Shown here: in pieces, positions 1-64,000 of the stretch | Numbering within the stretch: position 1 is the stretch's first letter | Layout of the letters: every line of letters starts with the position of its first letter | DNA from: Candidatus Falkowbacteria bacterium RIFOXYA2_FULL_38_12 | GTDB lineage: Bacteria > Patescibacteriota > Patescibacteriia > XYB2-FULL-38-15 | Reading direction: 5' to 3' | DNA length: 64,000 nt | NCBI GenBank assembly: GCA_001778095.1 | Contig: MFGA01000020.1 | Coordinates: forward strand, 75,805 to 139,804 | Made by a program: the position numbers and the translations under genes | The notes under the pieces: generated by a model | Database searches by the model: none | The model's input: the letters and a program-made list of their open reading frames with translations, nothing else | Told to the model about the DNA's origin: nothing

Positions 1-375
1 AAGAAACTAGGTGTTGGCATGGTCTCAATGGGTCCGTTTATCCCTTGCGATAACACGCCCCTTAAAGATATGGAACACGGTGATGTAGAGCTTTCATTAA
101 AAATGATCGCCGTTTCTCGCCTGGTTATGCCCAAAGCGCGTATTCCAATAACAACAGCACTGGAGACTTTGGATCCACTGAATACCCGTAAAAGAGGGCT
201 ACAGGGCGGGGCGAATTCTCTGATGTTTAATCTGACACCGGCAGAATATCGCAGAAAATATAAAATTTATCCAAATAAATTTTACGGTCGAGACAAAGAT
301 TTGGAAGATTTTGCCTTATATAAAGGAAAGGAAAGTTGGGAAATGTTAGAGAGGGAGTTTAAAAAATATCTTTAA
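1..375 (+). CDS. hydE: [FeFe]-hydrogenase maturase HydE, C-terminal part (5' end outside window)
   Basis: Frame runs open from window start. C-terminal region aligns by eye to biotin-synthase-like HydE (GPFIP..DTPL, LKM.A..R, IP.TTA, GANS.M.N.TP..YR..Y..YP.K). Confidence 0.65.
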   Translation, partial: KKLGVGMVSMGPFIPCDNTPLKDMEHGDVELSLKMIAVSRLVMPKARIPITTALETLDPLNTRKRGLQGGANSLMFNLTPAEYRRKYKIYPNKFYGRDKDLEDFALYKGKESWEMLEREFKKYL

Positions 376-388
376 TTACATTTTAGTT

Positions 389-1759
389 ATGAAAATAATT
401 GATGAGAAAAAGATTATTGGAATTTTAGAAAAGACAAAAAACGCGAGCTGGGACAATTTTGAAAAAATAATTGAAAAGGCGAAAAAAATAAAAAGTTTAG
501 ACTTGGAGGAAGTGGGCGTTTTGGTAAATATTAGCGACGAGAAGCTGATAAAAAAAATGCAAGAAGCGGCGCATGAAATAAAGATGGCGATTTACGGCCC
601 GCGATTAGTTTTGTTTGCTCCGCTTTATATTTCCAGTTTTTGCGTCAATGATTGCGCGTATTGCGGTTTTCATCAACGCAACAAAGCGCCACGCAAAAAG
701 TTGTCTTTGAATGAAGTGAAGAAACAGGTGGAGATTTTGGAGGATATGGGGCACAAACGATTACTTTTGGAGTTTGGAGAGGATCCCGAAAAAAATTCAA
801 TTGATTATGTTATTGATGTTATTAAAACTATTTACTCAGTCAAAAAAGAGCGTGGAGCAATTAGGAGAGTTAATATAAATATCGCCGCGACGAGTGTAGA
901 AAATTACAAAAAATTAAAAGAAGCGGGTATAGGTACCTACCAGCTTTTTCAAGAAACTTATCACCGGCCGACTTATGAAAAGCTACATAGCGGTCCGAAG
1001 GCCGACTATGATAGGCAGATCACGGCCATGGATCGCGCTTTTGCGGGCGGAATTGACGATTTGGGGATAGGTGTGTTATTTGGCCTTTATGATTGGCGGT
1101 TTGAAGTTTTGAGTTTGGTAGCGCACGCGGATTATATGGAGAAAAATTTTGGCGTTGGACCACATACTATCTCCGTCCCGCGTTTTCGACCAGCGCCGAC
1201 GGTTGATTTCAAAGCAGAACATGAAGTCAGCGACAAAGATTTTTTAAAACTTATCACAATTTTACGTTTAGCAGTCCCGTATACTGGTATGATAATGTCT
1301 ACTCGAGAATCTCCAAAAATAAGACGCCGAGCTTTTGAAATAGGAATTTCACAGACAAGTGCTGGTTCACGTACAACTCCCGGAGGGTACAATCAAAAAA
1401 AAGAAGAAGAATTGGCTCAATTTAATTTAAGTGATCATCGTACCTTAGACGAGACAGTCTACGATATTTGTAATTTGGGTTACTTGCCGAGTTTTTGCAC
1501 GGCATGCTATAGAAGTGGCCGAACCGGCGACGAATTTATGAAATATGCCAAAGCAGGAACCATACAAAATTTTTGTCAGCCAAATGCCATTTCCACCTTT
1601 ATGGAATATTTAATGGATTACGCTTCACCGGAAACGCGCGAAGTTGGAGAAAAGGTAATTCGACAACAAATGAAGAATATCAATAGTGCGGAGGTAAGGA
1701 CGAATCTAGAAAATAGACTGGAAAAAATTAGAAAAGGAGAGAGAGATTTGTATTTTTAG
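389..1759 (+). CDS. hydG: [FeFe]-hydrogenase maturase HydG (radical SAM tyrosine lyase, ThiH family)
   Basis: N-terminal radical SAM CxxxCxxC (CVNDCAYCGF). C-terminal CX2CX22C motif (CTAC...22 aa...C) diagnostic of HydG versus ThiH. 456 aa. Confidence 0.7.
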   Translation: MKIIDEKKIIGILEKTKNASWDNFEKIIEKAKKIKSLDLEEVGVLVNISDEKLIKKMQEAAHEIKMAIYGPRLVLFAPLYISSFCVNDCAYCGFHQRNKAPRKKLSLNEVKKQVEILEDMGHKRLLLEFGEDPEKNSIDYVIDVIKTIYSVKKERGAIRRVNINIAATSVENYKKLKEAGIGTYQLFQETYHRPTYEKLHSGPKADYDRQITAMDRAFAGGIDDLGIGVLFGLYDWRFEVLSLVAHADYMEKNFGVGPHTISVPRFRPAPTVDFKAEHEVSDKDFLKLITILRLAVPYTGMIMSTRESPKIRRRAFEIGISQTSAGSRTTPGGYNQKKEEELAQFNLSDHRTLDETVYDICNLGYLPSFCTACYRSGRTGDEFMKYAKAGTIQNFCQPNAISTFMEYLMDYASPETREVGEKVIRQQMKNINSAEVRTNLENRLEKIRKGERDLYF

Positions 1760-1819
1760 ACTCTATATTTTGAAATATTAATTCAATTAATTACAGAATA
1801 AGTGGTATTATAAAAACAC

Positions 1820-2332
1820 ATGAAAGCATTAATAATAATCGCTCAAAAAGATTTCAGAGACGAGGAATTTTTTGAGCCAAAAGAAATTTTAGAGAAAAAT
1901 GGCATTGAAGTAAAGGTGGCGAGCGAAGAATTGGCAATGGCGTACGGAAAAATGGGCGGAGAATTTATGCCGGATTTAAAACTGGAAGACGCGAAGGCGG
2001 AAGATTTTGACGCGATTATTTTTGTCGGAGGAATCGGGGCGGAAATGTATTTAGACGATCCGGTTGCTCATAGATTAGCCAATGATTTTCATGGCACGGG
2101 AAAAATTGTGGCGGCAATTTGTTTTGCTCCGTTGATTTTAGCGCATGCGGGAATACTTAACGGGAAAAAAGTGACAGCTTGGATCGGCGGAAAAGAAGAT
2201 TTGGAGGCGGCGCATAGCGCTGTTTACACCGGCAAGGCAGTGGAAGTTGACGGCAATATTATTACTGGGTCTGGTCCTGCGGCGGCGAAAGAGTTTGGAG
2301 AAAAAATAGTTCAGGCTTTATTGAAGGGATAA
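1820..2332 (+). CDS. DJ-1/PfpI family protein
   Basis: 170 aa. Conserved nucleophile elbow region AAICFAPLILAHAGIL and overall DJ-1/PfpI layout. Confidence 0.65.
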   Translation: MKALIIIAQKDFRDEEFFEPKEILEKNGIEVKVASEELAMAYGKMGGEFMPDLKLEDAKAEDFDAIIFVGGIGAEMYLDDPVAHRLANDFHGTGKIVAAICFAPLILAHAGILNGKKVTAWIGGKEDLEAAHSAVYTGKAVEVDGNIITGSGPAAAKEFGEKIVQALLKG

Positions 2333-2443
2333 ACTATGAAACGCGATTATTGCCTGAGCTTGTCGAAGGCATAATCGCGTACCAAGACGCCCTTCGACAA
2401 GCTCAGGGAATAAAATTTAGAGCTCAACAATTAATAGTGGCTT

Positions 2444-3196
2444 ATGAAGAAAAAATTAAAACTTGTTATTGCCAGCATGACTTGTTGCGAAGGATGCCAG
2501 GTGGAAATTTTGAATTTGGGAGAAAGATTGTTAAATATTTTTGAAATTTTTGATCTTGGAAATTTTTCTTGGGTTAAAGAAAAAGAAGAAATTGATTATT
2601 ACGATGTTGCCTTGATTGAGGGAACACCATTAACCGACGAGGATATTCAAAGTTTGAAAGAATTAAGAAAAAAATCAAAAATAATCGTGGCTATGGGAAC
2701 TTGCGCCCATCTCGGTGGAGTGCAAGAAATAAAAAATTATACGGAGAATAGAAAAAATGAAAAAGCAAAATACGTCTATTCAAAATATCAGAGAATAGAA
2801 AATAAGGTTGTTGTACCCCTTAGCAAGATTGTCAAAATTGATTATGTCGCACCCGGATGCCCAATCAATAAAGATGAGCTTTATAATATTCTTTGCGACA
2901 TTGCCATAGGAAAATCACCGAAAATTGCCCCGCGGCCGGTTTGTTTTGAATGCCAGAATAATGGCTATCCATGTTTATTGCAAAAAGGGGAGCCCTGCCT
3001 CGGGCCGATCACTCTTGGTGGATGCGACGCGGTATGTTTAAAAAGTAATAGATTTTGTTATGGTTGCCGTGGTCCGATAAACGCGAAAAGCCCGATAATA
3101 AAAAGGCATTTGGAAAATATAAAAAAATTGGTTGGAGAAAAATATTTGGCGGAAATTCTTGAAACTTTTGGAGCCGAGGATGATTTTATAAAATAA
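2444..3196 (+). CDS. [NiFe] hydrogenase small subunit, group 3 (sulfhydrogenase delta-like)
   Basis: N-terminal proximal-cluster motif TCCEGCQ (compare TSCYGCQ of Pyrococcus sulfhydrogenase delta). Cys-rich C-terminal FeS cluster ligands. Immediately precedes the large subunit. Confidence 0.7.
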   Translation: MKKKLKLVIASMTCCEGCQVEILNLGERLLNIFEIFDLGNFSWVKEKEEIDYYDVALIEGTPLTDEDIQSLKELRKKSKIIVAMGTCAHLGGVQEIKNYTENRKNEKAKYVYSKYQRIENKVVVPLSKIVKIDYVAPGCPINKDELYNILCDIAIGKSPKIAPRPVCFECQNNGYPCLLQKGEPCLGPITLGGCDAVCLKSNRFCYGCRGPINAKSPIIKRHLENIKKLVGEKYLAEILETFGAEDDFIK

Positions 3197-3200
3197 ATTT

Positions 3201-4472
3201 ATGAAAATAACCATAAATCATTTAGCAAAAATTGAAGGTCATGCCGGATTTTTTGCTGATATTTTGAATGGCGACATAAAAAACGCTAAAATCAAAGTTA
3301 AAGTCGGAGCGAGATTGATTGAGGGAATTGTTTTAAATAGGAATTATGTTGAGACTCCAATTGTTACTTCAAGAATTTGCGGGATCTGTTCGGTCGCTCA
3401 CAATCTAACGAGCATTAAAGCCCTGGAAAACGCTTTTAATATAAAGATTACGCCAAAAGCGGAAATACTGCGCAAAATTTTATTTTTGGCCGAACCGATT
3501 CAAAGCCACGCCACCCATCTTTTCTTTTTGTCATTGTCGGATTTCTTCAAGTACGACAATGACCTAGATCTAATAAAAAAATATCCGGATTTAACAAAAA
3601 AAATAGTTTCAATCAGGGATTTTGGGAATAGAATAAAAGAAGTTATCGGCGGAAGGGATATGCATCTTTTATCCACCGAAATTGGAGGATTTAGGAAAGA
3701 GCCGGAAGAAAAGGAGTTGAAAAAAATATATTTTGCGGTAGATAAAGTTTTAGAGGAGGCGATAGTAGTGGCGGAATTTTTTAAAAAATTAAATTATCCA
3801 GATTATGAGAGAAAAATTGAACTTGTCGGATTGGTGGGAAAAAATGAATATTCTTTTTATAAAGGAGAAATGAAAACCTCTTCCGGAGAGAAGACGAGCA
3901 TTAAAAGTTTCTATAAAGAATTATCGGAAGAGCAAACAAATTACGATCCAACCAAAAGAGTGAAACATAAAGGGAGAGAGTTTATGGTTGGGGCGATCGC
4001 GAGACTAAATTTGAGCCATAGCTTACTGAATCCGGAAGCTAAAAAATTATTGGATTTTTTTGGAAGTAAAAAAACGGGCAATGCTTTAATCACCAAAAAT
4101 ACTTTTCATAATATTTATGCCCAAGCCGTGGAACTGGTGCATTGCGCGGAAGAAGTGAAAAATTTATTGGATAATTATTTTAAAGATAAATCAAAAATAT
4201 TATTAGTTAAATATAGAATGCGAAACGGAGAAGGTCTGGCCGCGACCGAGGCGCCACGGGGGACTCTTTATCACTATTATAAAGTAGATCGTTATGGCAT
4301 TATAAGGGAATGCAATATAATCCCGCCGACCGCGCAGTTTTTGGACAGCCTGGAAAATGATCTGGAAAAATACTTATCGGAAGCGGAGATAAAAAATGGC
4401 GAAGATAGGAAAAGAAAAATAAATATGCTGGTGCGGGCGTATGATCCATGTATGACCTGCGCGACACACTAA
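3201..4472 (+). CDS. [NiFe] hydrogenase large subunit, group 3-like
   Basis: N-terminal RICGICSVAH (RxCGxCxxxH) and C-terminal DPCMTCATH (DPCxxCxxH) Ni-Fe ligand motifs. 423 aa. The ORF ends exactly at the His, with no C-terminal extension. Confidence 0.85.
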   Translation: MKITINHLAKIEGHAGFFADILNGDIKNAKIKVKVGARLIEGIVLNRNYVETPIVTSRICGICSVAHNLTSIKALENAFNIKITPKAEILRKILFLAEPIQSHATHLFFLSLSDFFKYDNDLDLIKKYPDLTKKIVSIRDFGNRIKEVIGGRDMHLLSTEIGGFRKEPEEKELKKIYFAVDKVLEEAIVVAEFFKKLNYPDYERKIELVGLVGKNEYSFYKGEMKTSSGEKTSIKSFYKELSEEQTNYDPTKRVKHKGREFMVGAIARLNLSHSLLNPEAKKLLDFFGSKKTGNALITKNTFHNIYAQAVELVHCAEEVKNLLDNYFKDKSKILLVKYRMRNGEGLAATEAPRGTLYHYYKVDRYGIIRECNIIPPTAQFLDSLENDLEKYLSEAEIKNGEDRKRKINMLVRAYDPCMTCATH

Positions 4473-4554
4473 AGAAAATTAAAAGTTAAAAATGAAAAGT
4501 TAAAAGTTAAAGATTATATAACTTTTCACTTTGCACTTTTAATTTCTCACTTCT

Positions 4555-4818
4555 ATGCATGATTTACACGAAGCTGATAGAATATTAAAGCTGGTCTTGG
4601 ACCATGCCGAAAGAAATAATTTTAAAAAAGTTACCAAAATCATTATAGGTCTTGGTAATATTATTGAGCACGGCTTGAATATTGATCCCGATAATTTAAA
4701 ATTTAATATTTCCATGTTGGCGCGAGAGACAAAAGCCGATGAAGCCGAAATTGTTGTGGAAAAAATAGATGGCGATACGTGGGAATTAAAAGAAATTGAG
4801 GGGGATAAAAATATATGA
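4555..4818 (+). CDS. HypA-like small protein lacking the zinc-finger cysteines (possible Ni-binding N-terminal domain only)
   Basis: 87 aa. N-terminal MHDLHE resembles the MHE Ni-binding motif of HypA, but there is no CxxC...CxxC. Position directly after the hydrogenase genes. Confidence 0.3.
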   Translation: MHDLHEADRILKLVLDHAERNNFKKVTKIIIGLGNIIEHGLNIDPDNLKFNISMLARETKADEAEIVVEKIDGDTWELKEIEGDKNI

Positions 4819-6029
4819 AAATGAAAAAAATAAGCGAGATAAAAAATTTAAAAGATAAAAAAGTTTTGTTGCGCGTTGATTACAATGTTCCCTTGGAAAA
4901 GAAAAAAGCGAGCAATGGAAAATATAAAATGGTTGTTCGGGACGACACGAAAATCAAAGAAACCCTCCCTACAATCAATTATCTTTTGGAAAAAGGGGCT
5001 AAGGTTATTTTGATAAGCCATTTGGGCGACCCAAAGGGGAAAATAGTCAAAGATTTAACTATGGAACCGATTGGGGAAGCTCTTTATAAATTGTTAAAAG
5101 AAAAAATGGAGTGCACAGAGATAGTTAAGGATAATTATCCTTTTGATTTTATTGATAAAATGGCGGGCGGAGAAGTGGTTCTTCTTGAAAATCTGAGATT
5201 CAATATCGGCGAAGAAAAAAATGACACTAAATTTGCTAAATATTTGGCATCCCTCGCTGACATTTATGTTAATGATGCTTTTGCCGTTTCGCATCGCGAC
5301 CACGCTTCCGTTTCCAAAATTACTAATTTTTTGCCAAGTTATGCCGGGTTACTCTTGGAAAAAGAAATTGAAGTTTTGTCTAAGTTATTGGCTAAACCAA
5401 AAAAACCATTTGTCGCGGTAACGGGAGGAGCAAAGATCTCCAAAAAGATAGGTCTTATAAAAAATCTATTAAAAAAAGTTGATTGTTTGATGATTGGAGG
5501 GGCAATGGCTAATAATTTTTTTAAGGCTTTCGGTTATAATGTCGGCGCGTCTCTTGTTGAACTGGATAAAATAATTTTTGTTAGAAAATTTTTGAAAAAT
5601 AAGAAAATACTTTTACCGATCGACTTAGTCGTTGGAGATTTTGATGGGAAAAAAGGTAGAATAGTTCAAGTGTCCGGCAGTTCGGAAAATATTTGTGAAA
5701 AAAACGAAGCTATTTTGGATATAGGTCCGGAGACAATAAAAATGTATGAAGAAGTTATCAGTAAGGCAAAAACTCTGATTTGGAATGGGCCAATGGGGTA
5801 TTTTGAAAATACGGAATATAATAAGGGAAGTGATGAGATAAGCAGAATCATCGCGGAATATTCAAAAAAAGGTCTTTTAAGTGTCGTTGGAGGCGGAGAA
5901 ACTTTATCAATAATAAAAAAGACGGGAGTAGCGACTTCGATTGCTCACGTTTCCACCGGTGGCGGGGCAATGTTAGAATTTTTAGAAGGAAAAGTTTTGC
6001 CGGGAATCAGGCCGTTAATAAGACAATAA
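4815..6029 (+). CDS. pgk: phosphoglycerate kinase
   Basis: 404 aa. Typical PGK N-terminal LLRVDYNVPL and C-terminal GGGA..LEFLEGK.LPG motifs. Confidence 0.9.
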   Translation: MKMKKISEIKNLKDKKVLLRVDYNVPLEKKKASNGKYKMVVRDDTKIKETLPTINYLLEKGAKVILISHLGDPKGKIVKDLTMEPIGEALYKLLKEKMECTEIVKDNYPFDFIDKMAGGEVVLLENLRFNIGEEKNDTKFAKYLASLADIYVNDAFAVSHRDHASVSKITNFLPSYAGLLLEKEIEVLSKLLAKPKKPFVAVTGGAKISKKIGLIKNLLKKVDCLMIGGAMANNFFKAFGYNVGASLVELDKIIFVRKFLKNKKILLPIDLVVGDFDGKKGRIVQVSGSSENICEKNEAILDIGPETIKMYEEVISKAKTLIWNGPMGYFENTEYNKGSDEISRIIAEYSKKGLLSVVGGGETLSIIKKTGVATSIAHVSTGGGAMLEFLEGKVLPGIRPLIRQ

Positions 6030-6086
6030 ACTGATAAACAAAGATAGAACATAAAATAACTATTTAAATCTTAAACAAACAAATCT

Positions 6087-6863
6087 ATGGGAAATTTTTG
6101 GCCACAATGGCGCGAGAACAAACTTTTTACAGTTATCGTTACTCTGGCAATGCTCGGAGTCCTTGGCGTTCTTGGAACAATCATTGCTAAAGATCTAAAA
6201 GGGTATCAGTATATTGGCAGACCGACGGCGGAAAGAGATGTGATTAATATCTCCGGAGAAGGAAAAGTGACAGGTATTCCTGATATTGCCACAATTCAGG
6301 TCGGACTTATTACGGAAAAAGGAGATGTTAAAACAGCGCAGAAAGAAAATACAGATAAACTAAATCGTTTGATCACAACCTTAAAAAATTTAGGGGTTGA
6401 AGATAAAGACATTCAAACAAGTTATTATAATATTTATCCGCAATATGATTGGACGGATGGAAAACAACAATTGAGAGGCTATCAAGTCAGCCAGGGGGTT
6501 GCAATCAAGATAAGAAATTTAAGTAAAATTGGTGATATGCTCGCCGCAGCAGGGGAAGGTGGCGCGAATCAAGTTAGTGGCTTAACATTTAATATTGATG
6601 ATCCGGAAAAATTGAAACAAGAAGCAAGGTTGAAAGCCTTAGCAAATGCTAAAGAAAAAGCGGAAGCGTTGGCCGAAGCCGCTGGCGTTAAACTAGGGAA
6701 AGTGGTTTCTTTCAGTGAGTACTCCGATTCGCCGGCCGATTACAGGACAATGATGGACAGCTATGGCGCCGGAGGCGGGGAGATGAAAGTGGCTTCTCCT
6801 GTAATTGAAAGTGGTAGTATTGATATAGTGGTGACAGCAACAGTGGGGTATGAGATAAAATAG
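6087..6863 (+). CDS. SIMPL/DUF541 domain protein (periplasmic, oxidative-stress-defense-like)
   Basis: N-terminal TM helix. SIMPL-like core (GYQVSQGVAIKIRNL..., LKALANAKEKAEALAEAAG). Confidence 0.55.
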   Translation: MGNFWPQWRENKLFTVIVTLAMLGVLGVLGTIIAKDLKGYQYIGRPTAERDVINISGEGKVTGIPDIATIQVGLITEKGDVKTAQKENTDKLNRLITTLKNLGVEDKDIQTSYYNIYPQYDWTDGKQQLRGYQVSQGVAIKIRNLSKIGDMLAAAGEGGANQVSGLTFNIDDPEKLKQEARLKALANAKEKAEALAEAAGVKLGKVVSFSEYSDSPADYRTMMDSYGAGGGEMKVASPVIESGSIDIVVTATVGYEIK

Positions 6864-7025
6864 ACCCGATGAATAATAATCTTTCGTTACGAAACGCAGT
6901 AATTTTAGGATAAAAATTTAGAAAAGCGACGATGTTTATATGATTAGATATAAGCGGAGGAGCTTTTGCAAATTTTTAGCCAAAATTACTAGTTGCAGTA
7001 GAAAGAATTATTATTCAGTGGGTCT
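6862..7025 (-). repeat. ~160-nt structured repeat, copy 1 (inverted orientation relative to copies 2 and 3)
   Basis: Internal ~120 nt nearly identical to the reverse complement of 40906..41064 and 57362..57520. Flanked by its own ~19-bp terminal inverted repeat. Abuts the gpmI start codon. Confidence 0.8.
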
Positions 7026-7037
7026 AATGAACAATTT

Positions 7038-8585
7038 ATGGAAAAGAAAAAAACAACAGCCCTTATTATTCTTGATGGATGGGGGCTTGCTCCGCCTGGT
7101 CAGGGAAACGCCGTTTCTCTTGCTAAAACTCCGACCATGTCAGAACTCTGGAAAAATTTTCCGCACACCGAACTTATCGCGCATGGAAAAAGGGTCGGGT
7201 TGCCGGGTAATCAAGAGGGAAATTCTGAAGCCGGTCATATGAACCTGTCTTCCGGTTTTATTGTTAAACAAGACGCGGTTTACATTAATGATAGTATTGA
7301 AGATGGAACTTTTTTCAAGAATAATGCCTTCGCTGAAGCGATAAGGCACGCTAAAAAATATAAGTCAAAAGTCCATTTGATGGGGCTTCTTTCTAATGGA
7401 GAAAGCGCTCATTCTTTTCCCACCCATCTTTATTCGCTTTTGGATCTTTTGCATCAGAATAAAGTTGGAGATGTTTTTCTGCATTTGTTTACAGATGGCC
7501 GAGATTCTGGTAGATTTGCCTCAATAAAGCTCCTTTCAAAATTAAGGACGCATTTTCACGGAAATGAGAGAATAGCTTCTATTATGGGTAGATTTTACGC
7601 AATGGATAGAGTAAAAAATTGGAAAAGAACAGAATTGGCCTATAATGCCATGGTATTGGGAGGGGAACTAATTGCCGAAAGCGCTGAGGCGGCAATTTCA
7701 ACAGCCTACAACAGGGGAGAAACGGATGAGTTTATTTTGCCAACAGTTATTTTTAAGGATCATGGAGCGACATCAAGGATAGATGATAATGATGCAGTTA
7801 TATTTTTTAACCTTCGTTCAGACAGGGCAAGGGAACTGACAAAAACAATTACTCAAGAAAATTTTAATGGAAAAAATGGAGGATCATTCAAAAGGGAAAA
7901 AGTCTTAAAGAACATTTGTTTTGTCGCCATGACCGATTTCGGTCCGGACTTGCCCGGGGTTATTACAGCTTTTCCCAGTCGCGATATTGAAAATAGTTTA
8001 CCTTCATGTTTAAAAGAGAAGAGACAAATATATATTGCCGAAACCGAGAAATATGCGCATGTTACTTATTTTTTTAACGGAGGATACGCAGATCCGATTT
8101 TTGGAGAAGAGAGAGTGAGAATACCATCGCCCAATGTTCCCAGATATGAAGATAAACCGGAAATGAGCGCGCCGGAGATTACTAAAAATGTAGAATCTTT
8201 TATTCATTCAGGAGTTTATGATTTCATTACGGTTAATTTTTGCAATCCGGATATGATCGGTCATACGGGTAATATAAAAGCGGGGATTAAAGCGGTTAAT
8301 GTAGTTGATATTTGTTTAAAGAGATTGATTAAGGAAATTTTCAGAAATAAAGGCGTCGCTATTGTTACCGCCGATCATGGAAACATTGAAGGGATGATAA
8401 ATCTAAAAACAGGAGAAATAGATACCGAGCATTCAACCAATCCGGTTCCGTTTATTGTCGCCGGAGAAAATTTTAAAAATAAAAAAATAAAAAAAGGGAT
8501 TTTGGCGGATGTCGCGCCAACCATTCTTGATATTATGGATCTTCCGAAACCGAAGACAATGACGAGAAAAAGCCTATTAAATTAA
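7038..8585 (+). CDS. gpmI: 2,3-bisphosphoglycerate-independent phosphoglycerate mutase
   Basis: 515 aa. N-terminal LIILDGWGLAPPG and metal-binding regions typical of iPGM. Confidence 0.9.
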   Translation: MEKKKTTALIILDGWGLAPPGQGNAVSLAKTPTMSELWKNFPHTELIAHGKRVGLPGNQEGNSEAGHMNLSSGFIVKQDAVYINDSIEDGTFFKNNAFAEAIRHAKKYKSKVHLMGLLSNGESAHSFPTHLYSLLDLLHQNKVGDVFLHLFTDGRDSGRFASIKLLSKLRTHFHGNERIASIMGRFYAMDRVKNWKRTELAYNAMVLGGELIAESAEAAISTAYNRGETDEFILPTVIFKDHGATSRIDDNDAVIFFNLRSDRARELTKTITQENFNGKNGGSFKREKVLKNICFVAMTDFGPDLPGVITAFPSRDIENSLPSCLKEKRQIYIAETEKYAHVTYFFNGGYADPIFGEERVRIPSPNVPRYEDKPEMSAPEITKNVESFIHSGVYDFITVNFCNPDMIGHTGNIKAGIKAVNVVDICLKRLIKEIFRNKGVAIVTADHGNIEGMINLKTGEIDTEHSTNPVPFIVAGENFKNKKIKKGILADVAPTILDIMDLPKPKTMTRKSLLN

Positions 8586-8624
8586 AAGTTTCCACCTCTG
8601 CCAAGGCTGCGGTGGGCAAGAAAA

Positions 8625-8700
8625 ATGTAAAGTGAAAAATTACAGTTAAAAGTCCAAAGTTAGAAAGACTTTTAACTTTTAATTTATCACTTTTAACTTA
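8625..8700. repeat. AT-rich palindromic AAAGTGAAAA/GTTAAAAGT element
   Basis: Imperfect hairpin built from AAAGTGAAAAATTACAGTTAAAAGT and the reverse-complement words ACTTTTAACTTTTAATTTATCACTTTTAACTT. Ends 4 nt before the GTG start of the second gpmI. Confidence 0.7.
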
Positions 8701-8704
8701 ATCT

Positions 8705-10279
8705 GTGCGTCCAAAACCAGTAATACTTATTATCCTTGATGGGTGGGGAATAGCGCCACCCGGTCCGGGCAACGCGATCGCTTTAGCCAGGACTCCGAAT
8801 ATAAGTAAGCTAATAAATAATTATTCGGCAATGACCCTTAGAGCCTCCGGTGATGAGGTTGGCTTATCGTGGGGAGAAATGGGAAATTCCGAAGTTGGCC
8901 ATTTAAATCTAGGTGTTGGCAGAATCTTTTATCAGACCTTGCCCAGAATAAATAAAGCCATTGACGGCGAGTCTTTTTTTGAAAGCAGTGTTTTAAAAGA
9001 GGCAACAGAACATATTAAAAAAAACAATTCGAGCCTCCACTTGATGGGTCTTTTGAGTTCCGGACGGGTTCACTCAACTATTGATCATCTCTTTTCTCTG
9101 CTAAAGTTTGCCAGGGATAATAAAATAAAAAAAGTTTTTATTCATGTCTTTTTGGATGGCCGAGATACTATTTATAATAGCGGAGCAGATTTTATTAAAA
9201 AGCTGGAAGAAAAGATAAAAGAATATCGCGTAGGGAAAATTGCCACACTCTCCGGACGTTTTTACGCGATGGATCGAGATAATCGTTGGGACAGAACGGA
9301 AAAAGCCTATCGGGCAATTGTTGAGGGAGTTAGTGATGAATCTTGCGATAGCGCGGAAAAAGCGGTTCAGCTGTCTTATGGCAAAGAAGTCTATGATGAG
9401 GAGTTTATTCCGATCATCATTACGGAAAAGGGACAGCCGGTAGCCAAAATTGAAAAAAATGACGCGGTTATCTTTTTTAATTACAGAGCGGACAGAGCGC
9501 GACAAATAACCAAGGCTTTTGTCGCGGATAATTTTGATAAATTTCAAAGAGAAAAAATAGATAATCTATTTTTTGCGACAATGACCGAATATGAAAAAGA
9601 TTTGCCGGTGAAAATTATTTTTCCGCCGGAAGAAATAAAAGTTTCGTTGGCAAAAGTGATCTCGGAGGCGGGATTAAAACAATTGCACATTGCCGAAACC
9701 GAGAAATACGCCCATGTGACATTTTTTTTCAATGGCATGAAGGAAGAAGAGTTTCCCGGGGAAACGCGCATTATAGTTCCTTCCCCAAAAGTTTCTTCTT
9801 ATGAAGAAAAACCGTCTATGTCTGCCCAAGAAATTACAGAAAAATTAATAAAAGAAGTAATGAGTCAAAAATATGATTTTATAGTCGCCAATTTTGCCAA
9901 CGCTGATATGGTCGGGCACACCGGAAATATGGAGGCAACCAAAGAGGCTATAGAAATGGTAGATAAATGTGTTGGAAAAATAGTCGATGTCGCCTTATCC
10001 GTAAACGGCGCTGTGGCTATAACCGCCGATCATGGCAATGCCGAGGAGCTGATGAATTTAGAAACATCGGAAATGGATAAAGAGCATAGTAATAATCCGG
10101 TTCCTTTTATCTTGATTCGAAAAGATGAAAAGGGTTCGGTAGCAGGAGGCGCGGGAAATGAAAATATTGACTTGAGTATGGCTTCTCCGGCCGGAATTTT
10201 AGCCGACGTTGCTCCAACAATTTTAAAAATTATGGAAATACAGAAGCCGGACGAAATGACGGGAGCGGAATTAATATAA
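8705..10279 (+). CDS. gpmI: 2,3-bisphosphoglycerate-independent phosphoglycerate mutase, second paralog
   Basis: 524 aa. GTG start. VILIILDGWGIAPPGPGNAI plus conserved iPGM core. Tandem to the first copy. Confidence 0.85.
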   Translation: MRPKPVILIILDGWGIAPPGPGNAIALARTPNISKLINNYSAMTLRASGDEVGLSWGEMGNSEVGHLNLGVGRIFYQTLPRINKAIDGESFFESSVLKEATEHIKKNNSSLHLMGLLSSGRVHSTIDHLFSLLKFARDNKIKKVFIHVFLDGRDTIYNSGADFIKKLEEKIKEYRVGKIATLSGRFYAMDRDNRWDRTEKAYRAIVEGVSDESCDSAEKAVQLSYGKEVYDEEFIPIIITEKGQPVAKIEKNDAVIFFNYRADRARQITKAFVADNFDKFQREKIDNLFFATMTEYEKDLPVKIIFPPEEIKVSLAKVISEAGLKQLHIAETEKYAHVTFFFNGMKEEEFPGETRIIVPSPKVSSYEEKPSMSAQEITEKLIKEVMSQKYDFIVANFANADMVGHTGNMEATKEAIEMVDKCVGKIVDVALSVNGAVAITADHGNAEELMNLETSEMDKEHSNNPVPFILIRKDEKGSVAGGAGNENIDLSMASPAGILADVAPTILKIMEIQKPDEMTGAELI

Positions 10280-10425
10280 AAAATCCTAAATCCGAATTTC
10301 TAAATCCTAAACAATATCTAATGACTAAAATTCAAATGTTCAAAACAAAATTGTTTGAAATTTTGAAAATTAGTATTTTGAATTTGTTTAGAGTTTAGGA
10401 TTTTGGATTTCGAATTTAAAAATTT

Positions 10426-11244
10426 ATGCCCGAATTACCCGAGGTTGAAACCATAAAAAACCAATTGCTAGATCAGATTTTGAATAAAAAAATTATTGGC
10501 GTAGAAGTGATAAAACCGAGAATGATAAATGTTTCGGTTGCGGATTTTAAAAAAAAGATTGAAGGGGAAAAAATAAAAAATATTCGTCGGCGAGCAAAGA
10601 TGTTGCTAATGGATTTTTCAAATGATTACAGTTTGATTATTCATTTGAAAATGACGGGCCAGTTGATTTATGACGGAGGGACTGGACGAGGGACTCCGCA
10701 CATTATTTATACATTTGCCGATAAAAGCCAATTAAAGCATTATGACGCGAGACTTTTCGGCTATGCTAAACTTTTTAAAACCAGAGAGGCGGATGATTTT
10801 ATTAAAGAGAGCGACATTGGTCCGGAAATTTTAGAGAAAGAGTTTACTCTTCTAAAATTTGAAGAATTGTTAAAACAAAGAAAAAAAAGTAAAATTAAGC
10901 CATTACTCATGGATCAGAGTTTTATCGCCGGAGTGGGTAATATTTACGCGCAGGAGGCTTGTTTTTGCGCAAAAGTTTCCCCCCAAAGACGAGTTGAGGC
11001 GTTAGAAGAGTTTGAGATTAAAAAAATTTATGATTGTTTAAGAAAAATTTTAGTCTCGGCCGTTAAAGACGGAGGAACGTCGATGGATTCCTATGTTGAC
11101 GCAAAAGGAGAAAAGGGGAAATATATTTTTAAGCTCAAAGTTTATGGCAAAGGGGGAGAGGGGTGTAGTGAATGTGGAGAAAAGATTAAAACAATTAAAC
11201 TTGGCGGGCGGGGAACAAGTTTTTGCCCGAATTGCCAAAAATAA
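10426..11244 (+). CDS. mutM: formamidopyrimidine-DNA glycosylase
   Basis: MPELPEVE N-terminus with catalytic Pro2. C-terminal zinc finger CSECG...CPNCQ. Confidence 0.85.
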   Translation: MPELPEVETIKNQLLDQILNKKIIGVEVIKPRMINVSVADFKKKIEGEKIKNIRRRAKMLLMDFSNDYSLIIHLKMTGQLIYDGGTGRGTPHIIYTFADKSQLKHYDARLFGYAKLFKTREADDFIKESDIGPEILEKEFTLLKFEELLKQRKKSKIKPLLMDQSFIAGVGNIYAQEACFCAKVSPQRRVEALEEFEIKKIYDCLRKILVSAVKDGGTSMDSYVDAKGEKGKYIFKLKVYGKGGEGCSECGEKIKTIKLGGRGTSFCPNCQK

Positions 11245-11246
11245 AT

Positions 11247-11783
11247 ATGGATTTTTTTCTTTTTCAAGAAATAAATAATTTAGCCGGCCAATGGAAGATT
11301 TTGGATTATTTTGGAATTTTTTGCGCCGAATACCTTATTTTTTTGATGGCCACGGCAGTCATAATTTTATTTTTGACAAGAGGGGATAGCTCAGAAACAA
11401 AAAAAGAAAATATTTTAAAAGTATCTTTGTCGGTGGTGGGAAGTTATTTATTAAAAATCGTTATTCAATTATTTTATTTTAGACCAAGGCCGTTTGTTGA
11501 TCATGAAGTTGTAAAGCTCATTGATAAGAGTTCGAGTAGCGCCGCATTTCCATCCGGCCACACCATTGTCGCTTTTGCTTTAGCTTTTTCAATTTTCTAC
11601 TATAATAAAAAACTAGGCGCGTTATTTATTTTTTTAGCCACGTTGGTTAGTTTGGGGAGAATTTATACGGGCGTACACTATCCACTGGACGTGGTTTTTG
11701 GCATTATTGTCGCCTGGATCACAGTTTATGCGATAGGGAAAATGCCGTGGAAAAAATTAATCAATAGATTTATTCAAAAATAA
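11247..11783 (+). CDS. PAP2-family phosphatase (undecaprenyl-diphosphatase-like)
   Basis: PSGHT and SR.....H phosphatase motifs. Multiple TM segments. Start moved to the first ATG after the mutM stop. Confidence 0.6.
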   Translation: MDFFLFQEINNLAGQWKILDYFGIFCAEYLIFLMATAVIILFLTRGDSSETKKENILKVSLSVVGSYLLKIVIQLFYFRPRPFVDHEVVKLIDKSSSSAAFPSGHTIVAFALAFSIFYYNKKLGALFIFLATLVSLGRIYTGVHYPLDVVFGIIVAWITVYAIGKMPWKKLINRFIQK

Positions 11784-11784
11784 T

Positions 11785-12861
11785 ATGGAAATTTTAATTT
11801 TGGCCGGAGGAGGAGGAAAGAGACTTTGGCCGGTTTCTCGAAAGAAAAATCCCAAACAGGTACAACCTATTTTGGGCGACAAAACCTTACTGGAAGAAAC
11901 CTATAACCGTTTTGTAGGTAATTTTGATAAAAAAAATATTTACATTTCAACAAATAGTAATCAGGTTAATTTTATAAAAAAAGCGATAAAAAATTTTGAT
12001 AAGAAAAATTTAATCATTGAGCCAGAAAAAAAAGATACGGCCGCGGCGGTTGGACTGGCGGCAACAATAATTGCTAAAAAAAATCCAAAAGGGATTATTG
12101 CCACGGCCAATTCCGATGCCCATATAGAAAACAGCAAAGAGTACTTGAAAATTTTAAAATTGGGAGAGGAAACAGTCAAAAATAATCCACAAAAGACAGT
12201 TCTTATCGGCGTAAAGCCAAGATATCCGGAAACCGGTTATGGATATATAAAAGTGAAATTTCAAATGTCAAATGTCAAATTTCAAAAAGTATTGGAGGTG
12301 GAAAGATTTGTCGAAAAACCGGATCTAGAAACGGCTGAAAAATATATTGAATCCGGAGAATATTTGTGGAATCCGGCGATATTTATTTGGAGGGTTGATT
12401 ATCTACTAAGCCTTTATGCGAAGTATTTGCCGGAGATGTATTCCATATTGATGAAAATTCAAGAGTCTATTGGCAAGAAAAATGAAGCCAGAATTTTAAA
12501 GCAAGAATTTTCCAAAATAAAACCGATTTCCATTGACTATGGCATAATGGAAAAAGAAAAAGAAATGCTCGTTGTTCCCGGAGATTTCGGTTGGGCGGAT
12601 ATTGGACACTGGAGGGCGGTGGAAGAAGCCTTAAGCGATAAAAATAAAAAAAATGTTATAAAAGGTAATTGTGTAAGCCACGATAGCGACGGTAACCTAA
12701 TTTATAATTTTACCAAAAAAGTAGTTGGTATTTGCGGTCTCAAGGATATGATTGTTGTTGAAACCGATGACGCTCTTTTAGTTTGCCCCAAAGATAAAGC
12801 CCAGCTGGTTAAAAATCTTGTAGAGGAAATAGAAAAGAGCAAATACAAAAAATATATTTAA
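11785..12861 (+). CDS. mannose-1-phosphate guanylyltransferase-like sugar nucleotidyltransferase
   Basis: N-terminal ILAGGGGKRLWP nucleotidyltransferase signature plus C-terminal left-handed beta-helix-like region. Confidence 0.7.
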   Translation: MEILILAGGGGKRLWPVSRKKNPKQVQPILGDKTLLEETYNRFVGNFDKKNIYISTNSNQVNFIKKAIKNFDKKNLIIEPEKKDTAAAVGLAATIIAKKNPKGIIATANSDAHIENSKEYLKILKLGEETVKNNPQKTVLIGVKPRYPETGYGYIKVKFQMSNVKFQKVLEVERFVEKPDLETAEKYIESGEYLWNPAIFIWRVDYLLSLYAKYLPEMYSILMKIQESIGKKNEARILKQEFSKIKPISIDYGIMEKEKEMLVVPGDFGWADIGHWRAVEEALSDKNKKNVIKGNCVSHDSDGNLIYNFTKKVVGICGLKDMIVVETDDALLVCPKDKAQLVKNLVEEIEKSKYKKYI

Positions 12862-12873
12862 GCTAATATTTTT

Positions 12874-13902
12874 ATGAAAAAAATTTTGACAATACTGATA
12901 TTTTTTATTTTATTCAGCTCTTGGTTTTTTTTCGGTCGAGTGAGCGATAACGCGGAAAATAAGGAATTTACCATTAATCCGGGAGAAGGAGTCAATGAAA
13001 TAAGTGATGCTCTATTTAAAGATGGTTTCATTAAAAATAAATTTGTGTTTGAAACATATGTGTGGCTAAAAGATCTTGAGGGAAAGTTTCAAGCGGGCGG
13101 ACACAATATTCAGCCCAAAATGAATTTTTGGGAAATCGTGGAAACATTAACTTCGGGAATTGATGTCAAAGAAACGGAGATAAAAATAATTGAAGGATGG
13201 AGCAATGAAGAAATCGGCGCATATCTGGAAAAAGAAGGGGTTGTCAGTGAAAAAATATTTTTAGAAGAAGCTGAAAATTATAAAAATTTGACCGATTACG
13301 ATTTCTTGAAAGATCTTCCCGTGGGCGCCTCTCTTGAAGGTTATCTTTTTCCGGATACTTACCGCATCTACAAAAATATTCCCGGAGGAGATAATGAAGA
13401 AAACGAAGAAAACGAAGAACGGCTATTGGCTAAACATATTATTGACAAAATGCTAAATAATTTCAGGAGCAAGATTTCCGAAGAAGCGCAAGACGAGATA
13501 AAAAAACAAGGTAAAACTGTTTTTGAAATTTTAACAATGGCTTCGATTGTGGAAAAAGAAGTCGCGAATAAAGAGGATAGAAAAATAGTCGCCGATATCT
13601 TTTGGCGAAGATTAAAAATCGGCATGCCACTCCAATCGGACGCGACGATAAATTACATTACCAATAAAAACACCACTCGGCCGAGTTTGGACGATCTTGA
13701 GGTGGATTCAGTATATAATACTTATAAAAACGGCGGACTGCCCAAGGGACCGATCGGCAATCCCGGACTTGATGCCATTTTAGCTACGACTTACCCTCAA
13801 GGGAATGATTATTTATATTTTCTAACGACGGATGATGGAGTAGCTATCTATGGTAGAAATTTTGAAGAGCACAAGGCGAATAAAGCGAGATATTTGAATT
13901 AA
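12874..13902 (+). CDS. mltG: endolytic murein transglycosylase MltG (YceG family)
   Basis: N-terminal TM helix. Conserved YceG core (LQSDATINY, YNTY, GLP.GPI.NPG). Confidence 0.8.
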   Translation: MKKILTILIFFILFSSWFFFGRVSDNAENKEFTINPGEGVNEISDALFKDGFIKNKFVFETYVWLKDLEGKFQAGGHNIQPKMNFWEIVETLTSGIDVKETEIKIIEGWSNEEIGAYLEKEGVVSEKIFLEEAENYKNLTDYDFLKDLPVGASLEGYLFPDTYRIYKNIPGGDNEENEENEERLLAKHIIDKMLNNFRSKISEEAQDEIKKQGKTVFEILTMASIVEKEVANKEDRKIVADIFWRRLKIGMPLQSDATINYITNKNTTRPSLDDLEVDSVYNTYKNGGLPKGPIGNPGLDAILATTYPQGNDYLYFLTTDDGVAIYGRNFEEHKANKARYLN

Positions 13903-13915
13903 TAATATAAATTTT

Positions 13916-14569
13916 ATGAAACTTTGGAAAAAAATCGACTGGATTATTCTAATAATAATCCTTCTCATGATCGCTTCCGGATTTTTTATGGCGCAAAGAC
14001 TGCCGGACAAAGTCCCGACGCACTGGGATATTAACGGCGAAGTTGACGGATATGGATCAAGGTATATTAATTTATTTTTGCCAACGGGGTTAGCTTTAGT
14101 TGTTTATTTGTTGATGTCTTTTTTGCCGGCTATTGATCCTTTTAGAAAGAATTATGAACAGTTCGCCAAACCGTATTTGTATTTCAAGATTTTTTTAACG
14201 GGATTTTTTATTTGTCTATACTTTTTTCTTTTGTATGCCTCAACGCGCAGTGTCCCGCCGGAAGGAAGCTTGATGTTTGGTGTTCCTATTTCCATTCTAT
14301 TTCTTTTAATCGGTTGGGTCTTACCGCAGATAAAAAGGAATTTCTTTATCGGAATAAAGACCCCCTGGACACTATCATCCGATGAAGTTTGGGATAAAAC
14401 TCACAAAATCGGAGGGAAAATTTTTATAGCCTTTGGTGTCTTGAGTTTAGTTTCGGTTCTTTTCGGAAGTGTAGCAAATTTTATTGTTATTATTTTTGGA
14501 GCAATTTTATCCGCCGTTGTTACGGTGATTTACAGTTATTTAGTATTTAGAAAAAATAAACAGCATTAA
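13916..14569 (+). CDS. DUF1648/SdpI-family membrane protein
   Basis: PTHWDINGEVDGYGSRY matches the DUF1648 signature. Four or more TM helices as in SdpI immunity proteins. Confidence 0.55.
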   Translation: MKLWKKIDWIILIIILLMIASGFFMAQRLPDKVPTHWDINGEVDGYGSRYINLFLPTGLALVVYLLMSFLPAIDPFRKNYEQFAKPYLYFKIFLTGFFICLYFFLLYASTRSVPPEGSLMFGVPISILFLLIGWVLPQIKRNFFIGIKTPWTLSSDEVWDKTHKIGGKIFIAFGVLSLVSVLFGSVANFIVIIFGAILSAVVTVIYSYLVFRKNKQH

Positions 14570-14594
14570 TAATTAATTTTTAATAAAAAATACT

Positions 14595-14864
14595 ATGGCA
14601 GAAAAATTTAGCGCCGAAGAGGCAAAAAAAATCGGCGAGGAATTGGGAATTGATTGGAGTAAATTTAATGTGGAGCAATTCAGGCGGGGGATGGACGTGG
14701 AGCTTGAGCACGGTTCCCGTGATCCGCATACGAATGTTACAAATGATGATCCATTGACGACAGGCAAGATTGCCTTGGCTCACTTCAATGAATTTCTCGA
14801 TTACTACACAAGATTGGATAAAATGGAAAAAGAAGCTGATGAGTTTTGGGGTAAAGAAGAATAA
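14595..14864 (+). CDS. small conserved hypothetical protein
   Basis: 89-aa ORF with a plausible start, followed by a strong terminator. Confidence 0.4.
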   Translation: MAEKFSAEEAKKIGEELGIDWSKFNVEQFRRGMDVELEHGSRDPHTNVTNDDPLTTGKIALAHFNEFLDYYTRLDKMEKEADEFWGKEE

Positions 14865-14871
14865 AGCAATA

Positions 14872-14905
14872 AAAAAACTCCGGGCATTCGTCCGGAGTTT
14901 TTTTA
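14872..14905. terminator. bidirectional rho-independent terminator
   Basis: A-run, hairpin ACTCCGG-gcattcgt-CCGGAGT, then T-run. Sits between convergent genes. Confidence 0.75.
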
Positions 14906-16057
14906 GAGAATAATTTTTTCTTCTTTTTCGTTACTGTAGATGGGGCAGTCGTCATTTTTTCCGGAAAGACAGATTTTAAAATAATATTTTTCAATATCCC
15001 CGTTTGCCGGCCAAATATAGCTTCGGATAGAGGGCGATGGGAGATAAACAAATTCGCTTCCCGGGTAAGTTGGATTGGGGCTAGTAGATCTTAAGATTCT
15101 AAATCCATAAGGAGCCTTTCCTTGGAGCGCCCAATAGAGAGTAACCTCCGACCCCGGTTGATAAGAAGAATGAAGTGTTATTTTTTCTTCCAATTTAGCA
15201 ACTTCGCTTGGATTTTTTTCAATGCTATCCGGCAGTTCAATTATTTTTATCTCTGGAGGATTTAGCGGAGATGATTTTTCATCGCCATCCTCAAGCTGAT
15301 TCCAGAGGTAAAAATTATTTTTTTTTAGAATATCTCTCAAAAGAGGAGTCTTGAAAAGGGCTCTTTCTACCGGTTCATTCAAATTTATGATTAATTTTTC
15401 TTCCGCTCTTACTTCTTTTTCTATGCTTTCGTTTCCTTTTTGCAGGCGGACAAGGGCTAAATTTTTTGTTACCTCAACTGTGACCTCACGCTGTTCGTTT
15501 TCAAGTTTTCGATTGGCGACAAAAAATGTCGAATTACTTGCAACTATTTTTGTCTCGTCGGAAATTATTTCAAAAGAATTTCCATTTGTTTTATAGTAAG
15601 CTCTTCCGATAATCTGAATAACTTCGATTTTTTTATCGTTTAGTTTCTTTAAAATAATATGAGAGTTTTCATCTAGCCTGATTATACTTTTGTCAGTAAA
15701 TTCAATAATCGCCCTTGATTGTTTTCCGGTCCTAATTTGAGAATCTCCGCCGATAATTTTCCCCGGAAGAATATCAAGCCACGCGTTAGCTTTTCCGCTC
15801 CAAATTTCTACTTTTCCATCAGTAAAAGAAATTTTCGCGGAAAAATCGGTTGTTGGCGCGGGAGAGACATTTTCGTTTTGAGAGGCGGACTGTTCTTTTT
15901 CGCCGGAAGGATTATCCATAAAAATAGGCAAAAGAGCGATTATCAGAATAATAATCGCGGTAAAGATATTGCTTTTTGAAAAAAAACTTTTACCGATCAC
16001 GCTTTTTTTGATTTCGGTTAGGTTGTTCTCATTTTGTTGGTCTATGGGTTCGTCCAT
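14903..16057 (-). CDS. membrane-anchored hypothetical protein with FecR-like beta domain
   Basis: 384 aa. N-terminal TM helix. Central region resembles the FecR/DUF4974 fold. Confidence 0.4.
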   Translation of the reverse strand: MDEPIDQQNENNLTEIKKSVIGKSFFSKSNIFTAIIILIIALLPIFMDNPSGEKEQSASQNENVSPAPTTDFSAKISFTDGKVEIWSGKANAWLDILPGKIIGGDSQIRTGKQSRAIIEFTDKSIIRLDENSHIILKKLNDKKIEVIQIIGRAYYKTNGNSFEIISDETKIVASNSTFFVANRKLENEQREVTVEVTKNLALVRLQKGNESIEKEVRAEEKLIINLNEPVERALFKTPLLRDILKKNNFYLWNQLEDGDEKSSPLNPPEIKIIELPDSIEKNPSEVAKLEEKITLHSSYQPGSEVTLYWALQGKAPYGFRILRSTSPNPTYPGSEFVYLPSPSIRSYIWPANGDIEKYYFKICLSGKNDDCPIYSNEKEEKIIL

Positions 16058-16226
16058 ATTTTTAGCGTAGCGAGGGTTGTCAGCCCTTAAAATAAAGTTT
16101 ATTATGTGTTATACTCCGAAAAAGACAATGATTTCTTAATCCTTTTCTAACTAATTTAGTATAAATTGGCAAGTCGGTCAATTATTAGACTTGTCTTCTT
16201 TGCCAATATAATACACCCCAAAAAAT

Positions 16227-16436
16227 ATGTCTGACGTTGATCTAATTTGGGAAGAACTGATTTCACGTTTTGATTTTGGTCTTCCGGAAGATGAAACGGT
16301 TTTTAAAGAAGAAGCGGAGAGCGTTATAAATGAATTTGTGGAAAGTGGAAAAATTTCCGAAGAAGATGACATGGAAAATATGCTAGAGGCCTTGGAAGTA
16401 AAAAGAAAAGATAGTCTTATTGGGAGCGTTATTTAA
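16227..16436 (+). CDS. small acidic protein (candidate antitoxin)
   Basis: 69 aa, very acidic. Ends 4 nt before the next ORF. Confidence 0.3.
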   Translation: MSDVDLIWEELISRFDFGLPEDETVFKEEAESVINEFVESGKISEEDDMENMLEALEVKRKDSLIGSVI

Positions 16437-16439
16437 AAT

Positions 16440-16757
16440 ATGTCTTTTGATAAGAAAAATAGTTTTGGAAATTTTTTCTTGACGAAACACGCGATTTCTA
16501 AAATGAATTTTTACGGACTTTCGGAAAACAGATTGAAAAAGGTTTTTAGAAAACCGGACAGGCGACAAAAGGGTATAGCTTCGGGGACGATAGCTTTGAT
16601 GCAAAGAGTGGGAGGAAAAAGGCAGACAGAGATTTGGTTGATGTATGAAGAAGAAAAAGACGGTCAAAAGAAAATAATTACGGCTTGGCGATTTCCGGGA
16701 ATTAGCCCGGCGGGGGAGGAGATTCCGATACCAAAAGATATTTTAAGCGAGCTTTGA
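16440..16757 (+). CDS. DUF4258-like small basic protein (candidate toxin)
   Basis: 105 aa. LTKHAISKMNFYGLSENRLKKV resembles the DUF4258 signature (HA..R..ERGIS...V). Confidence 0.35.
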   Translation: MSFDKKNSFGNFFLTKHAISKMNFYGLSENRLKKVFRKPDRRQKGIASGTIALMQRVGGKRQTEIWLMYEEEKDGQKKIITAWRFPGISPAGEEIPIPKDILSEL

Positions 16758-16895
16758 TAAATATGAAAAAATATTCTTGCGCAAGATGTGGAAAGGGGAA
16801 AACGCATTATAGAACGCCGTCCAGATTTAGGTCTATGGCAAGAATCAAAACGGAAAGGATAAAAATCAGCAAATAAAAAACTGTAAAATATTTTT

Positions 16896-17579
16896 ATGCC
16901 AAAAAAACAAACGCTTGTTATTTCCCTCGGAGGTTCGGCTATCGTTCCCAATGAAGTTGATGCCGAATTTTTAAAGGAATTTAGCAAGCTTATTTTTAGT
17001 TTTATAAAAAAGGGCGGGCGAGCGGTAATTGTCGCCGGCGGGGGATATACCAACAAAAAATACAACATAGCCGTTCAAAGCATTGCAAAAGCGAGTGACG
17101 AAGATTTGGATTGGCTTGGCATTGCCGCGACAAGACTAAACGCGGAATTATTAAGAATAATTTTTGGCAAAGTCGCCTATCCGAAAGTAGTTATCAACCC
17201 AACAGAAAAAATAAAGACGTCAAAAAAAATTATCATCGGCGCCGGTTGGATGCCGGGATGTTCGTCCGATAATGACGCGGTTTTATGGGCGAAAAATTTA
17301 GGAGCGAAAACAGTTATAAATTTAACCAATGTTGATTATATTTATGATAAAGATCCGAAAGAATTTAAAGACGCTAAGCCTTTTAAAAATTTAAGTTGGA
17401 AAGAGTATAAAAAAATCGTCGGGGGAAAATGGATTCCCAGAATGCACGCGCCGTTTGATCCGGTTGCTTCGCGTATGGCGGAAAAATTAGGAATAAGAGT
17501 TATTATTATGAAAGCCGGTTTGGAAAATTTTAAGAATTTTTTGGATGGCAAAGAGATTGTCGGAAGCGTTTTGGGGTAA
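16896..17579 (+). CDS. pyrH: UMP kinase, archaeal-type (amino acid kinase family)
   Basis: LVISLGGSAIVP...VIVAGGG...GIAATRLNA pattern of archaeal-type uridylate kinases. 227 aa. Confidence 0.6.
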   Translation: MPKKQTLVISLGGSAIVPNEVDAEFLKEFSKLIFSFIKKGGRAVIVAGGGYTNKKYNIAVQSIAKASDEDLDWLGIAATRLNAELLRIIFGKVAYPKVVINPTEKIKTSKKIIIGAGWMPGCSSDNDAVLWAKNLGAKTVINLTNVDYIYDKDPKEFKDAKPFKNLSWKEYKKIVGGKWIPRMHAPFDPVASRMAEKLGIRVIIMKAGLENFKNFLDGKEIVGSVLG

Positions 17580-17597
17580 ATAATACATAAATAAGAT

Positions 17598-18227
17598 ATG
17601 ACAATTTGGGATGATATTTATAAAAATTATCAAAAAGGCGGTGAAGCATGGGCGACTCTTTCAGAAGAAATTCATCCATTGTTTAAAGAGTTTTTAAACG
17701 AATCAAATTTTAAGATTAAATATGTATTGGATATAGGTTGTGGCACAGGGAAGTATCTGAAATTTTTACAAGATGGTGGATTTAAAACTGACGGGATAGA
17801 TTCTAGTGAAACTTCGGTAGAAATGACTAAGGGAACATTGGAAGACGATTCCCTGATCGTCTGTGCAAATATGTTTGAATTCCAGATACCAAAAGAGAAA
17901 TATGATTTAATCATCTCTGTTTCCACAATCCATCATGGAACCAAAGAACAAATACAGAATTTAATAAATAGAATATACGACACAATTGTTAAAAATGGAA
18001 AAATATTTATTACCGTGCCAGACATGGAAAGCAGCAAAAAGTGGAATACCTTTAAAAATCATGAAAAAATAACCGAAGGTACCTTTACGCCACTCGCCGG
18101 TCCAGAAAAAGGATTGCCTCATAGTTTTTATACAAAAGAAGAAGTTGAGAAGTTGTTTTCTAGATTTAGAAATGCAAAAGTAAAGTTAGACGATCTTGGG
18201 AGGTGGGTTATTGGGGCATCTAAATAA
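17598..18227 (+). CDS. class I SAM-dependent methyltransferase
   Basis: Motif I VLDIGCGTGKY. Confidence 0.7.
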   Translation: MTIWDDIYKNYQKGGEAWATLSEEIHPLFKEFLNESNFKIKYVLDIGCGTGKYLKFLQDGGFKTDGIDSSETSVEMTKGTLEDDSLIVCANMFEFQIPKEKYDLIISVSTIHHGTKEQIQNLINRIYDTIVKNGKIFITVPDMESSKKWNTFKNHEKITEGTFTPLAGPEKGLPHSFYTKEEVEKLFSRFRNAKVKLDDLGRWVIGASK

Positions 18228-18236
18228 TTTTTAGAT

Positions 18237-19022
18237 ATGATTCAAGTAAAGAATCTTACAAAAAAATTTGGCGATTTCGTCGCTGTTGACGACATTACTT
18301 TTTCCGTAAACCACGGCGAGATTTTTGCGTTTTTGGGACCAAATGGCGCGGGAAAAACAACCACGATTAAAATGTTGACTACGCTCCTGGAGCCATCAGC
18401 CGGTAAGGTTGTTGTTAATGGAAATGATCCCGTCCAATCTCCCGATAAAGTACGGCGTTCGTTTGAAATTGTGTTTCAAGATCAAAGTCTTGATGACGAG
18501 CTTACAGCTTGGGAGAATATGGAGTTTCATGGAGTTCTTTATGATGTGCCAAAATTGATACGCAAAGAAAGAATCGAACAATTACTCACCTTTGTTGATC
18601 TTTGGGATAGAAAAGACGGCTTGGTTAAAGAATTTTCCGGTGGAATAAAAAGACGGTTGGAAATCGCTCGAGGATTATTGCATCATCCCAAAATTATTTT
18701 TCTGGACGAGCCGACGCTTGGCCTTGATCCGCAAACCAGAAATCATATGTGGACATATTTGCGCGAACTTAACAAAACAGAAGGCACAACAATTTTTTTT
18801 ACGACTCACTACATGGAAGAGGCGGAGCGTATCGCTGGAAGAGTCGCCATTATTGATCATGGGAAAATTGTGGCGATGGGCGCGCCGGATGAATTAAAAA
18901 AACAAACAGAAACTTCCTCGCTTGAAGAAGCGTATCTCGCCCTCACGGGAAAGACAGTCAGAGAAGAAACTTCAAGCGCGACCGATGATATGAGAAATAG
19001 GCATCGCATTTGGAGCAAATAA
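18237..19022 (+). CDS. ABC transporter ATP-binding protein
   Basis: Walker A GPNGAGKTTT, ABC signature LSGGIKRRL, Walker B IIFLDEP. Confidence 0.85.
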   Translation: MIQVKNLTKKFGDFVAVDDITFSVNHGEIFAFLGPNGAGKTTTIKMLTTLLEPSAGKVVVNGNDPVQSPDKVRRSFEIVFQDQSLDDELTAWENMEFHGVLYDVPKLIRKERIEQLLTFVDLWDRKDGLVKEFSGGIKRRLEIARGLLHHPKIIFLDEPTLGLDPQTRNHMWTYLRELNKTEGTTIFFTTHYMEEAERIAGRVAIIDHGKIVAMGAPDELKKQTETSSLEEAYLALTGKTVREETSSATDDMRNRHRIWSK

Positions 19023-19774
19023 AAATTATGAAAAAAATTTACATTCTTTGGCTTAGACAAATAAAAAGATGGCTTCGTTCTCGTTCGCGGATTATCGGGT
19101 CGCTCGCCCAACCTCTTTTATTTTTATGGGCGCTTGGATACGGTTTTAGTTCCGTTTTTGAAAAAGCCGGTCAAGGAAATTATTTAAATTTTCTCGCCCC
19201 GGGTATTATTGGAATGGGGATTATTTTCACCGCTATTTTTTCGGGAATAGAAGTTATTTGGGATCGACAATTCGGTTTTTTGAAAGAAACACTCGTCGCC
19301 CCCATGTCGCGACTGCATATTATGATCGGAAGGACATTGGGCGGAGCGACTATTGCCACAGCGCAGGGAATTATGGTGATGTTTTTAGCAATGCTTTTTG
19401 GTTTTCGTATGGAACACTGGTTGTCCGTTTTTCCCGCGATCGGGGTGATGTTTTTGATCGCGCTTCTTTTTACCTCTCTTGGGACAATGATAGCTTCCCT
19501 TTTGAAAGATATGCAAGGGTTTCAGTTGATTATGAATTTTCTCATTATGCCATTATTTTTTCTTTCCGGCGCGCTCTTTCCTCTGGAAGGTTTGCCGACA
19601 ACACTTTCTATTATTGCTCGGCTTGATCCGCTCTCTTATGGGATTGACGCTCTGCGCGAAATTTTCCTCGGTATGGGGCATTATGGTCTGACAGTCGACC
19701 TTATAGCGTTAGGATCAATAACCGCGATATTCTTATGGCTAGGCAGTTACTTTTTTAAAAAAATTCAGATATAA
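19010..19774 (+). CDS. ABC-2 type transporter permease
   Basis: Six predicted TM helices. Translationally coupled to the upstream ATPase (overlap). Confidence 0.7.
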   Translation: MEQIKIMKKIYILWLRQIKRWLRSRSRIIGSLAQPLLFLWALGYGFSSVFEKAGQGNYLNFLAPGIIGMGIIFTAIFSGIEVIWDRQFGFLKETLVAPMSRLHIMIGRTLGGATIATAQGIMVMFLAMLFGFRMEHWLSVFPAIGVMFLIALLFTSLGTMIASLLKDMQGFQLIMNFLIMPLFFLSGALFPLEGLPTTLSIIARLDPLSYGIDALREIFLGMGHYGLTVDLIALGSITAIFLWLGSYFFKKIQI

Positions 19775-19777
19775 AAT

Positions 19778-20299
19778 ATGAAACTTTTGTTAGAAATAAG
19801 CGACAGCGATATTGGGGTCGGCTCTCCTGAAAGATTTGACAAGCCATATCGTCTCAGAAAAGCCAGTAGAGCCATTATTTTTAATGATAAAAATGAGATT
19901 GCTATTCAATTTGCGTCAAAATATAATTATCATAAACTCCCGGGTGGTGGTTTGGATAAGGGGGAAAATACACCAGAAGCTCTTCGTAGGGAAATTAAAG
20001 AAGAGGTTGGGTGTGAGATTGAAATAGGGGATGAGATAGGCATAATTATTGAATATAGAAATCAGCTAGATCTTCTCCAAGTGTCATATTGCTATCTAGC
20101 AAAATTAGTCGGTGAAGTTGGTAAACCGGCATGGGAAGAAGGCGAAATCGAAGAAGGTTTTGAATCTGTTTGGATGTTGCCAGATGAAGCTATTAGATTG
20201 CTAGAAAGCGAGAGCCCAAATGAATATAAAAACCAGTTTATAGTAAAAAGAGACTTAGAATTTTTAAGGGAGGCCAAAAGGATGCTACAAAATAAGTAA
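19778..20299 (+). CDS. NUDIX hydrolase
   Basis: Nudix box GGGLDKGENTPEALRREIKEEVGCEI. Confidence 0.75.
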   Translation: MKLLLEISDSDIGVGSPERFDKPYRLRKASRAIIFNDKNEIAIQFASKYNYHKLPGGGLDKGENTPEALRREIKEEVGCEIEIGDEIGIIIEYRNQLDLLQVSYCYLAKLVGEVGKPAWEEGEIEEGFESVWMLPDEAIRLLESESPNEYKNQFIVKRDLEFLREAKRMLQNK

Positions 20300-20505
20300 T
20301 TTTTAGGAGATTTGACAAATATCTATCCATAAGGTAAACTCTTTAAAAGTGAATAAAGCCATAGACAGCAGGCGTTCCGTCCAGCGGAACTTAATCAAAG
20401 AAAGCCCGCCGAGGTAAATCGCCCCTTTTGGGGATTATGTCTGTGGTAATGCCACAGTTTTTTATTACAAATTACGCAAATAAAAGCGAATATAAAACTA
20501 ATATT
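20300..20505 (+). promoter_or_regulatory. candidate ribosomal protein L10 leader / rplJL promoter region
   Basis: ~200 nt structured non-coding region (gcaggcgttccgtccagcggaac hairpin) immediately upstream of rplJ. L10(L12)4 autoregulatory leaders occupy this position in many bacteria. Confidence 0.35.
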
Positions 20506-21027
20506 ATGCCAAAAACAAAAGATCAAAAGAAAGAAGATTTGAAAAGTTTGGAAGATAAATTTGCAAGAACCAAGGCCGCAGTTTTTGTTAATTTTTCAGG
20601 CTTGAATGTAAAAGATACAACAAGTCTAAGAAGTTCTTTAAGAAAAGAGGGGATTGATTACGGCGTAGCAAAAAAGACTCTTATAAAAATAGCTATGGAT
20701 AAAACCGGCTATTCGGGAGTTGATCCGAAACAGTTTGAAGGCAATGTTGCCGCAGTGTTTGGCTATGACGACGAAGTTCTTCCGGCCAAGATTTTAAAAC
20801 AGTTTAAAGCGCAACATGACGCATTAAAGATTTTGGGAGGAATCCTCGAAAAGAAATATATTGATTCCGCGAAAGTTCTAGAGTTGGCCAATATTCCAGG
20901 GAAACAAGAGCTTTTGGCACAATTGGTTGGCAGTTTGAATTCTCCGGTTTCCGGATTTGTGAATGTCTTGGCTGGAAATTTAAGAGGATTTGTCCAAGTT
21001 TTAAAATCAATGTCGGAAAAAGCTTAA
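20506..21027 (+). CDS. rplJ: 50S ribosomal protein L10
   Basis: MPKTKDQKKEDL... typical L10 N-terminus. The ORF-table start at 20428 adds a non-homologous extension, so the first conserved ATG was chosen. Confidence 0.8.
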   Translation: MPKTKDQKKEDLKSLEDKFARTKAAVFVNFSGLNVKDTTSLRSSLRKEGIDYGVAKKTLIKIAMDKTGYSGVDPKQFEGNVAAVFGYDDEVLPAKILKQFKAQHDALKILGGILEKKYIDSAKVLELANIPGKQELLAQLVGSLNSPVSGFVNVLAGNLRGFVQVLKSMSEKA

Positions 21028-21068
21028 AAGTAATTTAATTAAAATAATTAATTAAGGAAAACAAAAAT

Positions 21069-21476
21069 ATGTCCGAAGAAAAAAAGGAAGTGCAAGTGCT
21101 GGAAAAATTCAAGGCGCTTGTCGAACAAATCGAAAAATTATCAGTTCTTGATTTAGCGGAATTGGTAAAAGTCTTGGAAGAAAAATTCGGAGTTTCCGCC
21201 GTCGCGCCAGTTATGGCCGTTGCTACCGGAGCCCCAGCAGCCGGGGGAGCCCCAGTTGAAGAGCAAAGCGCATTTAACGTGGAAATTACCGAAGGTGGAG
21301 CCAATAAAATCGGCGTCATTAAAGTAGTTCGCGAACTTACTCAAATGGGCTTGAAAGATGCCAAAGATTTGGTTGATGGCGCGCCAAAAGTTTTAAAGGA
21401 AGGTGTTGGTAAGGCTGAAGCCGAAGAGATGAAGAAAAAGTTAGAAGCAGCCGGCGCGAAGGTTACTTTAAAGTAA
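21069..21476 (+). CDS. rplL: 50S ribosomal protein L7/L12
   Basis: N-terminal dimerisation region, Ala/Pro hinge, C-terminal domain ...[38 protein letters not shown]. Confidence 0.9.
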
Positions 21477-21488
21477 GATTTCAAATTT

Positions 21489-21525
21489 AAAAATCCCGCT
21501 CTTTTTGAAGAGCGGGATTTTTGTT
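21489..21525 (+). terminator. rho-independent terminator after rplL
   Basis: AAAAATCCCGCTC-tttttgaa-GAGCGGGATTTTTG. Confidence 0.8.
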
Positions 21526-21537
21526 TGGATAGTGGAG

Positions 21538-21580
21538 TAGCGAACTTTAGTTCGCGTAAGACGCAGACTAAAGTCTGCTA
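21538..21580. repeat. tandem hairpin pair with complementary loops (TTTAG / TAAAG)
   Basis: GCGAAC-tttag-TTCGC and GCAGAC-taaag-TCTGC, downstream of the minus-strand gene ending at 21607. Confidence 0.5.
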
Positions 21581-21606
21581 TTCCAAAATACTCGCGTAAT
21601 TTCCGA

Positions 21607-23853
21607 TTATAGATGAGTAATATCAAAACTCAACATTTGCGTTCCGTTCAACAAATATATTTTCTTTTCTTTTTCCAGAACGGAAAAATCTTTTGGATTA
21701 TCAAGTTGTTCAAATAAATATTGTATTTTAAGTTTTCCCTGTTTATCAAATACAGCTATCCTTTTTGAAGAAGGTTCAAGTATGTATAAGTATGAAGATT
21801 CGGAGGATGTCCATATTTTTGTGGGGGCAAAGAGAGCAGGCTCAATTGTAAGAGAAAGATCAATCTTATTTCCGTTGGCAAATTTAAGTAATTCGGAATT
21901 TTTTAAAACATAGATTGTCCCGTCAACGGCAATACTTTTTGAGTTTTCCAAATTTACCTCGCCTTTTATCCATGGAGTTCCTTTGGCAAAACCGACAATT
22001 GTTGGAGAATGTTTAAACACTTGATTGGCTTCGGAAGATACAGTATATAATTTTTGATTATATATAGTCATGTCGTCAACATTGCTTTCGCTCGCGACCT
22101 CTATTTGTTTTAACGAATTTTTTATTGAATTAAACTCAAATAATTTTTGATCGACGCCGTAGAGCAGGACAGTGTCTTCGTCTTTAAGACAAGCCAAAGC
22201 GGGCGCCAGATTATCGGTTTGTTTTTTTAATATTTTTTTATCCTTGATATTGTAGGTATATATTGAAGAGGATTCCTTACCAAGAGCGATAATGCCGGTT
22301 TTGGAAAGAATAAATTTATCCAATTTTGTTTCTTGATTTTCTTCCTTAAAATCAACAATAATGGCCAGATCGGTTATCCTCTTTATGTTTCGTATTTTTT
22401 CTCCCAGAAGTTGGATATCGTTGTTCAGGCTGTTATAAGTTTCGTTTAATTTCGGGTCATCCTTGGGAAACTCGGCGAGTAGTTTTTCCGCCTCCCTTAA
22501 ACTGTTTACAGCCGTTACCTGATCACCGTAGATGATGCTCGCCTCAGCCAGATTTTTTTGTGTTTGAATATCTTCAATTCTTTGATTTAAATTTTTCAGA
22601 GCCAGCTCATTTTTATATCTTGAATATGCGACAACGGTTGTCCCCAAAAAGATGGAAAAAAGAATTACGACGACCGCAAGGGATATTTGAGAAGATCGAG
22701 GTAGAGACAAAAGTTTTGTTTTAATATTGTTAATCTTTGTTTTTAAATTTTTTGGTATAGATATTATGACATCTTTTCGCTTCCCGTTTTTATTTGTTAT
22801 GACAATAAATAAAAATTTAAAAATGCCGATCAATGCGGAAAAAAAGCCTCTTGCCAAAATGGCGATAGCGCTAACTGTTTTTTTAGATATTTTGGAAATT
22901 ATCTTAAAAGCATTATGCTGCGATATATTTTTTATCGCATTTTCTTTTCTATCCAAGGAAGTTTTGACCTTTTCGAAAAAGTTAAAAAAAGTACTGCCAA
23001 GATTCATGTGCATTGATGGGGTGAGAAATTTCTCGGTATCGGCCACTGTGCCCAACAGTTTTTCCATGGAGTGTTGGGAAGGGGCGGGAAGATTATTTTT
23101 TTGATCACTATTTATTTCTTGTTCTTCTTTAGCCTCTTCTTCTTTTAGTTTTATAACCAATGAGCCAAAGGAAGTGTGGGGGTTCGCCGGTCCGGCCAAC
23201 AATTCCTTTAAATTTCTCGAAGCTTCCCGTGGAGAGGACGCAGAGACAATATTAGAAAGTTTTTCCAGAGAAAAATAATCAAGAAGGCTCTCGGTAGTCA
23301 AGAGAAGATAATCTCCAATGTTTATTTTTCCACTAACAATGTTGTTGAAAATATTGATGTTATTGGCGCGGTTTTCTTTTCCCGAGGCATTTTCCGAGAT
23401 ATCCATTATTTTGTAACCGCCGTCGGGTTTGGTTCTATAGATAAGAAAAGGGCGGATTTTTCCGCTTTGGACAAAATAAATATTTTTTCCGATAGAAAGA
23501 AGGAGTAGCGCGTTTATTTTTGGTGGCCAGTCGGCCGAATCGGTTTCTTCCTCTTCGCCGACGAGCTCCACATATCTGTAATTTATTCTTTGGACTAGAT
23601 TTTCAAAGAAATTTTCAGGGGTTTTGCCGAGAAAATTTTGACTGCTGATGGGTTTTATCTCTCCGAATATTTCTTCAACCAAGTTGTTTATTTTACGATT
23701 TGGCAAAGAGGCGATTTCCACGAGAGAAAAAACTTTGCAGGCGAGTTCTTCATTTTGTTCTTTGGAATTGAATAAATCCCAAACAAAAATCTGACAAGTG
23801 GTTTTACTCTTGTCTGGTTGTATAGAAATTTTACTGTATTCTATCTTTAGCAC
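21607..23853 (-). CDS. large hypothetical membrane protein (central TM helix, beta-rich C-terminal domain)
   Basis: 748-aa uninterrupted ORF. One clear TM segment in the middle. No confidently recognisable catalytic motifs. Confidence 0.4.
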   Translation of the reverse strand: MLKIEYSKISIQPDKSKTTCQIFVWDLFNSKEQNEELACKVFSLVEIASLPNRKINNLVEEIFGEIKPISSQNFLGKTPENFFENLVQRINYRYVELVGEEEETDSADWPPKINALLLLSIGKNIYFVQSGKIRPFLIYRTKPDGGYKIMDISENASGKENRANNINIFNNIVSGKINIGDYLLLTTESLLDYFSLEKLSNIVSASSPREASRNLKELLAGPANPHTSFGSLVIKLKEEEAKEEQEINSDQKNNLPAPSQHSMEKLLGTVADTEKFLTPSMHMNLGSTFFNFFEKVKTSLDRKENAIKNISQHNAFKIISKISKKTVSAIAILARGFFSALIGIFKFLFIVITNKNGKRKDVIISIPKNLKTKINNIKTKLLSLPRSSQISLAVVVILFSIFLGTTVVAYSRYKNELALKNLNQRIEDIQTQKNLAEASIIYGDQVTAVNSLREAEKLLAEFPKDDPKLNETYNSLNNDIQLLGEKIRNIKRITDLAIIVDFKEENQETKLDKFILSKTGIIALGKESSSIYTYNIKDKKILKKQTDNLAPALACLKDEDTVLLYGVDQKLFEFNSIKNSLKQIEVASESNVDDMTIYNQKLYTVSSEANQVFKHSPTIVGFAKGTPWIKGEVNLENSKSIAVDGTIYVLKNSELLKFANGNKIDLSLTIEPALFAPTKIWTSSESSYLYILEPSSKRIAVFDKQGKLKIQYLFEQLDNPKDFSVLEKEKKIYLLNGTQMLSFDITHL

Positions 23854-23978
23854 AATAATGCAATTTTCTTTATTTTTTTATTTTTCTATACTATACTAAT
23901 TATAACGGTTTTTTAAAGAGAAGTACAGTAGATCTAGGCTCGTCGTAAAATTATTACGCGACGAGCTCAATATTTTTT

Positions 23979-24695
23979 ATGGTTTCAAAGACTGACAAAA
24001 AAAAGATAGACGGCGGCGGGCTTGAACAAATCTTTGGATCAGGAACGAGAGTTAAGTTGTTAAAGTTGTTTTTAAACGATCCGGATAAAGCCTATTTTGT
24101 AAGAGAGATATCCAGAATCATTGGCGCGCAAATAAATTCAGTCAGGCGAGAGCTTTTGAATCTAAAAAGCTTGGGGATTGTTAGCGAAGTGGAATGGCCG
24201 GAAAATAGAGAATATATTGTTCCGGTCAAGGAAAGAGGAAAAGATAATGGGTCGCTAAAATTAAAGAAAATAAGCTCGGTTGACGTTACAAAAAAGTTTT
24301 TTCAAGCTAATAAGCTTTTTATTCTTTTTCCGGAGCTAAAAGCCCTTATTCTAAAAGCGGATTTTCTGTTGGAGAAAAATCTTGCCAAGGAAATAGGAAA
24401 AATTGGCGAGGTTGATTATCTGGCCTTAACCGGGGATTTTGTCGGTTTGTCCGATGCCCCCGTTGACCTGATTTTAGTGGGAAAATTCAATAAAAAGAAA
24501 TTGAGCGATTTAATTGGTGATTTTGAAAAAGATTTTGGTCGGGCGATTGATTATACTGTAATGACGCGTCAAGAATTTAATTACCGAAAGGATATTACGG
24601 ATCGATTTTTATATAATATTTTAGAGAATAAAAAAATTGTAATGGTAAATGAACTTGATAATTCAAGACTTAGCAGGGGAGATGACGTCAAGTAA
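23979..24695 (+). CDS. winged-helix DNA-binding protein with C-terminal nucleotidyltransferase-like (Pol-beta superfamily) region
   Basis: N-terminal wHTH-like segment (YFVREISRIIGAQINSVRRELLNLKSLGIV). GDFVGLSDAPVDLILVG resembles the NTase GS...D.D motif. Confidence 0.35.
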   Translation: MVSKTDKKKIDGGGLEQIFGSGTRVKLLKLFLNDPDKAYFVREISRIIGAQINSVRRELLNLKSLGIVSEVEWPENREYIVPVKERGKDNGSLKLKKISSVDVTKKFFQANKLFILFPELKALILKADFLLEKNLAKEIGKIGEVDYLALTGDFVGLSDAPVDLILVGKFNKKKLSDLIGDFEKDFGRAIDYTVMTRQEFNYRKDITDRFLYNILENKKIVMVNELDNSRLSRGDDVK

Positions 24696-24704
24696 TTATT
24701 AACT

Positions 24705-25112
24705 ATGATTTTTATAATAAACACAGCGACACAAGGCGCAACATCCGTCGCCCTAATAAAGGGCGATTCTTTTTATAAAAAAACAGTCGCCGGAAAAGAG
24801 TCCGGTAAAATATTAGTTTTACTTGATAATTTGTTAAAAAAAGTGAAAGCAAAAAAAGAAGATCTCACGGGGGTGGTAGTCGTGAGTGGGCCGGGACCGT
24901 TTACTTCGGTAAGGCAGGGAGTTGTTGTCGCTAATGCTTTGGCGCGACTTCTTAATATTCCAATCATTGGTGTGCGAGCGGAAGAATTTAATTTAGATAA
25001 AAAATCAGTCGCGGATTATGAGGCCAAGCTGAAGAAAGTTAAAGCGGGAAAAATCGTTTTGCCTTTTTATGACAGAGAACCAAATATTACAAAGCCGAAG
25101 GTGAGTATCTAG
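24705..25112 (+). CDS. tsaB: TsaB/YeaZ-like protein (short)
   Basis: MIFIINTATQGATSVAL...GPGPFTSVRQGVVVANALARLLNIPIIGV matches the N-terminal half of TsaB. Only 135 aa. Confidence 0.5.
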   Translation: MIFIINTATQGATSVALIKGDSFYKKTVAGKESGKILVLLDNLLKKVKAKKEDLTGVVVVSGPGPFTSVRQGVVVANALARLLNIPIIGVRAEEFNLDKKSVADYEAKLKKVKAGKIVLPFYDREPNITKPKVSI

Positions 25113-25143
25113 TATCTAGTATTCAGTATTTAGTATAAAAAAG

Positions 25144-25152
25144 TTATCCACA
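25144..25152 (+). promoter_or_regulatory. perfect DnaA box TTATCCACA
   Basis: Exact 9-mer consensus. Two further perfect copies in inverse orientation lie within 370 bp. Confidence 0.5.
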
Positions 25153-25162
25153 TATCAAGATT

Positions 25163-25190
25163 CGCCATATAAAAAATGGCGTTTTTTGTT
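25163..25190 (+). terminator. rho-independent terminator after tsaB-like gene
   Basis: CGCCAT-ataaaaa-ATGGCG followed by TTTTTTG. Confidence 0.7.
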
Positions 25191-25394
25191 TGTTAAAAGT
25201 AAGTAAAGGGTGCCCGCCACGCACAAGGCAAAGGTCTTTTTTAGGCTAATTATAATGAAAAATTTTTAAGACAGTTGCTTTGCGATGGTGTTTGGTCAAT
25301 ATAAGCCTTGTATGTGGTTGACCCCGTATGAAGTTTAGGTAATTCAAGGCATTTGCAGAGTAGTAATTTTAGATAATGATAGTTTACTGAGCAT

Positions 25395-25510
25395 TGTGGA
25401 TAACCTTTACTTCATACGGGGTTGACTGGGTATTTAAAGTGGTATAAAATGGAAGTATAAGAATTAAAAGTGGATAAAAGTGGGGATAGATAAGAAAATC
25501 TGTGGATAAC
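25395..25510 (+). promoter_or_regulatory. cluster of DnaA boxes (TGTGGATAA x2 perfect, AGTGGATAA) interleaved with MraZ-type AAAGTGG direct repeats, upstream of mraZ
   Basis: Perfect TGTGGATAA at 25395-25403 and 25501-25509. AAAGTGG at 25436, 25467 and 25477, the last two spaced 10 bp apart. AT-rich surroundings. Directly upstream of the mraZ ATG at 25541. Confidence 0.55.
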
Positions 25511-25540
25511 TAATAATAAGAGATTATTAGAATTTTCTTT

Positions 25541-25972
25541 ATGTTTATTGGCGAATACAAGCATACAATTGATGAAAAGGGGAGACTGGCCGTGCCGGTC
25601 AAGTTTCGAGCTCAATTATCCGGAGGCGCGGTAGTGACGAGAGGCCTGGATAATTGTCTTTTTTTATATACAGAAGAAGAATGGAAGAATTTAGCCGAGA
25701 GATTGGCAAAATTACCAATTGGCAAAGCTAATTCCAGAGCTTTTGCGAGATTGATGCTCGCCGGAGCAATGGATGTTTCCTTAGATAAACAGGGAAGAAT
25801 TATTTTGCCTGATTATTTAAGAAAATATGCGGCAGTGGGAAAAAATGTTGTTGTCGCCGGTCTTTATAATCGTTTGGAAATTTGGGATGAAGCAAAATGG
25901 GAAGAATATAAAAACGGAACAGAAAGTTCAAGTGGAGATATAGCCGAGCAATTGGGGGAGCTTGGCGTATAA
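25541..25972 (+). CDS. mraZ: transcriptional regulator MraZ
   Basis: Two SpoVT/AbrB-like halves. N-terminal MFIGEYKHTIDEKGRLAVP is typical of MraZ. Confidence 0.9.
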   Translation: MFIGEYKHTIDEKGRLAVPVKFRAQLSGGAVVTRGLDNCLFLYTEEEWKNLAERLAKLPIGKANSRAFARLMLAGAMDVSLDKQGRIILPDYLRKYAAVGKNVVVAGLYNRLEIWDEAKWEEYKNGTESSSGDIAEQLGELGV

Positions 25973-26007
25973 AGAAGTTAAAAGTGAAAAATGAAAAGTT
26001 AAAAGTT
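25972..26007. repeat. AAAGTGAAAA/GTTAAAAGT element (single arm)
   Basis: aaagaagttaaaagtgaaaaatgaaaagttaaaagtt, immediately 5' of the rsmH ATG. Confidence 0.6.
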
Positions 26008-26994
26008 ATGGTTGAGGAATCAAAATATAAAGGACATATTCCTGTTCTGCTCGATGAAGTTATAGAAAATTTTGATCCAAAGCCAAACCAAAATTTTGTT
26101 GATTGCACTTTAGGTGGCGGGGGACACAGCGCGGCGATTCTTAAATTGACGGGTCCGTCCGGAAAGGTGTTAGGGATAGATTTGGACGAACAAGCTATTA
26201 AAGCCGCGGAGTTAAAAGTTTCTTCCTTCGCCAAGGCTACGAAGGACAAGAAAAATGAAAAGTTGGAAGTTGGCCGATTGATTGCGGTAAAAGGAAATTT
26301 CAGAGATTTAAAAAACATTGTTCATCAAAATAATTTTGAGAATATTTCCGGAATTTTACTGGATTTGGGGTTTTCTTCAATGGAAATGGATGATTCAGAA
26401 AAGGGTCTTTCATTTAGATATGACGCGCCACTGGATATGCGTTTTGGGGAAGAGGGGATAACAGCAGAAGAAGTTATTAATAATTTTAAAGAAAAAGAGT
26501 TGGAAGATATTTTTAGGACTTATGGAGAGGAAAGATTTTCCGGAAGAATTGCCAGAATTATCTGCGAGGTGAGGAAGGAAAAGCCTATCCGAACAACATT
26601 TGAACTAGTTGAGGCGATAAGAAAAGTAATTCCCGGTAAGTTCCAGTACGGGCGAATTCACTTCGCGACAAAAGTTTTTCAGGCTTTGCGTATCTTTGTA
26701 AATCAAGAATTAGATAATTTGAAAATCGTCTTGCCTCAAGCGATCGATTTATTGTTGCCGGGAGGACGACTTGCGGTGATTTCCTTTCATTCTTTGGAAG
26801 ATAGGATTGTTAAAGAATTTTTTAAGCGAGAATCACGAGACTGTATTTGTCCGAAAGAGATGCCGATTTGTCAGTGTGACCACAAAGCAAAATTAAAAAT
26901 ATTAAATAAGAAACCAATAATTCCAAAAGAGGGGGAGGCAAAAATAAATCCCAGGTCACGAAGCGCAAAGCTCCGAGTAGCGGTTAAGTTGTGA
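26008..26994 (+). CDS. rsmH: 16S rRNA (cytosine1402-N4)-methyltransferase RsmH (MraW)
   Basis: HIPVLLDEV...DCTLGGGGHS SAM-binding start and the conserved RsmH core. The earlier ATG at 25984 lies inside the repeat element and was rejected. Confidence 0.9.
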   Translation: MVEESKYKGHIPVLLDEVIENFDPKPNQNFVDCTLGGGGHSAAILKLTGPSGKVLGIDLDEQAIKAAELKVSSFAKATKDKKNEKLEVGRLIAVKGNFRDLKNIVHQNNFENISGILLDLGFSSMEMDDSEKGLSFRYDAPLDMRFGEEGITAEEVINNFKEKELEDIFRTYGEERFSGRIARIICEVRKEKPIRTTFELVEAIRKVIPGKFQYGRIHFATKVFQALRIFVNQELDNLKIVLPQAIDLLLPGGRLAVISFHSLEDRIVKEFFKRESRDCICPKEMPICQCDHKAKLKILNKKPIIPKEGEAKINPRSRSAKLRVAVKL

Positions 26995-27013
26995 AATTTA
27001 GCGGAAGTTTTTT

Positions 27014-27125
27014 CTGTGTCATCCTGACCCCGCCTTTTGCGGGGGAAGGATCTCTCGCGAATGCGAGCTAGAAAAGGATATTGCGGACATTCGTCCGAGA
27101 TCCTTCACTGCGTTCAGGATGACGG
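27014..27125. repeat. GC-rich multi-stem (cloverleaf-like) structured element
   Basis: Outer stem GTCATCCTGA/TCAGGATGAC encloses CCCCGC-cttttg-CGGGG and a second stem AAGGATCTC/GAGATCCTT, which itself contains CTCGC-gaat-GCGAG and CGGAC-attc-GTCCG. Confidence 0.5.
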
Positions 27126-27153
27126 CTTGTCGGGTTGAGCGCAAGATAAAAAT

Positions 27154-27513
27154 ATGGAAAAATCATTGTTTTTAGCCCAAAAGAGAGGGCACCAGAAAAC
27201 AAACAAAAACATCAGCGCCAAACGAAAATTTTTTCTTAATGTTAAAGTTTTTAACATTTTTATTGTTATTGCCATTTGTTGTGGAGGAGTCTTATATCTC
27301 GCCAATATCAACAACACGGCAACCAAAGGGTTTAAAACCAAAGAATTAGAAGAAAAACAGGCATTTCTAAAAGAGAGCATAAAAAGAGCGGAGTTTCAAA
27401 CAGCTGATTTGCAATCAGTGCAGAAGATAAAAGAAAGAGTGAATTCTTTAAACATGGTCGCTGTCACTCGCACGGAATACGCAGGAACGGCGAGTACGGT
27501 CGCAGTGAAGTAA
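27154..27513 (+). CDS. FtsL-like / septum-formation-initiator-like small membrane protein
   Basis: 119 aa with a single TM helix followed by a coiled-coil-prone region. Sits in the mraZ-rsmH-ftsL position of a dcw cluster. Confidence 0.4.
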   Translation: MEKSLFLAQKRGHQKTNKNISAKRKFFLNVKVFNIFIVIAICCGGVLYLANINNTATKGFKTKELEEKQAFLKESIKRAEFQTADLQSVQKIKERVNSLNMVAVTRTEYAGTASTVAVK

Positions 27514-27532
27514 GGCATATATAGACAATATG

Positions 27533-27560
27533 GCCGCCAATTTGGCGGTTTTTTTATTTT
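27533..27560 (+). terminator. rho-independent terminator
   Basis: GCCGCCAAATTTGGCGG palindrome followed by TTTTTTTATTTTTT. Confidence 0.7.
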
Positions 27561-27612
27561 TTAGACTTGCCAAGAGGGGGAAGAAAAAGTAAGGTTAAGT
27601 AATAGTGGTAGT

Positions 27613-27687
27613 CTGTCATTCCCGCGAAGGCGGGAATCCACTCGCAATTATTTTAAAGTAGATTCCCGCCTTCGCGGGAATGACAAA
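27613..27687. repeat. twin GC hairpins with identical stems and complementary loops
   Basis: GTCATTCCCGC-gaag-GCGGGAATC and its exact reverse complement GATTCCCGC-cttc-GCGGGAATGAC, 21 nt apart. Overlaps the first annotated codons of tgt. Confidence 0.6.
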
Positions 27688-28852
27688 TGAGAGTATGTAT
27701 AGAATTCAAAAAAAATCAAAAACATCACAGGCGAGAGCGGGAATATTGGAGACAGCGCACGGAAAAGTGCAAACCCCGTTTTTTATGCCCATTGCAACTA
27801 AAGCATCTGTAAAGACTTTGGATAGTTTTGATTTGGAAAATTTTGGTGCAGAAATAATCTTATCCAACACATATTACTTAATGCTTCGGCCGGGTATTGA
27901 AGTTATAAAAAAGGCTAAGGGTTTGCATAAATTCATGAATTGGCCAAGAGCGATCCTGACTGACAGTGGGGGATATCAAGTTTTTTCTTTGGCTAAACAA
28001 AGAAAGATTAAAGAAGACGGAGTGGAATTCAGGTCGCATCTTGATGGCAAAAAATTTATTTTAACTCCGGAATTATCCTTGGAAATCCAAAAGAATTTAG
28101 GCGTGGATATTGCCATGATTTTGGACATTTGTTCCCCTTATCCTTGTTCAAAGGAAGACGCGGAAGAATCAATGAAATTGACGACAGAATGGGCGAAAAG
28201 AAGTAAAAAATTTAAATTAAAAAAAGGACAAATGAAATTTGGCATTGTCCAAGGAAGCGTTTATTCGGATTTACGTTTAAAATCAGCGGAAGATTTGGTT
28301 AAATTGGATTTTGACGGCTACGCAGTCGGGGGATTGGCGGTTGGCGAACCGAGAGAGGAAATGTTTAGGATATTAAAGGAAATTGTACCAAAATTGCCGG
28401 AAGACAAGCCACGCTATTTAATGGGCGTGGGCCAGCCGGAGGAGATTGTGGAAGCAGTCAGATCCGGCATTGATATGTTTGATTGTGTTCTGCCGACAAG
28501 AAATGCGCGACATGGGTTGCTTTATGTGTGGAAGAAAGTATCAAAATTAGTCCCTGAGTTTGTCGAAGGGCAATCAAAATTTCATCCTTTGACAGGCTCA
28601 GGAAATAAAATTTTGAAGGAATCTTTTTACGAAACAATCCATATCACCAACGAAAAATTTAAAAAAGATTTTTCTCCGCTGGATAAAAATTGTTCTTGCC
28701 ATACTTGCAAGAATTTTTCTCGCGCCTATCTCCGCCATCTTTTTGTCGCCGAAGAGCCACTTGCTCTGCGCCTCGCGACTATTCACAATGTTAATTTTTA
28801 TTTGGATTTGATGAGGAGGATTAGAGGGGAGATAAAGGAGGGAAATTTTTAG
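27680..28852 (+). CDS. tgt: queuine tRNA-ribosyltransferase
   Basis: ARAGILETAHGKVQTPFFMP aligns to the Tgt N-terminus. Catalytic Asp region LTDSGGYQV. Zinc site CSCHTC...H. The true start may be the downstream Met at 27698. Confidence 0.9.
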   Translation: MTNESMYRIQKKSKTSQARAGILETAHGKVQTPFFMPIATKASVKTLDSFDLENFGAEIILSNTYYLMLRPGIEVIKKAKGLHKFMNWPRAILTDSGGYQVFSLAKQRKIKEDGVEFRSHLDGKKFILTPELSLEIQKNLGVDIAMILDICSPYPCSKEDAEESMKLTTEWAKRSKKFKLKKGQMKFGIVQGSVYSDLRLKSAEDLVKLDFDGYAVGGLAVGEPREEMFRILKEIVPKLPEDKPRYLMGVGQPEEIVEAVRSGIDMFDCVLPTRNARHGLLYVWKKVSKLVPEFVEGQSKFHPLTGSGNKILKESFYETIHITNEKFKKDFSPLDKNCSCHTCKNFSRAYLRHLFVAEEPLALRLATIHNVNFYLDLMRRIRGEIKEGNF

Positions 28853-29106
28853 AAATAAAAAAACGTTAGTTTTGAGGATAAACTAACAAACCTTCACGCC
28901 GTCAGAGACATAAATAAATACAAATAATAGAAATAATACTAAGGATCCAAAAAATTATACTAAAAGCAAAAATAACATCATCGTACTTATTCATTATCTC
29001 CTCCATAGTTGTTATGGAGAATTTTATCACGGGGGGGTATTGTCAAGAGTTTGTATTTTTTTATTCGTATTTTTCGTAAAATTTCGTAATTTCGCAGAGG
29101 ATTTAT

Positions 29107-29117
29107 TTTGTGCTATA
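29107..29117 (+). promoter_or_regulatory. extended -10 promoter element (TGcTATAAT)
   Basis: TGTGCTATAAT located 11 nt upstream of the ATG at 29128. Confidence 0.4.
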
Positions 29118-29127
29118 ATAACCTAAT

Positions 29128-29496
29128 ATGGCACAGGCGAATATTGGAGTTTTAATAAAAAGTATTTTGCAGGATAAGGCAAAAGAGATTTTGTATTTTC
29201 CTTTTTGGTGGTACGGAAAAGGATTTTTGATTGCGCTTAATTTTTTATGGGAAAAAATAAGGGGAATGGAAGCGAGACTGGGATTGAAAATCTGGGCAAA
29301 GAATTTGTTTACGCCGATGTTTGGGCAAAGAGATTTTGCCGGAATTGCCATTAGTTTTTTTATGCGCGTCGTCCAAATCATTGGACGTTTTTTCATTTTA
29401 GTTTTATGGATGATTTTAATGGCAGGTTTATTGCTCCTTTGGCTGGGTCTGCCGATTTTTGTGGTTTTGGGGATTGTTATTAATTTGGTTGCGTAA
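29128..29496 (+). CDS. hypothetical membrane protein
   Basis: 122 aa. Two hydrophobic helices at the C-terminus. Confidence 0.35.
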   Translation: MAQANIGVLIKSILQDKAKEILYFPFWWYGKGFLIALNFLWEKIRGMEARLGLKIWAKNLFTPMFGQRDFAGIAISFFMRVVQIIGRFFILVLWMILMAGLLLLWLGLPIFVVLGIVINLVA

Positions 29497-29526
29497 TTTT
29501 TTCATTAAATTTTAAATAACAAAAAT

Positions 29527-30459
29527 ATGTCGCAAGAAAAATGGCGGTTAGAACAATCTCGGGAAAAAAGGGATGGGATGGTTGTTGAAGAAATGACTGA
29601 AATTATGCAAAAATATGGATTATCAACACGAGAATTAGCTGACATTGTCAGTGGTATGGTTAGTCAAGAGCAACAAGATCAGCATGATTTGCCAGAAAGG
29701 GAGACTGGAGGGTTAGTGGGGGCCAAAAAAGAGGCCGGGGAGCCGAAAATAGAAAACTATAAGAATCTGTTAAGTTACGCTCGCGATAGCCTAGCTAGAG
29801 TTAAACAAGAGTTAAATTCCAGAGAAGGATCCGCTTTGTATGTGGTGGAAGATCATCTTTGTAGTTTAAATAGGCTTATTGAGGATAGCAATTCTTTTCT
29901 TCGGGATGTGGAGAGAGGCGAGAGAAAATTGGAATTTAGTGTACAGAGATATTGGTTAAAAATTATTCGCCTTAAACTTATATTTGAAGCATTTTTTTTA
30001 CAGTCTCCCTACGTTAGAACAGTCTTTAACGAAGAAGACTGGTCTAAAATATTATCTTTGCATAAAACATTTGAGAGGATAACTAGAAAAATGGATAATT
30101 ATTTCAGAGATTATTTAGGAGTAGAGTTTGATGATAAAGTTGAGCTTTTTAAAAAAGTACCAGAGGGTGCAAAGACTATGGCAGCTGGCGATGATCATTT
30201 GACAACACTGGTTTCTGGTTTGGCAACGAAGAGCCCAAATCTTGGAAAGAGAATGAGTAAAACTGCGAGCGACGCATTTGAGAAAGCGGGTGGTGGCCGG
30301 GCGGGAATGATTATAGATATTCAGACGATAGGGTATAGAAAGAGCGGTCAACAAGTTGAAGAAACTGTTTTTGGGGTATATCATCCTTCGTGTAGGATTT
30401 ATAGTAAAAAGAGAATATTCAGTAAAATTACATGCTTAAAATGCCAAACAATTTTTTAA
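29527..30459 (+). CDS. hypothetical protein (Cys-rich C-terminus)
   Basis: 310-aa ORF. Its 3' end overlaps the start of the ClpC-like gene by 28 nt in another frame. Confidence 0.35.
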   Translation: MSQEKWRLEQSREKRDGMVVEEMTEIMQKYGLSTRELADIVSGMVSQEQQDQHDLPERETGGLVGAKKEAGEPKIENYKNLLSYARDSLARVKQELNSREGSALYVVEDHLCSLNRLIEDSNSFLRDVERGERKLEFSVQRYWLKIIRLKLIFEAFFLQSPYVRTVFNEEDWSKILSLHKTFERITRKMDNYFRDYLGVEFDDKVELFKKVPEGAKTMAAGDDHLTTLVSGLATKSPNLGKRMSKTASDAFEKAGGGRAGMIIDIQTIGYRKSGQQVEETVFGVYHPSCRIYSKKRIFSKITCLKCQTIF

Positions 30460-33203
30460 ACTGCGCCGCGTGCGCTGGAAGCGGAAAAATCGGAGGAGGG
30501 AAGTGCCTTTCCTGCCATGGTTTGGGTATGGGAATTTATAGAGACAAAAAATTTCTATATTGGAATAAAATAATTACAAATCAGGAGTTGGAAAAGAAAA
30601 AAGCGGAGAAATTCTTAAAATTATTTTTAAATGGGATATCTTTTGTTTTTAGCGTTCTGGCTACTCTACTTTTACTTTGGCAAATAGTGGAAAACAGTTT
30701 TTTTGGCCAGATTTTTACCTTATCTTTTTGGATTTCGGGCAGTCCGGTCGTAACCTTATTTTTGGTTTCTTTATTGGTTGACGCTTATTTAATTTATCGT
30801 TTTTCCGAAGAAATTGCCCAAAAGGCGAAGATTGAGAAAAAAGAATATCAAGACAAGGAGGGAGAGAAAAAAGAGGAGGTAATGGAAACTCTTCCGTCCG
30901 ACTGGGTTTCCGTGCGCGATTTATCAAGCAAAATAAAAATAAATGTTGCCGATACTTTTACTTTTGATGCCCAAAAAGCCGTAGAGGATGCTTTTTTTGT
31001 GGCCACAAAATTTAATCATGGTAAAATTTTGCCATTGCATCTTTTTATAGCTCTTCTTTTTTCCAAAAAGGCGGCAATAGTTTTTGGAAGATTGGGAGTG
31101 AATTTAAAAGAAATGCAGGAAAAACTAGGCCGACAAATATCTTCTGTGGGTGAACTTCTTGCGGAAGGTCAAGAGTCGGTTTTTAGCGAAGAATTAATCC
31201 AATTATTTTTTGATGGATATTTTGAAGCCTACAATTCAAGGCGAGAACAGATTGATATTGCCGAACTTTTGCTCGTTGTTTCCAGATCTAATCCAATCAT
31301 TCAAGAATTGCTTTATGAATATGAAGTTGATCTTGATAAGTTGAAAAACGTAGTGGAGTGGCTTAGGATTTCCGAATTTTTAAGAAAAAGATGGCAAAAA
31401 ACAAGAACGCTGGCGAGATTAAAGCCGGGGGGCACAATGTCGCGGGCAATGACAGCTGTGGCCACGCCATATTTGGATCGTTTCAGTCAGGATTATACAA
31501 TGATGGCAAAATACGGATATTTCGCGCCGTGTCTCGGCAGGGAAAAAGAAATTGAGGAAATTTTTAGAATTATAGAAGGCGGTCGGCAGAGCGTTATTTT
31601 AATCGGTAATCCGGGAATAGGAAAATCGGCAATCCTCGAAGGTATTGCCCAAAGGATGGTGGAAGAAGATGTGCCGAAAATTTTGCAAGACAAAAGATTA
31701 GTAAATTTAAATATCGGACAATTGGTTGCCGGAGCGACGGCTTCTGAAGTTCAAAAAAGATTGTTGATGATTTGCGATGAAATAGCCCGCGCGGGAAATA
31801 TCATTCTTTGCATTCAGGATATTGAAGGAATGATCGGAATTACTTCCGGCGATAAAGAGAGTATTGATTTATCAAGAGTTTTGGCTGATGAATTGTCGCA
31901 AGGTTATTTTTTTGCGATTGCTTCGGCAAGATCCGGAGTGTATGGTCAATACATTGAAAACTCTTCGTTGGGGGCGGTTTTGCAAAAGGTGACAATAGAA
32001 GAGCCGGATACTAATGGAGCGATCCAAATTTTGGAAGGTAAGGCCGGAGCGATTGAATATCAAAACAAAGTGGTTTTTTCTTATGACGCTATTTCCAAGG
32101 CGGTGATTTTGTCCGGTCGTTATTTGCACGACAGATATTTACCGGAAAAAGCCATAGAAATAATGAGAGAAGTAGCACATTATGCGGCAGGGAAACGCGG
32201 AGTGGGGACAATCGTTGTCGGGGAAGATGTGGCTGAAGTAATCGCGCAAAAAACCAAAATACCAGTAACCGCGGTAAATGAAGTTGAATCGGAAAAATTA
32301 TTGCGCCTGGAAGAAGAAATGCATAAGCGAGTGATTGGTCAAGAAGAAGCGATTAAAATGATTGCCGCGGCGCTTCGTCGGGCGAGAGCGGAAATTCGCG
32401 AGGCTAAGCGACCGATTGCCAACTTTTTATTTTTGGGACCGACCGGTGTAGGAAAAACCGAAACGGCAAAAACAGTTTCCGAGGTTTATTTTGGCGATGA
32501 GAGAAATATGATTCGGCTTGATATGTCAGAATATCAAGATCAAGCCAGTATTTATCGCTTGATCGGCGCGCCGGCAGGAAATTCAGCCGGACTTTTGACC
32601 GAGGCGGTGCGTAAAAATCCTTTTACTTTGGTTTTGCTGGATGAAATAGAAAAATCCCATCCGGATATTTTGAATGTTTTTTTGCAAGTTATGGATGACG
32701 GTCGCCTGACCGATAACTTGGGTCGAACGGTTGATTTTACTAATGTTATTTTAATTGCCACTTCCAATGCCGGTTCTCCGGCGATTCAAGACGGAATAAA
32801 GCAAGGATTGACTATTGAAGCGGTCAAAGAGCAACTTATAAATACGGAATTAAAGCCATATTTCAGACCGGAGTTTTTAAATCGTTTTGACGGGATTGTT
32901 GTTTACCGTCCGCTTACCAGTCCGGAAATAGAACAAATTGCCGGCTTGATGCTTGCCAAAATCGGGAAACAGTTGGAGAATAAGCGGGGGATTGTTCTTG
33001 AGGTTACGGGCGAAGCTGTGCGCGAACTAGCCGCGGCTGGTTTTGATCCTGCTTTTGGAGCAAGACCATTACGTCGAGTGATTCAGGAAAAAGTTGAGGA
33101 TGGCTTGACTAATCTTATTTTGACGAAGAAAATTGAAAGAAGAGATAAAGTTATTTTGGAAGTTGGGGGAAATTTTAGAATAGAAAAGGGGAGAGTGTTA
33201 TAA
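30432..33203 (+). CDS. membrane-anchored ClpC/ClpB-like AAA+ ATPase with N-terminal DnaJ-type zinc-finger motifs
   Basis: Two AAA+ modules (Walker A GNPGIGKS and GPTGVGKT, sensor and arginine-finger regions). Clp_N-like repeats. N-terminus carries CAACAGSG and CLSCHGLG (CxxCxGxG) followed by two TM helices. Confidence 0.8.
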   Translation: MLKMPNNFLNCAACAGSGKIGGGKCLSCHGLGMGIYRDKKFLYWNKIITNQELEKKKAEKFLKLFLNGISFVFSVLATLLLLWQIVENSFFGQIFTLSFWISGSPVVTLFLVSLLVDAYLIYRFSEEIAQKAKIEKKEYQDKEGEKKEEVMETLPSDWVSVRDLSSKIKINVADTFTFDAQKAVEDAFFVATKFNHGKILPLHLFIALLFSKKAAIVFGRLGVNLKEMQEKLGRQISSVGELLAEGQESVFSEELIQLFFDGYFEAYNSRREQIDIAELLLVVSRSNPIIQELLYEYEVDLDKLKNVVEWLRISEFLRKRWQKTRTLARLKPGGTMSRAMTAVATPYLDRFSQDYTMMAKYGYFAPCLGREKEIEEIFRIIEGGRQSVILIGNPGIGKSAILEGIAQRMVEEDVPKILQDKRLVNLNIGQLVAGATASEVQKRLLMICDEIARAGNIILCIQDIEGMIGITSGDKESIDLSRVLADELSQGYFFAIASARSGVYGQYIENSSLGAVLQKVTIEEPDTNGAIQILEGKAGAIEYQNKVVFSYDAISKAVILSGRYLHDRYLPEKAIEIMREVAHYAAGKRGVGTIVVGEDVAEVIAQKTKIPVTAVNEVESEKLLRLEEEMHKRVIGQEEAIKMIAAALRRARAEIREAKRPIANFLFLGPTGVGKTETAKTVSEVYFGDERNMIRLDMSEYQDQASIYRLIGAPAGNSAGLLTEAVRKNPFTLVLLDEIEKSHPDILNVFLQVMDDGRLTDNLGRTVDFTNVILIATSNAGSPAIQDGIKQGLTIEAVKEQLINTELKPYFRPEFLNRFDGIVVYRPLTSPEIEQIAGLMLAKIGKQLENKRGIVLEVTGEAVRELAAAGFDPAFGARPLRRVIQEKVEDGLTNLILTKKIERRDKVILEVGGNFRIEKGRVL

Positions 33204-33270
33204 GTTAAAGGTTAAAAGTGAAAAATGAAAAGTTGCAACTTCTCACTTTTAACTTTTCATTTTTCACTTT
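33203..33270. repeat. AAAGTGAAAA/GTTAAAAGT palindromic element
   Basis: gttaaaggttaaaagtgaaaaatgaaaagtt + gcaa + cttctcacttttaacttttcatttttcacttt (near-perfect hairpin). Confidence 0.75.
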
Positions 33271-33272
33271 AT

Positions 33273-34349
33273 ATGTATTTTCTCGCGTTCATTGCCGCGT
33301 TTTTATTGGCAGTTTTTTTTACTTATTTCGTCCGGAAAATTGCGTTTAGATTTAATGTTGTGGACACGCCGGGCGGAGAAAGGAAAATTCACAAAAAGCC
33401 AATTCCGCTTTTGGGCGGTTTGGCGATTTTTTTGTCGTTTTTTTTAGTTCTCGGTTTTTTTCTTTTTTTCACGGATAAAATTTTAGCCGGACAAATTTTA
33501 GCAAAACATTTTCTCGGCATTTTTATCGGCGGTGTTTTTTTAATGATTGGCGGAGTTCTGGATGACAAGTACAATTTAAGGGCAAGGTGGCAGCTCGTTT
33601 GGCCGATCCTTGCGGCGATAGCGGTAATTGTGAGTGGTATTGGGGTAAACTATGTTACGAACCCCTTTGGGGGCCTAGTACAGCTTGATAGCTTAAAATT
33701 TGTTCTTTTTAATTTTGACGGGGTTCCCTATAAAATAACTTTGTTGTCCGATGTTTTTACTTTTCTTTGGCTAATGGGAATGATGTATACGACAAAACTT
33801 TTGGACGGACTTGATGGGCTTGTCTCGGGCGTGACCACAATCGGCGCGGTTATTATTTGTTTTGTCAGTTTGATGTCAGAAGTTTCCCAGCCGGAAACGG
33901 CTATTTTGGCCATCGCCTTAGCCGGAGCCTTTGCCGGTTTTTTGATTTGGAATTTCAACCCCGCAAAAATTTTTCTGGGAGAAAGCGGGAGTATTTTTGC
34001 CGGATTTATGCTGGGATCTTTATCTATCATCGCCGGCGGTAAAATTGCCACAACGCTTTTAATTATGGGTTTGCCAATTATAGATGTTTTGATTGTTATT
34101 ATCCAAAGATTATTCAAGTCAAAAAAGATTTTCGCGGCGGATAAAAGGCATCTCCATTTTAGACTCCTTGAAGCCGGTCTAACTCAAAGGCAAGTCGTTC
34201 TAGTTCTTTATGGTATTACTTTTATTTTTGGAATTTCCACGCTAGTTTTAAAAACAGAAGGAAAGATTTTTGCTTTGGGCGCATTGTTTTTACTGGCGAT
34301 AGTTTTGACAGTTGTTTTGTTGAAGAGAAATAAAGAGGGCTTAGAATAA
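33273..34349 (+). CDS. glycosyltransferase family 4 polyprenyl-phosphate HexNAc-1-phosphate transferase (WecA/MraY family)
   Basis: VVDTPGGERKIHKKPIPLLGG (WecA-like) and multiple TM helices. The ORF-table start at 33225 translates the palindromic element and was rejected. Confidence 0.75.
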   Translation: MYFLAFIAAFLLAVFFTYFVRKIAFRFNVVDTPGGERKIHKKPIPLLGGLAIFLSFFLVLGFFLFFTDKILAGQILAKHFLGIFIGGVFLMIGGVLDDKYNLRARWQLVWPILAAIAVIVSGIGVNYVTNPFGGLVQLDSLKFVLFNFDGVPYKITLLSDVFTFLWLMGMMYTTKLLDGLDGLVSGVTTIGAVIICFVSLMSEVSQPETAILAIALAGAFAGFLIWNFNPAKIFLGESGSIFAGFMLGSLSIIAGGKIATTLLIMGLPIIDVLIVIIQRLFKSKKIFAADKRHLHFRLLEAGLTQRQVVLVLYGITFIFGISTLVLKTEGKIFALGALFLLAIVLTVVLLKRNKEGLE

Positions 34350-34388
34350 GATTTTAAGATATTTTATTAATAAATAATTTAAAAACAT

Positions 34389-34745
34389 ATGGGCATTCAA
34401 GTGGAATTCAATCCAGATTTAGCATTAAGAGATATTTCTGAATTCAAAAAAGGAAATCGAAAAGTGGAAGAATGTATCCCGGAAAATTTAGAAGCTGGAA
34501 AAGCATATCCTTTTTTTAAGAAAGATCAAAGAAATTATTGGTTGTTTGGCGAAATTCCTTTATTGCAGACAAAGGGGAACGGAGTTTTATCTAGACCAAG
34601 AGCAAGTATCGTGATGCTTGAAGCAACTCATTTCTTGGTTGACGGAGAAGTGTATACTAGGGGGAAATATAAGGTTGTCGAAGTATTCAGGGATAATAAA
34701 ATATATTTTGAAGGATTAGATCGAGTTGGTTCTAAAAATTTCTAA
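34389..34745 (+). CDS. hypothetical protein
   Basis: 118-aa ORF with no recognisable motifs. Confidence 0.3.
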   Translation: MGIQVEFNPDLALRDISEFKKGNRKVEECIPENLEAGKAYPFFKKDQRNYWLFGEIPLLQTKGNGVLSRPRASIVMLEATHFLVDGEVYTRGKYKVVEVFRDNKIYFEGLDRVGSKNF

Positions 34746-34840
34746 CTGGAGAGACTCCGTTTCATTTTACGCCACGTGTGTTATTAATATTTCCAAAAAT
34801 AAAACATCTATGCTAAGATAAATTAATAATTAAATTGATT

Positions 34841-34954
34841 TTAATCCAATATGGGACAAAATAGCGCGGCAAAAGCAAGAACAAAACACGCTCACAAAAA
34901 CACGAAGATTGGCAAGAAATTGGCGGAACATACCAAAAGGCTGAGAAAGAAAGG
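34841..34954 (+). CDS. small highly basic protein (37 aa), unannotated in ORF track
   Basis: MGQNSAAKARTKHAHKNTKIGKKLAEHTKRLRKKGHG. ATG preceded by an AT-rich region. Below the ORF-track length cutoff. Confidence 0.3.
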
Positions 34955-34989
34955 GCACGGCTAAGAGAAAAAATGCAGAGATGATTTTT

Positions 34990-35080
34990 TGTTTCCCCTC
35001 CCTTGATGGGAGGGGCTAGGGGAGGGTGGTCGTATAAATTCACCCCCACCTAACCTCCCCCATCGAGGGGGAGGAAATTT
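34990..35080. repeat. paired GC-rich hairpin element (CCCCTCCC-loop-GGGAGGGG family)
   Basis: CCCCTCCC-ttgat-GGGAGGGG, a middle GGTGG/CCACC stem, then CCTCCCCC-atcga-GGGGGAGG. Confidence 0.65.
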
Positions 35081-35092
35081 GGTGATAATTTT

Positions 35093-35533
35093 ATGGAAAA
35101 ATTTTATTCAATTGTTTTTGGCGTCATTTTAGTGACAGCAGTAGTCATGAAAGTCGGCCAATATTCCAATGAGCATGGCAGGGTTATTGTCGGTGAAGAT
35201 AAGATAAAGGTTGAAATTGTCAGTCAATTGACATCAAGGCAGAAAATGTTGGATTGGCAGGAAGATATGGACAAAGACAATGGGCTTCTCTTTGTTTTGG
35301 ATAAGCCGTCCGAGACTACAGCTTGGTTAAACGAGCTACGATTGCCGGCTGATATCATTTGGCTCCAGAATGGGCAAATAATTGATCTTGCCCCAAATCT
35401 ACCGGCAATTGGTAGTGATTTGCTTGATGGCTACAAAACCCCAAAACCGGCCACTCATATTTTAGAAATCGGTTCCGGTTTTGTGGATAAGTACGACCTA
35501 AAAATCGGGGATAGGCTGGAGATTGAGATATAG
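35093..35533 (+). CDS. DUF192 (COG1430) family protein
   Basis: N-terminal TM helix. GLLFVLDKP...AWLNELRLPADIIWL...ATHILEI...IGDRLEI fits the DUF192 pattern. Confidence 0.5.
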   Translation: MEKFYSIVFGVILVTAVVMKVGQYSNEHGRVIVGEDKIKVEIVSQLTSRQKMLDWQEDMDKDNGLLFVLDKPSETTAWLNELRLPADIIWLQNGQIIDLAPNLPAIGSDLLDGYKTPKPATHILEIGSGFVDKYDLKIGDRLEIEI

Positions 35534-35619
35534 AAACGGCTTATTTTAGATTATAATTGACAAAAAATGAGATAAATGTTTAAATTGTTGAATATTTTTA
35601 TATTACTAAAATTATCATT

Positions 35620-35931
35620 ATGTTCGCTATAATTAAAACCGGAGGAAAGCAATACAAGGTAAAACAAGGGGAAACCTTGAAAATAGAAAAAATCGTCGGA
35701 AATGTCGGCGATAAGGTTGATTTTGACAAGGTTCTTTTGCTAGCCGACGAGGAAGGAAAAGACGTTAAAATTGGAAAACCAATGTTGTTGGGAGCTAAAG
35801 TTTCCGCCGAGATATTGGAGCAGGGGAGAGATAAAAAAGTGAATGTCATTAAATATAAACCAAAGGTTCGCTATAGAAGAAAAGCCGGACACAGACAGAT
35901 GTTTACGAAAGTAAAAGTGGTTGGTATCTAG
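35620..35931 (+). CDS. rplU: 50S ribosomal protein L21
   Basis: MFAIIKTGGKQYKVKQGETLKIEKI, the canonical L21 start. 103 aa. Confidence 0.85.
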   Translation: MFAIIKTGGKQYKVKQGETLKIEKIVGNVGDKVDFDKVLLLADEEGKDVKIGKPMLLGAKVSAEILEQGRDKKVNVIKYKPKVRYRRKAGHRQMFTKVKVVGI

Positions 35932-35948
35932 TAGTTGGTATAAATTAA

Positions 35949-35978
35949 AATGCTCATCCGAAAGGATGGGCATTTTTT
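35949..35978 (+). terminator. rho-independent terminator after rplU
   Basis: ATGCTCATCC-gaaa-GGATGGGCAT followed by TTTTTT. Confidence 0.75.
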
Positions 35979-36036
35979 AAATTTTAAAATCTAAATGAAT
36001 CACGAATCATGATTCTTGATTCGTGATTCAGAACAA

Positions 36037-36648
36037 TCATAATTCCTTTCTTCCTTTCAGCGCATCGGAAACAGTCACTTCGTCGGCATATTCAAGGTCG
36101 GCTCCGATAGGTAATCCCCGCGCCAGGCGGGTTATTTTTATTACGGAATTTTTATCAAATGATTTTATAAGCTTGGTGAGATAAAGGATTGTTGTTTCTC
36201 CTTCTAAATCCGGATTTAGAGCAAGAACTATTTCTTTAATATTATTATTCTGGACTCTATAAATTAGCTCTTTAATTTTTAATTGATCGGGCGTGATGCC
36301 GTGCAGTGGGTCGAGAACGCCGCCCAAAACGTGGTATGCGCCAAGATACTCTCCCGTGTTTTCAATGACCGGCAGGTCTTGATGTTCCGCGACAACGCAG
36401 ATGACGGCCTGATCGCGGTTTTTGTCGGAGCAAATGGCACAAGGATTTTTTTCAGAAAAATTTTGGCAGACGTGGCAAGTGGCGATGGAACTGCCTAGCA
36501 TCTCTATGGCCTTTGCGAATTTTATATTATCATCTTGCTTTTGTCTTAATAAATAAAAAACAAAGCGCAGGGCTGTTTTTGGCCCAACGCCAGGGAGACG
36601 GGAGAAGGAGTCGGCTAAGTTTTGGATAACTAAAGGGAACCGTGGCAT
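36037..36648 (-). CDS. recR: recombination protein RecR
   Basis: C4 zinc finger CHVCQNFSEKNPCAICSD. Toprim domain. Confidence 0.9.
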   Translation of the reverse strand: MPRFPLVIQNLADSFSRLPGVGPKTALRFVFYLLRQKQDDNIKFAKAIEMLGSSIATCHVCQNFSEKNPCAICSDKNRDQAVICVVAEHQDLPVIENTGEYLGAYHVLGGVLDPLHGITPDQLKIKELIYRVQNNNIKEIVLALNPDLEGETTILYLTKLIKSFDKNSVIKITRLARGLPIGADLEYADEVTVSDALKGRKEL

Positions 36649-36747
36649 CTAATTAAGATAAATTATAAATTTCGAAGCTAGCTAATAAATTTTCTAATTT
36701 TTAATTTTGTAATTTTTAAATAATGCTTTAATTTCTTAATTTTTAAA

Positions 36748-36850
36748 CTTGGGCGTGGAGCCCGTCCCTTTAGGGCGGGACTAACTTAGACTAACATCTG
36801 TCTCTGCCTAAAGGCAGGACTCCGCCGCAAAGATCAGCTTTGTCCAAGTT
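36748..36850. repeat. GC-rich structured element with TTTAG/TAAA-loop hairpins inside an AT-rich (TAATTTTTAA repeat) intergenic region
   Basis: Outer CTTGG/CCAAG stem. Inner CTGCC-taaa-GGCAG hairpin and GTCCC-tttag...GGGAC hairpin. Flanked by TAATTTTTAA-type repeats. Confidence 0.4.
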
Positions 36851-36948
36851 TCAAACATTAAAACATTAGAAAATTATTTATAAAATTAAAAATTCAAAAA
36901 TTAAAAATTGTTTTATATTCAAAGTTTAGTATTTAGGGGTTTAGAGTT

Positions 36949-38313
36949 TTATTGCCCAATATTCTCAAAATTTGTCTCTAAGTTCTTAAACGACGCTCTA
37001 TTTTCATCAAAAAACAGGGGAACAACACCGGTCGGACCGTTTCTGTGCTTGGCGATATGAATCTCGGCAAGATTTTTTTCTTCAGGAGAAAGATCTCTAA
37101 AATTACGGTCAGCCGCTTTGCGGTAGATAAACATAACAATATCGGCATCCTGCTCAATACTTCCCGATTCGCGCAAATCAGCTAATCTCGGTATGGCGGG
37201 GGAGCGAGCTTCAACCGCGCGATTAAGCTGGGAAAGGACAAGAACGGGAATGTTCAGTTCTCTGGCAATTCCCTTTAAAGATCGAGATATTTCGGATATT
37301 TCTTGGACGCGGTTATCGCTCTTTGTCCGGGATTCCATCAATTGCAAGTAATCTATGACAAGCAAGCCCAAGCCTTGTTCCATCTGGAGTCGTCTCGCTT
37401 TTGTTCTTATTTCCATAATGTTTGAAGTGGCGGAATCGTCTATAAAAATAGGGGCTTCTGACAATACACCCATAGCGTGACCGATGCGAGGAAAGTCGTC
37501 GTCTTCATCACGATCGGAGAGTTTTCCCGTTCTCATTTTCCATAAATCAACTCCTGATTCGGCGCAAAGAAGGCGGTCAACCAATTGTTCTTTGGACATT
37601 TCCAAACTGAAAATTCCAACCGGAGTTTTGCTTCTTATGGCAGCATTTCTCGCTATATCAAGGGCTAAAGAAGTTTTACCAACAGACGGTCTGGCTGCCA
37701 AAATCACTAAATCAGATTTCTGGAGACCGGAAAGAAAATTATCTAATCCGGCAAAGCCAGTTGGAATTCCTCTTAATCTTCCCTTATCGCGATGTAAGAG
37801 ATCAATTCTGTCAAAAGCCTCAGAAAGAATATTTTTGATGGGAATAAAAATCTGCCTTAAGTATTTTTGCGAGACAGAAAAAAGTTTTTGTTCGGCCTTA
37901 TCCAGAATATTTTCCGTTTCTTCTTCTTCATTATAGGCAAAACCGGTTATTTCCCCGGCGGCTTGAAGCAAACGACGCAAAGTAGCCTTTTTCTGAACAA
38001 TATTGGCGTAGTGGACAACATGAGAGGCGGTAGGGACGCTGTTTGTGAGTCCCATCAAATAACTTCTTCCTCCGACCATTTCCAATTTTTTTCTTTCTTC
38101 AAGTTTTGAAGACAAGCTTAAAATATCAATTGGCTCGTGCTTAGCAAAGAGATCAATCATGGCCGCGTAGATTTCGCCGTGGCTGTCTTTGTAAAAATCT
38201 TCCGCACGGACAAGATCGGCAATCCTAATCATGGCATCCTTATCAATCATAAGAGAGCCCAAAAGGGATTGCTCGGCCTCAATATTTTGCGGAGTTATTT
38301 TTTTGTTGGACAT
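36949..38313 (-). CDS. dnaB: replicative DNA helicase DnaB
   Basis: Walker A GKTSLALD in a RecA-like C-terminal domain. N-terminal DnaB domain. 454 aa. Confidence 0.9.
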   Translation of the reverse strand: MSNKKITPQNIEAEQSLLGSLMIDKDAMIRIADLVRAEDFYKDSHGEIYAAMIDLFAKHEPIDILSLSSKLEERKKLEMVGGRSYLMGLTNSVPTASHVVHYANIVQKKATLRRLLQAAGEITGFAYNEEEETENILDKAEQKLFSVSQKYLRQIFIPIKNILSEAFDRIDLLHRDKGRLRGIPTGFAGLDNFLSGLQKSDLVILAARPSVGKTSLALDIARNAAIRSKTPVGIFSLEMSKEQLVDRLLCAESGVDLWKMRTGKLSDRDEDDDFPRIGHAMGVLSEAPIFIDDSATSNIMEIRTKARRLQMEQGLGLLVIDYLQLMESRTKSDNRVQEISEISRSLKGIARELNIPVLVLSQLNRAVEARSPAIPRLADLRESGSIEQDADIVMFIYRKAADRNFRDLSPEEKNLAEIHIAKHRNGPTGVVPLFFDENRASFKNLETNFENIGQ

Positions 38314-38588
38314 ATAAAATTTACTTTTGTTATTTTACCCCAGATAGGTTTTGATTGCAACTTTAGTTTTATTTAGTAGAAACTCATTGACATTTTATAT
38401 TTTTTATGTAATTCTGGCTAAGATAAGGGAAATTTTAATCATTATCCCTTTAGCCGTCAGGCTCAATATTGACTCTTTTTACATACATTTGTCGTTCACT
38501 GATTTATATTTGCTTTAGTCTGTGTTTATGTTATACTGAAAACAAGTTCAAGCCTTTCGTTTTTTAGTTGAAATAGTTGGGTTAATGA

Positions 38589-38665
38589 GGACGATTAGCT
38601 CAGTTGGTTAGAGCGTTCGATTCACATTCGAAAGGTCGGAGGTTCGAATCCTCCATCGTCCACCA
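38589..38665 (+). tRNA. tRNA-Val (anticodon CAC)
   Basis: Cloverleaf: acceptor GGACGAT/ATCGTCC, D-arm GCTC..GAGC, anticodon stem TTCGA/TCGAA with loop TTCACAT, T-arm GGAGG-TTCGAAT-CCTCC, encoded CCA. Confidence 0.8.
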
Positions 38666-38668
38666 GAC

Positions 38669-38775
38669 GAAGTTAAAAGTGAGAAGTGAAAAATTAAAAG
38701 TTGTTGATGATCTGCCCTTAACTTTAAATTTTGAACTGTAACTTTTCACTTTGCATTTTTAACTTTTAATTTATT
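38669..38775. repeat. AAAGTGAAAA/GTTAAAAGT palindromic element
   Basis: agttaaaagtgagaagtgaaaaattaaaagtt ... acttttcactttgcatttttaacttttaattt. Lies between the tRNA and the lepB ATG. Confidence 0.7.
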
Positions 38776-39426
38776 ATGTCATACAACAATTCTGAACCCG
38801 GTCTTGAAAATTTTGGCGGACAGGATGAAGAAAAAAAAATCGTTGAAGAGGAATTAAAAAAGCCGAGTACGTTACGTTATGTTGCCGACTATGTTTTAGA
38901 GTTTGCCAAAATCGTAGTCCTTTCATTGGCAATTATTATTCCGGTTAGATATTTTTTGATTCAGCCTTTTTATGTAAAGGGCGCGTCCATGGAACCCAAT
39001 TTTTTTGACCATGAATATTTAATCATCAACGAAATTAGCTATCGCTTTGAAACGCCGGAAAGAGGGGATATTATCGTTTTTAAATATCCTCACGACCCCA
39101 GTCAATATTTTATAAAAAGAGTAATTGGTTTACCGAATGAAACAGTAGAGATTAAGGATAACAAAATTACGATTTACAACAAAGATAATCCAAACGGCAT
39201 TGCCCTTGATGAAAAATATTTGGAAGACACTGTTCAGACTTTTGGCAACAAGACTCTTGCTCTCGGGGTTGATGAATATTTTGCCCTGGGAGACAACCGG
39301 ACAGCCAGCTATGATTCCAGAAGTTTTGGAGCGGTAAATAAAAGTTTCATTGTTGGAAAAGTTTGGGTGCGAGGTTGGCCGTTTAACAAGATTAAAGTTT
39401 TTGAAACGCCGGAATATAATTTTTAA
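38776..39426 (+). CDS. lepB: signal peptidase I
   Basis: S26 family. Ser box GASMEPN, Lys box KRVIGLPNETVE, GDNR motif. Confidence 0.85.
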   Translation: MSYNNSEPGLENFGGQDEEKKIVEEELKKPSTLRYVADYVLEFAKIVVLSLAIIIPVRYFLIQPFYVKGASMEPNFFDHEYLIINEISYRFETPERGDIIVFKYPHDPSQYFIKRVIGLPNETVEIKDNKITIYNKDNPNGIALDEKYLEDTVQTFGNKTLALGVDEYFALGDNRTASYDSRSFGAVNKSFIVGKVWVRGWPFNKIKVFETPEYNF

Positions 39427-39457
39427 TAGTTGGTCTAATAATGGGGGCAGATAATTT

Positions 39458-40870
39458 ATGCCTAAAATAAAATTGAAAATGAAAAATAAAAAACCAGCCA
39501 AGGAAGATATTCAAAAAATGAAAAAAGAAAAAGCGGCTAAAGTCCAAAGCAAAGTTGAACAACCGATCAAAGAAAAAAAGATTAAAGCGCCGAGAAGCTT
39601 TCAAACCTTAAAAGGGATGAAAGATATTTTGGCGTCTGAAAACAAGTATTGGGAATACGTGAAGACCAAAGCTAAAAATTTTGCTTTAAATTACGGATAT
39701 GAGTCAATAGAAACGCCAATTCTTGAAGAAACGGCTCTTTTTAATCGAGCAGTGGGTAATGAAACCGATATCGTCTCCAAGGAAATGTTTTCTTTCGTTG
39801 ATCAAGGAGAGGAAAATGTTTGCTTGAGACCGGAGGCAACCGCTTCTGTCGTAAGATCTTATGTCCAGCACGGAATGTTGAATCTTCCCCAGCCGGTCAA
39901 GTTCTTTTATTTCGGACCAATGTTCAGATACGATAGACCGCAAGCGGGCAGATTAAGGATGTTTCATCAGATCGGTCTTGAGGCGATCGGTGAAGAAAGC
40001 CCCATTATAGACGCGGAAATCATTTTTTTTGTTTATAATTTCTTAAAAGATTTGGGATTAAAAACGGTGATAGAAATAAACAGTATCGGTTGTCCGAAAT
40101 GTCGCGAAGCCTATAAAACAAAGTTGATTAATTATTACCGCGATCGTAAGTCCGGTCTTTGTGAAGATTGTCAGAAAAGATTGGTGAAAAATCCTTTAAG
40201 GCTTCTTGATTGCAAGGAAGAAGGATGTCAGGCCTATAAAGAAGACGCGCCGCAAATTGTTGATTGGCTTTGCGATGAATGTAAAAATCATTTTGTGGGA
40301 GTTTTGGAATATCTTGATGAATCAGGAGTTATTTATAATCTCAATCCTCGTTTGGTGAGAGGTCTTGATTATTACACAAAAACAGTTTTTGAATTTTTTC
40401 CGGATAATGCGGATGGAGTTGAAAAAAGACAAGATGCTTTGGGTGGTGGCGGACGTTACGATGGCTTGGTTGAATATTTGGGTGGTCGGCCGACGCCAGC
40501 TTGCGGGGTAGCTTTGGGGCTGGAGCGAATTATTTTAAAGTTGAAAGAAAATAATATAGAAATACCGGCGCTTCGAAAACCGGATATATTTTTGGCGCAA
40601 TTGGGAGAACAAGCAAGGAAAAAAAGTTTTATCTTGATTGAAGAATTAAGAAAGTCGGGATTTTATGTTGTACACAGTTGTTCGAAAAAAGGATTGAAGA
40701 AACAGTTGGAGATGGCTAATAAGGATGGCGTTAAATATACTTTAATCTTAGGACAAAAGGAAGTTATTGACGGAACAATTATTGTTCGCGAAATGGAAGG
40801 TGGAGCGCAAGAAATAGTTGATTTCAATAAAACAGTTCAAGAAATGAAAAAGAAAATAATTTTACAGTAA
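39458..40870 (+). CDS. hisS: histidyl-tRNA synthetase (with Lys-rich N-terminal extension and Cys-rich insertion)
   Basis: Class II motifs (fRPE..A.VVRSY, motif 3 GGGGRYDGL). Anticodon-binding C-terminal domain. Inserted CPKC...CEDC...C..C region. Confidence 0.85.
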   Translation: MPKIKLKMKNKKPAKEDIQKMKKEKAAKVQSKVEQPIKEKKIKAPRSFQTLKGMKDILASENKYWEYVKTKAKNFALNYGYESIETPILEETALFNRAVGNETDIVSKEMFSFVDQGEENVCLRPEATASVVRSYVQHGMLNLPQPVKFFYFGPMFRYDRPQAGRLRMFHQIGLEAIGEESPIIDAEIIFFVYNFLKDLGLKTVIEINSIGCPKCREAYKTKLINYYRDRKSGLCEDCQKRLVKNPLRLLDCKEEGCQAYKEDAPQIVDWLCDECKNHFVGVLEYLDESGVIYNLNPRLVRGLDYYTKTVFEFFPDNADGVEKRQDALGGGGRYDGLVEYLGGRPTPACGVALGLERIILKLKENNIEIPALRKPDIFLAQLGEQARKKSFILIEELRKSGFYVVHSCSKKGLKKQLEMANKDGVKYTLILGQKEVIDGTIIVREMEGGAQEIVDFNKTVQEMKKKIILQ

Positions 40871-40905
40871 CAAGCTAATAAAAAATATAATATATAGACC
40901 CCCCG

Positions 40906-41064
40906 AACAATAATCCTTTCTACTGCAACTTGTAATTTTGTCTACAAATTTTCTAAAGCTCCTCCGCTTATCCTGCGGATAAACATCGTCGCTTTATCCC
41001 CGCCATGGGCGGGGCGCTCAAAATTACTGCGTTTCGTAACAAAAGATTATTATTCAGTGGGTCT
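40906..41064 (+). repeat. ~160-nt structured repeat, copy 2
   Basis: Shares ctttctactgcaact.gtaatttt ... ccgcttatcc...ggataaacatc ... aaaattactgcgtttcgtaac with copies 1 and 3. Has its own terminal inverted repeat. Confidence 0.8.
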
Positions 41065-41084
41065 AAAGAAAGAGGGGTGAAATC

Positions 41085-41336
41085 ATGGGACAAGAAGTAA
41101 AAAGAAAAAAAGGAGAAACCTTTGAAAGCATGATGAGGCGTTTTTCAAGACGCGTTCAGCAAAGCGGAAAATTATTGCAAGCCAAAAAAATAAGATTTTA
41201 TGAACCGGAAAAGAGTCGTAATCTTCAACGTGTATCAGCTTTGAGAAGAGAAGATATAAAAAAGAAAAGGGAATATCTGAAGAAAGTCGGAAAATTAAAA
41301 GACGAAGATACAAAAAATAAATATACGCGAAGATGA
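41085..41336 (+). CDS. rpsU: 30S ribosomal protein S21
   Basis: VKRKKGETFESMMRRFSRRVQQSGKL...RFYEPEKSRNL matches the S21 pattern. Confidence 0.8.
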   Translation: MGQEVKRKKGETFESMMRRFSRRVQQSGKLLQAKKIRFYEPEKSRNLQRVSALRREDIKKKREYLKKVGKLKDEDTKNKYTRR

Positions 41337-41848
41337 GCATAAAAGAGAAAATAGAAAAAGATTTTATTGAGGCGCGCAAAGAAAAAAATGAAACCATGGT
41401 CTCCGTCCTTGGTATGTTAAAGGCGGCCATTTTGAATGGTGAAATAGCGGCAAGACCCGCCCGCCAAGCAAGCCAACCCCATGCTTGCATTAGCGGGCAA
41501 GATGCTGGCGTTGCGGGCGGGCCGAAAGAATTTGGAGAAGATGATATTCTGAAAGTTATAGGAAGTGAAGTTAAAAAACACAAAGATTCAATCGGAGAAT
41601 ATACCAAGGGCGGCCGAGAAGATTTGGCTTTGAAAGAAAAACAGGAAATGGAAATTTTAATGAAATATCTTCCGGCTCAAATGACAGAGGAAGAATTAAA
41701 AAAAATCGTAGAAGATAAAATAAAAGACTTGGACGCGAAGGGAGCGGGAGATTTCGGAAAAGTCATGGGCGCGGTGGTGAAAATAGTGGCCGGGCGCGCC
41801 GGTGGAGACACTATGAGTAAAATAGTAAAGGAAATTCTCGGTGCTTGA
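41333..41848 (+). CDS. yqeY: GatB/YqeY domain protein (with internal GC-rich palindromic insertion)
   Basis: N- and C-terminal YqeY-like regions (KEKIEKDFIEARK, GAGDFGKVMGAVVKIVAGRAGGD). Conserved rpsU-yqeY adjacency. Confidence 0.75.
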   Translation: MSIKEKIEKDFIEARKEKNETMVSVLGMLKAAILNGEIAARPARQASQPHACISGQDAGVAGGPKEFGEDDILKVIGSEVKKHKDSIGEYTKGGREDLALKEKQEMEILMKYLPAQMTEEELKKIVEDKIKDLDAKGAGDFGKVMGAVVKIVAGRAGGDTMSKIVKEILGA

Positions 41849-41974
41849 TCTTTGGTGTCGGGGCTGTGTATAAAAAAGACTATCAAAAAATATTTTTTTC
41901 AGTTATAATAAAATAATTGCGAAAAAAGATTATTGGAAAATTTGCGGTTTGATTGTTTTGGAATCGCAATAAAG

Positions 41975-42068
41975 ATTTTAAAGTTAAAAGTGCAAAGTAA
42001 AAAATTAAAAGTTACAATTCAAAGTTAAAAGTTGTTAGCAGTTAATTTTAAACTTTTCACCTTTAGGC
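41975..42068. repeat. AAAGTGAAAA/GTTAAAAGT element
   Basis: aaagttaaaagtgcaaagtaaaaaattaaaagttacaattcaaagttaaaagtt ... aaacttttcaccttt, ending 2 nt before the ATG. Confidence 0.65.
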
Positions 42069-42069
42069 G

Positions 42070-43980
42070 ATGTTTAAAAAAAAGACAGCCTTAAAGTTTT
42101 TATTAGCCCTAGTTTTACTTGTGGGAGGTTTTTTGTTTGTCCAAAATGTTTTCGCTCAAGATATTGCCGGCATGGACATTGTGAACGAAAATATCGCTTT
42201 GTCCGCCGATGACCCAAGAATTATCGCCGCAAGGATTATTAGAATAGCTTTGGGATTTTTAGGAATAATAGCCGTCTGCATAGTCTTGTATGGAGGTTTT
42301 TTATGGATGACTTCAGCCGGCAATGAAGAAACTATTGGTAAGGCAAAAAAAGTTTTGATCAATGGATTGATCGGTTTGATCATAATTTTAATGGCTTTTG
42401 GCATTACCCAATTTGTTTTAAATTCTCTGCTTGGCAGGGTCGGGGGAGGAGCCGGCGGGGGAGGCGGGTCACCATTAATCGGGCGATATAGCGGAGCCTT
42501 GGGTAATGGAATTATTGAGAGTCATTATCCGCCACGCGGAGGGACGGGAATTCCACGTAATACAAAAATTATCGTGACATTCAAGGAAAAAATGTTACTT
42601 GAGTCTTTGGTTAACAATTATAATGATAACGGAACGCCGGACAATATTGCGGATGATGTGGTTACTAAAAATGACAATGGCACGCCCGGCAATCCAGCAG
42701 ATGATTGGATGGAAATCAATAGCGAGAATGTTAGAATCTTTAAATCAAGCGAAGGAGAACTTGGCACGGAGCGAGTCCCGAACTATTTATCATCAAGCCA
42801 GGTAAGGGTTTCCTTTACGGCTGATCTGAAAAATTTTGTTTTTGATCCGATTCCACTGCTTGGTAGTCCGACGGAAAATATTTGGTATACAACAGCCTTA
42901 AAGCCGGGCATAGAAAAATCAAACGGCGACAATGCTTTTGCCGGAGCTTTCCGTGACGGATATGCTTGGGATTTTGAAGTGAGCACGATTATTGACGTAA
43001 CTCCGCCACAAGTAGTCAGCGTTATTCCAAGAAAAGATTCTGTAAATCCGCGCAATATAAAAGTGCAAATAAATTTTAATGAAGCAATGGATCCGACAAC
43101 TGTTTCCGGAAGTACTTTTGGCGAGGAGGCTTTAAGATTTAATAATGTTTTAACCACTGATGCTCTTGATCGCGAGGTTGCCGGAACGTGGAGTATTGGT
43201 AATCAATATAAAACAATAGAATTTGTAACTAATGACAAGTGTGGGACAAATTCTTGTGGAGGCGATGTTTATTGTCTTCCGGGAGATGAAACAATCAGCG
43301 TTCTGGCCATTGCCGCAAGATTAGGGAGTAGTCCGCCGGAGGCCGAGATGCCTTATGACGGTATTGTTGATGTTTGCGGTAATTCTTTGGATGGAAATAG
43401 CAACGGCCGAGCCGAAGGACAGTCTCTGGAAGGGAGAAGCGCTATTGGTGGAGATAATTATTCATGGCTTTTTAAAACAAACGACACTATTGATTTAGTT
43501 CCGCCAACAATCAGCGCGGTTACTCCAATGCCGGAAACTGAAAGCGTGGCTTTCGCCGTTCCGGTAGAATTAACCTTTTCAAAATTAATGAGTATTACGA
43601 GTTTTACAACCAGCAATATTTCCTTTCAGGATAATCAACGCGATGAATGCGCGGTTTGGTTTTTTCTGGATGGCGACAATTTACAAGCGGACGGAGCTCC
43701 GGTTAGGGGATCTGATGATATCGCCATACGCACAAAAGCGAGAGTCAGTCATGAAAACTTATTGCCGACAGGTGGAGTTTGTTCTGACGATAGACCGGTA
43801 GAAGGACCGTTAGCAATGGATGGCGAGGGTTCATTGGTTTATTATTTTCCAGTTGCCAATTCGGATGTTCAAGATTTGTTTCAAAATTGTTTTTATAGAC
43901 CCATCGGACCGGCCGATGGTCAGACTTGCGTTGTTGGAAGAGATGGAAATTTGCCAGCTGACTGCGAGCCATGGAGATAA
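42070..43980 (+). CDS. secreted surface protein with VirB2/TrbC-pilin-like N-terminal anchor and Big_5-type Ig-like domains
   Basis: Signal peptide, then two hydrophobic helices separated by a short charged loop, then a poly-Gly linker. Repeated D.TPP.V....P........I...F.E.MDP.TV Ig-like modules. Confidence 0.6.
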   Translation: MFKKKTALKFLLALVLLVGGFLFVQNVFAQDIAGMDIVNENIALSADDPRIIAARIIRIALGFLGIIAVCIVLYGGFLWMTSAGNEETIGKAKKVLINGLIGLIIILMAFGITQFVLNSLLGRVGGGAGGGGGSPLIGRYSGALGNGIIESHYPPRGGTGIPRNTKIIVTFKEKMLLESLVNNYNDNGTPDNIADDVVTKNDNGTPGNPADDWMEINSENVRIFKSSEGELGTERVPNYLSSSQVRVSFTADLKNFVFDPIPLLGSPTENIWYTTALKPGIEKSNGDNAFAGAFRDGYAWDFEVSTIIDVTPPQVVSVIPRKDSVNPRNIKVQINFNEAMDPTTVSGSTFGEEALRFNNVLTTDALDREVAGTWSIGNQYKTIEFVTNDKCGTNSCGGDVYCLPGDETISVLAIAARLGSSPPEAEMPYDGIVDVCGNSLDGNSNGRAEGQSLEGRSAIGGDNYSWLFKTNDTIDLVPPTISAVTPMPETESVAFAVPVELTFSKLMSITSFTTSNISFQDNQRDECAVWFFLDGDNLQADGAPVRGSDDIAIRTKARVSHENLLPTGGVCSDDRPVEGPLAMDGEGSLVYYFPVANSDVQDLFQNCFYRPIGPADGQTCVVGRDGNLPADCEPWR

Positions 43981-44075
43981 AGTGAAAGGTTAAAAGTGAA
44001 AGATGAAAAATTAACGAGTTTTCAACTTTCAACTTTTAACTGTAACTTTACACTTTTCATTTTTCACTTTTAATT
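43981..44075. repeat. AAAGTGAAAA/GTTAAAAGT palindromic element
   Basis: agtgaaaggttaaaagtgaaagatgaaaaatt ... aacttttaactgtaactttacacttttcatttttcacttttaattt. Confidence 0.7.
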
Positions 44076-44079
44076 TACG

Positions 44080-47000
44080 TTGATGCTAAGCAAAAAGACA
44101 GCTCTAAAATTTACACTATCCCTCATCGTACTTATGGGAAGTCTTTTGTTTGTCCAAACGGTTTTTGCGCAAGATTTTGGGACTGATGTTGTCGGCGAAA
44201 ATATTGCTCTAGTGGATGCCGGTGATCCCAGAGTTGTCGCCGCAAGGATTATCAGAATAGCTTTGGGATTTTTGGGAATTATTGCTGTTTGCATAGTTTT
44301 GTATGGAGGCTTTTTATGGATGACTTCAGCCGGCAACGAAGAGACTCTTGGTAAGGCAAAAAAGGTTTTAACCAGCGGTTTGATCGGACTTATCATTATT
44401 TTAATGGCTTTTGGTATTACTCAATTTGTTTTGAGTAGATTGACAGAGGCAACAGGGGTTGATGGCGGAGGGGGTGGCGGAGGCGGCGGAGGGGGTGGCG
44501 GAGGCTTGCCTTCTGACGCTTTTTTAGTAAGAAGCATTCAGCCAAATGGCGCTATTCCCATTCGTAATGTCATTGTCAGAGTTCTTTTTAATAAAAACGT
44601 AAATGCAGATAGTCTAAGAGTGGCGGGAAATTTTGTAGTGCGTCGGGTTTCCGACAACACGCCAGTAGAAGGAATAATAAATCTAAATGGTAATCTTGCG
44701 GAATTTGTTCCCAATGCCGATTGTCCCGAACCAAATGCTGATAGAAAATGTTTTGATAGTGATACTGAATTTAGAGTGGAATTAGCTACTGGGATAAGAA
44801 GCGAGACTGGAAAGAGTTTGATGTGTGGAGGATTGGCTCCGTCTTGTCGTGGAACTTTCACAACTGGAAATTTGGTTGATGTTACCGGCCCCGAGGTTGA
44901 TGTTACTTTTCCTGATGATGGTCAGCCGGTGAGTGCCGACGCGATTATAAGTATTGAAGCGCATGCGATTGACGATGCGGGAATTTCTTATTTGGATTAT
45001 TTTGTTAATAACAACCTTTTGGGTCGGGACGCTCCGGAGGGGCCGACTGTTCGAGATTATTTTTCGGCTACCGATTGGGATACAACCGGAATAGCCTCGG
45101 GGACAAAATATAAATTAAAGGCCACAGCTTTTGATATTGATTCAAACAATACAAACTCAAACGGCGTAGGGGTGATTGTTAGAGCTGCGCATTGTTTTAA
45201 TGCGTTTAAAGATCTTGATGAGATCCAAGTTGATTGTGGCGGAGTTGATTGCGGTTTATGTGACGGCGGAGCTTGTGTTAATGATGATGAGTGTCGTAGT
45301 GGAATTTGTTTAAACGGAATTTGTCGGAGCTTGCCGGTTATCGCTAGGGTTGCTCCCAGCGATGGCGCAGTAGGAAATTTTATAACAATATTTGGCGAGC
45401 ATTTTGGCAATGTTCACGGTTCGGTTTATTTTCAGGATCACATCGAAGGCAATTTGCCGAGAGGTTGTGTAGTTGGAGACGTTTGGCAGGATAGACAAAT
45501 TATCGTTGAGGTCCCGGCAGGAGCATTGGACGGGCCGATTTCCGTTGTTATTCCTCCACCGGACGGAGCGCTAGCTTCAGACTATACGGACAGGACGAAT
45601 GATGAACGAGGTCCGTTGTTGCCTGATTTTGACGTGAATGAAATTGAACGTCCGGGAATTTGCGCAATTAATCCGAAAGAAGGAGAACCAAAAGCTGAAG
45701 TGAGGGTTTTGGGAACTCATTTTGGTGACCAGCAGGGAGACAGTTTGATTAATTTTGGAGGGACAAGAGCCGAAAGAATTTTGGATTGGGGAGAATCAAG
45801 TATTAGGGCAACAGTTCCCTTGATAGCCCCGGCGGTTGTTCCCGTTCAAGTAGTAAAAGATGAAGAAAATAGCAATCCTATTAATTTTACCGTTCTTCAA
45901 TCTGCCGCGACTCCAAAAATTTTAAGTTTCTCTCCGACAAAAGGGCCGGAAGGGGAATATATAACCATTTTAGGTTCAAGTTTCGGCGACACTCCCGGTA
46001 AAGTTGATTTTGTTGCGCCGGACGGAACAATTTATTTGGCGGCAACTGATTTTCCGGAGGTCTGCGGAGCTAATTGGTGGAAAGATGACGCAGTGATTAT
46101 TAAAATACCGAAAGAAGCAAGGATTATTCTTCCCGGGCCAAAATATACTTTAAAATTAACGGCAAATAGCGGCCTTGTTGATGATACTTCGGATTTAACA
46201 CCGGCAACTCTCGAAATTATTGGCGGGGCGCCAAAACCGGGAATTTGTCGTATTTTTCCGGACAACGGACCGGCTGGTCTTGAGGTTGCAATTGATGGGG
46301 AAAGATTGGGGTTGAGAGGAATTTTAAATTTTTGGAGAAATAAGGTTGCTCTAACAAATTCGTGGAAAGTGGATCAGGTTGTTGGAGTCGTGCCAGTCGG
46401 ATCAGAAACCGGGCCAATCAATGTTTCGGTCGGCGATAATTTAAGCAATAATGTAAATTTTAACGTTCGCGATTGTCGCGACGCGAGAACGCCATGCGGA
46501 GAAGGAGAAGAATGTTGTCGGGATGGATCATGTCGAGCGGATGGAGAATGCGCGGAAGCGCCGGGTAGCGGACATTATTTTTGGCGTTTTTCCACCGGTG
46601 AGCTACCAATAAATCCCAGAGTGGTGGAATATTGCGGTCCGGCTGATGAACCAAGAAGATTAAACCCGTCACCTTCACCTTGGAATAAAAGAGAAGGTGG
46701 AAACAATGTTTGCATTAATGCCAGGATCACGGCCAGATTTAATGTAAAAATGAACAATGAATCATTGACAACACATGGGAATATTGTTGTGGAAGAATGT
46801 GCCGGTCCTGACGCGGAAAATCCTTGTCTTGAAAAAAGAGTAGTTGAGGGAGAAATTAATCCTTTAGTTGTAAATGATGCTCTTTTACCAAGAGGAATTG
46901 GATCAGATTCATTTGAGTTTGTTTTGCCAGCGGGCATTCTATTTGAACAAAATAAAGTTTATCAAGTTACTTTAAAAGGTGGTTCATTTGAAGATCCCGG

Positions 47001-50000
47001 ACTTGCAAGTGTTGCCGGGTTGCTTTTAGACGGAGATAAAGACGGAGAAGAGGGTGGAGATTATATTTTTGAATTTAAAACAAGGAATACTGATGAGTTG
47101 TGCGAAATAGGTTCAATCGGAATCATGCCTCCAATCGCAACACTGACTGAACAATGGATAGAAGATGAAGAAATTGTCGGATCAGAATTGGAGTATACCG
47201 GTTTGTGCTATGCAGAGGGGGATATATGTTTAACTCTAAATTGTAGAAACTATGATTGGAGATGGAAATCATCTGACGATCCGTTAAATCCAAAGGTTTC
47301 ATTGCTGGAAGTGGAAGATGATGAAGGCGAAGTGATTGAAGAGAAGGCACTTGTCAGGGCAGTAGCGGAGACAGATATAAACCCCGCGACTGGTCTAAGT
47401 CAACCAGTAATAATAACTGGCGCGATCCCAGTTGAAAGAAAGTCTGGAGAGGGAGATTTAACTATTAGTTTTACAGATCCAAAAGTAATTGAAAAATGGC
47501 CTGATTGTCGAGAGGCCTGCAAGAATTCGGAAGTAGGCGTTAAATTTAATACATGGATGGATGAAGAAATTGCCGGCGATCCTCAAAATATAAAGTTATA
47601 TATCTGGCGTTGCGGTAATAGTGTTATTGATCATGGCGAAGATTGTGATGACGGAAATATTGTTTCCGGCGATGGTTGCAGTAGTAGTTGTCTAAATGAG
47701 GGAACAAAACTTTGTCTCGAATTTGATCCGGCCGTCAGAGAAGTATCGGTCGAGGATTCTTGTTGCGGAAATGGACGGCGCGATCCGGGCGAAGATTGCG
47801 ATGGTAATCCTTTTCCGGCGAATTGCCGAGTAGATGGATTGGCTGACAATTGTCTTAATGAAGGAACGGCTGTGATCGGCGACGGTGGAAGTTGTGGTAA
47901 TAGTATAGTTGAAGAAGGTGAAGATTGCGATCCGCCGGATCTTGCTTTGCCACCGGGAAGTCGTGGGTGTAGCGTGGAATGTTTGAATCAAGGGACTTCC
48001 GGACTATTTCCGGCGCCCGGAGGTATTGTCGGAGTTTTACCTCGATATTCTTCAGTAAGCCTAAGCGAAGGGAAATGGGAACACAAACTGAATTTTGATT
48101 TTCCTGTCGGTTTTTCTCTTCTTCCTAATACTTGGTATAGGGCGGTAGTTTCGGGAGCTCAAAAAAGCGTTAGCGGAGTTGCTCTCACGGAATTGAATTA
48201 TGACGATATACCTGACGAAAGACATTCTTTAGATTCATATTCTTGGGCGTTTAGAACCAAAAGCGATGATTCTTTATGCGCTGTTGATAAAATTGAAGTG
48301 AGCCCGAGGGAAGCGCGGGTTAGATTTATTGGAGCAAAAGTTGATTTTAGGTCAATGCCTTTTGGCGCGCCGGATGAATGTAGCCCTAATGGCCAGAAAT
48401 TGAGAGCGATGAGCTATCCTTGGGTTTGGAATTCAACAGTAGAGGAAGTGGGAACTCTTCCGGCTCCTCGTTCCGATAGATTCCCCGGTTGTGGCAATGG
48501 TGTTGTGGAATTTGGTGAAGATTGCGACGATGGAAATATACTTCCGGGTGATGGTTGCGCCGGGCCGGGAGATAACGCCTGCTTAAATGAGGGTGAGAGC
48601 GCGTGCGCCTTTGGAGAAGGTATGTGTATAGTAGATAAACGTTGTATTTGGAATGAAGCTGATGGAGGAAGATGTATTAAAAAAACTATCTGCGGAAATA
48701 GAGCAGTAGAGATAGGCGAAGATTGCGATGATGGAGATAGAGATTCGGGAGACGGATGCAATAATAAATGTTTGAATGAGGGGTCAGTCGCCGGAGGATC
48801 TGTCTGTGGAGATATGAAGATTGGTATTGGTGAAGACTGCGATGACGGAAATACTCGATCGGGAGATGGATGCAGTAATCTTTGTTTGAATGAAGGGACT
48901 ATTCTTGACAGAAGAATTGATCCTCTGCAAACAGTAACGGCAAAGGGGCTAAGAGTTGATCATGCTCGCGAGGACACTACGGCAATAAGCGCTGAAACAG
49001 ATGGAAAAAAAGGTGAGGGCAATTTTACTTTAGCTTGCAGTTATAATCTACCGGACAATCCTTGCCCGGAAGACGACGAAAGGGGTGATATTTATGGAAT
49101 TGGTAATAATTCTTGCTGTTATCCAAAGCCAATTATTGAAACCTGTAATCCGTCAGGCGCGGCTATTTGTTCCAATAAACCGGAAGGGGAAGCGGTTTGT
49201 CGCAATTCTTTAATCTCAATAACTTTTGATAAAGAAATGGATCCGGCCTCACTGGAAGAAAATATTATTGTCGCTGGCAATTATAATGTTTGCCCGGAAG
49301 GAACGATTGACGTTGGTAATGGCGATATCAGACTTCGTGAATTTATAAATTGGTGCGCGGTAACGGGAGGAATTACCGTTAGTCAAATTGTTCCGGAAGA
49401 AGGCGAAAAAAAGACAAGAGTTGATTTTAATTTATCCAAACTTTTGGATCCGAGCATAAAATATAAAGTTATTGTTCGCGGGAATAATTTATTGACTCGA
49501 GATAGAGTAGAGGGAGCAAGGAGTATTAACGGAGTGGAGCTGGGAGAGACTAATTTTACTTTTAGAGAAGGGGAGGCGAGTTATCAAAGCAGGAGCTGGA
49601 CTTTTTGGACAAACGATCAAATTTGCGCCCTGTCTTCAGTTAAAATAAATCCCGAAAGTCATCTTTTTACCAGCAGTTTGGATCCGGAAAATCGGGCTGA
49701 TTTTATAGCAACCGCCTTGGATGCAAGAAATAATCCTATTTCGTCAATTCCCGGATCTTATTCTTGGAGATGGGATTGGACTTCAAGTTATATTGACATA
49801 GCCGCTCTTTCTCTTTGCGCTGATCCAAACGGATGTAGCACAAGAACCGTGACGGCGCAAAATCAAAACGGAGAATCATTAATTTCCGCCAAAGCGACGA
49901 TAACAGCAGATGAAGAAGTCCCGGGCGCAAGAGGTCAAAGCAAGTTTGGCATTTCCAATGTCGCTGTTTTTCTTTGCGAAAATCCTTGGCCAACAGCGGC

Positions 50001-53000
50001 AACAATAAGAGAGGACGGAGGATATCTTGATCGTAATTATAATTTCAAATTTTACTATTGCCGAGACAAAGGGGAATTTTTGCCTGACGATGATCTACCC
50101 TGTTTTCCCTCGGCGGAAGTGGGCGGAGCGATTGCCGTAAGGGATACCGAGAGAATCGGCGTATTAAGAGAAGATGGTTTGTTGAGAGAATATTTATTTA
50201 CGTTTCCGGGAACATTTTATTGTAGTGTTTCACAAACTTTATGCGATCCTGCCGCCCTTCCTGACGCTCTGGGTTTCTGTCCTGCCGGAACCGGAGATTG
50301 CCGACCGGCCCCGGATGCCATTGGTATTAGAATTTACGAAAACGTTAATCATCTAACTCCGACCGAATGGTATGGAAAGCAAGGATTAGCTGTGGGAAGT
50401 CCGGAGACAATTAATATTGACGGCTATGAAGCAATACGAGATGGTCGGACAGTCTATATTTCGGCGGCCAATGACACGATGGGTCCGGACACTCTTTATA
50501 CAAATATTTATTTGGTCTCTTATAACGACGGAGCTAATTCGGATACAATAAATATCTATAATCAGATAATACAAAATTTAAAATTTAATACTAATTTGAG
50601 AAATGCGGATCTGCGGGCATGTCTTTACAGGGCTTGCAGTAATAATGCCAGCAAAAGTTGCAATATGGATGCAGACTGTCGCGCGGAGCCTGACGTTACT
50701 TCAACTTGTTTGCCTTTATCTTATTGCACTAAAGATATGGATTGTCCGCCGGCGGTTCCGGTTGCGGGAACAATTAACGAATGTCAAGCGCCAAAAGATA
50801 AATTAACCAGAGACATGAGGAGGATTATTGACCTTAATAATCTAAAAAGAGTAATAGATTCTTATAAAACTGTTCATGGAAGCTATCCAAAACTGGAAGC
50901 GGGAACTTATATCAGATCATTGGTCTCCAGCGTTTGGGGTTCTTGGATCGGGGCGTTGGGCAAAGACTTAGGCGCATCATTACCCGTTGATCCGATCAAC
51001 AAAATTGTTAATTGCGAGGGGGCGGGTTTTGATAAGGAAACATGTTGGAATCTAGAATCAAAAACGTATCAATGTCCGGCCGGTTCGCATGTTTATCAAT
51101 ATAAAGTGAACGGAGACGGGACATATAAATTAAAGAGTGATTTTGAGTATAGGGCAAACGATCGCCTCGTTGATCTAAAAACGCTATGGGTAGGAAATTT
51201 ATCTAATGTGTTTGAAATACAAGGATCTTGCGATGGCGCTCCCATAAGAAGCACCGGCGTTTGCGGAGATGGAAATATAGACGGTCCCGAGGAATGCGAG
51301 CCGAGAGCTAATCCCCCGCGAGACAGGGCGTGTACACTTGAGATTGATGGAGAAGAAGTGGCTGGCAGACAAAGAGAAGAGTGTAACCCAGCTGACTGCA
51401 CTTGGCGCGAGCTAGGTGGCTGTTCGGTTCTCTGTGGGGATGGCATTCGCCAAGTGGGTGAAGAATGTGACGAAGGGCCTCTGGGCGGACGAATAGCTGG
51501 TGGAGGAATGTCTCCGGAAAATCAGTATTTTTGTACTAGAGAATGTGAAATGATGGGAGGTTATTGTGGTGATGGAGGAGAACCACAGGTAGCTTATGGA
51601 GAAAGATGCGATAATGGAGTTTCTTGCACGTTAAGGTTGCCTTGTGCAAGTGTGGATGGATGTGTCTGTGGATCTTGTATAGTTCCTAGGGGAAAGAAAA
51701 GCTGTGGAAATGGATCTTACGGATTGAGCGTTAGTGGAGAACCTTGGTGCAAAACAGATTGTTCGGGCTTCGGTCCATATTGCGGAGATGAGGTTGTAAA
51801 TGGAGCTGAACAATGTGATGGAGATTCTATTACTTCAAAAGGAATTTGTGTTCCAGAAGGAATACCAGAACTAAACGATGTGGATACGGTTCTTGGAAGT
51901 TATACCTCATGTAACAACAATGAAGATTGTTCGGACGGTACTTGTGTTATTTGTGATAATTCTAGAGAAGGTTATTCTCAATCAAGAACGAAAAACTGTG
52001 GAGAGTTGGGGGTACCAGGGTTAGCTCTTCTATGTGACTGGAATAGATGGGGCGCTTGCGAGACGGCAGGTACTTGCGGAAATGGGACAAAAGAAGGGGA
52101 CGAGGAATGTGATGATGGAAATGAAAATAATAATGATGGTTGTATTATCACCTTGGAAAATTCTCCATCGGGTCCTGATAATTGCAAACTAGCTCGTTGT
52201 GGAGATGGATTTACTAAGATTGGTGCAGAAGCCTGTGACGTCGGCGTAGGCAATGGCAGGATTTGCAGGGCAAACTATGGTGAAAATTGTAATTATTGCG
52301 ATGTTAATTGCGCTATAAAAGTTATTACCGGACCTCGTTGCGGAGATGGAATAATAAATGGAAGAGAGACATGCGATGATCGAGCGGGAACTAGTTTGTT
52401 ATATAAAATAATTGAGGAACAAAAATATTTTGCTGATAATCGTGGCGATAGTTTAGGAGTAGTTGTTCCCGTGAGTATGGATTCGGCCTGCTCAATAGAC
52501 AGCGCTCTTCCGGGCATAGATGGTTCCTGCCCGGGGCAACCGCCAACAGGAGCACTGAAATTTAATCGGGCGGTTTGTTCAGCGGATTGCGCTTCAACTT
52601 GTCCCCCGGCTTATAAAATACAAACATTAACCTTTGGTCCGGAAGGACGAAGTTCAATTGAATTAGGAAGTAACGAGGAGGTCTCAGTTAATCTTCCCGC
52701 TTGTCGTGTTTTGGGTGACATTAAAGTTGATGTTGATTTGAGTAATGTTACTCAAACTCCGTTGAATGTGGTTTTTGTGACGGATAGATCGGGGAGTATG
52801 GGGTGGGGAACAACATCAAGTTCTGGACCAAATCTTTCTTGCAGTGAAGACAGAACGAGGATGGGTTGTGCTAGAGATGCGCTTACGGAAGCAATAAATT
52901 TATTATTTGATAGTTATGAAAATATTCGCATTGGCTTGGTAAGTTATGGTAATAATGTCCCGGTTGGTGCATGGCATGACTTGCTGGGTTTTTTAGGGAA

Positions 53001-53658
53001 AGACATATTAATTTCCGCAGTTGGTTCCTATACTCCGACTTTAGGTGCTACTAACATTTCCGCTGGGGTAAAGAAGGCAAAAGATATATTAAACAATGAA
53101 GATGGTAAAAAAATAATTGTTTTAATGAGTGATGGAGAAGCGACGAGACCTCATGAAACCCCAGCGCTAAGAGCAGTTTATCCTGCTTGTGATAGATATA
53201 GTAGAGACGATTTTGCCGCATGCGTTGCAGGAGAAGAGGTTAGATTGGCTAAAGGTAGAGATATAGAAATTTACACAATTTTATTTTATGGTCCCACATC
53301 CGCAGAAGCTAATATGGAGAGTTGGGCAAGTTCTCCCACGGAGCCTTACGCTAACATAAGCGCTCCCGATAATGACTTGGATGAAATTTATCGTTCTATT
53401 ATAGCCTCTCTAACATCCTCAAGTATAAATTTAAATTTACAAGAAACCGGAGGTGTGCGAGGGGGTGCAGAGATACCTCTTTTAAGAAGTATCTTTTGTA
53501 AGGAAGAAGAACAAACAGATATTCCCTTTAGTATAGATTTTGGCGGGATAGGCAAGGCGCGTGTAAGTAATCTAAAAGCTTATATATGCCCTGGCCCGCC
53601 GTATCCACCCGAAGATCTTTGGGAATGTGTCGGAGACTCTTGCGATGTGAGTCTATAG
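44080..53658 (+). CDS. giant (3192 aa) cell-surface protein: pilin-like N-terminal anchor, poly-Gly linker, IPT/TIG and Ig-like domains, ~12 cysteine-rich (GEDCDDGN...GDGC) repeats, embedded pseudopilin-like segment, C-terminal vWA domain
   Basis: N-terminal 125 aa ~85-90% identical to the 42070 protein. Four IPT-like modules (ITIFGEHFG, VRVLGTHFG, ITILGSSFG, VAIDGERLG). Repeats CGN..GEDCDDGN...GDGC..C of the Myxococcus-type cysteine-rich repeat. vWA MIDAS VVFVTDRSGSM and IIVLMSDGEAT. Confidence 0.7.
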   Translation: MMLSKKTALKFTLSLIVLMGSLLFVQTVFAQDFGTDVVGENIALVDAGDPRVVAARIIRIALGFLGIIAVCIVLYGGFLWMTSAGNEETLGKAKKVLTSGLIGLIIILMAFGITQFVLSRLTEATGVDGGGGGGGGGGGGGGLPSDAFLVRSIQPNGAIPIRNVIVRVLFNKNVNADSLRVAGNFVVRRVSDNTPVEGIINLNGNLAEFVPNADCPEPNADRKCFDSDTEFRVELATGIRSETGKSLMCGGLAPSCRGTFTTGNLVDVTGPEVDVTFPDDGQPVSADAIISIEAHAIDDAGISYLDYFVNNNLLGRDAPEGPTVRDYFSATDWDTTGIASGTKYKLKATAFDIDSNNTNSNGVGVIVRAAHCFNAFKDLDEIQVDCGGVDCGLCDGGACVNDDECRSGICLNGICRSLPVIARVAPSDGAVGNFITIFGEHFGNVHGSVYFQDHIEGNLPRGCVVGDVWQDRQIIVEVPAGALDGPISVVIPPPDGALASDYTDRTNDERGPLLPDFDVNEIERPGICAINPKEGEPKAEVRVLGTHFGDQQGDSLINFGGTRAERILDWGESSIRATVPLIAPAVVPVQVVKDEENSNPINFTVLQSAATPKILSFSPTKGPEGEYITILGSSFGDTPGKVDFVAPDGTIYLAATDFPEVCGANWWKDDAVIIKIPKEARIILPGPKYTLKLTANSGLVDDTSDLTPATLEIIGGAPKPGICRIFPDNGPAGLEVAIDGERLGLRGILNFWRNKVALTNSWKVDQVVGVVPVGSETGPINVSVGDNLSNNVNFNVRDCRDARTPCGEGEECCRDGSCRADGECAEAPGSGHYFWRFSTGELPINPRVVEYCGPADEPRRLNPSPSPWNKREGGNNVCINARITARFNVKMNNESLTTHGNIVVEECAGPDAENPCLEKRVVEGEINPLVVNDALLPRGIGSDSFEFVLPAGILFEQNKVYQVTLKGGSFEDPGLASVAGLLLDGDKDGEEGGDYIFEFKTRNTDELCEIGSIGIMPPIATLTEQWIEDEEIVGSELEYTGLCYAEGDICLTLNCRNYDWRWKSSDDPLNPKVSLLEVEDDEGEVIEEKALVRAVAETDINPATGLSQPVIITGAIPVERKSGEGDLTISFTDPKVIEKWPDCREACKNSEVGVKFNTWMDEEIAGDPQNIKLYIWRCGNSVIDHGEDCDDGNIVSGDGCSSSCLNEGTKLCLEFDPAVREVSVEDSCCGNGRRDPGEDCDGNPFPANCRVDGLADNCLNEGTAVIGDGGSCGNSIVEEGEDCDPPDLALPPGSRGCSVECLNQGTSGLFPAPGGIVGVLPRYSSVSLSEGKWEHKLNFDFPVGFSLLPNTWYRAVVSGAQKSVSGVALTELNYDDIPDERHSLDSYSWAFRTKSDDSLCAVDKIEVSPREARVRFIGAKVDFRSMPFGAPDECSPNGQKLRAMSYPWVWNSTVEEVGTLPAPRSDRFPGCGNGVVEFGEDCDDGNILPGDGCAGPGDNACLNEGESACAFGEGMCIVDKRCIWNEADGGRCIKKTICGNRAVEIGEDCDDGDRDSGDGCNNKCLNEGSVAGGSVCGDMKIGIGEDCDDGNTRSGDGCSNLCLNEGTILDRRIDPLQTVTAKGLRVDHAREDTTAISAETDGKKGEGNFTLACSYNLPDNPCPEDDERGDIYGIGNNSCCYPKPIIETCNPSGAAICSNKPEGEAVCRNSLISITFDKEMDPASLEENIIVAGNYNVCPEGTIDVGNGDIRLREFINWCAVTGGITVSQIVPEEGEKKTRVDFNLSKLLDPSIKYKVIVRGNNLLTRDRVEGARSINGVELGETNFTFREGEASYQSRSWTFWTNDQICALSSVKINPESHLFTSSLDPENRADFIATALDARNNPISSIPGSYSWRWDWTSSYIDIAALSLCADPNGCSTRTVTAQNQNGESLISAKATITADEEVPGARGQSKFGISNVAVFLCENPWPTAATIREDGGYLDRNYNFKFYYCRDKGEFLPDDDLPCFPSAEVGGAIAVRDTERIGVLREDGLLREYLFTFPGTFYCSVSQTLCDPAALPDALGFCPAGTGDCRPAPDAIGIRIYENVNHLTPTEWYGKQGLAVGSPETINIDGYEAIRDGRTVYISAANDTMGPDTLYTNIYLVSYNDGANSDTINIYNQIIQNLKFNTNLRNADLRACLYRACSNNASKSCNMDADCRAEPDVTSTCLPLSYCTKDMDCPPAVPVAGTINECQAPKDKLTRDMRRIIDLNNLKRVIDSYKTVHGSYPKLEAGTYIRSLVSSVWGSWIGALGKDLGASLPVDPINKIVNCEGAGFDKETCWNLESKTYQCPAGSHVYQYKVNGDGTYKLKSDFEYRANDRLVDLKTLWVGNLSNVFEIQGSCDGAPIRSTGVCGDGNIDGPEECEPRANPPRDRACTLEIDGEEVAGRQREECNPADCTWRELGGCSVLCGDGIRQVGEECDEGPLGGRIAGGGMSPENQYFCTRECEMMGGYCGDGGEPQVAYGERCDNGVSCTLRLPCASVDGCVCGSCIVPRGKKSCGNGSYGLSVSGEPWCKTDCSGFGPYCGDEVVNGAEQCDGDSITSKGICVPEGIPELNDVDTVLGSYTSCNNNEDCSDGTCVICDNSREGYSQSRTKNCGELGVPGLALLCDWNRWGACETAGTCGNGTKEGDEECDDGNENNNDGCIITLENSPSGPDNCKLARCGDGFTKIGAEACDVGVGNGRICRANYGENCNYCDVNCAIKVITGPRCGDGIINGRETCDDRAGTSLLYKIIEEQKYFADNRGDSLGVVVPVSMDSACSIDSALPGIDGSCPGQPPTGALKFNRAVCSADCASTCPPAYKIQTLTFGPEGRSSIELGSNEEVSVNLPACRVLGDIKVDVDLSNVTQTPLNVVFVTDRSGSMGWGTTSSSGPNLSCSEDRTRMGCARDALTEAINLLFDSYENIRIGLVSYGNNVPVGAWHDLLGFLGKDILISAVGSYTPTLGATNISAGVKKAKDILNNEDGKKIIVLMSDGEATRPHETPALRAVYPACDRYSRDDFAACVAGEEVRLAKGRDIEIYTILFYGPTSAEANMESWASSPTEPYANISAPDNDLDEIYRSIIASLTSSSINLNLQETGGVRGGAEIPLLRSIFCKEEEQTDIPFSIDFGGIGKARVSNLKAYICPGPPYPPEDLWECVGDSCDVSL
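44464..44505 (+). repeat. perfect 21-bp tandem duplication encoding a poly-Gly linker
   Basis: ggcggagggggtggcggaggc x2, inside the giant gene (15-residue Gly run). Confidence 0.8.
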
Positions 53659-53685
53659 GAGAATATACATATAGAGACTAAAATT

Positions 53686-54495
53686 ATGCAAAAAAATACA
53701 AAAATTATTATCGCATTCTTGGTTGGAGCTTTGATTTTATTTGGAGTCGCTTTTGGTTTTTGGTATTCAAAACAAAAAAATAACACTGAAAATTTGCCAG
53801 AAAATCAAGAAAAAATAGTGGAAGAAGTCCCGGAAAATAAAACATTTGAATTGGCAAGAATAGAAAAAGAAAAAAGTAAATGCGCGGAAAATGGAGAAGA
53901 GGGATGTGGAGACAATGTTTTAATTATGGAAGCAATAAATGATTTAAAAGTGGAAGCATGCAACGAAGTCGTGGATGAAAAAGCGAGAAATAATTGCATT
54001 ACGGAAATTGCCATTCGCCAAAATGATGAAAAAAGTTGCGATCTCCACAAAGACGAGGCGGAAAAAAATACTTGTTTGAGTTTGATCTTGGGAAATAAAG
54101 CCAGAGAGAGCGATGATATGGCAGTTTGTCTTGCGGTTCCCGGCGAAAGTTATAGAGATTCTTGCTTTTTTAGCATTGTGAATAAAAAAAATGACGCAAA
54201 ATATTGCGACGAGCTGGGAGAGCTAAGAGATAAATGCTTGAATATAATTTTGACCAATAAGGCTTTTGAAGAGGGCGACACAAGTTTTTGCGATAATATT
54301 ACAGACGCCGATTCGCGAGAAAGTTGTTCGGCGGAATTGGGCGGGACGGATTCTGATAATGATGGTCTAAGTAATTCCGACGAAGAAAAATACGGAACTG
54401 ATCCCAAAGATCCGGATAGTGACGGGGATAGTTATCTTGATGGGGCGGAAGTGGAAGCGGGGTATAATCCGAAGGGAGCGGGGAAATTGGAGTAA
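53686..54495 (+). CDS. TM-anchored Cys-rich secreted protein with C-terminal thrombospondin-type-3-like Ca-binding repeats
   Basis: N-terminal TM helix. Regularly spaced Cys pairs. C-terminal DSDNDGLSNSDEE...DPDSDGDSYLDGAEVEAGYNPKGAGKLE. Confidence 0.5.
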   Translation: MQKNTKIIIAFLVGALILFGVAFGFWYSKQKNNTENLPENQEKIVEEVPENKTFELARIEKEKSKCAENGEEGCGDNVLIMEAINDLKVEACNEVVDEKARNNCITEIAIRQNDEKSCDLHKDEAEKNTCLSLILGNKARESDDMAVCLAVPGESYRDSCFFSIVNKKNDAKYCDELGELRDKCLNIILTNKAFEEGDTSFCDNITDADSRESCSAELGGTDSDNDGLSNSDEEKYGTDPKDPDSDGDSYLDGAEVEAGYNPKGAGKLE

Positions 54496-54570
54496 ACTAA
54501 GAGGAAAAAGGCAACTTTAAACTTTTAATTGTAACTTTTCACTTCTCATTTTTAACCTTTAACTTAATAC
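54496..54570. repeat. AAAGTGAAAA/GTTAAAAGT element (reverse-arm words only)
   Basis: ggcaactttaaacttttaattgtaacttttcacttctcatttttaacctttaactt, ending 8 nt before the ATG. Confidence 0.6.
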
Positions 54571-54571
54571 T

Positions 54572-55270
54572 ATGTTTGACCAACAACCAGACGACATGTT
54601 TGCCGGAACTGAGCCGGCGAAACAACAAACCTTAAATCCAAATCAAAGGCCGGCTGGCCCCGTCGCGGCCGTAAAGCCAATCTCTCCCACCCCTAATTCA
54701 ATGCCAGTAAATCCCGCTCCTTCACCGATTTCTCGAGATATGTTGGGTGATGAAGAGCCTCAAATTGGCGGAGGTAATAAAAAAGTTTTTTTAGGCATTA
54801 TCGCAGTGGTAGTCGTTTTAATTCTAGGAATTGGCGGATATTTTTTGTGGAGACAGTTATCAACCCCCACTACGCAAGTTTTGGAGAATGGTCCTATTAA
54901 TACTGTTCCCCCGATTACTACGCCCGAAGAGCCGGTTGCGCCGGAAGAAATTGAAGAACCAATCGGTGGTTTGTCCGGCAATGAAATTTCTCCGGACGAA
55001 GCAGTGGCGGATGTAGACACAGATATGGATGGTATTATAGACGACGAAGAACTTAATCTAGGTACGAATCCGATGAAAGTTGATTCTGATGATGACGGAT
55101 TGACTGACAGGGAAGAAGCAAAAATATACAAAACAGATCCATTAAATCCGGATACTGACGGAGATACTTATGGAGATGGACAAGAAGTTAGAGGCGGATA
55201 TAATCCAAACGGTTCAGGAAAGCTTTATGAATTGCCGGTGAATAACGTGGAGAGCGAAGTAGTTGAATAA
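54572..55270 (+). CDS. TM-anchored Pro-rich protein with C-terminal thrombospondin-type-3-like repeats
   Basis: TM helix. DTDMDGIIDDEE...DSDDDGLTDREE...DPLNPDTDGDTYGDGQEVRGGYNPNGSGKL. Confidence 0.5.
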   Translation: MFDQQPDDMFAGTEPAKQQTLNPNQRPAGPVAAVKPISPTPNSMPVNPAPSPISRDMLGDEEPQIGGGNKKVFLGIIAVVVVLILGIGGYFLWRQLSTPTTQVLENGPINTVPPITTPEEPVAPEEIEEPIGGLSGNEISPDEAVADVDTDMDGIIDDEELNLGTNPMKVDSDDDGLTDREEAKIYKTDPLNPDTDGDTYGDGQEVRGGYNPNGSGKLYELPVNNVESEVVE

Positions 55271-55311
55271 TCTTCTACGAAATTATCGAAAAGTACGAAA
55301 GTTAGCAAGTT

Positions 55312-55390
55312 CCTCCCCTTTGACAGGGGAGGCGAGGAGGGGATGATTATTCAAGTCACCCTCCCCTAACCCCTCCCGTCAAGGGAGGGG
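55312..55390. repeat. paired GC-rich hairpin element (CCCCTCCC-loop-GGGAGGGG family)
   Basis: CCTCCCC-tttgaca-GGGGAGG and CCCCTCCC-gtcaa-GGGAGGGG. Same family as 34990..35080. Confidence 0.65.
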
Positions 55391-55433
55391 AACACTGCTA
55401 ATCTGCTTATAGACTTATTAGCTAAATTTAAAT

Positions 55434-56486
55434 ATGTTTGGAATTGGAAAAAAATCAGCCACGCCGGTTATTGATCCCGAAGGAATTGCCATAAAGGTGA
55501 TGCCCGAGGAGTTTTATTCTAAAAAAGGTAGTATGAGTCGGCCGGCTAGCGAAGAGCCAAGAACGGCGAGTATTTTGCCCCCACCCATTCCTTCTCCCGC
55601 GAGTCCCGTCTCTGCCCCGTTTGATCCCAACAGGCAACAACTTGCTACCCCGCGAGAGAAACCAACGTTGATTATTGTTTTGATTGCCGTGGCAGTCCTT
55701 TTGATTGGTGGCGCTATTTTTCTTTTTATCCAAAGCTTGAATATAGGAAAAGAACCGGTTAAAAGCGAGCCCATTGTTGAAGAAGAGCCAATAAAAGAAC
55801 CTCCGGCTCCTCCCGCTCCTATTTGTGGCGATGGGCAATGCGAAGATGACGAGAATTCAATAAGTTGTCTTTCCGATTGTCCGCTTCCGCCAGAACCAGA
55901 ACCCGTGGCTCCGGTTATTTTGCCAATGGCTCCCGACAGTGACGGAGATGGATTAACGAGTATGGAGGAAGAACTTTTTGGAGTAAGTGGCGAAAATTCG
56001 GACACGGATAGTGATGGTTATAAAGATGGGTTGGAAGTAATTAATTTGTATAATCCTTCGGGCTTTGCCCCTCAAAAAATAGAAGAAACAAAGCTAGTTG
56101 AAATTTATAAAAACCCAACATACAATTTTCAAGTTTTCTATCCGAAGAATTGGTTAGCCGGAGCTCTTAATGAAACCAACGAGGAAATAATGATCACGTC
56201 AGCAACGGGAGAATTTATTCAAATTATTGTTGTCGAAAATAAGGAAGGATTAGCTCTAATGGATTGGTATCTCGAAAAAGCGCCGGAGGTAAAACCGGCA
56301 GACGTGGGAACGGCTGCGACGAAAAACGGATTATTCGGTATTAAAACCCCGGATGAGTTGACGGCATATTTTAGTATCGGAGAAAAAATATTTGCTATCA
56401 GTTATAATGTTGGAGTAAAAACAGAATTAAACTATAAAAGCACTTTTGAAATGATTATAAGAAGTTTTAAAGTCAATGTTCGGTAA
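55434..56486 (+). CDS. TM-anchored Pro-rich protein with thrombospondin-type-3-like repeats and C-terminal globular domain
   Basis: TM helix. CGDGQCEDDENSISCLSDC. DSDGDGLTSMEEE...DTDSDGYKDGLEVINLYNPSG. Additional ~150-aa C-terminal domain. Confidence 0.5.
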   Translation: MFGIGKKSATPVIDPEGIAIKVMPEEFYSKKGSMSRPASEEPRTASILPPPIPSPASPVSAPFDPNRQQLATPREKPTLIIVLIAVAVLLIGGAIFLFIQSLNIGKEPVKSEPIVEEEPIKEPPAPPAPICGDGQCEDDENSISCLSDCPLPPEPEPVAPVILPMAPDSDGDGLTSMEEELFGVSGENSDTDSDGYKDGLEVINLYNPSGFAPQKIEETKLVEIYKNPTYNFQVFYPKNWLAGALNETNEEIMITSATGEFIQIIVVENKEGLALMDWYLEKAPEVKPADVGTAATKNGLFGIKTPDELTAYFSIGEKIFAISYNVGVKTELNYKSTFEMIIRSFKVNVR

Positions 56487-56488
56487 CT

Positions 56489-56908
56489 ATGAGCCATGAA
56501 ATTGAAGTTAATCAAAAAATCGGAGAAAAGATAACAAAAATAAAACTGGAAAAAGTTGTCGCAGAAGCGTTAAAAATAATTGGCAGGAAAAGCGGAAAAA
56601 TTTCCGTTGCCATTGTCGGAGACAACGAAATAAAAAAGCTTAACAAAAAATATCGCGACAAAGACAAGGTGACTGATGTTTTAAGTTTTGGTTATAGCGC
56701 CAGCCCGCTTCTTGGGGAAATAGTCATTTGTCTTCCTCAAGTAAAGCGTCAGGCCAAAGAAAATAATATTGACTGGGAAAATGAATTGATTTTTATGTTA
56801 ATCCATGGGGTTTTGCATCTTTGCGGTTACGATCACGAGAAGAGTGAAAAAGAAGCGCGCGAAATGGAAGGCTTGCAGAAAAAGATTTACGAAAAAATTA
56901 TAAAATAA
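56489..56908 (+). CDS. ybeY: rRNA maturation RNase YbeY
   Basis: HGVLHLCGYDHE metal-binding motif. 139 aa. Confidence 0.85.
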   Translation: MSHEIEVNQKIGEKITKIKLEKVVAEALKIIGRKSGKISVAIVGDNEIKKLNKKYRDKDKVTDVLSFGYSASPLLGEIVICLPQVKRQAKENNIDWENELIFMLIHGVLHLCGYDHEKSEKEAREMEGLQKKIYEKIIK

Positions 56909-56912
56909 TTTT

Positions 56913-57302
56913 ATGCTGAGCCTAGCAAGATTTATTCGAAGTTTTCGTTACTCTCTCAAGGGTTTATCTCAAATTTTTAGAGAGGAACACAGTTTTCGTA
57001 TTCAAGTTTTTATAGGATTATTAGTTTTAATTTTGTCTTTGGGTTTTAATATTAAAGTATGGGAGTTGGTCGTAGTTGTTTTAGTGATGACTTTGATCTT
57101 TGTTCTTGAACTTATAAATAGCGTTTTGGAAAGATTTGTTGATGTTTTAAAGCCCAGACTTCATCCGTATGTGGAAAGCAGTAAAGATATGATGGCAGCG
57201 GTTGTTCTGATTTTTTCCATTGGCGCGATCCTAATCGGTTTGTTGATTTTTACGCCTTATTTTATAAATTTGTTCAGTAATATAAGCAAAATATCGTTCT
57301 AA
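56913..57302 (+). CDS. dgkA: diacylglycerol kinase / undecaprenol kinase (DgkA family)
   Basis: Three TM helices. N-terminal amphipathic segment. Conserved E..N...E motif region. Follows ybeY as in many bacteria. Confidence 0.75.
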   Translation: MLSLARFIRSFRYSLKGLSQIFREEHSFRIQVFIGLLVLILSLGFNIKVWELVVVVLVMTLIFVLELINSVLERFVDVLKPRLHPYVESSKDMMAAVVLIFSIGAILIGLLIFTPYFINLFSNISKISF

Positions 57303-57361
57303 AGACTAATCTCTGATAAAATTTTGAATAATTTGTCAAAATTTTTTTAATATCTTATAAT

Positions 57362-57520
57362 AGACCTGTCGCATAACAATTCTTTCTACTGCAACTGGTA
57401 ATTTTGGCTAAAAATTTACAAAAGCTCTTCCGCTTATCCTATGGATAAACATCATCGCTTTTCTAAATTTATCCTAAAATTACTGCGTTTCGTAACGAAA
57501 AATTGTTATACGACAGGTCT
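57362..57520 (+). repeat. ~160-nt structured repeat, copy 3
   Basis: Terminal inverted repeat AGACCTGTCGCATAACAATT / AATTGTTATACGACAGGTCT. Internal sequence ~90% identical to copy 2. Confidence 0.8.
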
Positions 57521-57552
57521 AATAATAAAACTTAATTTCGGAAGGTTCTAAT

Positions 57553-58791
57553 ATGAGGAGTGAAATAATAACAGGTTTAGACCTTGGGTCAACTACCACT
57601 AGAGTAGTGGTTGCCCAAAGAGATGAAAACGGCTTGCCTAGAATTATTGCTGCTGTGGAAACCCCGTCGGAAGGTATCTCTAAAGGGGCGATTTCAAGCG
57701 TTGAAGATGTGACATCAAGCATTGCTGCCGCTTTTGAAACGGCAGAAAGAATTACGGGAGTTCCTCTTGAAAAAGTTTGGGTAGGTGTTTCCGGCGGTCA
57801 TATAATTTTTCAAAAAAGCAAGGGAGTTGTTGCCGTTGCTAGGATAAATGGAGAAATAGACGAAGGGGATGTGGAGCGGGTGATAGAAGCCTCTAGAACG
57901 GTCGCTTGTCCTCCTAATTTTGAAGTATTGCATGTTATTCCAAGATCATTTTCCATTGATAATCAAACAAATATCAAGGATCCTATTGGAATGAGCGGAG
58001 TAAGGCTTGAGGTTGAAACTCAAATTATTCAAGGAATGGGGACGCATCTTAAAAATCTAACCAAATGTATTTATAGAACAGGTGTTGACATTGAAGACGC
58101 AGTTCTTTCCATTTTGGCGGCCTCTGAAGCTGTCTGCACTCCTCACCAAAAAGAGCTTGGAGTGGCAGTGGTCAATATTGGTCGTTCTTCAACCGAAGTG
58201 GCTGTTTTTGAAGGGGGAGATCTTATTCATATCGGATTTTTGCCTATTGGCGGAGAATTTATTACTTCCGATATTGCGATCGGCTTGAGAACATCTCTAG
58301 AAGCGGCGGAAAAAATAAAATTGGAATACGGCACAGCTTCATCCAAAGATATGAACAAAAAAGACGAAATCAATCTGGGTGATTTTGATCCTACTGAAAA
58401 TACTTTGGTTTCCAAAAAATATATTTCCGAAATTATAGAAGCTCGCGTTGAGGAAATTTTTGAAAAAGTTGACGAAGAATTAAAACGTATTGATCGAAGC
58501 GGTCTTTTACCTTCAGGGGTCATCTTGATTGGCTCTACGGCGAAACTGCCGGGGATTATTGAAGTGGCGAAAAGAAAGTTAAGATTACCGGTTGCTCTCG
58601 GATTCCCCAAAAAGATTATCAGCGTGATTGATAAAGTAAACGATATCTCTTTTGTTCCGGCCTTGGGATTGGCTCTTTGGGGAAATGCGGTCTATGATGA
58701 TAGGGGAGGGAGAAGTTTTCTTTCTAGATTTAAAGGAGTCGGACGGATTACGGATAAGATAAAAAAAATGTTTAAATCATTGATGCCGTAG
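57553..58791 (+). CDS. ftsA: cell division protein FtsA
   Basis: Actin-fold phosphate 1 motif GLDLGSTTTRVVV. 412 aa. Immediately upstream of ftsZ. Confidence 0.85.
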   Translation: MRSEIITGLDLGSTTTRVVVAQRDENGLPRIIAAVETPSEGISKGAISSVEDVTSSIAAAFETAERITGVPLEKVWVGVSGGHIIFQKSKGVVAVARINGEIDEGDVERVIEASRTVACPPNFEVLHVIPRSFSIDNQTNIKDPIGMSGVRLEVETQIIQGMGTHLKNLTKCIYRTGVDIEDAVLSILAASEAVCTPHQKELGVAVVNIGRSSTEVAVFEGGDLIHIGFLPIGGEFITSDIAIGLRTSLEAAEKIKLEYGTASSKDMNKKDEINLGDFDPTENTLVSKKYISEIIEARVEEIFEKVDEELKRIDRSGLLPSGVILIGSTAKLPGIIEVAKRKLRLPVALGFPKKIISVIDKVNDISFVPALGLALWGNAVYDDRGGRSFLSRFKGVGRITDKIKKMFKSLMP

Positions 58792-58876
58792 AAGTAAATT
58801 AAGTGCGTGAGTAAATTAAGCGAGTTAAGCAATAACTTAATTTACTTAATTTACTTAGTCCTAAATTTACTCAAAT

Positions 58877-60106
58877 ATGCCAGAAATAAAACCAGAGATT
58901 GAAACGTTTGCCAAGATTAAAGTGATTGGCGTTGGTGGAGCGGGAGGATCGGCGATAAACAGGATGGTAAAGTCAAAAATCAAAGGAGTTGAATTTATAG
59001 TTGCCAATACTGATGTTCAGGCGCTTCATTATTCAGAAGCCCCGGTCAGGTTGCATGTAGGAAAAACGGTAACTAGGGGGTTGGGGGCAGGGATGGATCC
59101 GGAGATTGGTAAAAAGGCGGCCGAAGAAAGCCAAAATGAAATCAGAGACATTTTAAAGGGAGCAGACATGGTTTTTGTTACTTGCGGATTGGGTGGAGGA
59201 ACGGGAACAGGCGCTGCGCCGATTATTGCCCAAATCGCTCGGGATTTGGGAGCGTTAACGGTTGGAGTGGTTACCAGACCATTTGCTTTCGAAGGGGCAC
59301 AGAGGCGAATCAACGCAGATAGAGGATTGGAAGAAATGGAAGGGAAAGTAGATACTCTGATTACTATACCCAATGACAGATTACTTCAGATAATTGATAA
59401 AAAAACCACTCTGCTTGATGCTTTTACAACATGCGATGAGGTATTAAAAAGTGGTGTCCAAGGTATTTCGGAATTAATTACCATACCCGGGTTGATCAAC
59501 GTTGATTTTGCCGACGTTAAGGCGATCATGAAAGACGCCGGATCGGCGATGATGGGCTTGGGCGAGGCAAGTGGTGAAAAACGAGGCGAGGAAGCAGCTA
59601 AAATAGCCATATCAAGCCCATTACTTGAACAATCAATAGAAGGAGCCAGGGGTATACTTTTTACTGTTACTGGCGGGCCGGGATTGGGAATGCATGAAGT
59701 GGCTGAAGCGGCGAAAATTATCACTGGATCAGCGGATCCGGACGCAAAAGTTATTTTCGGAGCTGTCATTAATGAAAACATGAAGGATGCGATAAGGATA
59801 ACAGTTATTGCTACCGGATTTAATGACAGAAAAAAAGCGGTAAGCGATGTGGAAAGTCCGGCTCGTCGCAGTTTTAACCCCAACCCTTTAGTTTCCGATA
59901 AACGTAAAGAGATAGATTGGAGTTCGTCCGGACAATTTCAAAAAAGACCGGTGAAAAAGATAGCTCATTTTGGAGATACGGAAGACAGTGGAATGGAAAT
60001 GGATGACAGTAATAAAAATCAGAATATAAAAAAGGCGATTGATGAAAAAGGAGGAGAGGGAGAGGATTTGGATATCCCCGCTTTTCTAAGAAAAAAAATA
60101 ATGTAA
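58877..60106 (+). CDS. ftsZ: cell division protein FtsZ
   Basis: Tubulin signature GGGTGTG. N-terminal [11 protein letters not shown]7 loop NVDFAD. Confidence 0.95.
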
Positions 60107-60254
60107 AAATTGAAACTATTTAATGTTAAAATAGCAAGATAATAAGACAGTAAGAGATGTTTACTCAATAGGGCGGAGGAAATAAGGTTTTGAAAATTAA
60201 AAGTTGGGTAATCTGTTGTTTTTATGTTATCTTGTATTTTATTCTCTAAATTTT

Positions 60255-62312
60255 ATGATGTACAGTCAAAATCAAATCAGTCAGATTAAAAAAAGGGATG
60301 GCCGGATTGTTGATTTTGACCAAAATAAAATTATCATAGCAGTTCAAAAGGCGATGGAAGCGGTGGGGGAAAAAGATCCGAAAAAAATACAAAAAATTTC
60401 CGATCAAATTGCCAAGGCTTTAAATAACAAATTTCATTATCGATCCATTCCGGCGATTGAAGAACTGCAAGATATTGTTGAAGAAGTTTTGATAAGATCA
60501 AAACAAATAAAAGCGGCCAAAGCTTATATTTTGTACAGAGATCAACATTCAAAAATTCGCGAATTGAAAGCGTTAGTTGATTCAAATCAGATAATGGGCG
60601 ATTATCTTGATAAACTAGATTGGTTGGTAAAAGAAAACAGCAACATGGCCTATTCTTTGCAGGGCCTGAATAACCATATCAGTTCGGCAATCAGTTCTCA
60701 TTATTGGTTAAATAAAGTTTATCCTCCGGAAATAAGAGATGTTTTTTTGGATGGCGATATTCATATTCACGATATGCAAATTTTAGCGGCATATTGTTGC
60801 GGTTGGGATTTGCAAGATTTATTGGTTAGGGGATTTGGCGGAGTTTCCGGAAAAATAGAATCAAAACCGCCGAATCATTTAAGAACCGCTTTGGGACAAA
60901 TTGTTAACTTTTTCTATACTCTCCAGGGAGAAGTTGCTGGAGCCGAAGCTTTTGCGGATTTTGATACCTACATGGCTCCTTTTATTCGTTATGATAAATT
61001 GAGCTATAAAGACGTTAAACAAGCAATTCAAGAATTTGTTTTTAATCTTAACGTTCCCACCCGTGTCGGTTTTCAAACGCCATTTACCAATATTACAATG
61101 GATTTGAATCCGCCGAGCACAATGGCCGAGGAATCGGTTATTATTGGGGGAAAACCTCAAAAAGAAAAGTATAAAGATTTTCAGCCGGAGATGGATATGA
61201 TCAATAGGGCATTTGCCGAAGTGATGCTTGAGGGTGATGCCAAGGGAAGAGTTTTTTCTTTTCCGATTCCGACCTATAATATCACGCCGGATTTTGAATG
61301 GGACAAAAAGGAACTGGATCCGGTTTGGGAGATGACCGCCAAGTATGGCATTCCTTATTTTGCCAATTTTGTTAATTCCGATATGAAAGCCGAAGACGCG
61401 CGCTCCATGTGTTGCCGATTAAGGCTTGATAATCGCGAGTTAAGAAAAAGAGGCGGAGGATTATTTGGGGCAAATCCATTGACAGGATCAATTGGGGTCG
61501 TAACAATAAACATGCCGAGAATCGGTTATCTCTCCAAAACAAGAACGGAATTTTTTGAAAGACTGGCCAAACTGATGGATTTATCAAGGAAAAGCTTGGA
61601 GATAAAAAGAGAAATCATAGAGAGCCTGACGGATAAAGGACTTTATCCATATTGTCGGCATTATCTCGCTCCGATAAAAGCCAGATTTAATGAATACTGG
61701 AGAAATCATTTTAATACAATCGGATTAATTGGAATGAATGAGGCGTGTCTTAATTTTTTAGGGAAAGACATTACCACGGAAGGTGGGCATGACTTTGCCA
61801 AATCAGTACTTGATTTCATGAGAGAAAGATTAATGGACTATCAGCTTGAAACAAATAATCTTTATAACTTGGAAGCTACTCCGGCTGAAGGGACGTGTTA
61901 TAGCTTGATTAAAAAAGACAAGGCAAAATATCCCGATATTATTTCGGCCAACGAAAAAGCTGTCAAAGAAAACGGGGCTGTTCCGTATTATACAAATTCA
62001 TCTCATCTGCCCGTTGATTTCACTAATGATTTTATAGAAGCGTTAAAGTTGCAAGACGACCTACAAACAAGGTATACTGGAGGTACAGTACTGCACGGTT
62101 TTATTGGAGAACGTTTGCCGTCGGGAGACGCAGCTAAGAAGTTAGTCAGAAAAGTTGCTGAAAATTTTAAATTGCCCTATTTTTCTCTTACGCCAACGTT
62201 CAGCGTTTGTCCAAAACACGGTTATTTATCCGGGGAGCATAAATTTTGCCCGTCGTGCGACGAAGAAATTGGGTACAAAAGTGAAATAGCTGATAAGCAA
62301 GAAAGCAGTTAG
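60255..62312 (+). CDS. nrdD: anaerobic ribonucleoside-triphosphate reductase NrdD, large fragment (ATP-cone, catalytic barrel, Zn ribbon); lacks the glycyl-radical motif
   Basis: N-terminal ATP-cone (ISQIKKRDGRIVDFD...). Conserved class III RNR core. C-terminal CPKHGY...CPSC Zn site, then a stop with no RVxGY glycyl-radical loop. Start chosen at MMYSQ rather than the upstream ATG at 60204. Confidence 0.8.
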   Translation: MMYSQNQISQIKKRDGRIVDFDQNKIIIAVQKAMEAVGEKDPKKIQKISDQIAKALNNKFHYRSIPAIEELQDIVEEVLIRSKQIKAAKAYILYRDQHSKIRELKALVDSNQIMGDYLDKLDWLVKENSNMAYSLQGLNNHISSAISSHYWLNKVYPPEIRDVFLDGDIHIHDMQILAAYCCGWDLQDLLVRGFGGVSGKIESKPPNHLRTALGQIVNFFYTLQGEVAGAEAFADFDTYMAPFIRYDKLSYKDVKQAIQEFVFNLNVPTRVGFQTPFTNITMDLNPPSTMAEESVIIGGKPQKEKYKDFQPEMDMINRAFAEVMLEGDAKGRVFSFPIPTYNITPDFEWDKKELDPVWEMTAKYGIPYFANFVNSDMKAEDARSMCCRLRLDNRELRKRGGGLFGANPLTGSIGVVTINMPRIGYLSKTRTEFFERLAKLMDLSRKSLEIKREIIESLTDKGLYPYCRHYLAPIKARFNEYWRNHFNTIGLIGMNEACLNFLGKDITTEGGHDFAKSVLDFMRERLMDYQLETNNLYNLEATPAEGTCYSLIKKDKAKYPDIISANEKAVKENGAVPYYTNSSHLPVDFTNDFIEALKLQDDLQTRYTGGTVLHGFIGERLPSGDAAKKLVRKVAENFKLPYFSLTPTFSVCPKHGYLSGEHKFCPSCDEEIGYKSEIADKQESS

Positions 62313-62318
62313 CAGGTT

Positions 62319-62341
62319 CTCTCCTTTTTAAAAAGGGAGAG
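62319..62341. terminator. perfect palindromic hairpin between the nrdD fragments (possible terminator/insertion scar)
   Basis: CTCTCCTTTTT/AAAAAGGGAGAG, 7 nt after the nrdD stop. No T-run follows. Confidence 0.4.
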
Positions 62342-62391
62342 CTAGAGAGGGATTTCGAATTTAGAGTTTATTAATAATTATATAAAAAAAT

Positions 62392-62538
62392 ATGGAGGAA
62401 AAAGAAACAAAAAGACAACCATGTGAGGTCTACTCACGAGTGGTGGGCTACTTACGACCAACAAGCCAGTGGAACGACGGGAAAAGGGCGGAATTTGACG
62501 TTAGGCAGGCTTACAACAAGCAATTGCAAGAGGAATAG
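62392..62538 (+). CDS. 48-aa ORF encoding the NrdD glycyl-radical domain as a separate peptide
   Basis: MEEKETKRQPCEVYSRVVGYLRPTSQWNDGKRAEFDVRQAY contains the class III RNR glycyl-radical motif (SR[VI].GY followed by WN.GK..E). Has its own ATG, 80 nt downstream of the nrdD stop. Confidence 0.55.
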   Translation: MEEKETKRQPCEVYSRVVGYLRPTSQWNDGKRAEFDVRQAYNKQLQEE

Positions 62539-62608
62539 AAGGAAAAACATAAGAACATGGGAGCATGGTAACATTTTGTGTTACCATGTTTCATATTAAG
62601 ATAATATT

Positions 62609-63361
62609 ATGCTTCTTGGCGGTTTGCAAAAACTAACTTTAATTGATTATCCGGGTAAAGTCGCCTGTACTGTTTTTACAGTCGGCTGTAATTTTCGTTG
62701 TCCATTTTGTCATAACCCCGAATTGGTAACGCAAAGACGCGAAAATGACCGCAAAGACGCAAAAGAAAAAGAAGGAGTAGTAGATTTTAGTCTGCGCCCA
62801 ATGATTAGCGAAGAGCTTTTTTTTAATTTTTTATCAGAAAGGAAAGGAATTCTTGATGGAGTTTGTGTGACGGGCGGAGAGCCGACCGTTCACGCTGATC
62901 TGGAAATTTTTTTGCGAAAAATAAAAGAAATGGGATTTTTAGTAAAACTGGATACTAATGGAACAAATCCGGAAATTTTGAAAAAACTGCTTGATGAAAA
63001 ATTGCTTGATTATATCGCAATGGACTTAAAAAATAATTTCAAATCTAATTATGCCAAAACGGCTGGTGTAGAAGTCAACATAGAAGATATTAAGAAGAGC
63101 GTGGAAATAATAAGAAACAGTGGGGTTGATTATGAATTTAGAACAACAGTTGTTCCCGGTTTGCACACAAAAGAAGACCTTTTGGCAATAGCGGATGAAA
63201 TTAAGGGAGCGAAAAAATATTATTTACAGCAATTTAAACACGAGCAAAAAATGTTGAATCCGGATTTTAGAGAGGTGACGCCTTATGGTAAAGATTTTTT
63301 GGAAGATATTAGGGAAAAAATAAAAGATTATTTTGAGGTTTGTGAGGTGAGGGGAGAGTGA
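62609..63361 (+). CDS. nrdG: anaerobic ribonucleoside-triphosphate reductase activating protein (radical SAM)
   Basis: CNFRCPFCHNPE (CxxxCxxC), GGEPT motif. Adjacent to nrdD. Confidence 0.8.
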   Translation: MLLGGLQKLTLIDYPGKVACTVFTVGCNFRCPFCHNPELVTQRRENDRKDAKEKEGVVDFSLRPMISEELFFNFLSERKGILDGVCVTGGEPTVHADLEIFLRKIKEMGFLVKLDTNGTNPEILKKLLDEKLLDYIAMDLKNNFKSNYAKTAGVEVNIEDIKKSVEIIRNSGVDYEFRTTVVPGLHTKEDLLAIADEIKGAKKYYLQQFKHEQKMLNPDFREVTPYGKDFLEDIREKIKDYFEVCEVRGE

Positions 63362-63517
63362 TATTTTTTTGCATACTTTTTTAAAATTTGCTTTTTGATA
63401 ATAAGGAAAAATAAGTTTTTTTATTTTTTACATAGGGGCAATAAGGTGTTTTTTCTGCTCGTGGAATTGCATAAAAAATTATTTTTATTTTAAGCCAAAT
63501 TACGCTATAATATAGAT

Positions 63518-64000
63518 ATGAATGAAATCGCCAAAAAACGCAATTTAGGCCAATTTTTCACTACCAATTCCGACCAAATTCTGCAAGGGTTTAGTGAATT
63601 TGTCGTAAACAAAGAAGTTATAGACCCCTTTGCCGGCAATCAGGATTTGTTGAACTGGTCAAGAGATAACAAATGTAAAAAAGCCACAGGGTTTGATTGT
63701 GACAAAAATTATATAGATGGTAAAAACGTTTTTCTAAACGATTCTATAAACTCGCCTAAAGATTATAAATTTGTCTGCACTAATCCGCCTTATCTGCATA
63801 AGAATAAGGCATCTGGCGAAATAAAGGGAAAATTTTTTTTCGGAATAAACTCAAGCTTTGAGGATTTGTATCAGATTTCCATTTTTTCCATCTTAAATTG
63901 TGAGGAGGGTATAATTATAGTTCCTTTGAATTTTTTATGTGCGGAAAATTCAAAAAAAATCAGAGAATTATTTTTTGCACAATTTGAAATTATAAAATTA
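63518..64000 (+). CDS. N6-adenine DNA methyltransferase, N-terminal part (3' end beyond window)
   Basis: Motif I-like IDPFAGNQDL and catalytic TNPPY (NPPY) motif. Preceded by TATAAT at 63506-63511. ORF still open at the window end. Confidence 0.55.
   Translation, partial: MNEIAKKRNLGQFFTTNSDQILQGFSEFVVNKEVIDPFAGNQDLLNWSRDNKCKKATGFDCDKNYIDGKNVFLNDSINSPKDYKFVCTNPPYLHKNKASGEIKGKFFFGINSSFEDLYQISIFSILNCEEGIIIVPLNFLCAENSKKIRELFFAQFEIIKL

Follow-up and report, generated by a model that had tools for sequence, protein, structure and literature searches.

Between a short tsaB-like gene (24705-25112) and mraZ (25541-25972) lies a 428-bp gap that is probably a dual MraZ/DnaA control region of an mraZ-rsmH-ftsL-like operon, with functional DnaA sites on its promoter; we estimate the probability of this reading at about two in three. 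Within the window (i.e., the whole stretch of 64,000 nucleotides that was analyzed), this gap holds three perfect DnaA boxes together with a predicted promoter that is overlaid by phased MraZ boxes. We infer from the boxes themselves that DnaA is the protein that would be bound there. As a whole, the layout looks like a replication-to-division control switch. The gap and its surroundings contain the following features:

24705-25112: tsaB-like gene (PF00814 and TIGR03725)
25104-25136: heptamer repeat AGTATCT, 4.7 copies (TRF), spanning the tsaB-like stop codon
25144-25152, + strand: distal DnaA-type box TTATCCACA, a perfect 9-mer with the extended form AGTTATCCACAT
25163-25190, + strand: intrinsic terminator of the tsaB-like gene, CGCCAT...ATGGCG followed by a T run (stem at 25163-25181)
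25318-25426: hairpin element of about 100-105 nt, with arms ACCCCGTATGAAGTTTAGG and CCTTTACTTCATACGGGGT, enclosing the second (middle) DnaA box
25395-25403, - strand: middle (promoter-proximal upstream) DnaA-type box, a perfect TTATCCACA that reads TGTGGATAA on the + strand
25422-25450, + strand: predicted sigma-70-type promoter, TTGACT-17-TAAAAT, 10/12 matches, the best in the gap
25436-25452, + strand: upstream MraZ box pair, AAAGTGG at 25436 and AAAATGG at 25446, 10 bp apart and overlapping the -10
25467-25486, + strand: core MraZ operator AAAGTGGATAAAAGTGGGGA, two boxes 10 bp apart, including a near-match to the DnaA box at 25469
25501-25509, - strand: downstream DnaA-type box, a perfect TTATCCACA that reads cTGTGGATAACt on the + strand
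25541-25972, + strand: mraZ (Pfam, E=1e-39; TIGR00242, 149.8 bits, above cut-off)
25984-26994, + strand: rsmH (mraW; PF01795, E=1e-110)
27154-27513, + strand: FtsL-like ORF of 119 aa, with one transmembrane segment and a coiled coil
36949-38313, - strand: dnaB

The initial annotation had reported three perfect DnaA boxes in the gap, in numbers far above chance, and both claims were confirmed. The boxes at 25144 (+), 25395 (-) and 25501 (-) are perfect 9-mer matches to the DnaA-box consensus (TTATCCACA / TTATNCACA) and all three match out to the 10-mer TGTGGATAAC. Dinucleotide-preserving shuffles predict 0.38 copies of TTATCCACA per 64 kb; the window holds four, a number that was reached in 0 of 100 shuffles, and the Poisson probability of finding at least three perfect boxes in the 428-bp gap is about 3e-9. 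The distal box is located past the tsaB-like stop codon and before the tsaB-like terminator. The middle box ends 18 bp 5' of the -35 element, and the downstream box lies 32 bp past the first core MraZ repeat, counted from its GTGG. Relative to the predicted start, the downstream box covers about +44 to +52, and its end is 31 nt away from the mraZ ATG. The three boxes are spaced by 251 and 106 bp (mean 178 bp). The sole copy of TTATCCACA outside the gap (35482-35490, - strand; TGTGGATAAG on the + strand) falls within a DUF192 gene, at its 3' end and 138 bp ahead of rplU (L21), and a single box of this kind per window can arise by chance.

Two other elements had been read differently in the initial annotation. 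The near-match at 25469 does have the sequence AGTGGATAA, but it is the first core MraZ repeat AAAGTGGATAA and not an independent DnaA box. The tandem repeat described as a (TAGTAT)n run at 25107-25135 is present, but its real unit is the 7-bp AGTATCT, repeated 4.7 times at 25104-25136. This heptamer repeat is partly kept in the closest relative (L176) and absent from loci L001-L008. We rejected it as a candidate for DnaA-trios beside the distal box, since its period is 7 bp and not 3 bp.

The AAAGTGG direct repeats with 10-bp phasing that had been noted at 25467 and 25477 were recovered, along with a further copy at 25436, and a 10-bp repeat was reported by TRF at 25465-25483. These repeats agree with the published MraZ box consensus, AAAGTG[T/G] or GTG(G/T)-N6 (PMC8475190, PMC12957436). 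The GTGG/ATGG units are located at 25439, 25449, 25470 and 25480 and form two pairs separated by two turns. An MraZ operator is defined by three or more direct GTG(G/T) repeats that precede mraZ and recur about every 10 bp, and the gap presents such repeats. Transcription is predicted to start near 25457, and the MraZ boxes cover the -10 and the beginning of the transcript, where an autorepressor would be expected to bind. Given this arrangement, MraZ would most likely repress its own operon through the phased boxes.

The identification of mraZ 3' of the gap was confirmed by both Pfam and TIGR00242. Its product carries both DXXXR motifs (DEKGR at 11-15 and DKQGR at 82-86) and keeps K13, R15 and R86, which together characterize a cognate MraZ. 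The ORF at 27154-27513, which lies downstream of rsmH, is probably the third gene of the operon. Its assignment to FtsL is weak and rests on position and topology: a Pfam search of this ORF returned no match, and its score against the NCBIfam model FtsL_Actino is below threshold (E=1.6e-4; 21.5 bits for a cut-off of 55). The next gene is tgt, and pbpB is absent from this position. On the other side of the gap, the tsaB-like product corresponds to the N-terminal ~135 aa only of a TsaB/YeaZ-type protein. Its match to TIGR03725 spans positions 2-93 of the 212-position model, and this short form is kept in relatives. The gene dnaB, which had been placed about 11 kb downstream, was indeed found at 36949-38313 on the minus strand. 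The window also contains a very large ORF of 3192 aa (44080-53658, + strand).

The initial annotation had proposed that the same intergenic region be compared in related genomes. The comparison covered 80 loci, obtained from a scan of a genome collection with the MraZ protein (70-89% MraZ identity), and the architecture was found to be conserved. These loci all belong to uncultured Patescibacteria and are species-level relatives labeled as Falkow-, Buchanan-, Magasanik-, Uhr- and Kuenenbacteria, among others. An identical MraZ together with an identical gap was found in at least 24 metagenomic contigs, which indicates that the window represents a real and widespread population. Ten metagenomic contigs with identical MraZ were compared for polymorphism in the gap, but their gaps were identical and the comparison was uninformative.

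DnaA boxes are strongly concentrated upstream of mraZ in these loci. We counted 64 perfect copies of TTATCCACA in the 47 kb upstream of mraZ (600 bp per locus) against 28 in the remaining 1162 kb. The density of perfect copies is 2.16 per kb upstream of mraZ, relative to 0.22 per kb in other intergenic sequences and 0.019 per kb in coding sequences. Of the 80 loci, 58 have at least one exact TTATNCACA in the 500 bp that precede mraZ, compared with 2.1% of control windows (random 500-bp windows drawn from the same loci), and 19 have at least two (0.09% of controls). When loci are tallied by their exact TTATNCACA boxes, 39 have one, 10 have two, nine have three and 22 have none.

The layout of the region was determined from k-mer enrichment and from an alignment anchored on the most enriched 20-mer. 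The conserved order is GTGGTTGAC (-35), AAAGTGGTGTAAAATGG (-10 region), AAAGTGGATAAAAGTGGGGATAAGTC and cTGTGnATAACt. The promoter elements of the clade are TTGAC at the -35 and TAAAAT/TATAAT at the -10, with the in-phase MraZ boxes AAAGTGGATAAAAGTGGGGA. The stretch AAAGTGGTGTAAAATGG, which contains the -10 region and the upstream MraZ pair, is kept across the clade. The core MraZ 20-mer is exact in 23 of the 80 loci and found with at most three mismatches in 48, and its two repeats are GTGG or ATGG in nearly all cases (first repeat, 67/68 loci; second repeat, 65/68 loci). The first core repeat, read as AAAGTGGATAA, is conserved in 32 loci.

In the 47 well-anchored loci, the GTGG in the first core MraZ repeat served as the zero point for distances. 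The -35 is found at -48/-47 in 40 of these loci and the -10 at -25/-24 in 43. When one mismatch is allowed, 33 of the 47 loci show TGTGNATAA between +31 and +33, and 28 show it exactly at +32, relative to 0.33% of control positions. Upstream of the -35, an exact TTATNCACA is found in 28 of the 47 loci; the density of these upstream boxes is 3.0 per kb against a background of 0.051 per kb, and they group at about -63 to -79, at -108 to -110 and at -145. An upstream box, a +32 box or both are present in 41 of the 47 loci, with both in 20. The boxes of the window fall into this scheme. The box at 25501 is the conserved +32 box, and the box at 25395 falls in the zone from -63 to -79, where 12 relatives present an exact TTATNCACA. 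The distal box at 25144 corresponds to GTTATCCACA, located just past the tsaB stop in close relatives (L001, L002 and L005-L008), whose tsaB terminator is found at the same place as that of the window.

The sequences of the boxes are also informative. The +32 boxes of the 33 loci never depart from GTG, A, A and A; position 5 varies (G in 24, C in seven and T in two) and T6 is replaced by C in three. Read as sequence, this substitution pattern is the DnaA-box degeneracy (TTATNCACA / TTGTCCACA), including the free position 5 expected of a DnaA box. The upstream boxes read TTAT[C/G/A]CACA. Upstream and downstream boxes share an extended motif, AGTTATnCACAG being the reverse complement of CTGTGnATAACT. 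These DnaA-type boxes do not carry the AAA prefix of the MraZ repeats and present a conserved flank of their own, (c/t)T...C-T. Beyond the boxes' own flanks, the immediately surrounding sequence varies.

The closest relative is a metagenomic locus (L176) whose mraZ is about 90% identical to that of the window. The two sequences are near-identical from TGTGGATAACC (box 2) to the ATG, a stretch that includes the promoter together with its MraZ boxes and +32 box, and they cannot be aligned directly upstream of box 2. That near-identity begins at box 2 suggests that the two boxes flanking the promoter behave as constrained sequence. The distal box has been lost in L176 by a 4-bp deletion, which suggests that this box is dispensable.

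The middle box is located in the right arm of the hairpin, an element that other relatives lack at this site. The hairpin contains a 26-nt inverted repeat (25321-25346 with 25397-25422) and has a minimum free energy of -43.4 kcal/mol. It is flanked by direct copies of GTTGAC, i.e., a duplicated -35, with an orphan second GTGGTTGAC at 25314-25322. Relative to loci L001-L008, the window possesses additional DNA between the terminator and the promoter, the hairpin included. At the same position of the element, the L001 copy reads CATTGGTCAAAACC and the window reads CATTGTGGATAACC. It is conceivable, as a speculation, that the promoter-proximal box was re-created after an insertion displaced older boxes.

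Further copies of the hairpin were found in L001 (2244-2344), L008 (9846-9948), L111, L131/L153, L133, L169, L170, L192, L198, L203 and L207. They present the conserved termini CCCCrTnnGAAGT ... CCTTTACTTCnnACGGGG with compensatory changes between copies, and some have the common interior GCCCGGCGGAGCAAyGG. In the window, the hairpin interrupts the -35 region of mraZ. In L001, L008 and L111, it follows codon 8 of mraZ, and a re-created 5' end of the gene lies downstream of it; L198 carries two copies in tandem. A search of the gap against Rfam, with E up to 10, returned nothing credible (the best result was a miRNA-shaped match with E=0.08), and the hairpin matched no Rfam family. The hairpin may represent a MITE-like element or, alternatively, a small structured RNA.

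Several other observations were made in the related loci. In L001-L008, the hairpin of the tsaB terminator (AATCCACTTATGCACAGGAGTGGATTTTTT) bears a DnaA-type box in its loop, which reads TTATGCACA or TTATACACA and precedes the first core MraZ repeat by about 110 bp; the window's own tsaB terminator has no box in its loop. The leaders of L001-L008 between the operator and mraZ are 150-400 nt long and contain conserved blocks such as AATTGGCCAAGACATTTCTCGCCAATTCC and TTCCACTTTTGTTTCTTTC. They could correspond to a leader RNA or to a small ORF, and the leaders of L001 and L008 had no match in Rfam at the gathering threshold. Finally, the 17-kb contig JBAYNP010000006.1 (L018/L019) carries mraZ and three DnaA boxes twice, in inverted orientation, which reflects a large inverted duplication or, alternatively, an artefact of assembly.

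Of the two options raised in the initial annotation, an MraZ operator combined with DnaA-dependent control is favored by the comparative evidence: the repeats fit the MraZ consensus and the boxes occupy conserved positions on both sides of the promoter. In its details, this option has to be amended, in that 25469 does not count as a DnaA box and 25395 lies in a hairpin that relatives lack. Under this reading, MraZ would autorepress at the promoter (25422-25450), which its in-phase boxes overlay. Two boxes of high-affinity type, at 25395 (about -55) and 25501 (about +45), bracket this promoter-operator, with the third box, 25144, lying 250 bp further upstream. DnaA bound at the bracketing boxes would tune the transcription of the mraZ-rsmH-ftsL-like operon in response to the level of DnaA or its nucleotide state. 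The most likely mode would be repression, through occlusion or a roadblock, by analogy with yllB(mraZ)-ftsL of B. subtilis, and activation would be possible. The expression of an unstable division protein would then track the replication-initiation state.

This reading assumes that the DnaA of the clade recognizes TTATCCACA, on the basis that DnaA domain IV is generally conserved; exceptions to conserved DnaA-box recognition exist in other phyla. DnaA and DnaN are both present in Patescibacteria, with their genes in the usual rpmH-rnpA neighborhood (PMC12102498). The related loci (about 1.2 Mb) hold 26 perfect boxes away from the upstream regions of mraZ, several being located in the leader of rplJ (L10). 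We saw no typical DnaA-regulon promoter among them, and these data hence give no independent sign of such a use of the motif. Perfect copies of TGTGGATAA/TTATCCACA were found near rplJ (L10) in L022 (1408), L033 (1041) and L078 (913), about 110-120 bp upstream of the gene or at its start, and these are probably within the L10 leader region.

We also considered, more tentatively, that the MraZ operator and the DnaA boxes might constitute one interdigitated, helically phased composite operator. The core MraZ repeats AGTGGATAA and TGGGGATAA are both one-mismatch DnaA boxes. The +32 DnaA box would then sit at the position of a fourth MraZ box, and DnaA and MraZ would compete or cooperate on the same face of the DNA. 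If such a composite operator were real, it would be a two-input switch tying division-gene expression to replication-initiation potential in ultra-small bacteria, for which few checkpoints are known to us.

Among the alternatives to dual control by MraZ and DnaA, the one that survives best, although we consider it unlikely, is that the TGTGGATAAC boxes belong to MraZ as well, whose site in this clade would be GTGG with ATAA behind it. The gap would then be one extended operator and the match to DnaA boxes coincidental. The two types of sites are indeed similar: the core repeat AAAGTGGATAA is one base away from a DnaA box, and GGATAA is not confined to the putative DnaA boxes, since ATAA trails the core MraZ repeats too. 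However, the absence of the AAA prefix and the different conserved flank set the boxes apart from MraZ repeats. The +32 box shares the helical phase of the MraZ boxes (0, +10, about +21, +32) and keeps GTG, but its fourth base is C in seven of the 33 loci, whereas published MraZ boxes read GTG(G/T). Similarly, the 106 bp from 25396 to 25502 amount to about 10 helical turns, in phase with the other GTGG boxes, and the MraZ of M. genitalium uses four boxes and tolerates longer spacers (PMC12957436); the distal boxes of the clade, however, are found past the terminator, 110-145 bp from the array. Finally, MraZ boxes are direct repeats, yet the upstream boxes are mostly inverted relative to the array (28 of 36; 28 '+' against 8 '-'), an orientation that is unexplained by an oligomer binding direct repeats.

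It appears improbable that the cluster is mainly a site of DnaA titration or state modulation, such as datA, DARS or the clusters of B. subtilis, with a secondary effect on mraZ. Stable DnaA-binding intergenic clusters are known away from oriC in B. subtilis (PMC2533591) and three perfect boxes do occur within 370 bp in the window, but most relatives have only one to three boxes. Moreover, these are fixed relative to the promoter elements and not merely clustered. DnaA-box clusters have been defined as at least three boxes with a mean spacing below 100 bp (PMC7561715). The perfect boxes, 251 and 106 bp apart, fall outside this definition, and the region enters it only when the MraZ repeat at 25469 is counted (25395, 25469, 25501).

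The remaining option of the initial annotation, that the perfect boxes and AT-rich stretches mark a replication origin or a secondary origin-like element away from dnaA, was rejected on GC skew, gene orientation and the failure to find dnaA, and is almost certainly wrong. The skew inflection sought at the site was not found in the window, where GC skew stays between +0.1 and +0.3 throughout with a monotonic cumulative curve. Of 51 testable loci, 49 keep the same sign of skew in the 8 kb to the left and to the right of mraZ, the two exceptions being the contig with the inverted duplication (L018/L019). The genes on both sides of the gap are co-directional. The two or three boxes are few and widely spaced, sit inside a conserved promoter/operator and are accompanied by no DnaA-trio or recognizable unwinding element. 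A tblastn search with E. coli DnaA (a query validated against Pfam) turned up no dnaA in the window or in the adjoining 10 kb on its left. It was equally negative for the sequence up to 10 kb from mraZ in the 80 loci and for all of the 209 loci searched. The region has no bearing on where the origin sits.

Patescibacteria (CPR) are mostly uncultured, and to our knowledge next to nothing is known of the regulation of their cell cycle. The layout of DnaA boxes and MraZ boxes, conserved across many genera, points to a transcriptional link from replication to division as in B. subtilis. If so, this link would be older or wider than one model organism. The compact fragment of about 150 bp would offer a handle on the interplay of DnaA and MraZ in vitro.

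The closest known system is the mra operon of B. subtilis (yllB/mraZ-ylxA/rsmH-ftsL-pbpB). DnaA is reported to bind the promoter region of yllB-ftsL and to exert negative control on replication arrest (PMC2533591 citing Goranov et al. 2005; PMC11019786; bioRxiv 10.1101/2022.02.09.479790), and this promoter also carries MraZ repeats. Both operons start with mraZ and rsmH, followed by ftsL in B. subtilis and by the putative FtsL-like gene in the window, and both have GTGG-type repeats at the promoter. DnaA boxes at the mra promoter, the feature that defines the B. subtilis type, are present in the window and in its relatives. In Patescibacteria, a different phylum, the DnaA-type boxes of this clade are perfect consensus sequences at fixed positions on both sides of the promoter and are kept across many genera; the window presents tgt and not pbpB as the next gene, and DnaA binding is a prediction here.

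The MraZ operators of Mollicutes, E. coli and Firmicutes also consist of direct AAAGTG[T/G] / GTG(G/T) repeats, one every 10 bp, which lie at the mraZ promoter or overlap it, and their MraZ proteins share the two DXXXR motifs, K13, R15 and R86 (PMC8475190, PMC12957436). Those operators have three or four contiguous boxes, whereas the window has two pairs, interleaved with DnaA-type boxes. The region upstream of E. coli mraZ contains no exact TTATNCACA, which indicates that the feature is not universal. At promoters under DnaA control or autoregulation (dnaA, sda and nrd, as well as gcrA/ftsZ of Caulobacter), consensus boxes near or downstream of the promoter act as transcription-factor sites (PMC2533591). 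The predicted sites of Patescibacteria differ from these in their target gene and in their fixed pairing with the operator of a second repressor. With oriC, the gap shares the same 9-mer box, but it presents no skew switch, has no dnaA or dnaN nearby and lies inside the control region of a transcription unit. We would class the region with this known type of DnaA- and MraZ-controlled promoter, here in another phylum about which little is known.

Follow-up and report, generated by a model that had tools for sequence, protein, structure and literature searches.

Two palindromic repeats of the BoxC/PIT/triplex motif class in a Candidatus Falkowbacteria genome share the unit types and unit order of DUF559 gene cassettes

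The DNA analysed here (a stretch of 64 kb, referred to as the window) comes from a 39% GC bacterium of the CPR/Patescibacteria from the Rifle aquifer. The sequence is rich in A and T (35-44% GC), has a positive GC skew throughout, carries most of its genes on the + strand and, besides housekeeping genes of bacterial type, contains one tRNA-Val and an L10 leader. Two G/C-rich elements lie between its genes, at 34995-35074 (locus 1) and 55312-55390 (locus 2). Their units and immediate neighbours are given below, with LEFT and RIGHT referring to the ends of the gene cassettes described later.

34851..34964, + strand, 37-aa Lys/Arg-rich small ORF, upstream neighbour of locus 1, stop 30 nt before the element
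34995..35028, + strand, unit A (RIGHT-type): CCCCTCCC (34995-35002), TTGAT, GGGAGGGG (35008-35015), CTA, GGGGAGGG (35019-35026), TG
35029..35040, no strand, 12-nt spacer GTCGTATAAATT of locus 1, between units A and B
35041..35074, - strand, unit B (LEFT-type): CCTCCCCC, TCGAT, GGGGGAGG, TTA, GGTGGGGG, TG
35093..35533, + strand, DUF192 gene, downstream neighbour of locus 1, ATG 18 nt after the element
54572..55270, + strand, TSP3-repeat protein gene, upstream neighbour of locus 2, stop 41 nt before the element
55312..55345, + strand, unit C (LEFT-type): CCTCCCCT, TTGAC, AGGGGAGG, CGA, GGAGGGGA, TG
55346..55356, no strand, 11-nt spacer ATTATTCAAGT of locus 2, between units C and D
55357..55390, - strand, unit D (RIGHT-type): CCCCTCCC, TTGAC, GGGAGGGG, TTA, GGGGAGGG, TG
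55434..56486, + strand, 350-aa hypothetical protein gene (A2316_03100), downstream neighbour of locus 2

The tails that follow the elements are AAATTTGG and AACACTGC. A Pfam search with the 37-aa ORF gave no match. The 350-aa protein beside locus 2 has the same sequence as A2316_03100 of Candidatus Falkowbacteria bacterium RIFOXYB2_FULL_38_15, and DNA of the window recurs in many Rifle-derived assemblies. The element sequence was present in at least six independent assemblies (L001-L005 and L008) and is therefore no assembly artefact. Long palindromes occur in many intergenic regions of the host genome. In practice, the G/C palindromes of the kind studied here break short-read assemblies, several short contigs terminating within them, and they yield spurious Pro/Gly-rich ORF tails.

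The common architecture that an earlier note on this DNA had described for two loci was confirmed. A search of the 64 kb with the pattern CCYCYCCY-N5-RGGRGRGG returned exactly four hairpins (34995-35015, 35054-35074, 55312-55332 and 55370-55390) compared to 0.02 expected from shuffled sequence, and four were reached in none of 100 shuffles. The hexamer CCYCCC was not enriched over the whole window (35 found, 48 expected), and 10 of these 35 hexamers fall within the two 80-nt loci. Each locus contains two 34-nt units, inverted tail to tail and 11-12 nt apart. From 5' to 3', a unit has a pyrimidine stem (8 nt), a loop (5 nt), a purine stem (8 nt), a linker (3 nt), a second purine segment (8 nt) and TG. 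The two hairpins of a locus had been described as having the same stem, which is incorrect as every locus combines two different stem types, one CCCCTCCC/GGGAGGGG hairpin and one CCTCCCC(C/T)/(G/A)GGGGAGG hairpin. Their order is reversed between the loci, so that locus 1 on the + strand corresponds to locus 2 on the - strand, and the two can be aligned to each other only after one has been reverse-complemented. Both are thus copies of a single palindromic element of about 80 nt in mutually opposite orientation. The complementarity of the loops noted earlier exists because the element is an inverted duplication, and TTGAT and ATCGA are complementary at only four of five positions. The TTGACA in the loop of locus 2 was picked up by a promoter scan as a chance promoter-like match.

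The defining feature of the units, missed by the earlier note, is a third strand that repeats the purine stem in mirror order. In every one of the four units the second purine segment mirrors the purine stem exactly, the mirror pairs being GGGAGGGG/GGGGAGGG (units A and D), GGGGGAGG/GGTGGGGG (unit B) and AGGGGAGG/GGAGGGGA (unit C). The short middle stem proposed previously does exist as a pairing, and it is made of the two G-rich third strands. The mirror arrangement corresponds to the G.G-C, A.A-T and T.A-T triplets of an antiparallel purine-motif triple helix, and the triplet rule is obeyed at 8 of 8 positions in each of the four units. Unit A has 8/8 compatible triplets (G.G-C and A.A-T), unit B preserves the mirror by means of one T.A-T triplet, and in unit C the mirror is perfect over all eight positions including the terminal A. 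Among the fetched loci with asymmetric stems, the third strand matched the mirror better than the direct copy in 316 cases and the direct copy better than the mirror in 23, with 102 ties. In units outside the search pattern a perfect mirror was found in 60 of 196, compared to 14.5 +/- 3.2 after permutation of the tails (maximum 27 in 1000 permutations). Co-varying types of stem and third strand included GGGGGAGGG with GGGTGGGGG, AGGGAAGGGGG with GGGGGTTAGGT and GGGGGAGA with AGAGGGGG; these covariation counts carry no phylogenetic correction and are inflated by shared descent. Even so, the variety among these types speaks in favour of the mirror symmetry being constrained, by a triplex or by a protein that reads it.

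G-quadruplex formation was considered as an explanation of the mirror. A G4 motif (four runs of G3 or more) is present in units A and D, as G3AG4-YTA-G4AG3, and is lacking in units B (runs of G5, G2, G2, G5) and C (G4, G2, G2, G4), whose runs (G5AG2/G2TG5 and G4AG2/G2AG4) make them poor formers of three-tetrad quadruplexes. As half of the window units are without four G3 runs, a G4 alone is insufficient to account for the mirror rule and the G4-only reading is weakened.

The predicted fold depended on the parameters used. With DNA parameters the minimum free energy structure was a three-hairpin form (-25 to -26 kcal/mol), the fold described in the earlier note, and the hairpin of unit A alone gave -9.2 kcal/mol. 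With RNA parameters a single long imperfect hairpin of about 40 bp was obtained instead (-52 to -58 kcal/mol, z of -4.5 to -6.1). The two folds are close alternatives, and nearest-neighbour folding returns hairpins only. In single-stranded DNA the unit would fold back twice, a hairpin of the C-rich and the first G-rich strand being joined by the second G-rich strand as an antiparallel third strand. Such a fold would be a class II purine-motif triplex in competition with a G-quadruplex, and the whole element may adopt a cruciform or three-hairpin form in DNA and the hairpin of about 40 bp in RNA. The homologous triplex motif of E. coli forms a triplex as ssDNA in vitro and was undetected as a triplex in vivo (PMC4666352). 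Purine-motif triplexes do not form in RNA according to Holder et al. (PMC4666352), and any triplex-related role would therefore be played at the level of DNA.

This anatomy places the window elements securely in a known class of palindromic repeats, that of BoxC, the PIT element and the triplex motif (TM). The name PIT element reportedly goes back to Hoyne et al. in 2000 and 2002. In E. coli the intrastrand triplex motif TMECO, earlier named BoxC and PIT element, occurs in 23 copies in K-12, always intergenic, with five present as inverted heterotypic pairs (Holder et al. 2015, PMC4666352), and the same motif was named the HPGQ switch by Kaplan et al. 2016 (PMC5100583). [quoted passage not shown] The E. 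coli BoxC/TMECO pair between hrpB and mrcB aligns column by column with the window elements, including the TTGA loop, the TTA linker and the TG tail. The differences lie in the stems, which are 8 nt with a single A/T position in the window and 9 nt in TMECO (CCCTCNCCC/GGGNGAGGG), and in the host, a 39% GC CPR bacterium as opposed to the Proteobacteria from which alone TMECO has been reported (PMC4666352). The strict TMECO pattern, CCCTCNCCC-N3-6-GGGNGAGGG-N3-GGGNGAGGG, had no match within the window. TMECO-type units are the partner or LEFT unit of CCCCTCCC-type units at five fetched loci (L067, L121, L271, L311 and L329), which links the two variants. Scans for tRNA and tmRNA found none at either locus, and none of 4227 Rfam models reached its gathering threshold, the sub-threshold matches being generic miRNA-precursor hairpins only.

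The occurrence of the family was assessed in three sequence collections, from which all frequencies are lower bounds and not unbiased. The pattern CCCCTCCC-N3-8-GGGAGGGG-N2-5-GGGGAGGG was found at at least 120 loci each in the species-representative genomes and in the viral collection, where IMG/VR contigs may contain host flanks, and the exact 34-nt sequence of unit D was found in at least 120 metagenome contigs. Hosts included Alpha- and Deltaproteobacteria, Nitrospirota, Planctomycetota, Chloroflexota, Bacteroidales, Zixibacteria, Omnitrophica and Aminicenantes, with Sphingomonas, Rhizobium, Inquilinus and Prevotella as cultured hosts among the matches listed. The GC fraction of the loci spanned 0.37 to 0.77, and among the matches listed several other genomes had 2-3 loci each. 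An inverted partner was present for about 36% of the units, and in paired units the distance from the third-strand end to the hairpin of the partner was typically 37-57 nt. Twins were also seen in low-GC metagenome DNA (L300, L309, L318 and L368). A restriction to these two sites with no conservation in relatives, which the earlier note had named as the outcome that would speak against it, is refuted as the repeat family was found far beyond this genome. Its suggestion of a REP-like repeat came closest among the four roles it had offered: the family is interspersed, extragenic and palindromic, and it is of the BoxC/PIT/TM class and not of the REP/RAYT kind.

Comparison with relatives indicated turnover at both sites. 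Both neighbours of locus 1, the 37-aa ORF upstream and the DUF192 gene downstream, are conserved, the ORF being kept in relatives at 97%, 76% and 68%, and the G/C twin of this locus was found in the window strain only among the relatives compared. The 97% relative has at this site an unrelated palindrome with a 22-bp stem, the 76% relative a different, AT-rich palindrome, and the 68% relative a 15-nt spacer with no palindrome. The alignment is that of a replacement with a few extra nucleotides on either side and not of a simple insertion; a target-site duplication or a clean empty site was sought among the relatives at locus 1 and none was found. Relatives with 88% and 78% protein identity have the twin at locus 2. 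The copy of the 78% relative has lost 1 nt from one third-strand complement, and one of its stems is disrupted by a G>T change. The 65% relative has no twin at this site, where the genes abut, and the gene neighbourhood of this 'empty' site differs. This presence, absence and erosion among relatives shows that the elements are dispensable, of different ages and able to decay.

In the metagenome matches, many 'solo' units were followed by a conserved stretch that proved to be the reverse complement of the 3' end of a gene. The unit-adjacent ORFs belong to PF04480, DUF559 (Pfam, E 1e-41 to 1e-43). An HMM was built from these ORFs and used to scan 2.9 Mb of fetched DNA, which gave 24 DUF559-like ORF matches (about 22 genes), 21 of them from the 120 metagenome loci fetched with the 34-nt unit. 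The 3' end of the DUF559 gene lies 7-23 nt from a RIGHT unit or runs into it, and at least 16 of the 24 matches also have an inverted LEFT unit 15-65 nt upstream. The resulting cassette has the order LEFT unit, ORF of 110-125 aa (a gene of about 340 nt), inverted RIGHT unit. Its LEFT unit is either CCCTCCCCC-TTGAT-GGGGGAGGG-TTA-GGGTGGGGG-TGA, the type to which window unit B belongs, or TMECO-type, and its RIGHT unit is CA-CCCTCCCC-TAA-CCCCTCCC-ATCAA-GGGAGGGG, which begins 7-23 nt past the domain and often encodes the protein tail HPPLTPPIKGG. The bait of the search was the RIGHT unit, and the gene and the LEFT unit were no part of it. Distances between inverted units were bimodal, at 0-60 nt for twins and about 334-377 nt for cassettes, and on this scale, from third strand to third-strand complement, the window twins measure 15-16 nt.

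The linkage was also evident from the protein side. A search with the core domain only gave 3385 homologues at E < 1e-20, and unit-encoded C-terminal tails (e.g. HPPLTPPIKGG) were present in 74 of the best 120 of these 3385. One homologue lacking a tail (P0089) has units on both sides in its DNA; around the homologue P0164 the LEFT unit alone is intact, upstream, with a degenerate sequence downstream. The DUF559 gene of E. coli K-12, ycjD, has its end (...RRSPSP*) inside a decayed inverted unit, followed by a duplicated remnant of the 3' end and then by the intact TMECO #9, 168 nt downstream. G/C triplex-type units adjoin DUF559 genes in isolates of five genera, as follows.

Deinococcus psychrotolerans, units beside the DUF559 gene head-to-head
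Synechocystis plasmid, units beside the DUF559 gene head-to-head
Sphingomonas parapaucimobilis, tail-to-tail DUF559 cassette and outer units
Azospirillum brasilense, DUF559 gene with LEFT unit only
Neisseria gonorrhoeae, DUF559 gene with decayed units in direct orientation

In Sinorhizobium K101 no units of this kind were evident. The open literature on DUF559, ycjD and the triplex motif was searched and no link between the gene and the repeat was found there.

The window elements have LEFT and RIGHT unit types in the order of the cassette, on the - strand at locus 1 and on the + strand at locus 2. When the two ends of a cassette were joined by removal of 330-352 nt, the window elements aligned with them from end to end with 68-73 identities in 91 positions, and the two window copies are as close to these joined ends as to each other (71/89). 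The window spacers resemble the left junction of the cassette (TGAAT / TGATT) and the last codons of the gene (TTTACGCCA / TTTAAATCA); this likeness of spacers and TG/CA dinucleotides covers a short stretch and is suggestive only, and recognisable DUF559 3'-end remnants were absent from most other twin spacers.

From these common ends we consider it probable that the window copies are gene-less, probably selfish derivatives of the DUF559 cassette that were spread horizontally and have no dedicated host function. They would represent the short form of an element whose long form encloses, between the same LEFT and RIGHT units, a gene of about 340 nt for a DUF559 protein (Vsr-like, PD-(D/E)XK). 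The twins may have arisen by internal deletion, or may be empty targets for a homing gene. They would be non-autonomous, in the manner of MITEs or REPINs, and would either derive from a selfish DUF559 element or be partnered with it, this element having spread horizontally across bacterial phyla, and the predicted nuclease may recognise the structured ends. The copies are passengers that the host can dispense with, being gained, replaced and eroded among close relatives, and any effect on the flanking Falkowbacteria genes, as a hairpin in the transcript or an obstacle to replication, would be incidental. In this account the anatomy, the covariation of the mirror, the distribution of the family, the presence or absence in relatives and the ends common to elements and cassettes are observed, and what we infer is mobility, the part played by DUF559 and how the forms derive from one another. 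A linkage to DUF559 would explain how identical 34-nt G/C units come to be present in hosts of 37% to 65% GC and how units come to be present in a reduced CPR genome. Against this reading, the arrangement of units around the gene varies among the isolates (tail-to-tail, head-to-head and direct). Neither the window nor some 150 kb of contigs from related Falkowbacteria contained a DUF559 gene. Scans with broader patterns gave three DUF559 genes with about 445 units, so that most units are not adjacent to the gene, a result that fits non-autonomous spread and independence from DUF559 equally well.

In the main rival account the lineage would require a strong hairpin at these intergenic sites and would have co-opted the element for this purpose. 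The G/C twin would then be one of several interchangeable hairpin 'cassettes' of the lineage and a host-selected RNA or transcription element, acting as a terminator or insulator that needs no U-tract, or as a site where 3' ends are stabilised or processed. This would agree with the placement of the copies, which start 30-41 nt past a stop codon between + strand genes, with the stability of the RNA hairpin (-52 to -58 kcal/mol), with the long palindromes that fill many intergenic regions of the genome, and with locus 1, where three lineages have three unrelated strong palindromes at one position. However, the 68% and 65% relatives are without a hairpin at these sites, one relative's copy is eroding, the two copies are oppositely oriented relative to transcription, and the element sequence occurs in unrelated contexts across phyla. 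The terminator proposed in the earlier note is not supported, as there is no T/U tract, a terminator scan flagged neither site and the homologous PIT/TMECO elements of E. coli have no promoter or terminator activity (PMC4666352). We regard a host-selected hairpin as unlikely, though it deserves more weight than any of the other alternatives.

A host-maintained DNA structural switch, in which an equilibrium of hairpin, triplex and G4 modulates replication, recombination or genome plasticity, is the reading held by Holder 2015 (PMC4666352), Kaplan 2016 (PMC5100583) and Chashchina 2021 (PMC8044849). The three-way covariation of stem and third strand and the canonical G4 motifs of units A and D would suit such a switch, homologous sequences form triplex and G4 in vitro (PMC4666352, PMC8044849) and TMECO is associated with local genomic variability in E. 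coli (PMC4666352). Units B and C, however, are poor three-tetrad G4 formers, the triplex was undetected in E. coli in vivo (PMC4666352), the patchy presence in close relatives argues against a maintained host function, and a nuclease gene flanked by the units is left unexplained. For the window copies we judge this reading improbable.

Mobilisation as REP/REPIN sequences by a RAYT (an HUH Y1 transposase) is very unlikely. The elements are inverted doublets of short imperfect palindromes forming a long hairpin, as this reading expects, and close relatives carry a Y1_Tnp gene (PF01797) two genes upstream of the locus 2 site. The hairpin flanking that gene (GAGGACAGTCCTT...AAGGACTGTCCTC) is, however, unrelated and does not occur in the window, the window has no Y1_Tnp, none was noticed beside the units (the systematic screen covered DUF559 only), and REPs are lineage-specific, unlike the G/C units common to many phyla. 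A riboregulator that controls the downstream gene by the kissing loops or the sequestered, SD-like GGGAGG put forward earlier can practically be dismissed: the GGAGG strands do pair with CCTCC strands and the loops are complementary, but loop complementarity is a by-product of the inverted duplication, GGAGG lies 18 nt (locus 1) and 43 nt (locus 2) before the ATGs, the neighbouring genes and the orthologous sites in relatives are without an SD, element-less relatives keep the same start regions, and no Rfam family is present.

We return to the preferred reading, that the window copies are derivatives of the DUF559 cassette. BoxC/PIT/TM repeats have been catalogued since the 1990s and the explanations given for them have been structural (triplex, G4, 'instability'). 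To our knowledge no origin has been proposed for them so far. More tentatively, and with somewhat less than even confidence, we suggest that the repeats of this class at large come from a pan-bacterial selfish element, as its termini and as descendants that have no gene, and that the sole gene of this element is a short stand-alone DUF559 nuclease (YcjD-type, Vsr-like). This would amount to a second partnership of the REP/RAYT kind, in which a PD-(D/E)XK nuclease recognises folded G/C DNA made of a hairpin and a third strand. If true, it would explain the near-identity of units across phyla, their presence in a CPR genome of about 1 Mb and the function of DUF559. This family of domains of unknown function is very large, as the 3385 close homologues for one subfamily query illustrate, and we know of no demonstrated biochemical activity for it. 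The physical linkage of repeat and gene provides a concrete and testable hypothesis for both, that of a nuclease-repeat partnership.

Several known systems can be compared with this arrangement. The repeats of Methanomicrobiaceae that combine PQS and C-tracts are likewise G/C-rich and intergenic, have mirror G-runs with A/T at a mirrored position and exist in an equilibrium of hairpin, antiparallel purine triplex and G4; they differ in their reversed order of segments (third strand, R, loop, Y) and in their archaeal hosts (Chashchina et al. 2021, PMC8044849). DUF559 is a predicted PD-(D/E)XK, Vsr-like nuclease, and the VSR/DUF559/DUF2726 clade includes I-Bth0305I (PMC3424549), a homing endonuclease in which a Vsr-like nuclease fold serves a selfish mobile gene, although I-Bth0305I resides in a group I intron and has no known relation to G/C repeats. 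MITEs, which are non-autonomous and arise from IS elements by deletion, are alike in that the termini of the short form match those of a gene-bearing long form in order and orientation and in that the sizes are bimodal, whereas the DUF559 cassette is without a transposase-family gene, a TSD or demonstrated transposition. REP/RAYT systems have numerous copies with no gene, alongside one transposase gene that has inverted units on both sides. The closest working analogy is provided by this REP/REPIN-RAYT system (Bertels & Rainey 2011, PMC3116915), with its short palindromic units in inverted doublets that form a long hairpin; the window family differs from it in having a PD-(D/E)XK DUF559 nuclease gene in place of an HUH Y1 transposase, a third mirror strand, and sequences that cross phyla where those of REPs are species-specific.

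The intergenic site of locus 1, the G/C twin (an inverted pair of 34-nt units) at 34995-35074, carried hairpins that turn over between relatives. The relative with 97% identity had a perfect palindrome unrelated to the G/C twin exactly at this site, and the 76% relative had a third palindrome there, which was AT-rich (fetched locus L252). The small ORF upstream of the site was kept in the 97%, 76% and 68% relatives, and a Pfam search with it returned no match. It probably encodes a genuine small protein, of a kind overlooked by most gene callers.

Equivalent to window 34981-35083 (fetched loci L258-L263): palindrome GTTGGACGCCCGGCTTCCAAcaattattTTGGAAGCCGGGCGTCCAAC, 22-bp perfect stem
34851-34964, + strand: 37-aa Lys/Arg-rich ORF MGQNSAAKARTKHAHKNTKIGKKLAEHTKRLRKKGHG

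Short-read contigs from several samples stopped within palindromic elements (L006-L010, L253, L259, L266), with the contig ends falling in the G/C twin or, in relatives, in the replacement palindromes. Both kinds of element disrupt de Bruijn assemblies. A left flank of about 25 nt, tcaa(c/g)ttaag...caatt, was common to many of the twins on contigs from Lake Tanganyika (Ga0194113/Ga0194125; L272, L289, L297, L314, L315, L327, L334, L348 and others), and this shared flank places the twin of that population within a larger multi-copy composite repeat.

The window held other palindromes and inverted repeats:

27614-27685: further twin-hairpin palindrome, arms TGTCATTCCCGCGAAGGCGGGAATCCACT / AGTAGATTCCCGCCTTCGCGGGAATGACA
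4476-4555, 8644-8698, 33197-33270, 38670-38772, 41985-42065, 43979-44073 and 54510-54570, also L267:1960-2130 in a fetched locus: long AT-rich inverted repeats of AAAGTGAAAAGTTAAAAG-like words
21533-21585 and 21496-21521: small twin hairpin GCGAACTTTAGTTCGC / GCAGACTAAAGTCTGC and an adjoining classical hairpin-plus-T-tract terminator-like site
10281-10417: intergenic inverted repeat with 64-nt arms of AAATCCTAAATCC-like words, ahead of the gene at 10426

The arms of the 27614-27685 palindrome were 97% complementary and each contained its own hairpin; this is a distinct repeat family that follows the same nested-palindrome logic as the G/C twin. The AAAGTGAAAAGTTAAAAG-type repeats, found in many intergenic regions, resemble a signal or repeat specific to the lineage and are possibly the actual terminators or promoters. 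Complementarity between the arms at 10281-10417 was 75%.

Near locus 2 (55312-55390), three TSP3-repeat protein genes come after a giant ORF, and the orthologue of this ORF in a relative carries Big_5/VWA/TSP_3 domains, so the giant ORF and the TSP3 genes are probably a cell-surface locus. In close relatives the gene for the giant protein is separated from the TSP3 genes by a Y1_Tnp gene flanked by the hairpin GAGGACAGTCCTTattcAAGGACTGTCCTC; this Y1_Tnp gene was decayed in one of these relatives and missing from the window.

44080-53658, + strand: giant 3192-aa ORF
L264:147-749 and L267:537-1139, equivalent to window 53658-53686: Y1_Tnp gene (PF01797, HUH transposase/RAYT-like)

In E. coli K-12, the region downstream of the DUF559 gene ycjD contained a partial duplicate of the last ~60 nt of the gene together with a decayed unit (L391:2240-2430), followed by intact copy #9 of TMECO, the BoxC/PIT intrastrand triplex motif. 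The 3' duplicate and decayed unit are the trace of an earlier rearrangement around this DUF559 gene.

Follow-up and report, generated by a model that had tools for sequence, protein, structure and literature searches.

Several groups of bacteria carry imperfect palindromes that resemble mobile elements. The ERIC/IRU sequences of enterobacteria and bcr1 of the Bacillus cereus group are imperfect palindromes of about 125-155 bp with a mobile-element-like behaviour, and their substitution pattern suggests selection on a single-stranded fold; a TTTAT duplication has been reported for bcr1, and we know of no report of exchangeable or invertible centres for either of the two. Palindrome-associated elements derived from IS200/IS605 have a sub-terminal hairpin at each end and insert beside a fixed tetranucleotide or pentanucleotide; insertion of the IS200/IS605 type leaves no target duplication, and Y1/HUH enzymes act on single-stranded hairpins. 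Correia elements are characterised by a Neisseria inverted repeat of 26 bp and an IHF site. Bacterial MITEs are small, non-coding and AT-rich, have inverted ends and a stable stem-loop, and occur in many intergenic copies that show presence/absence polymorphism between strains and have no transposase of their own (PMC10969869). In the REPIN/RAYT systems, hairpin doublets with compensatory changes, consisting of conserved REP ends and a variable spacer, form persistent intergenic populations, with Y1 transposases present in the same organisms (PMC3116915, PMC3337134). Correia repeat enclosed elements measure 100-200 bp, have inverted ends, are often found just upstream of genes and show strain-specific insertions (PMC2649163), and inversion of a Correia element has been reported (cited in PMC10969869). 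A TIGR-Tas array consists of tandem units of ~36 nt, with two repeats and two 9-nt spacers each, adjoins a gene encoding a Nop domain and has spacers without covariation (PMC12045711).

In the window (the whole stretch of 64 kb that was analysed, with a G+C content of 38.8% and proteins closest to those of the Patescibacteria/Parcubacteria group, the best named relatives being Candidatus Falkowbacteria at 71-76% identity) we found a foldback element of 171 nt between hisS (39458-40870, + strand; PF13393/PF03129) and rpsU (41085-41336, + strand; PF01165). This element, copy 2 of three, occupies 40895..41065, has the form TAGACC...GGGTCTA and reads TAGACCCCCC...CAGTGGGTCTA; the evidence for it comprises a profile match (E = 1e-51), its fold energy and relatives in which the site is empty. 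The strand that folds better throughout the family, here called the forward strand, is the - strand in copy 2 and is antisense to hisS and rpsU. The only open reading frames across the element encode 31 and 41 aa, on opposite strands. We consider it probable that copy 2 is a recent insertion of a non-autonomous, MITE-like foldback element that is mobilised in trans in genomes of the Parcubacteria group, and the mobile, non-autonomous nature of the element is well supported. The coordinates bear out the placement of a structured repeat between hisS and rpsU, upstream of the latter, in a sequence-only reading that preceded this analysis; the end given there was right within 1 nt, but the start (40906) was 11 nt late. 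Both arms that it quoted are present as written, the AGACCCC... arm starting at 40896.

A profile made from the three copies matched exactly three sites in the window, 40895-41066, 57361-57521 and, inverted, 6861-7026 (E-values of 1e-51, 3e-50 and 1e-49), with no further window site below E = 0.5, in agreement with the earlier assignment of copy 2 to one family with the other two; the mean column identity in the alignment of the three is 81%. Copy 1 (6861..7026, forward strand on the + strand; profile match) lies between a SIMPL/DUF541 gene and gpmI; its orientation is opposite to that of copies 2 and 3. Copy 3 (57361..57521, - strand) lies upstream of ftsA, inserted where the -10 box of a promoter-like site (TTGTCA-17-TATAAT) has its 3' edge. 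The density thus amounts to three copies per 64 kb, about one per 20 kb. Each large collection was searched with one exact two-block pattern, which has diverged or larger relatives outside its reach. Among species-representative genomes this pattern retrieved 6 loci, 4 of which are true (three in one unclassified MAG and one in Candidatus Staskawiczbacteria); the matches L006 (Acutalibacteraceae) and L008 were chance matches inside apparent coding sequence. Another 29 loci came from JGI metagenomes. A profile search of all loci gave 44 matches, corresponding to 35 distinct sequences and about 30 loci beyond the window, and the flanking proteins place the hosts of the other copies in the Patescibacteria/Parcubacteria group. 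One locus, L015, looks like a chimera of two loci, formed via recombination or assembly. Viral contigs contained no match to the two-block pattern, and the two matches to an 18-nt core pattern were both chance matches within coding sequence; phage and plasmid collections gave no blastn match, and the ~370 kb of fetched loci held no solo arm and no larger element with the same ends. The element measures about 160-172 bp, typically ~165 bp, with 161-195 bp as the span over the copies examined, is AT-rich and encodes no protein. The literature on MITEs or RNA motifs in these phyla yielded nothing relevant, and the ~165-bp repeat family appears to be previously undescribed, as far as could be found.

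On the forward strand the element is organised as 5'-TAGAC-(10 variable nt)-AATAATCTTTCGTTACGAAACGCAGTAATTTT-centre-AAAATTACnAGTTGCAGTAGAAAG(G)ATTATT-(10 variable nt)-GTCTA-3'. The termini are conserved as (T)AGAC...GTCT(A) and the terminal stem comprises ~25 bp in all copies; the segment just inside the termini, of 10 bp, is free in sequence but retains its pairing, and the two sub-terminal arms are almost invariant and mutually asymmetric. In copy 2, read on the forward strand (-), the 5' half of the terminal stem, TAGACCCACTGAATAATAATC (41045..41065), contains the variable 10-bp segment and pairs with the 3' half, GATTATTGTTCGGGGGGTCTA (40895..40915), while the 5' sub-terminal arm (41020..41045; family consensus CTTTCGTTACGAAACGCAGTAATTTT) and the 3' sub-terminal arm (40916..40939; family consensus AAAATTACnAGTTGCAGTAGAAAG), which are nearly invariant in 25 copies, have one mismatch to the consensus each. 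The centres are exchangeable, with types A-D and a divergent type E on arms that are common to all. Copy 2 has a type-A centre (40956..40993, - strand). Copies of this type share a consensus fold that encloses a single C-G pair in two tandem G·A/A·G internal loops, and the centre is topped by an apical hairpin, TTATCC/GGATAA (40968-40982, - strand). One strand of the middle stem is replaced in copy 2 by a nested GC-rich mini-hairpin, CCCCGCCatgGGCGGGG (40998..41014), found only in this copy in the three-copy alignment; similar nested GC hairpins are present in the copies of loci L046 and L025.

The element, being shorter than the ~500 bp that bound a MITE and non-coding and having terminal inverted repeats and dispersed copies with insertion polymorphism, shares with bacterial MITEs all of the properties listed above. 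It differs from them in the strong conservation of ~130 of its ~165 nt, including asymmetric internal loops, in its strand-specific wobble pairs, in that the only free segment is the paired 10-bp stretch inside the termini, and in having no known parent insertion sequence. To ERIC/IRU and bcr1, with which it shares the apparent selection on a single-stranded fold, it is unrelated in sequence and host.

Comparison of filled and empty sites provided the decisive evidence for mobility. In the relatives L043, L041 and L044 (HisRS 96%, 89% and 81% identical, respectively) the hisS-rpsU spacer does not contain copy 2 and measures 48, 72 and 49 nt, as compared to 214 nt in the window, and the flanks of the element align on both sides (...AAAAAATATAATATA[element]AAGAAAGAGGGGTGA in the window and ...AAAAAATATAATATAATTTATAGAAAGAGAGGTGA in L044). 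Copy 3 is absent in L045 (FtsA 96% identical), a contig from the same sample as the home contig of the window, which reads TTGTCA-17 nt-TATAAT-AGTAAAATT... at this position. In L046 (88%) an independent insertion is found in the ftsA leader, ~16 nt further downstream than copy 3 and with terminal arms that are almost those of copy 2. L047 and L048 (GpmI 93% identical) have no counterpart of copy 1, and their SIMPL/DUF541 and gpmI genes share an ATGA overlap; the upstream SIMPL/DUF541 protein is unchanged by the insertion, because the first bases of copy 1 supply a TAG stop. The window itself has an empty site in the rplU leader (35534..35619, + strand), where L040, which is syntenic with window positions 35093-36648 (protein identity 94-98%), has a copy that precedes rplU by 25 nt and where L041 also has none, and another one before ybeY (56486..56489, + strand), where L045 carries a divergent type-E copy (3526-3686 of L045). 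Together these make five filled/empty site pairs, plus the independent insertion in L046. Such comparisons show that the element inserts, and is missing from orthologous sites, as one block, and indicate that it has inserted repeatedly since strains that are 93-96% identical in protein diverged, and that copy 2 is a recent, lineage-specific insertion; mobility had been absent from the sequence-only reading. Insertion into a pre-existing palindrome or terminator of the host was ruled out, as the empty sites contain no TAGAC...GTCTA palindrome.

At the three clean empty sites (those of copy 1, copy 3 and the type-E copy of L045) the filled sequence equals the empty one plus TAGAC...GTCTA plus 1 nt. 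Equivalently, AGAC...GTCT is enclosed in a 3-bp repeat, AAT/AAT for copy 1 and copy 3 and AGT/AAT, with one mismatch, for L045, and AAT is found at the junction in all three empty sites. The junctions of copy 2, L040 and L046 show no clean AAT repeat, because the AT-rich spacers differ in length, and older copies have no consistent flanking repeat, target word or conserved flanking tetranucleotide. At the three clean sites the net gain fits a putative 3-bp AAT duplication and not a TA duplication. This bears on whether the element could be a MITE with TA duplication, akin to IS630/Tc1-mariner or Correia elements. Its size and terminal inverted repeats fit that idea and most copies both start and end with TA, but the TA model overshoots by 3 nt at copy 1, at copy 3 and at the type-E copy of L045 and was rejected for that reason, and the terminal dinucleotides of type-D copies (GA...TC) behave as part of the inverted repeat and not as a direct repeat; we consider this origin very unlikely. 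The element shares the length, the inverted ends, the frequent location just upstream of genes, the strain-specific insertion and the occurrence of inversion with Correia elements, but it has no TA duplication, no promoter-like site in or near copy 2, and a host in a different phylum. Its motifs and termini we also take to be unlike those of the Correia repeat.

Copies occupy AT-rich gene boundaries, often 1-30 nt from a start or stop codon, and several of them, as read by eye from the sequence, closely follow a -10-like box: copy 3 is placed at the final base of TATAAT in its TTGTCA-17-TATAAT site (57333-57361), the L040 copy 8 nt after TTGACT-17-TAAATA and the L046 copy 16 nt after TATAAT. 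Orientation relative to the genes is random (12 forward and 13 reverse in leaders, 11 forward and 17 reverse in trailers, on crude gene calls). A comparison of the neighbouring genes of the loci revealed no protein family that recurs beside the copies, and a recurrent neighbouring gene as mobiliser was discarded on this basis.

The position of copy 2 in front of the gene for ribosomal protein S21 raises the question of its effect on rpsU. The end of the element is separated by 19 nt from the rpsU ATG and by 6 nt from the ribosome-binding site GAGGGGTGA (41072..41080, + strand), both of which lie downstream, and a TATAAT (-10-like) box, identified by reading the sequence, lies 3 nt upstream of the other end of the element (40886..40891, + strand). 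The box and the ribosome-binding site are outside the element, and both the ribosome-binding site and a TATAAT/TATTAT box are kept in the three element-free relatives (the box in L044 and L043 reads TATAAT or TATTAT), from which it follows that expression of rpsU does not need the element. That the element supplies the rpsU promoter, as had been suggested from the sequence, or other expression signals is extremely unlikely. Its distance to the ATG would suit such a role, and Correia elements in Neisseria do create promoters (PMC2649163, PMC10969869), but a consensus scan of 40600-41400 detected no sigma-70-like promoter and no terminator-like site on either strand, inspection by eye found no promoter conserved inside the element, the family precedes genes in both orientations, and the signals that are present persist without it. 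Sequestration of the rpsU ribosome-binding site by the C-run of the 5' arm was likewise rejected; it is absent in the mRNA-sense fold, in which the site is single-stranded and unpaired. If the TATAAT box is used, the insertion would at most lengthen the rpsU leader by a 171-nt hairpin that leaves the ribosome-binding site free, and for rpsU it is probably incidental.

The variable stems and the centres have different histories. Within types B and C the variable ends show 28-46% identity, as against 94-100% for the centre, and three type-C copies from unrelated loci have identical centres, arms that are 96% identical and variable stems that are 28% identical. At the same time, a stem lineage CCCGCTGAAT is found with centre A (copies 1 and 2, L019, L026 and L046) and with centre B (L018). 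Since this lineage is shared by centres A and B and the type-C centres are identical despite divergent stems, stems and centres must have been shuffled between copies. The recurrence of CCCGCTGAAT-like stems at different loci and with different centres rules out a randomisation of the variable stem at each insertion, and indicates that this stem is inherited on transposition, not regenerated each time. It is not copied from the target either, the longest shared word measuring on average 4.8 nt with a copy's own flanks and 4.9 nt with the flanks of other copies. A role of the variable stem as a guide was dismissed, as no match was found in the window except the copies themselves, and a TIGR-Tas guide array was ruled out by the occurrence of the element as dispersed single units among housekeeping genes and by the mutual complementarity of its variable segments. 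The centre of the element can also flip in place: L029 and L039 represent the same locus in two metagenomes (flank plus arm are 68/71 and 70/70 identical), and their central 72 bp, bounded by AGTAATTTT/AAAATTACT, are exactly reverse-complemented (72/72 identical positions, against 28/72 in direct comparison). We think an assembly artefact unlikely here, because the flanking perfect repeat measures only 9 bp.

Every copy folds, over the whole element, as one long rod. For copy 2 the predicted RNA fold has -75.2 kcal/mol on the - strand (z = -8.9) and -50.7 kcal/mol on the + strand (z = -5.2), and -75.0 and -49.9 kcal/mol, respectively, in the comparison of the three copies. The corresponding values in that comparison are -64.9 kcal/mol on the better (+) strand and -52.4 on the other strand for copy 1, and -69.0 kcal/mol on the better (-) strand and -53.5 on the other strand for copy 3; over the family, the forward strand folds better in 32/33 copies, by a mean of 12.5 kcal/mol. 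In a two-arm alignment of 25 distinct copies, for which the structure was supplied by hand, 94.5% of the cells hold standard pairs, compared to 33-55% after a shift of 1-3 columns in the 3' partners. Changes on both sides occur at 18 pairs (108 cells), and ten consecutive pairs show three to five pair types each. None of 500 shuffles reached any of the five measures used, figures that are not probabilities and that overstate the significance, because the copies are related and not phylogenetically independent; part of the covariation of the arms could also be due to conversion of one arm by the other and not to selection. The same rod emerged as the consensus of ten type-A copies, with 19 pairs changed on both sides, four U·G pairs that are invariant or nearly so, and an apical hairpin with a co-varying stem (AU to CG, CG to UA); by inspection, types B and D have G-C in place of the C-G pair that the tandem G·A/A·G loops surround.

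The cells of the variable stem comprise 212 Watson-Crick pairs, 22 G·U, 5 A·C and 11 other combinations (binomial p = 0.0015 for 22 G·U versus 5 A·C). In copy 2 the terminal arms form 18/21 Watson-Crick pairs with two C·A and one C·T on the + strand, and 18 Watson-Crick pairs with 2 G·U and 1 A·G on the - strand. The imperfect pairing of these arms had been ascribed to either decay or a G-U-tolerant RNA stem. Wobble tolerance explains it better, since the C·A combinations become G·U, U·G pairs elsewhere are invariant and G·U prevails over A·C, but it applies to the - strand, which is antisense to hisS and rpsU, and not to the mRNA-sense strand. The strand asymmetry is also obtained with DNA energy parameters (-35.0 versus -27.3 kcal/mol for copy 2), so that RNA and single-stranded DNA both fit the folding data.

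Could the element then mainly be a functional structured RNA, either a dispersed small-RNA gene or a cis module (an RNase III site, a stabiliser or an attenuator), with mobility as a secondary property? The strand-specific wobble, the abundant covariation and the tandem G·A loops with their C-G to G-C swap between centre types would all be in line with this, and the several copies that lie in 5' leaders after -10-like boxes would be transcribed. The random orientation, however, implies that half of the copies would give the poorer-folding strand, a promoter-like site is lacking in and near copy 2 and none is seen by eye to be conserved inside the element, and the asymmetry is not specific to RNA energy parameters. 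No Rfam family was found at the gathering score, and the matches at E < 10 were confined to generic microRNA-precursor hairpins (25.6 bits versus 72 needed). Moreover, the presence of copies differs between strains that are 93-96% identical at housekeeping loci, which means that no copy is needed locally. We regard a primary function as RNA as unlikely.

For the non-autonomous mobile element that we favour, we propose that an enzyme acting in trans would read the conserved arms and move the element. The selected form would be the single-stranded hairpin of the forward strand, either as a single-stranded DNA transposition intermediate or as RNA, since one strand maintains its pairing and wobble irrespective of how the host transcribes the region. 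Candidates for the enzyme are a Y1/HUH (RAYT-like) transposase from the same population or a DDE transposase making a 3-bp duplication. If 3 bp are indeed duplicated, this would suggest a double-strand DDE mechanism, and such a mechanism would not by itself explain the strand-specific wobble pairs. A gene for a Y1/HUH transposase of 200 aa is present in L045 (147-749; PF01797), its best model being that of the REP-associated tyrosine transposases (NF047646; 72.8 bits, just under the cut-off of 80); the window does not have this gene at the equivalent place (53658-53686). A separate palindrome, GAGGACAGTCCTT-ATTC-AAGGACTGTCCTC, flanks this gene, and the palindrome core recurs in L025-L027 and is absent from the window. 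A second Y1 gene, in L035, adjoins a different palindrome of 18 bp, and neither of these two available Y1 genes is flanked by the element studied here. The link between Y1 enzymes and the element is circumstantial: a single-stranded DNA hairpin as substrate would agree with the constraint on one strand.

A narrower version of the mobile-element explanation is a REPIN-like element whose single-stranded DNA hairpin is mobilised by a RAYT (Y1/HUH) transposase. The long hairpin, the compensatory changes, the intergenic location and the many copies are as described for REPINs (PMC3116915), and the strand-specific constraint and the RAYT-like gene in the co-occurring strain point in the same direction. 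The arms, however, are not short palindromic REP units and are not self-palindromic. The architecture is the inverse of that of REPINs, in that the ends vary and the interior is conserved, and the element is longer. The Y1 genes are flanked not by the same repeat but by other palindromes (AAGGACWGTCCTT and GTGGAGGTTTCGCCTCTA), and at the three clean sites 1-3 nt are gained, whereas insertion of the IS200/IS605 type leaves no duplication. We consider such a REPIN-like element unlikely. The palindrome-associated elements derived from IS200/IS605 also differ, the element studied here being one continuous hairpin with no fixed flanking tetranucleotide and with a gain of +1 nt at the clean sites.

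A further reading, which we judge improbable, is that the element is a self-contained single-strand replicator of Parcubacteria. Its forward hairpin would be the substrate of a Y1/HUH enzyme, another enzyme or a reverse-transcribing route, its 72-bp centre would be a switchable module, and the population of insertions could tune core genes. The last suggestion derives from the landing of copies just after -10 boxes, by which insertions could tune core genes of the rpsU, rplU and ftsA type in minimal genomes.

The genomes of Parcubacteria and their relatives are very small and densely packed, and they are usually described as poor in mobile DNA. In the window, a non-coding element reaches about one copy per 20 kb, and it enters the leaders of genes for ribosomal proteins and cell division. 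For genome annotation, the element accounts for spacers of unusual length and cautions against interpreting the hairpin as a riboswitch or as an rpsU leader. It may also serve as a ready marker for the strain-level dynamics of uncultured populations, and it offers a clean case for asking how hairpin-shaped DNA spreads without a visible transposase.

At one locus recovered from two metagenomes (L029 1519-1682 and L039 834-997), the middle 72 bp of the foldback element were exactly inverted between the two, while flanks and arms were the same. The copy in contig L015 (893-1053) is composite: its 5' half and adjoining flank are those of the L039 locus, and its 3' half with the flank on that side belongs to the locus found in contig L022. 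This copy reflects either recombination between copies or a chimera of metagenome assembly across the repeat.

Some copies of the element harbour smaller palindromes. Small hairpins of the form CCCGC...GCGGG occur six times in the window against 0.22 expected by chance (e.g. at 21495-21516, 27029-27043, 27621-27678, 36117-36131 and 40999-41013), and one of them is nested within element copy 2 (40895-41065). Similar mini-hairpins are nested in the independent insertion in the ftsA leader of a relative (L046) and in a divergent, type-E copy (L025 11609-11780), which suggests that CCCGC...GCGGG is a tiny palindrome in its own right, able to insert into elements or grow inside them. The genome is AT-rich, yet GC-rich palindromes are conspicuous in the window. 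One (27614-27685) has 29-nt arms, 97% complementary, that flank CCCGCGAAGGCGGG. The window also has two copies, in opposite orientation and 20 kb apart, of the G/C-rich 36-mer TTCCCCTCCCTTGATGGGAGGGGCTAGGGGAGGGTG (34993-35028 and 55357-55392).

A second dispersed repeat, AT-rich and of the form AAGTTAAAAGTGAAAAATGAAAAGTT, was observed in intergenic spacers of the window (4476-4508, 25975-26007, 33202-33234, 38670-38702, 41981-42013 and 43980-44012, and as the reverse complement at 8668-8702, 33238-33272, 38741-38775, 44045-44079 and 54534-54568). Inverted pairs are frequent (e.g. the palindrome 33202-33269), and the repeat may represent either a motif associated with promoters or resembling terminators, or a further family of small repeats. 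Searches of the window with Rfam and ARAGORN gave no matches beyond a ribosomal protein L10 leader (20341-20473; RF00557, 47 bits, gathering score 44) and tRNA-Val(CAC) (38589-38665).

An extra gene of about 190-230 amino acids lies between the DUF192 gene and rplU in the relatives L040 (1312-1878) and L041 (5517-6203; no Pfam match on record for this copy) and is missing from the window (35534-35619). Two paralogues of cofactor-independent phosphoglycerate mutase stand in tandem in the window (7038-8585 and 8705-10279), as they do in the relatives L047 and L048. Adjacent paralogues were also found among secreted proteins, of 636 (42070-43980) and 3192 (44080-53658) amino acids, with N-terminal regions that are 77-87% identical in DNA; the larger contains internal CGNG...GEDCDDGN repeats that are rich in Cys.

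In L045, a strain whose FtsA is 96% identical and which comes from the same sample as the home contig of the window, the large secreted protein has a different C-terminus and adjoins a RAYT-like Y1 transposase gene bordered by AAGGACWGTCCTT palindromes (108-751 in all). This gene is missing from the window, where 53658-53686 is the empty counterpart. The AAGGACWGTCCTT palindrome recurs in three other contigs (L025, L026 and L027), and it therefore seems that these bacteria have, in the palindrome and the Y1 gene, a REP/RAYT-type system distinct from the element.

Follow-up and report, generated by a model that had tools for sequence, protein, structure and literature searches.

Patescibacteria make up a large share of the uncultured bacteria and apparently live attached to other cells. 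Their T4SS is unusual in being a monoderm system with VirB2-like pilins, and in the one species tested epibiotic growth requires it; we know of no demonstration of the Patescibacterial VirB2-like pilus as a filament. The VirB2-like pilins present in this system are stand-alone proteins of ~100-150 aa, encoded in arrays of 2-11 genes that are often near virB4 (PMC12102498, PMC10633639), and pilins within one array are at most 54% identical (PMC12102498). Adhesins described for other T4SS are VirB5 at the Gram-negative pilus tip and PrgB in enterococcal pCF10 (PMC12857230, PMC12102498). PrgB-type adhesins are reported absent from Patescibacteria, and a 2025 survey did not find an adhesin for the Patescibacterial T4SS (PMC12102498). 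Among other surface proteins, PilB of Streptococcus sanguinis is a type IV pilin module fused to a vWA module with a MIDAS (PMC8179133), and a giant adhesin of Mobiluncus mulieris has 7,651 residues with Ig-like repeats (PMC10619420).

The locus described here lies in a 64-kb window, by which we mean the whole stretch of DNA that was analysed. The organism is an ultra-small CPR (Patescibacteria) bacterium with a small genome, in line with the small-genome bacterium supposed in an earlier reading of the letters (the sequence-only reading). Two adjacent genes, ORF A and ORF B, have the following features.

42070..43980, + strand: ORF A, a 636-aa candidate modular pilin with signal peptide, VirB2-like hairpin, Gly linker and Ig-like/Big_5 domains
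42070..42156, + strand: ORF A signal peptide, aa 1-29, from the sequence and a model helix at 4-29
42205..42432, + strand: ORF A pilin core, aa 46-121, with DPR motif, helix 1, loop TSAGNEETIGKAKK and helix 2
44083..53658, + strand: ORF B, a 3,191-aa candidate modular pilin and giant surface protein, from its open frame and domain searches
44218..44445, + strand: ORF B pilin core, aa 46-121, with 88% aa and 84% nt identity to the ORF A core
44464..44505, + strand: ORF B poly-Gly linker G14, aa 128-141, directly after the second helix

Both ORFs of the sequence-only reading stand, with one adjustment. That reading gave ORF B 3192 aa, and the list of open reading frames starts it at a TTG (44080); because the ATG at 44083 is the position aligned with the start of ORF A, 44083-53658 with 3,191 aa is the likelier gene. 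Its product contains 152 Cys, and 471 acidic vs 272 basic residues. BLASTP of ORF A against ORF B returned a single match, residues 1-125 in both at 77% identity (E = 1.6e-53), with no further similarity beyond residue 125, and none of the other ORFs in the 64-kb window has the shared N-terminal module. Since 125 aa are matched at E = 1e-53 between adjacent genes, the similarity is not due to chance. Over the 125-aa module nucleotide identity is 84%, and the shared module noted in the sequence-only reading is real. The '~90%' nucleotide identity first given was slightly high, and the coordinates of the shared stretch in ORF B were 2 nt off register: 42200-42430 compared in register with ORF B (offset 2,013 nt) shows 84%, with 87% in the best part. 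After the hairpin, ORF A has the linker GGGAGGGGG where ORF B has G14, and in orthologues this position is taken by a Gly-, Ser- or Pro-rich stretch. ORF A then continues with ~500 aa of Ig-like/Big_5 domains and a C-terminal region with Cys.

For ORF B more than 340 homologues of 2,100-4,700 aa were found, nearly all with PF18895, and for the C-terminal part of ORF A more than 349 of 580-660 aa, nearly all with PF18895 and PF13205; the closest relative of ORF A among GTDB species representatives is 45% identical. Full-length homologues of ORF B (3,000-3,400 aa) span 99-100% of it at 42-48% identity, which argues against its being chimeric or made of fused ORFs. That the gene is such an artefact, or that the shared 5' end is an assembly duplication, has nothing in its favour but the unusual length. 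The frame runs uninterrupted for 9.6 kb and is even in composition, the A-B arrangement and the shared 300-nt module (78-82% identity) recur in independently assembled genomes, and between the two module copies 16% of bases differ, for the most part synonymously. We regard an artefact as extremely improbable.

The module itself gave 488 matches in a phmmer database search, of which the best 120 are nearly all Patescibacterial proteins of 103-224 aa with PF18895; the best matches have 43-79% identity and E-values of 1e-20 to below 1e-42. A profile built from the stand-alone pilin matches found 23,351 cluster representatives at E <= 1e-10. Position by position, the module in 120 giant proteins is conserved in the same way as in free pilins, with the shared pattern DPR...LGFLGIIAV..ILYGGFLWMTA.GNE..AKK...IGL.IIL. 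Judged from these comparisons, the N-terminal module of A and B is a clear relative of the stand-alone PF18895 VirB2-like pilins; the E-values to PF18895 proteins and the common conservation pattern favour a pilin-like module, as had been proposed, over a generic signal-anchor. The PF18895 (T4SS_pilin) profile gave scores under its 26.6-bit gathering threshold with both window proteins, 23.3 bits for ORF A (E = 7e-5) and, for ORF B, 18.8 bits with the whole protein and 22.4 bits with its first 400 aa. Relatives built like A and B reach 28-38 bits, above the cut-off, and precomputed PF18895 assignments are present on nearly all A and B homologues. NF045849 (80 positions), the Mbov_0395-family pilin-like conjugal transfer protein of Mycoplasma ICEs, matches the hairpin at aa 56-118 in A (E = 3e-8, 33 bits) and B (E = 7e-7, 29 bits), both below its cut-off of 40 bits, and this match ties the module to monoderm conjugation systems. 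The Mycoplasma proteins are small and ICE-encoded, and A and B are unlike them in both respects. Poly-pilin proteins, which have 2-17 hairpins in one chain, show that the hairpin tolerates a C-terminal extension.

An AlphaFold2 model of the module (101 sequences; mean pLDDT 79.6, at least 89 over residues 51-120) has a signal helix at 4-29, a helix at 49-81, a turn at 82-85 and a helix at 86-125, and the loop between the two module helices is Lys-rich (TSAGNEETIGKAKK). Sequence and model agree with the signal peptide, two helices with Lys-rich loop, and poly-Gly linker of the original description. By the -3/-1 rule, a signal peptidase I site is predicted in ORF A at VFA|QD, where this enzyme would cleave A and B. 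From the positive-inside rule and VirB2 precedent, we infer that both ends of the mature hairpin are on the outer side; the hairpin would then sit in the cytoplasmic membrane with its Lys-rich loop inside (VirB2 topology), and because its ends would lie outside, the whole C-terminal part of A and B would be extracellular. Foldseek comparison of the modelled hairpin with the PDB gave nothing below E = 0.001 and only non-specific matches, with ion channels and ATP synthase subunit c at the top. A profile of the module, run against PDB sequences, picked up spurious matches only and no VirB2. Since a two-helix hairpin is too simple for a discriminating fold search, family membership rests on sequence. 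A type IV pilin (PilB-like) identity was rejected, there being no N_methyl/prepilin motif and instead a Sec-type signal peptide and hairpin.

A and B thus have the Sec signal peptide, two hydrophobic helices and short basic loop of VirB2/TrbC-type pilins, and they share with the Patescibacterial VirB2-like pilins (PF18895 / PF04956 TrbC) the same signal peptide, hairpin, basic loop and conserved residues. They depart from both in size and in setting. VirB2/TrbC pilins are small (mature ~70-120 aa), whereas A and B, at 636 and 3,191 aa, lie far outside that range, with the module fused to 500 and 3,000 extracellular residues, respectively. VirB2/TrbC pilins are encoded with VirB4, VirB3 and VirB6, whereas the region in which A and B stand contains housekeeping genes and no T4SS genes. 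Pfam scans and inspection of all ORFs found only housekeeping genes in the window apart from the A-B cluster, and no VirB4, VirB3, VirB6, coupling protein, free pilin or type IV pilus gene in the 64 kb; nor was there T4SS machinery or a free pilin gene in the 10 kb around the A-B pair in five related loci (L001-L004, L007). Free pilin genes on related contigs form tandem arrays of 6-7, and the arrays inspected were not adjacent to VirB4; one of these contigs is equal in length to a contig with a giant homologue. The link of A and B to a T4SS depends on a different genome of the class, that of locus L003 (GCA_004297205.1, ABY1), which Table S1 of PMC12102498 lists as VirB4-positive.

Alternatively, the hairpin could be a pilin-family element taken over to serve as a two-helix anchor in the membrane, with A and B never entering a pilus: they would be surface fibrils or adhesins rooted in the cytoplasmic membrane, crossing the wall on the Gly linker and making no contact with a T4SS. 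The location of the A-B locus away from T4SS genes in the window and the five related loci agrees with this, as do the constitutive housekeeping context kept across loci, a hairpin fold without discriminating structural match, a predicted topology (ends out, basic loop in) that suffices for anchoring, and the size of B, which makes polymerisation awkward. However, a passive anchor should keep hydrophobicity, not sequence, and the core is the best-conserved segment of B: across nine ORF B orthologues conservation is 65% in the pilin core, 39% in the whole protein and 29% in the VWA domain. The near-invariant residues of free pilins are kept, including the extracellular DPR and the cytoplasmic GNE..AKK loop; because such residues are kept also outside the hydrophobic helices, the core is presumably more than a passive anchor.

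The A and B modules also appear to be homogenised within genomes, which again tells against simple anchoring. In a comparison of 75 codons in six genomes, A and B modules differ by dN 0.08-0.15 and dS 0.5-1.0 in four of the six, whereas dS between module orthologues of different genomes runs from 1.2 to saturated. Such values are consistent with the two modules evolving in concert, and the lower synonymous divergence of A from B in the same genome, compared with that between orthologues, supports the earlier suggestion that the duplicated 5' module is a substrate for recombination. The module copies are 77-88% identical, vs at most 54% within known pilin arrays. Core conservation, retention of free-pilin residues and the apparent homogenisation of A and B indicate a specific shared partner. 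Simple anchoring is a possible explanation, to which we give distinctly less than an even chance.

The genes around the A-B pair that matter to its interpretation are as follows.

38776..39426, + strand: signal peptidase I (LepB); at each of the syntenic loci it stands three genes upstream of ORF A
53686..54495, + strand: downstream gene 1, 269 aa, single-pass membrane protein that has Cys-rich repeats and, at its C-terminus, a TSP3 calcium-binding repeat; syntenic
54572..55270, + strand: downstream gene 2, 232 aa, single-pass membrane protein, Pro-rich at its cytoplasmic N-terminus, with two TSP3 repeats on the outer side
55434..56486, + strand: downstream gene 3, 350 aa, single-pass membrane protein with a Cys motif, weak TSP3 and a weak PsbP-like domain

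The A-B pair has the same housekeeping context, lepB-hisS-yqeY ... ybeY-dgkA-ftsA-ftsZ, in five other genomes of the ABY1 class (those of the five loci named above). At each of the five the giant gene is immediately preceded by an ORF A counterpart, and two or three membrane proteins, TSP3-repeat or related ones, come after the pair. Downstream gene 2 is kept in four of the five loci (it is absent in L003), and the position of downstream gene 3 is occupied in relatives by a gene of 306-369 aa. LepB would be the likely enzyme for removal of the module's signal peptide. Variability of the locus, for which comparative genomics had been proposed, was seen only at the distal tip of ORF B, and synteny with vertical conservation rules out reading the locus as a variable island. 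A bAvd and reverse-transcriptase cassette near the L003 locus was considered as a DGR link and rejected, its repeat pair targeting a 256-aa ORF and not A or B. Promoter- and terminator-like sites between 41300 and 57400 were no commoner than in shuffled sequence.

A conserved context beside ftsA/ftsZ would be just as compatible with an envelope component made constitutively. Together with the TSP3 proteins, A and B might form an envelope scaffold or S-layer-like coat, that is, a calcium-stabilised layer or a division-associated structure, in which the VWA and other tips would be lattice or wall contacts and not host-binding sites. We consider this improbable. The domains downstream of the module are as follows.

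42994..43185, + strand: ORF A Big_5 Ig-like domain, aa 309-372, the best-scoring stretch (E = 2.1e-15, 57.7 bits, cut-off 23.6)
44890..46482, + strand: ORF B proximal stalk, with Big_7 at aa 270-341, an EGF-like Cys knot and TIG/IPT at aa ~430-800
47611..48942, + strand: ORF B Cys-rich acidic repeats (DUF4215/TIGR02232), blocks I and II, aa 1177-1310 and 1470-1620
49663..51402, + strand: ORF B region without Pfam match, aa 1861-2440, conserved, with Ig-like and PsbP/LpqN/Mog1-like folds
51262..52392, + strand: ORF B Cys-rich block III, aa 2394-2770, seven degenerate repeats
52765..53385, + strand: ORF B distal VWA with MIDAS (VWA aa 2895-3101; DRSGS aa 2901-2905)

The domains that the sequence-only reading assigned to the two proteins were recovered in each case. 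Big_5 is present in ORF A, and ORF B also carries Big_5. The IPT/TIG modules of ORF B appear as three matched stretches in aa 311-710 with a weaker match at ~721-793. The Cys-rich repeats, put earlier at about a dozen, number 13 in three blocks by the pattern CG[DN]...E.C[DE]; TIGR02232 matches six stretches with 81.5 bits vs a cut-off of 20.8, and DUF4215 scores 33.1 and 52.4 bits vs a cut-off of 27. The C-terminal VWA domain is matched by PF13519 (43.7 bits) and PF00092 (39.1 bits), both above cut-offs, and its MIDAS, as read from the sequence, is complete, with DRSGS, the Thr in GATNIS and the Asp in LMSDGEAT. An enzyme or toxin domain at aa 1861-2440 of ORF B was rejected: this region has no PDB sequence match, and its AlphaFold2 model contains only Ig-like and PsbP/LpqN/Mog1-like folds. 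The fold matches resemble Ig domains of intimin, invasin and S-layer proteins, and no enzyme fold was among them. The C-terminal part of ORF A had no match to PDB sequences.

The VWA part of ORF B is covered in only ~14-29% of 120 giant homologues. In the C-terminal 650 aa of the homologues scanned, Malectin was found in two, a weak CarboxypepD_reg in one and a MopE metal-binding motif in one. These domain matches show a distal tip that is swapped between homologues, with VWA in some, the glycan-binding malectin in others and different ends elsewhere. The intact MIDAS, the malectin swap at the tip and the intimin/invasin-like folds are features that suggest an adhesin. In its design, an N-terminal pilin module with a C-terminal adhesive vWA/MIDAS module, ORF B is the same as PilB. 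PilB belongs to an unrelated class with a class III signal peptide, prepilin peptidase and a single long N-terminal helix, in contrast to the Sec signal and VirB2-type hairpin of A and B; it is several-fold smaller than ORF B, which has a long stalk between the pilin and vWA modules. Giant Ig-like adhesins and the vWA-bearing tip adhesins of sortase pili, such as RrgA and GBS104, resemble B in a long Ig-like/TIG stalk or a vWA/MIDAS binding end, but those proteins are anchored by LPXTG/sortase or secretion-system-specific signals, whereas A and B would be held by an N-terminal pilin hairpin; no LPXTG motif or cell-wall-anchor domain was seen in either protein. VirB5 and PrgB have the role that we propose for A and B, a T4SS surface component contacting the target cell, but they are separate proteins of the T4SS cluster, not fused to a pilin, and no sequence relationship to A or B was detected.

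We propose that A and B are modular VirB2/T4SS-type pilins that present adhesins and dock into the assembly of free pilins, a reading that we hold to be evenly balanced. The core of A and B would dock into the same assembly as the stand-alone pilins of the ABY1-class tandem arrays, which would be the membrane pilin pool and, from there, a VirB4-type T4SS-driven pilus. A and B may be minor or tip subunits displaying a long stalk, and the distal VWA/MIDAS of ORF B would recognise, with the help of a metal ion, a ligand at the surface of the host cell. For the TSP3 calcium-binding membrane proteins, a role in stabilising the acidic Cys-rich stalk is possible. The parts of this proposal differ in strength. 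That A and B are surface adhesins held by a pilin-family hairpin is quite probable, the adhesin role being deduced from the domains, and is much more secure than their incorporation into a pilus, to which we give somewhat less than an even chance. In a 5-start helix the subunits are tightly packed, and one with an appendage of 3,000 residues could be incorporated only sparsely or terminally. In the strongest form, A and B would be true T4SS pilus subunits, co-polymerised with free pilins by VirB4 at the tip or sparsely, and would be the missing host-binding adhesin; this we think unlikely.

Literature searches, with most subscription-journal papers outside their scope, found no described fusion of a pilin with a giant protein. 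What is new is the interpretation, the sequences being already public with annotations that say little, such as IPT/TIG, Ig-like or DUF4215 domain-containing protein. The conserved A-B pair, with its pilin module, very long stalk and swappable tip, is an obvious candidate for the contact-making part of the T4SS, and it provides targets for cryo-ET labelling, metaproteomics, binding assays with recombinant tips and prediction of host range by tip type. If the strongest form of the proposal is correct, A and B would be the first modular pilins of the conjugative-pilus (VirB2) class, and the modular pilin concept, so far applied to type IV pili, would extend to the structurally unrelated conjugative pilins. 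Gene conversion would keep both pilin modules compatible with the shaft, and the exchangeable distal module (VWA, malectin or others) would set the host range.

Two neighbouring genes on the same strand share an N-terminal pilin-like module:

42070-43980, (+) strand, ORF A, 636 aa
44083-53658, (+) strand, ORF B, 3,191 aa (the ORF listing begins at TTG 44080)

The ATG at 44083 was taken as the start of ORF B because it aligns with the start codon of ORF A. BLASTP found one match only between the two proteins, residues 1-125 of each (77% identity, E = 1.6e-53), with no further similarity beyond residue 125, and found the module in no other ORF of the window. In register (offset 2,013 nt), 42200-42430 is 84% identical to its ORF B counterpart at the nucleotide level, and 87% in the best part. 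The near-identical shared module described in the sequence-only reading is real, its "~90%" being slightly high and its ORF B coordinates 2 nt off register. Both proteins open with a signal peptide of typical Sec type, ending VFA↓QD. Next comes a brief polar segment containing a conserved DPR motif, then two hydrophobic helices joined by the loop TSAGNEET(I/L)GKAKK; glycines follow (GGGAGGGGG in A, G14 in B). AlphaFold2, run with 101 sequences, placed helices at 4-29, 49-81 and 86-125 with a mean pLDDT of 79.6, and of 89-97 across ten-residue blocks spanning residues 51-120; signal peptide, paired helices, Lys-rich loop and Gly linker are as first read. The positive-inside rule and the VirB2 precedent predict a mature hairpin with its basic loop inside and both ends outside, which would make the entire C-terminal part extracellular.

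The module was compared with known pilin families. Against PF18895 (T4SS_pilin; curated threshold 26.6 bits), ORF A scored 23.3 bits, whole ORF B 18.8 and its first 400 aa 22.4, all too low to pass; relatives built like A or B did pass, with 28-38 bits. The NCBIfam model NF045849 ("Mbov_0395 family pilin-like conjugal transfer protein" of Mycoplasma ICEs) matched the two proteins at E = 3e-8 and 7e-7, under its cut-off. A 134-aa module query returned 488 proteins, the best 120 of which are Patescibacterial, 103-224 aa long and 43-79% identical; nearly all of these 120 have a precomputed PF18895 match, and some also match TrbC (PF04956) or bear the name "pilin". A profile built from 101 of these sequences, searched against 1.84 billion proteins, matched 69,266 cluster representatives at E <= 1e-3, of which 23,351 also reached E <= 1e-10. 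Per-position consensus and conservation in the modules of 120 giant proteins (ORF B homologues) mirror those of free pilins, the stand-alone PF18895 proteins, with the common consensus DPR..AA..I...LG.LGIIAV.IILY.GFLWMTA.G.E.K...AKK.L....IGL.IIL. Foldseek with the hairpin returned generic hairpins only, and a profile search of PDB sequences gave no genuine match. On the sequence evidence of family matches and shared conservation, the module is placed in the Patescibacterial VirB2-like pilin family, in agreement with the VirB2/TrbC resemblance first proposed. It is like those pilins in sequence, whereas ORFs A and B differ from them in size and gene context.

ORF A carries Big_5 Ig-like domains (Pfam, E = 2e-15) and several cysteines in its C-terminal region. 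The features of ORF B, on the (+) strand, are as follows (residue numbers):

270-341, Big_7, preceded by a Big_5-like stretch
between Big_7 and TIG in listed order, EGF-like cysteine knot
311-710, TIG domains in three matched stretches, with a weaker match at about 721-793
1177-1310 and 1470-1620, Cys-rich acidic repeats in two blocks of three (TIGR02232, 81.5 bits; DUF4215)
next in listed order, further Big_5
1861-2440, conserved region without a Pfam match
2394-2770, seven degenerate Cys-rich repeats
2895-3101, VWA domain; DRSGS at 2901-2905 and downstream Thr and Asp make a complete MIDAS

Cysteines number 152 in ORF B, and its acidic residues are in strong excess. Domain scans and sequence recovered the Big_5 domains of A, and the TIG modules, cysteine-rich repeats and C-terminal VWA domain with intact MIDAS of B, that had been read from the translations.

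The rest of the window has housekeeping CPR content: hydrogenase, glycolysis, ribosomal proteins L10 and L7/L12, tgt, hisS and nrdD/G, together with mraZ/rsmH, a ClpB-like ATPase, recR, dnaB, lepB, yqeY, ybeY, dgkA, ftsA and ftsZ. At the window start (389-4472, (+) strand), translations read by eye resemble a hydrogenase maturase-like radical-SAM protein (HydG/HydE-type) and NiFe hydrogenase small and large subunits, a putative energy-metabolism feature worth attention in a small CPR genome. A 748-aa ORF at 21607-23853 (-) runs against the direction of most genes and is without any Pfam match; it has one mid-protein hydrophobic stretch and, by eye, beta-propeller-like repeats in its C-terminal half.

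More than 340 proteins of 2,100-4,700 aa are homologous to full-length ORF B (closest 42-66% identical). They come from Uhrbacteria, Magasanikbacteria and other Patescibacteria, and nearly all combine PF18895 with Big_5, TIG, DUF4215 and Big_7. For the C-terminal part of ORF A the count exceeds 349; these homologues are 580-660 aa long, and PF18895 and Big_5 occur together in nearly all of them. Such full-length homologues, and independent assemblies with the same A-B arrangement, make an assembly or ORF artefact extremely improbable. Five loci around ORF B homologues all share the order lepB, hisS, (rpsU), yqeY, A-like gene, B-like gene, then one to three TSP3-repeat membrane proteins, a 306-369-aa gene, ybeY, dgkA, ftsA and ftsZ, with an LCP-family (LytR) gene upstream. 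This order is kept even in a Magasanikbacteria scaffold whose giant protein has 36% identity over 28% of ORF B. The shared gene order marks the locus as an ancient cluster passed on vertically in GTDB class ABY1 (class assignment drawn from GCA_004297205.1), neither mobile nor a strain-variable island; the variability raised in the sequence-only reading is confined to the distal part of ORF B.

A scan of GTDB species genomes yielded 15 further loci in Uhrbacteria, Falkowbacteria and other Patescibacteria. Several MAGs with these loci (L008-L010, L012, L013, L020, L022), among them the 1.0-Mb complete chromosome OZ246408.1, are titled "uncultured Gammaproteobacteria bacterium" despite a Patescibacterial-type locus, which is probably a taxonomic mislabel. 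The GCA_004297205.1 locus has a DGR-like cassette just upstream of lepB (L003:2770-5325). Besides a bAvd-like gene and a reverse-transcriptase fragment, the cassette contains two repeats of 125 nt (82% identity), one at the 3' end of a 256-aa ORF (3392-3516) and the other at 3832-3956; its apparent target is this small ORF rather than the pilin-fusion genes. In another related locus, L001, an Avd-family (23S_rRNA_IVP) gene directly follows the giant gene, and arrays of an 8-nt tandem unit (GAGAAACT and variants) lie at L001:919-994 and L001:19309-19432, immediately past the giant gene's stop codon and again about 18 kb upstream. The window has no equivalent of the cassette or the Avd-family gene.

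Conservation along ORF B was uneven. Compared with nine full-length orthologues, the pilin core (aa 46-121) is 65% identical, whole ORF B 39%, and the VWA domain with C-terminal tail 29%. Essentially every one of 120 giant homologues covers ORF B from residue 1 to about 2750, but only 14-29% of them cover the final 400 residues. When the C-terminal 650 aa of seven homologues were scanned, two had a Malectin domain, one a weak CarboxypepD_reg match, one a MopE metal-binding motif, and three DUF4215 alone or nothing. By these alignments ORF B is a conserved root and stalk with an exchangeable distal module, the layout of an adhesin that meets a variable partner with its far end. An S-layer-like or division-associated envelope scaffold would suit the fixed place beside ftsA/ftsZ, the TSP3 partner proteins and a weak similarity to S-layer Ig domains, but tips are swapped among homologues and no lattice or anchoring domain was found, and we regard a scaffold as improbable.

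Within six genomes the A and B cores are 88, 75, 79, 79, 72 and 50% identical, and orthologous cores across genomes 57-80% (pairs involving the window). Synonymous divergence, over a small sample of 75 codons in six genomes, is 0.5-1.0 between A and B within four of the six, versus 1.2 up to saturation between orthologues. Repeat detection also found the common 300-nt module in L001 (82% identity) and L003 (78%). The data fit occasional gene conversion between the 5' ends, in line with the recombination substrate first suggested; such homogenisation implies that the two modules have to remain compatible with one shared partner.

Most Patescibacteria have a T4SS related to monoderm conjugation systems, and 1,948 VirB4-positive assemblies have VirB2-like pilins, often in arrays of 2-11 genes; that survey kept small pilins by filter and reported no adhesin (PMC12102498). 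For Southlakia epibionticum, both T4SS and pilin array proved essential (PMC10633639; PMC12857230). VirB4, VirB6, coupling protein and type IV pilus genes were all absent from the 64-kb window. Table S1 of PMC12102498 lists GCA_004297205.1 as ABY1 with VirB4 present, so at least one genome with this locus has T4SS machinery elsewhere. Related contigs carry free pilin arrays of six and seven genes, neither adjoining VirB4; one array's contig, at 57,276 bp, matches in length the contig that bears a giant homologue, and the two are probably from the same genome. About 60 of the best 150 profile matches have two or more hairpin modules. Such PF18895-family "poly-pilins" from outside the window (P0241, P0245, P0265 and P0283 among them), of which we found no description in the literature examined, have one signal peptide and 2-17 tandem modules (for example 820 aa with 8, 1,147 aa with 11 and 1,775 aa with 17), and C-terminal continuation of a pilin is therefore tolerated.

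A pilin-family hairpin, flexible linker, long multidomain region and MIDAS tip, clustered with calcium-binding membrane proteins, suggest a model. After Sec export and signal peptidase I cleavage (lepB is kept three genes upstream), the hairpin would insert with both ends outside, the stalk would project from the cell, and the tip would show metal-dependent binding to a ligand carried by another cell. That A and B are surface adhesins rooted by such a hairpin we hold with good confidence. The hairpin could serve as a membrane anchor only, a reading that the lack of nearby T4SS genes and the size of ORF B fit and that the sequence constraint on the pilin core speaks against; we give it a fair though lesser chance. 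We favour docking of the inserted hairpin into the assembly that free pilins enter, because the core keeps pilin-specific residues outside its membrane-spanning parts, is under stronger constraint than any other segment and appears homogenised across A and B; incorporation into a pilus is a real possibility, put forward tentatively. Carrying 3,000 residues, such subunits would fit only at the tip or sparsely, in the manner of minor pilins. In design they most resemble PilB of S. sanguinis (PMC8179133), in which a vWA module is grafted onto a type IV pilin; the two pilin classes are unrelated.

Genes of the A and B type are already public under uninformative names, with PF18895 in precomputed Pfam lists. 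Neither the fusion of a VirB2-type pilin with a large adhesin nor this conserved A/B pair is described in the literature searched, which largely excluded subscription journals, and such absence is no proof. ORFs A and B offer a specific candidate for the component that makes contact in an essential, poorly understood system.
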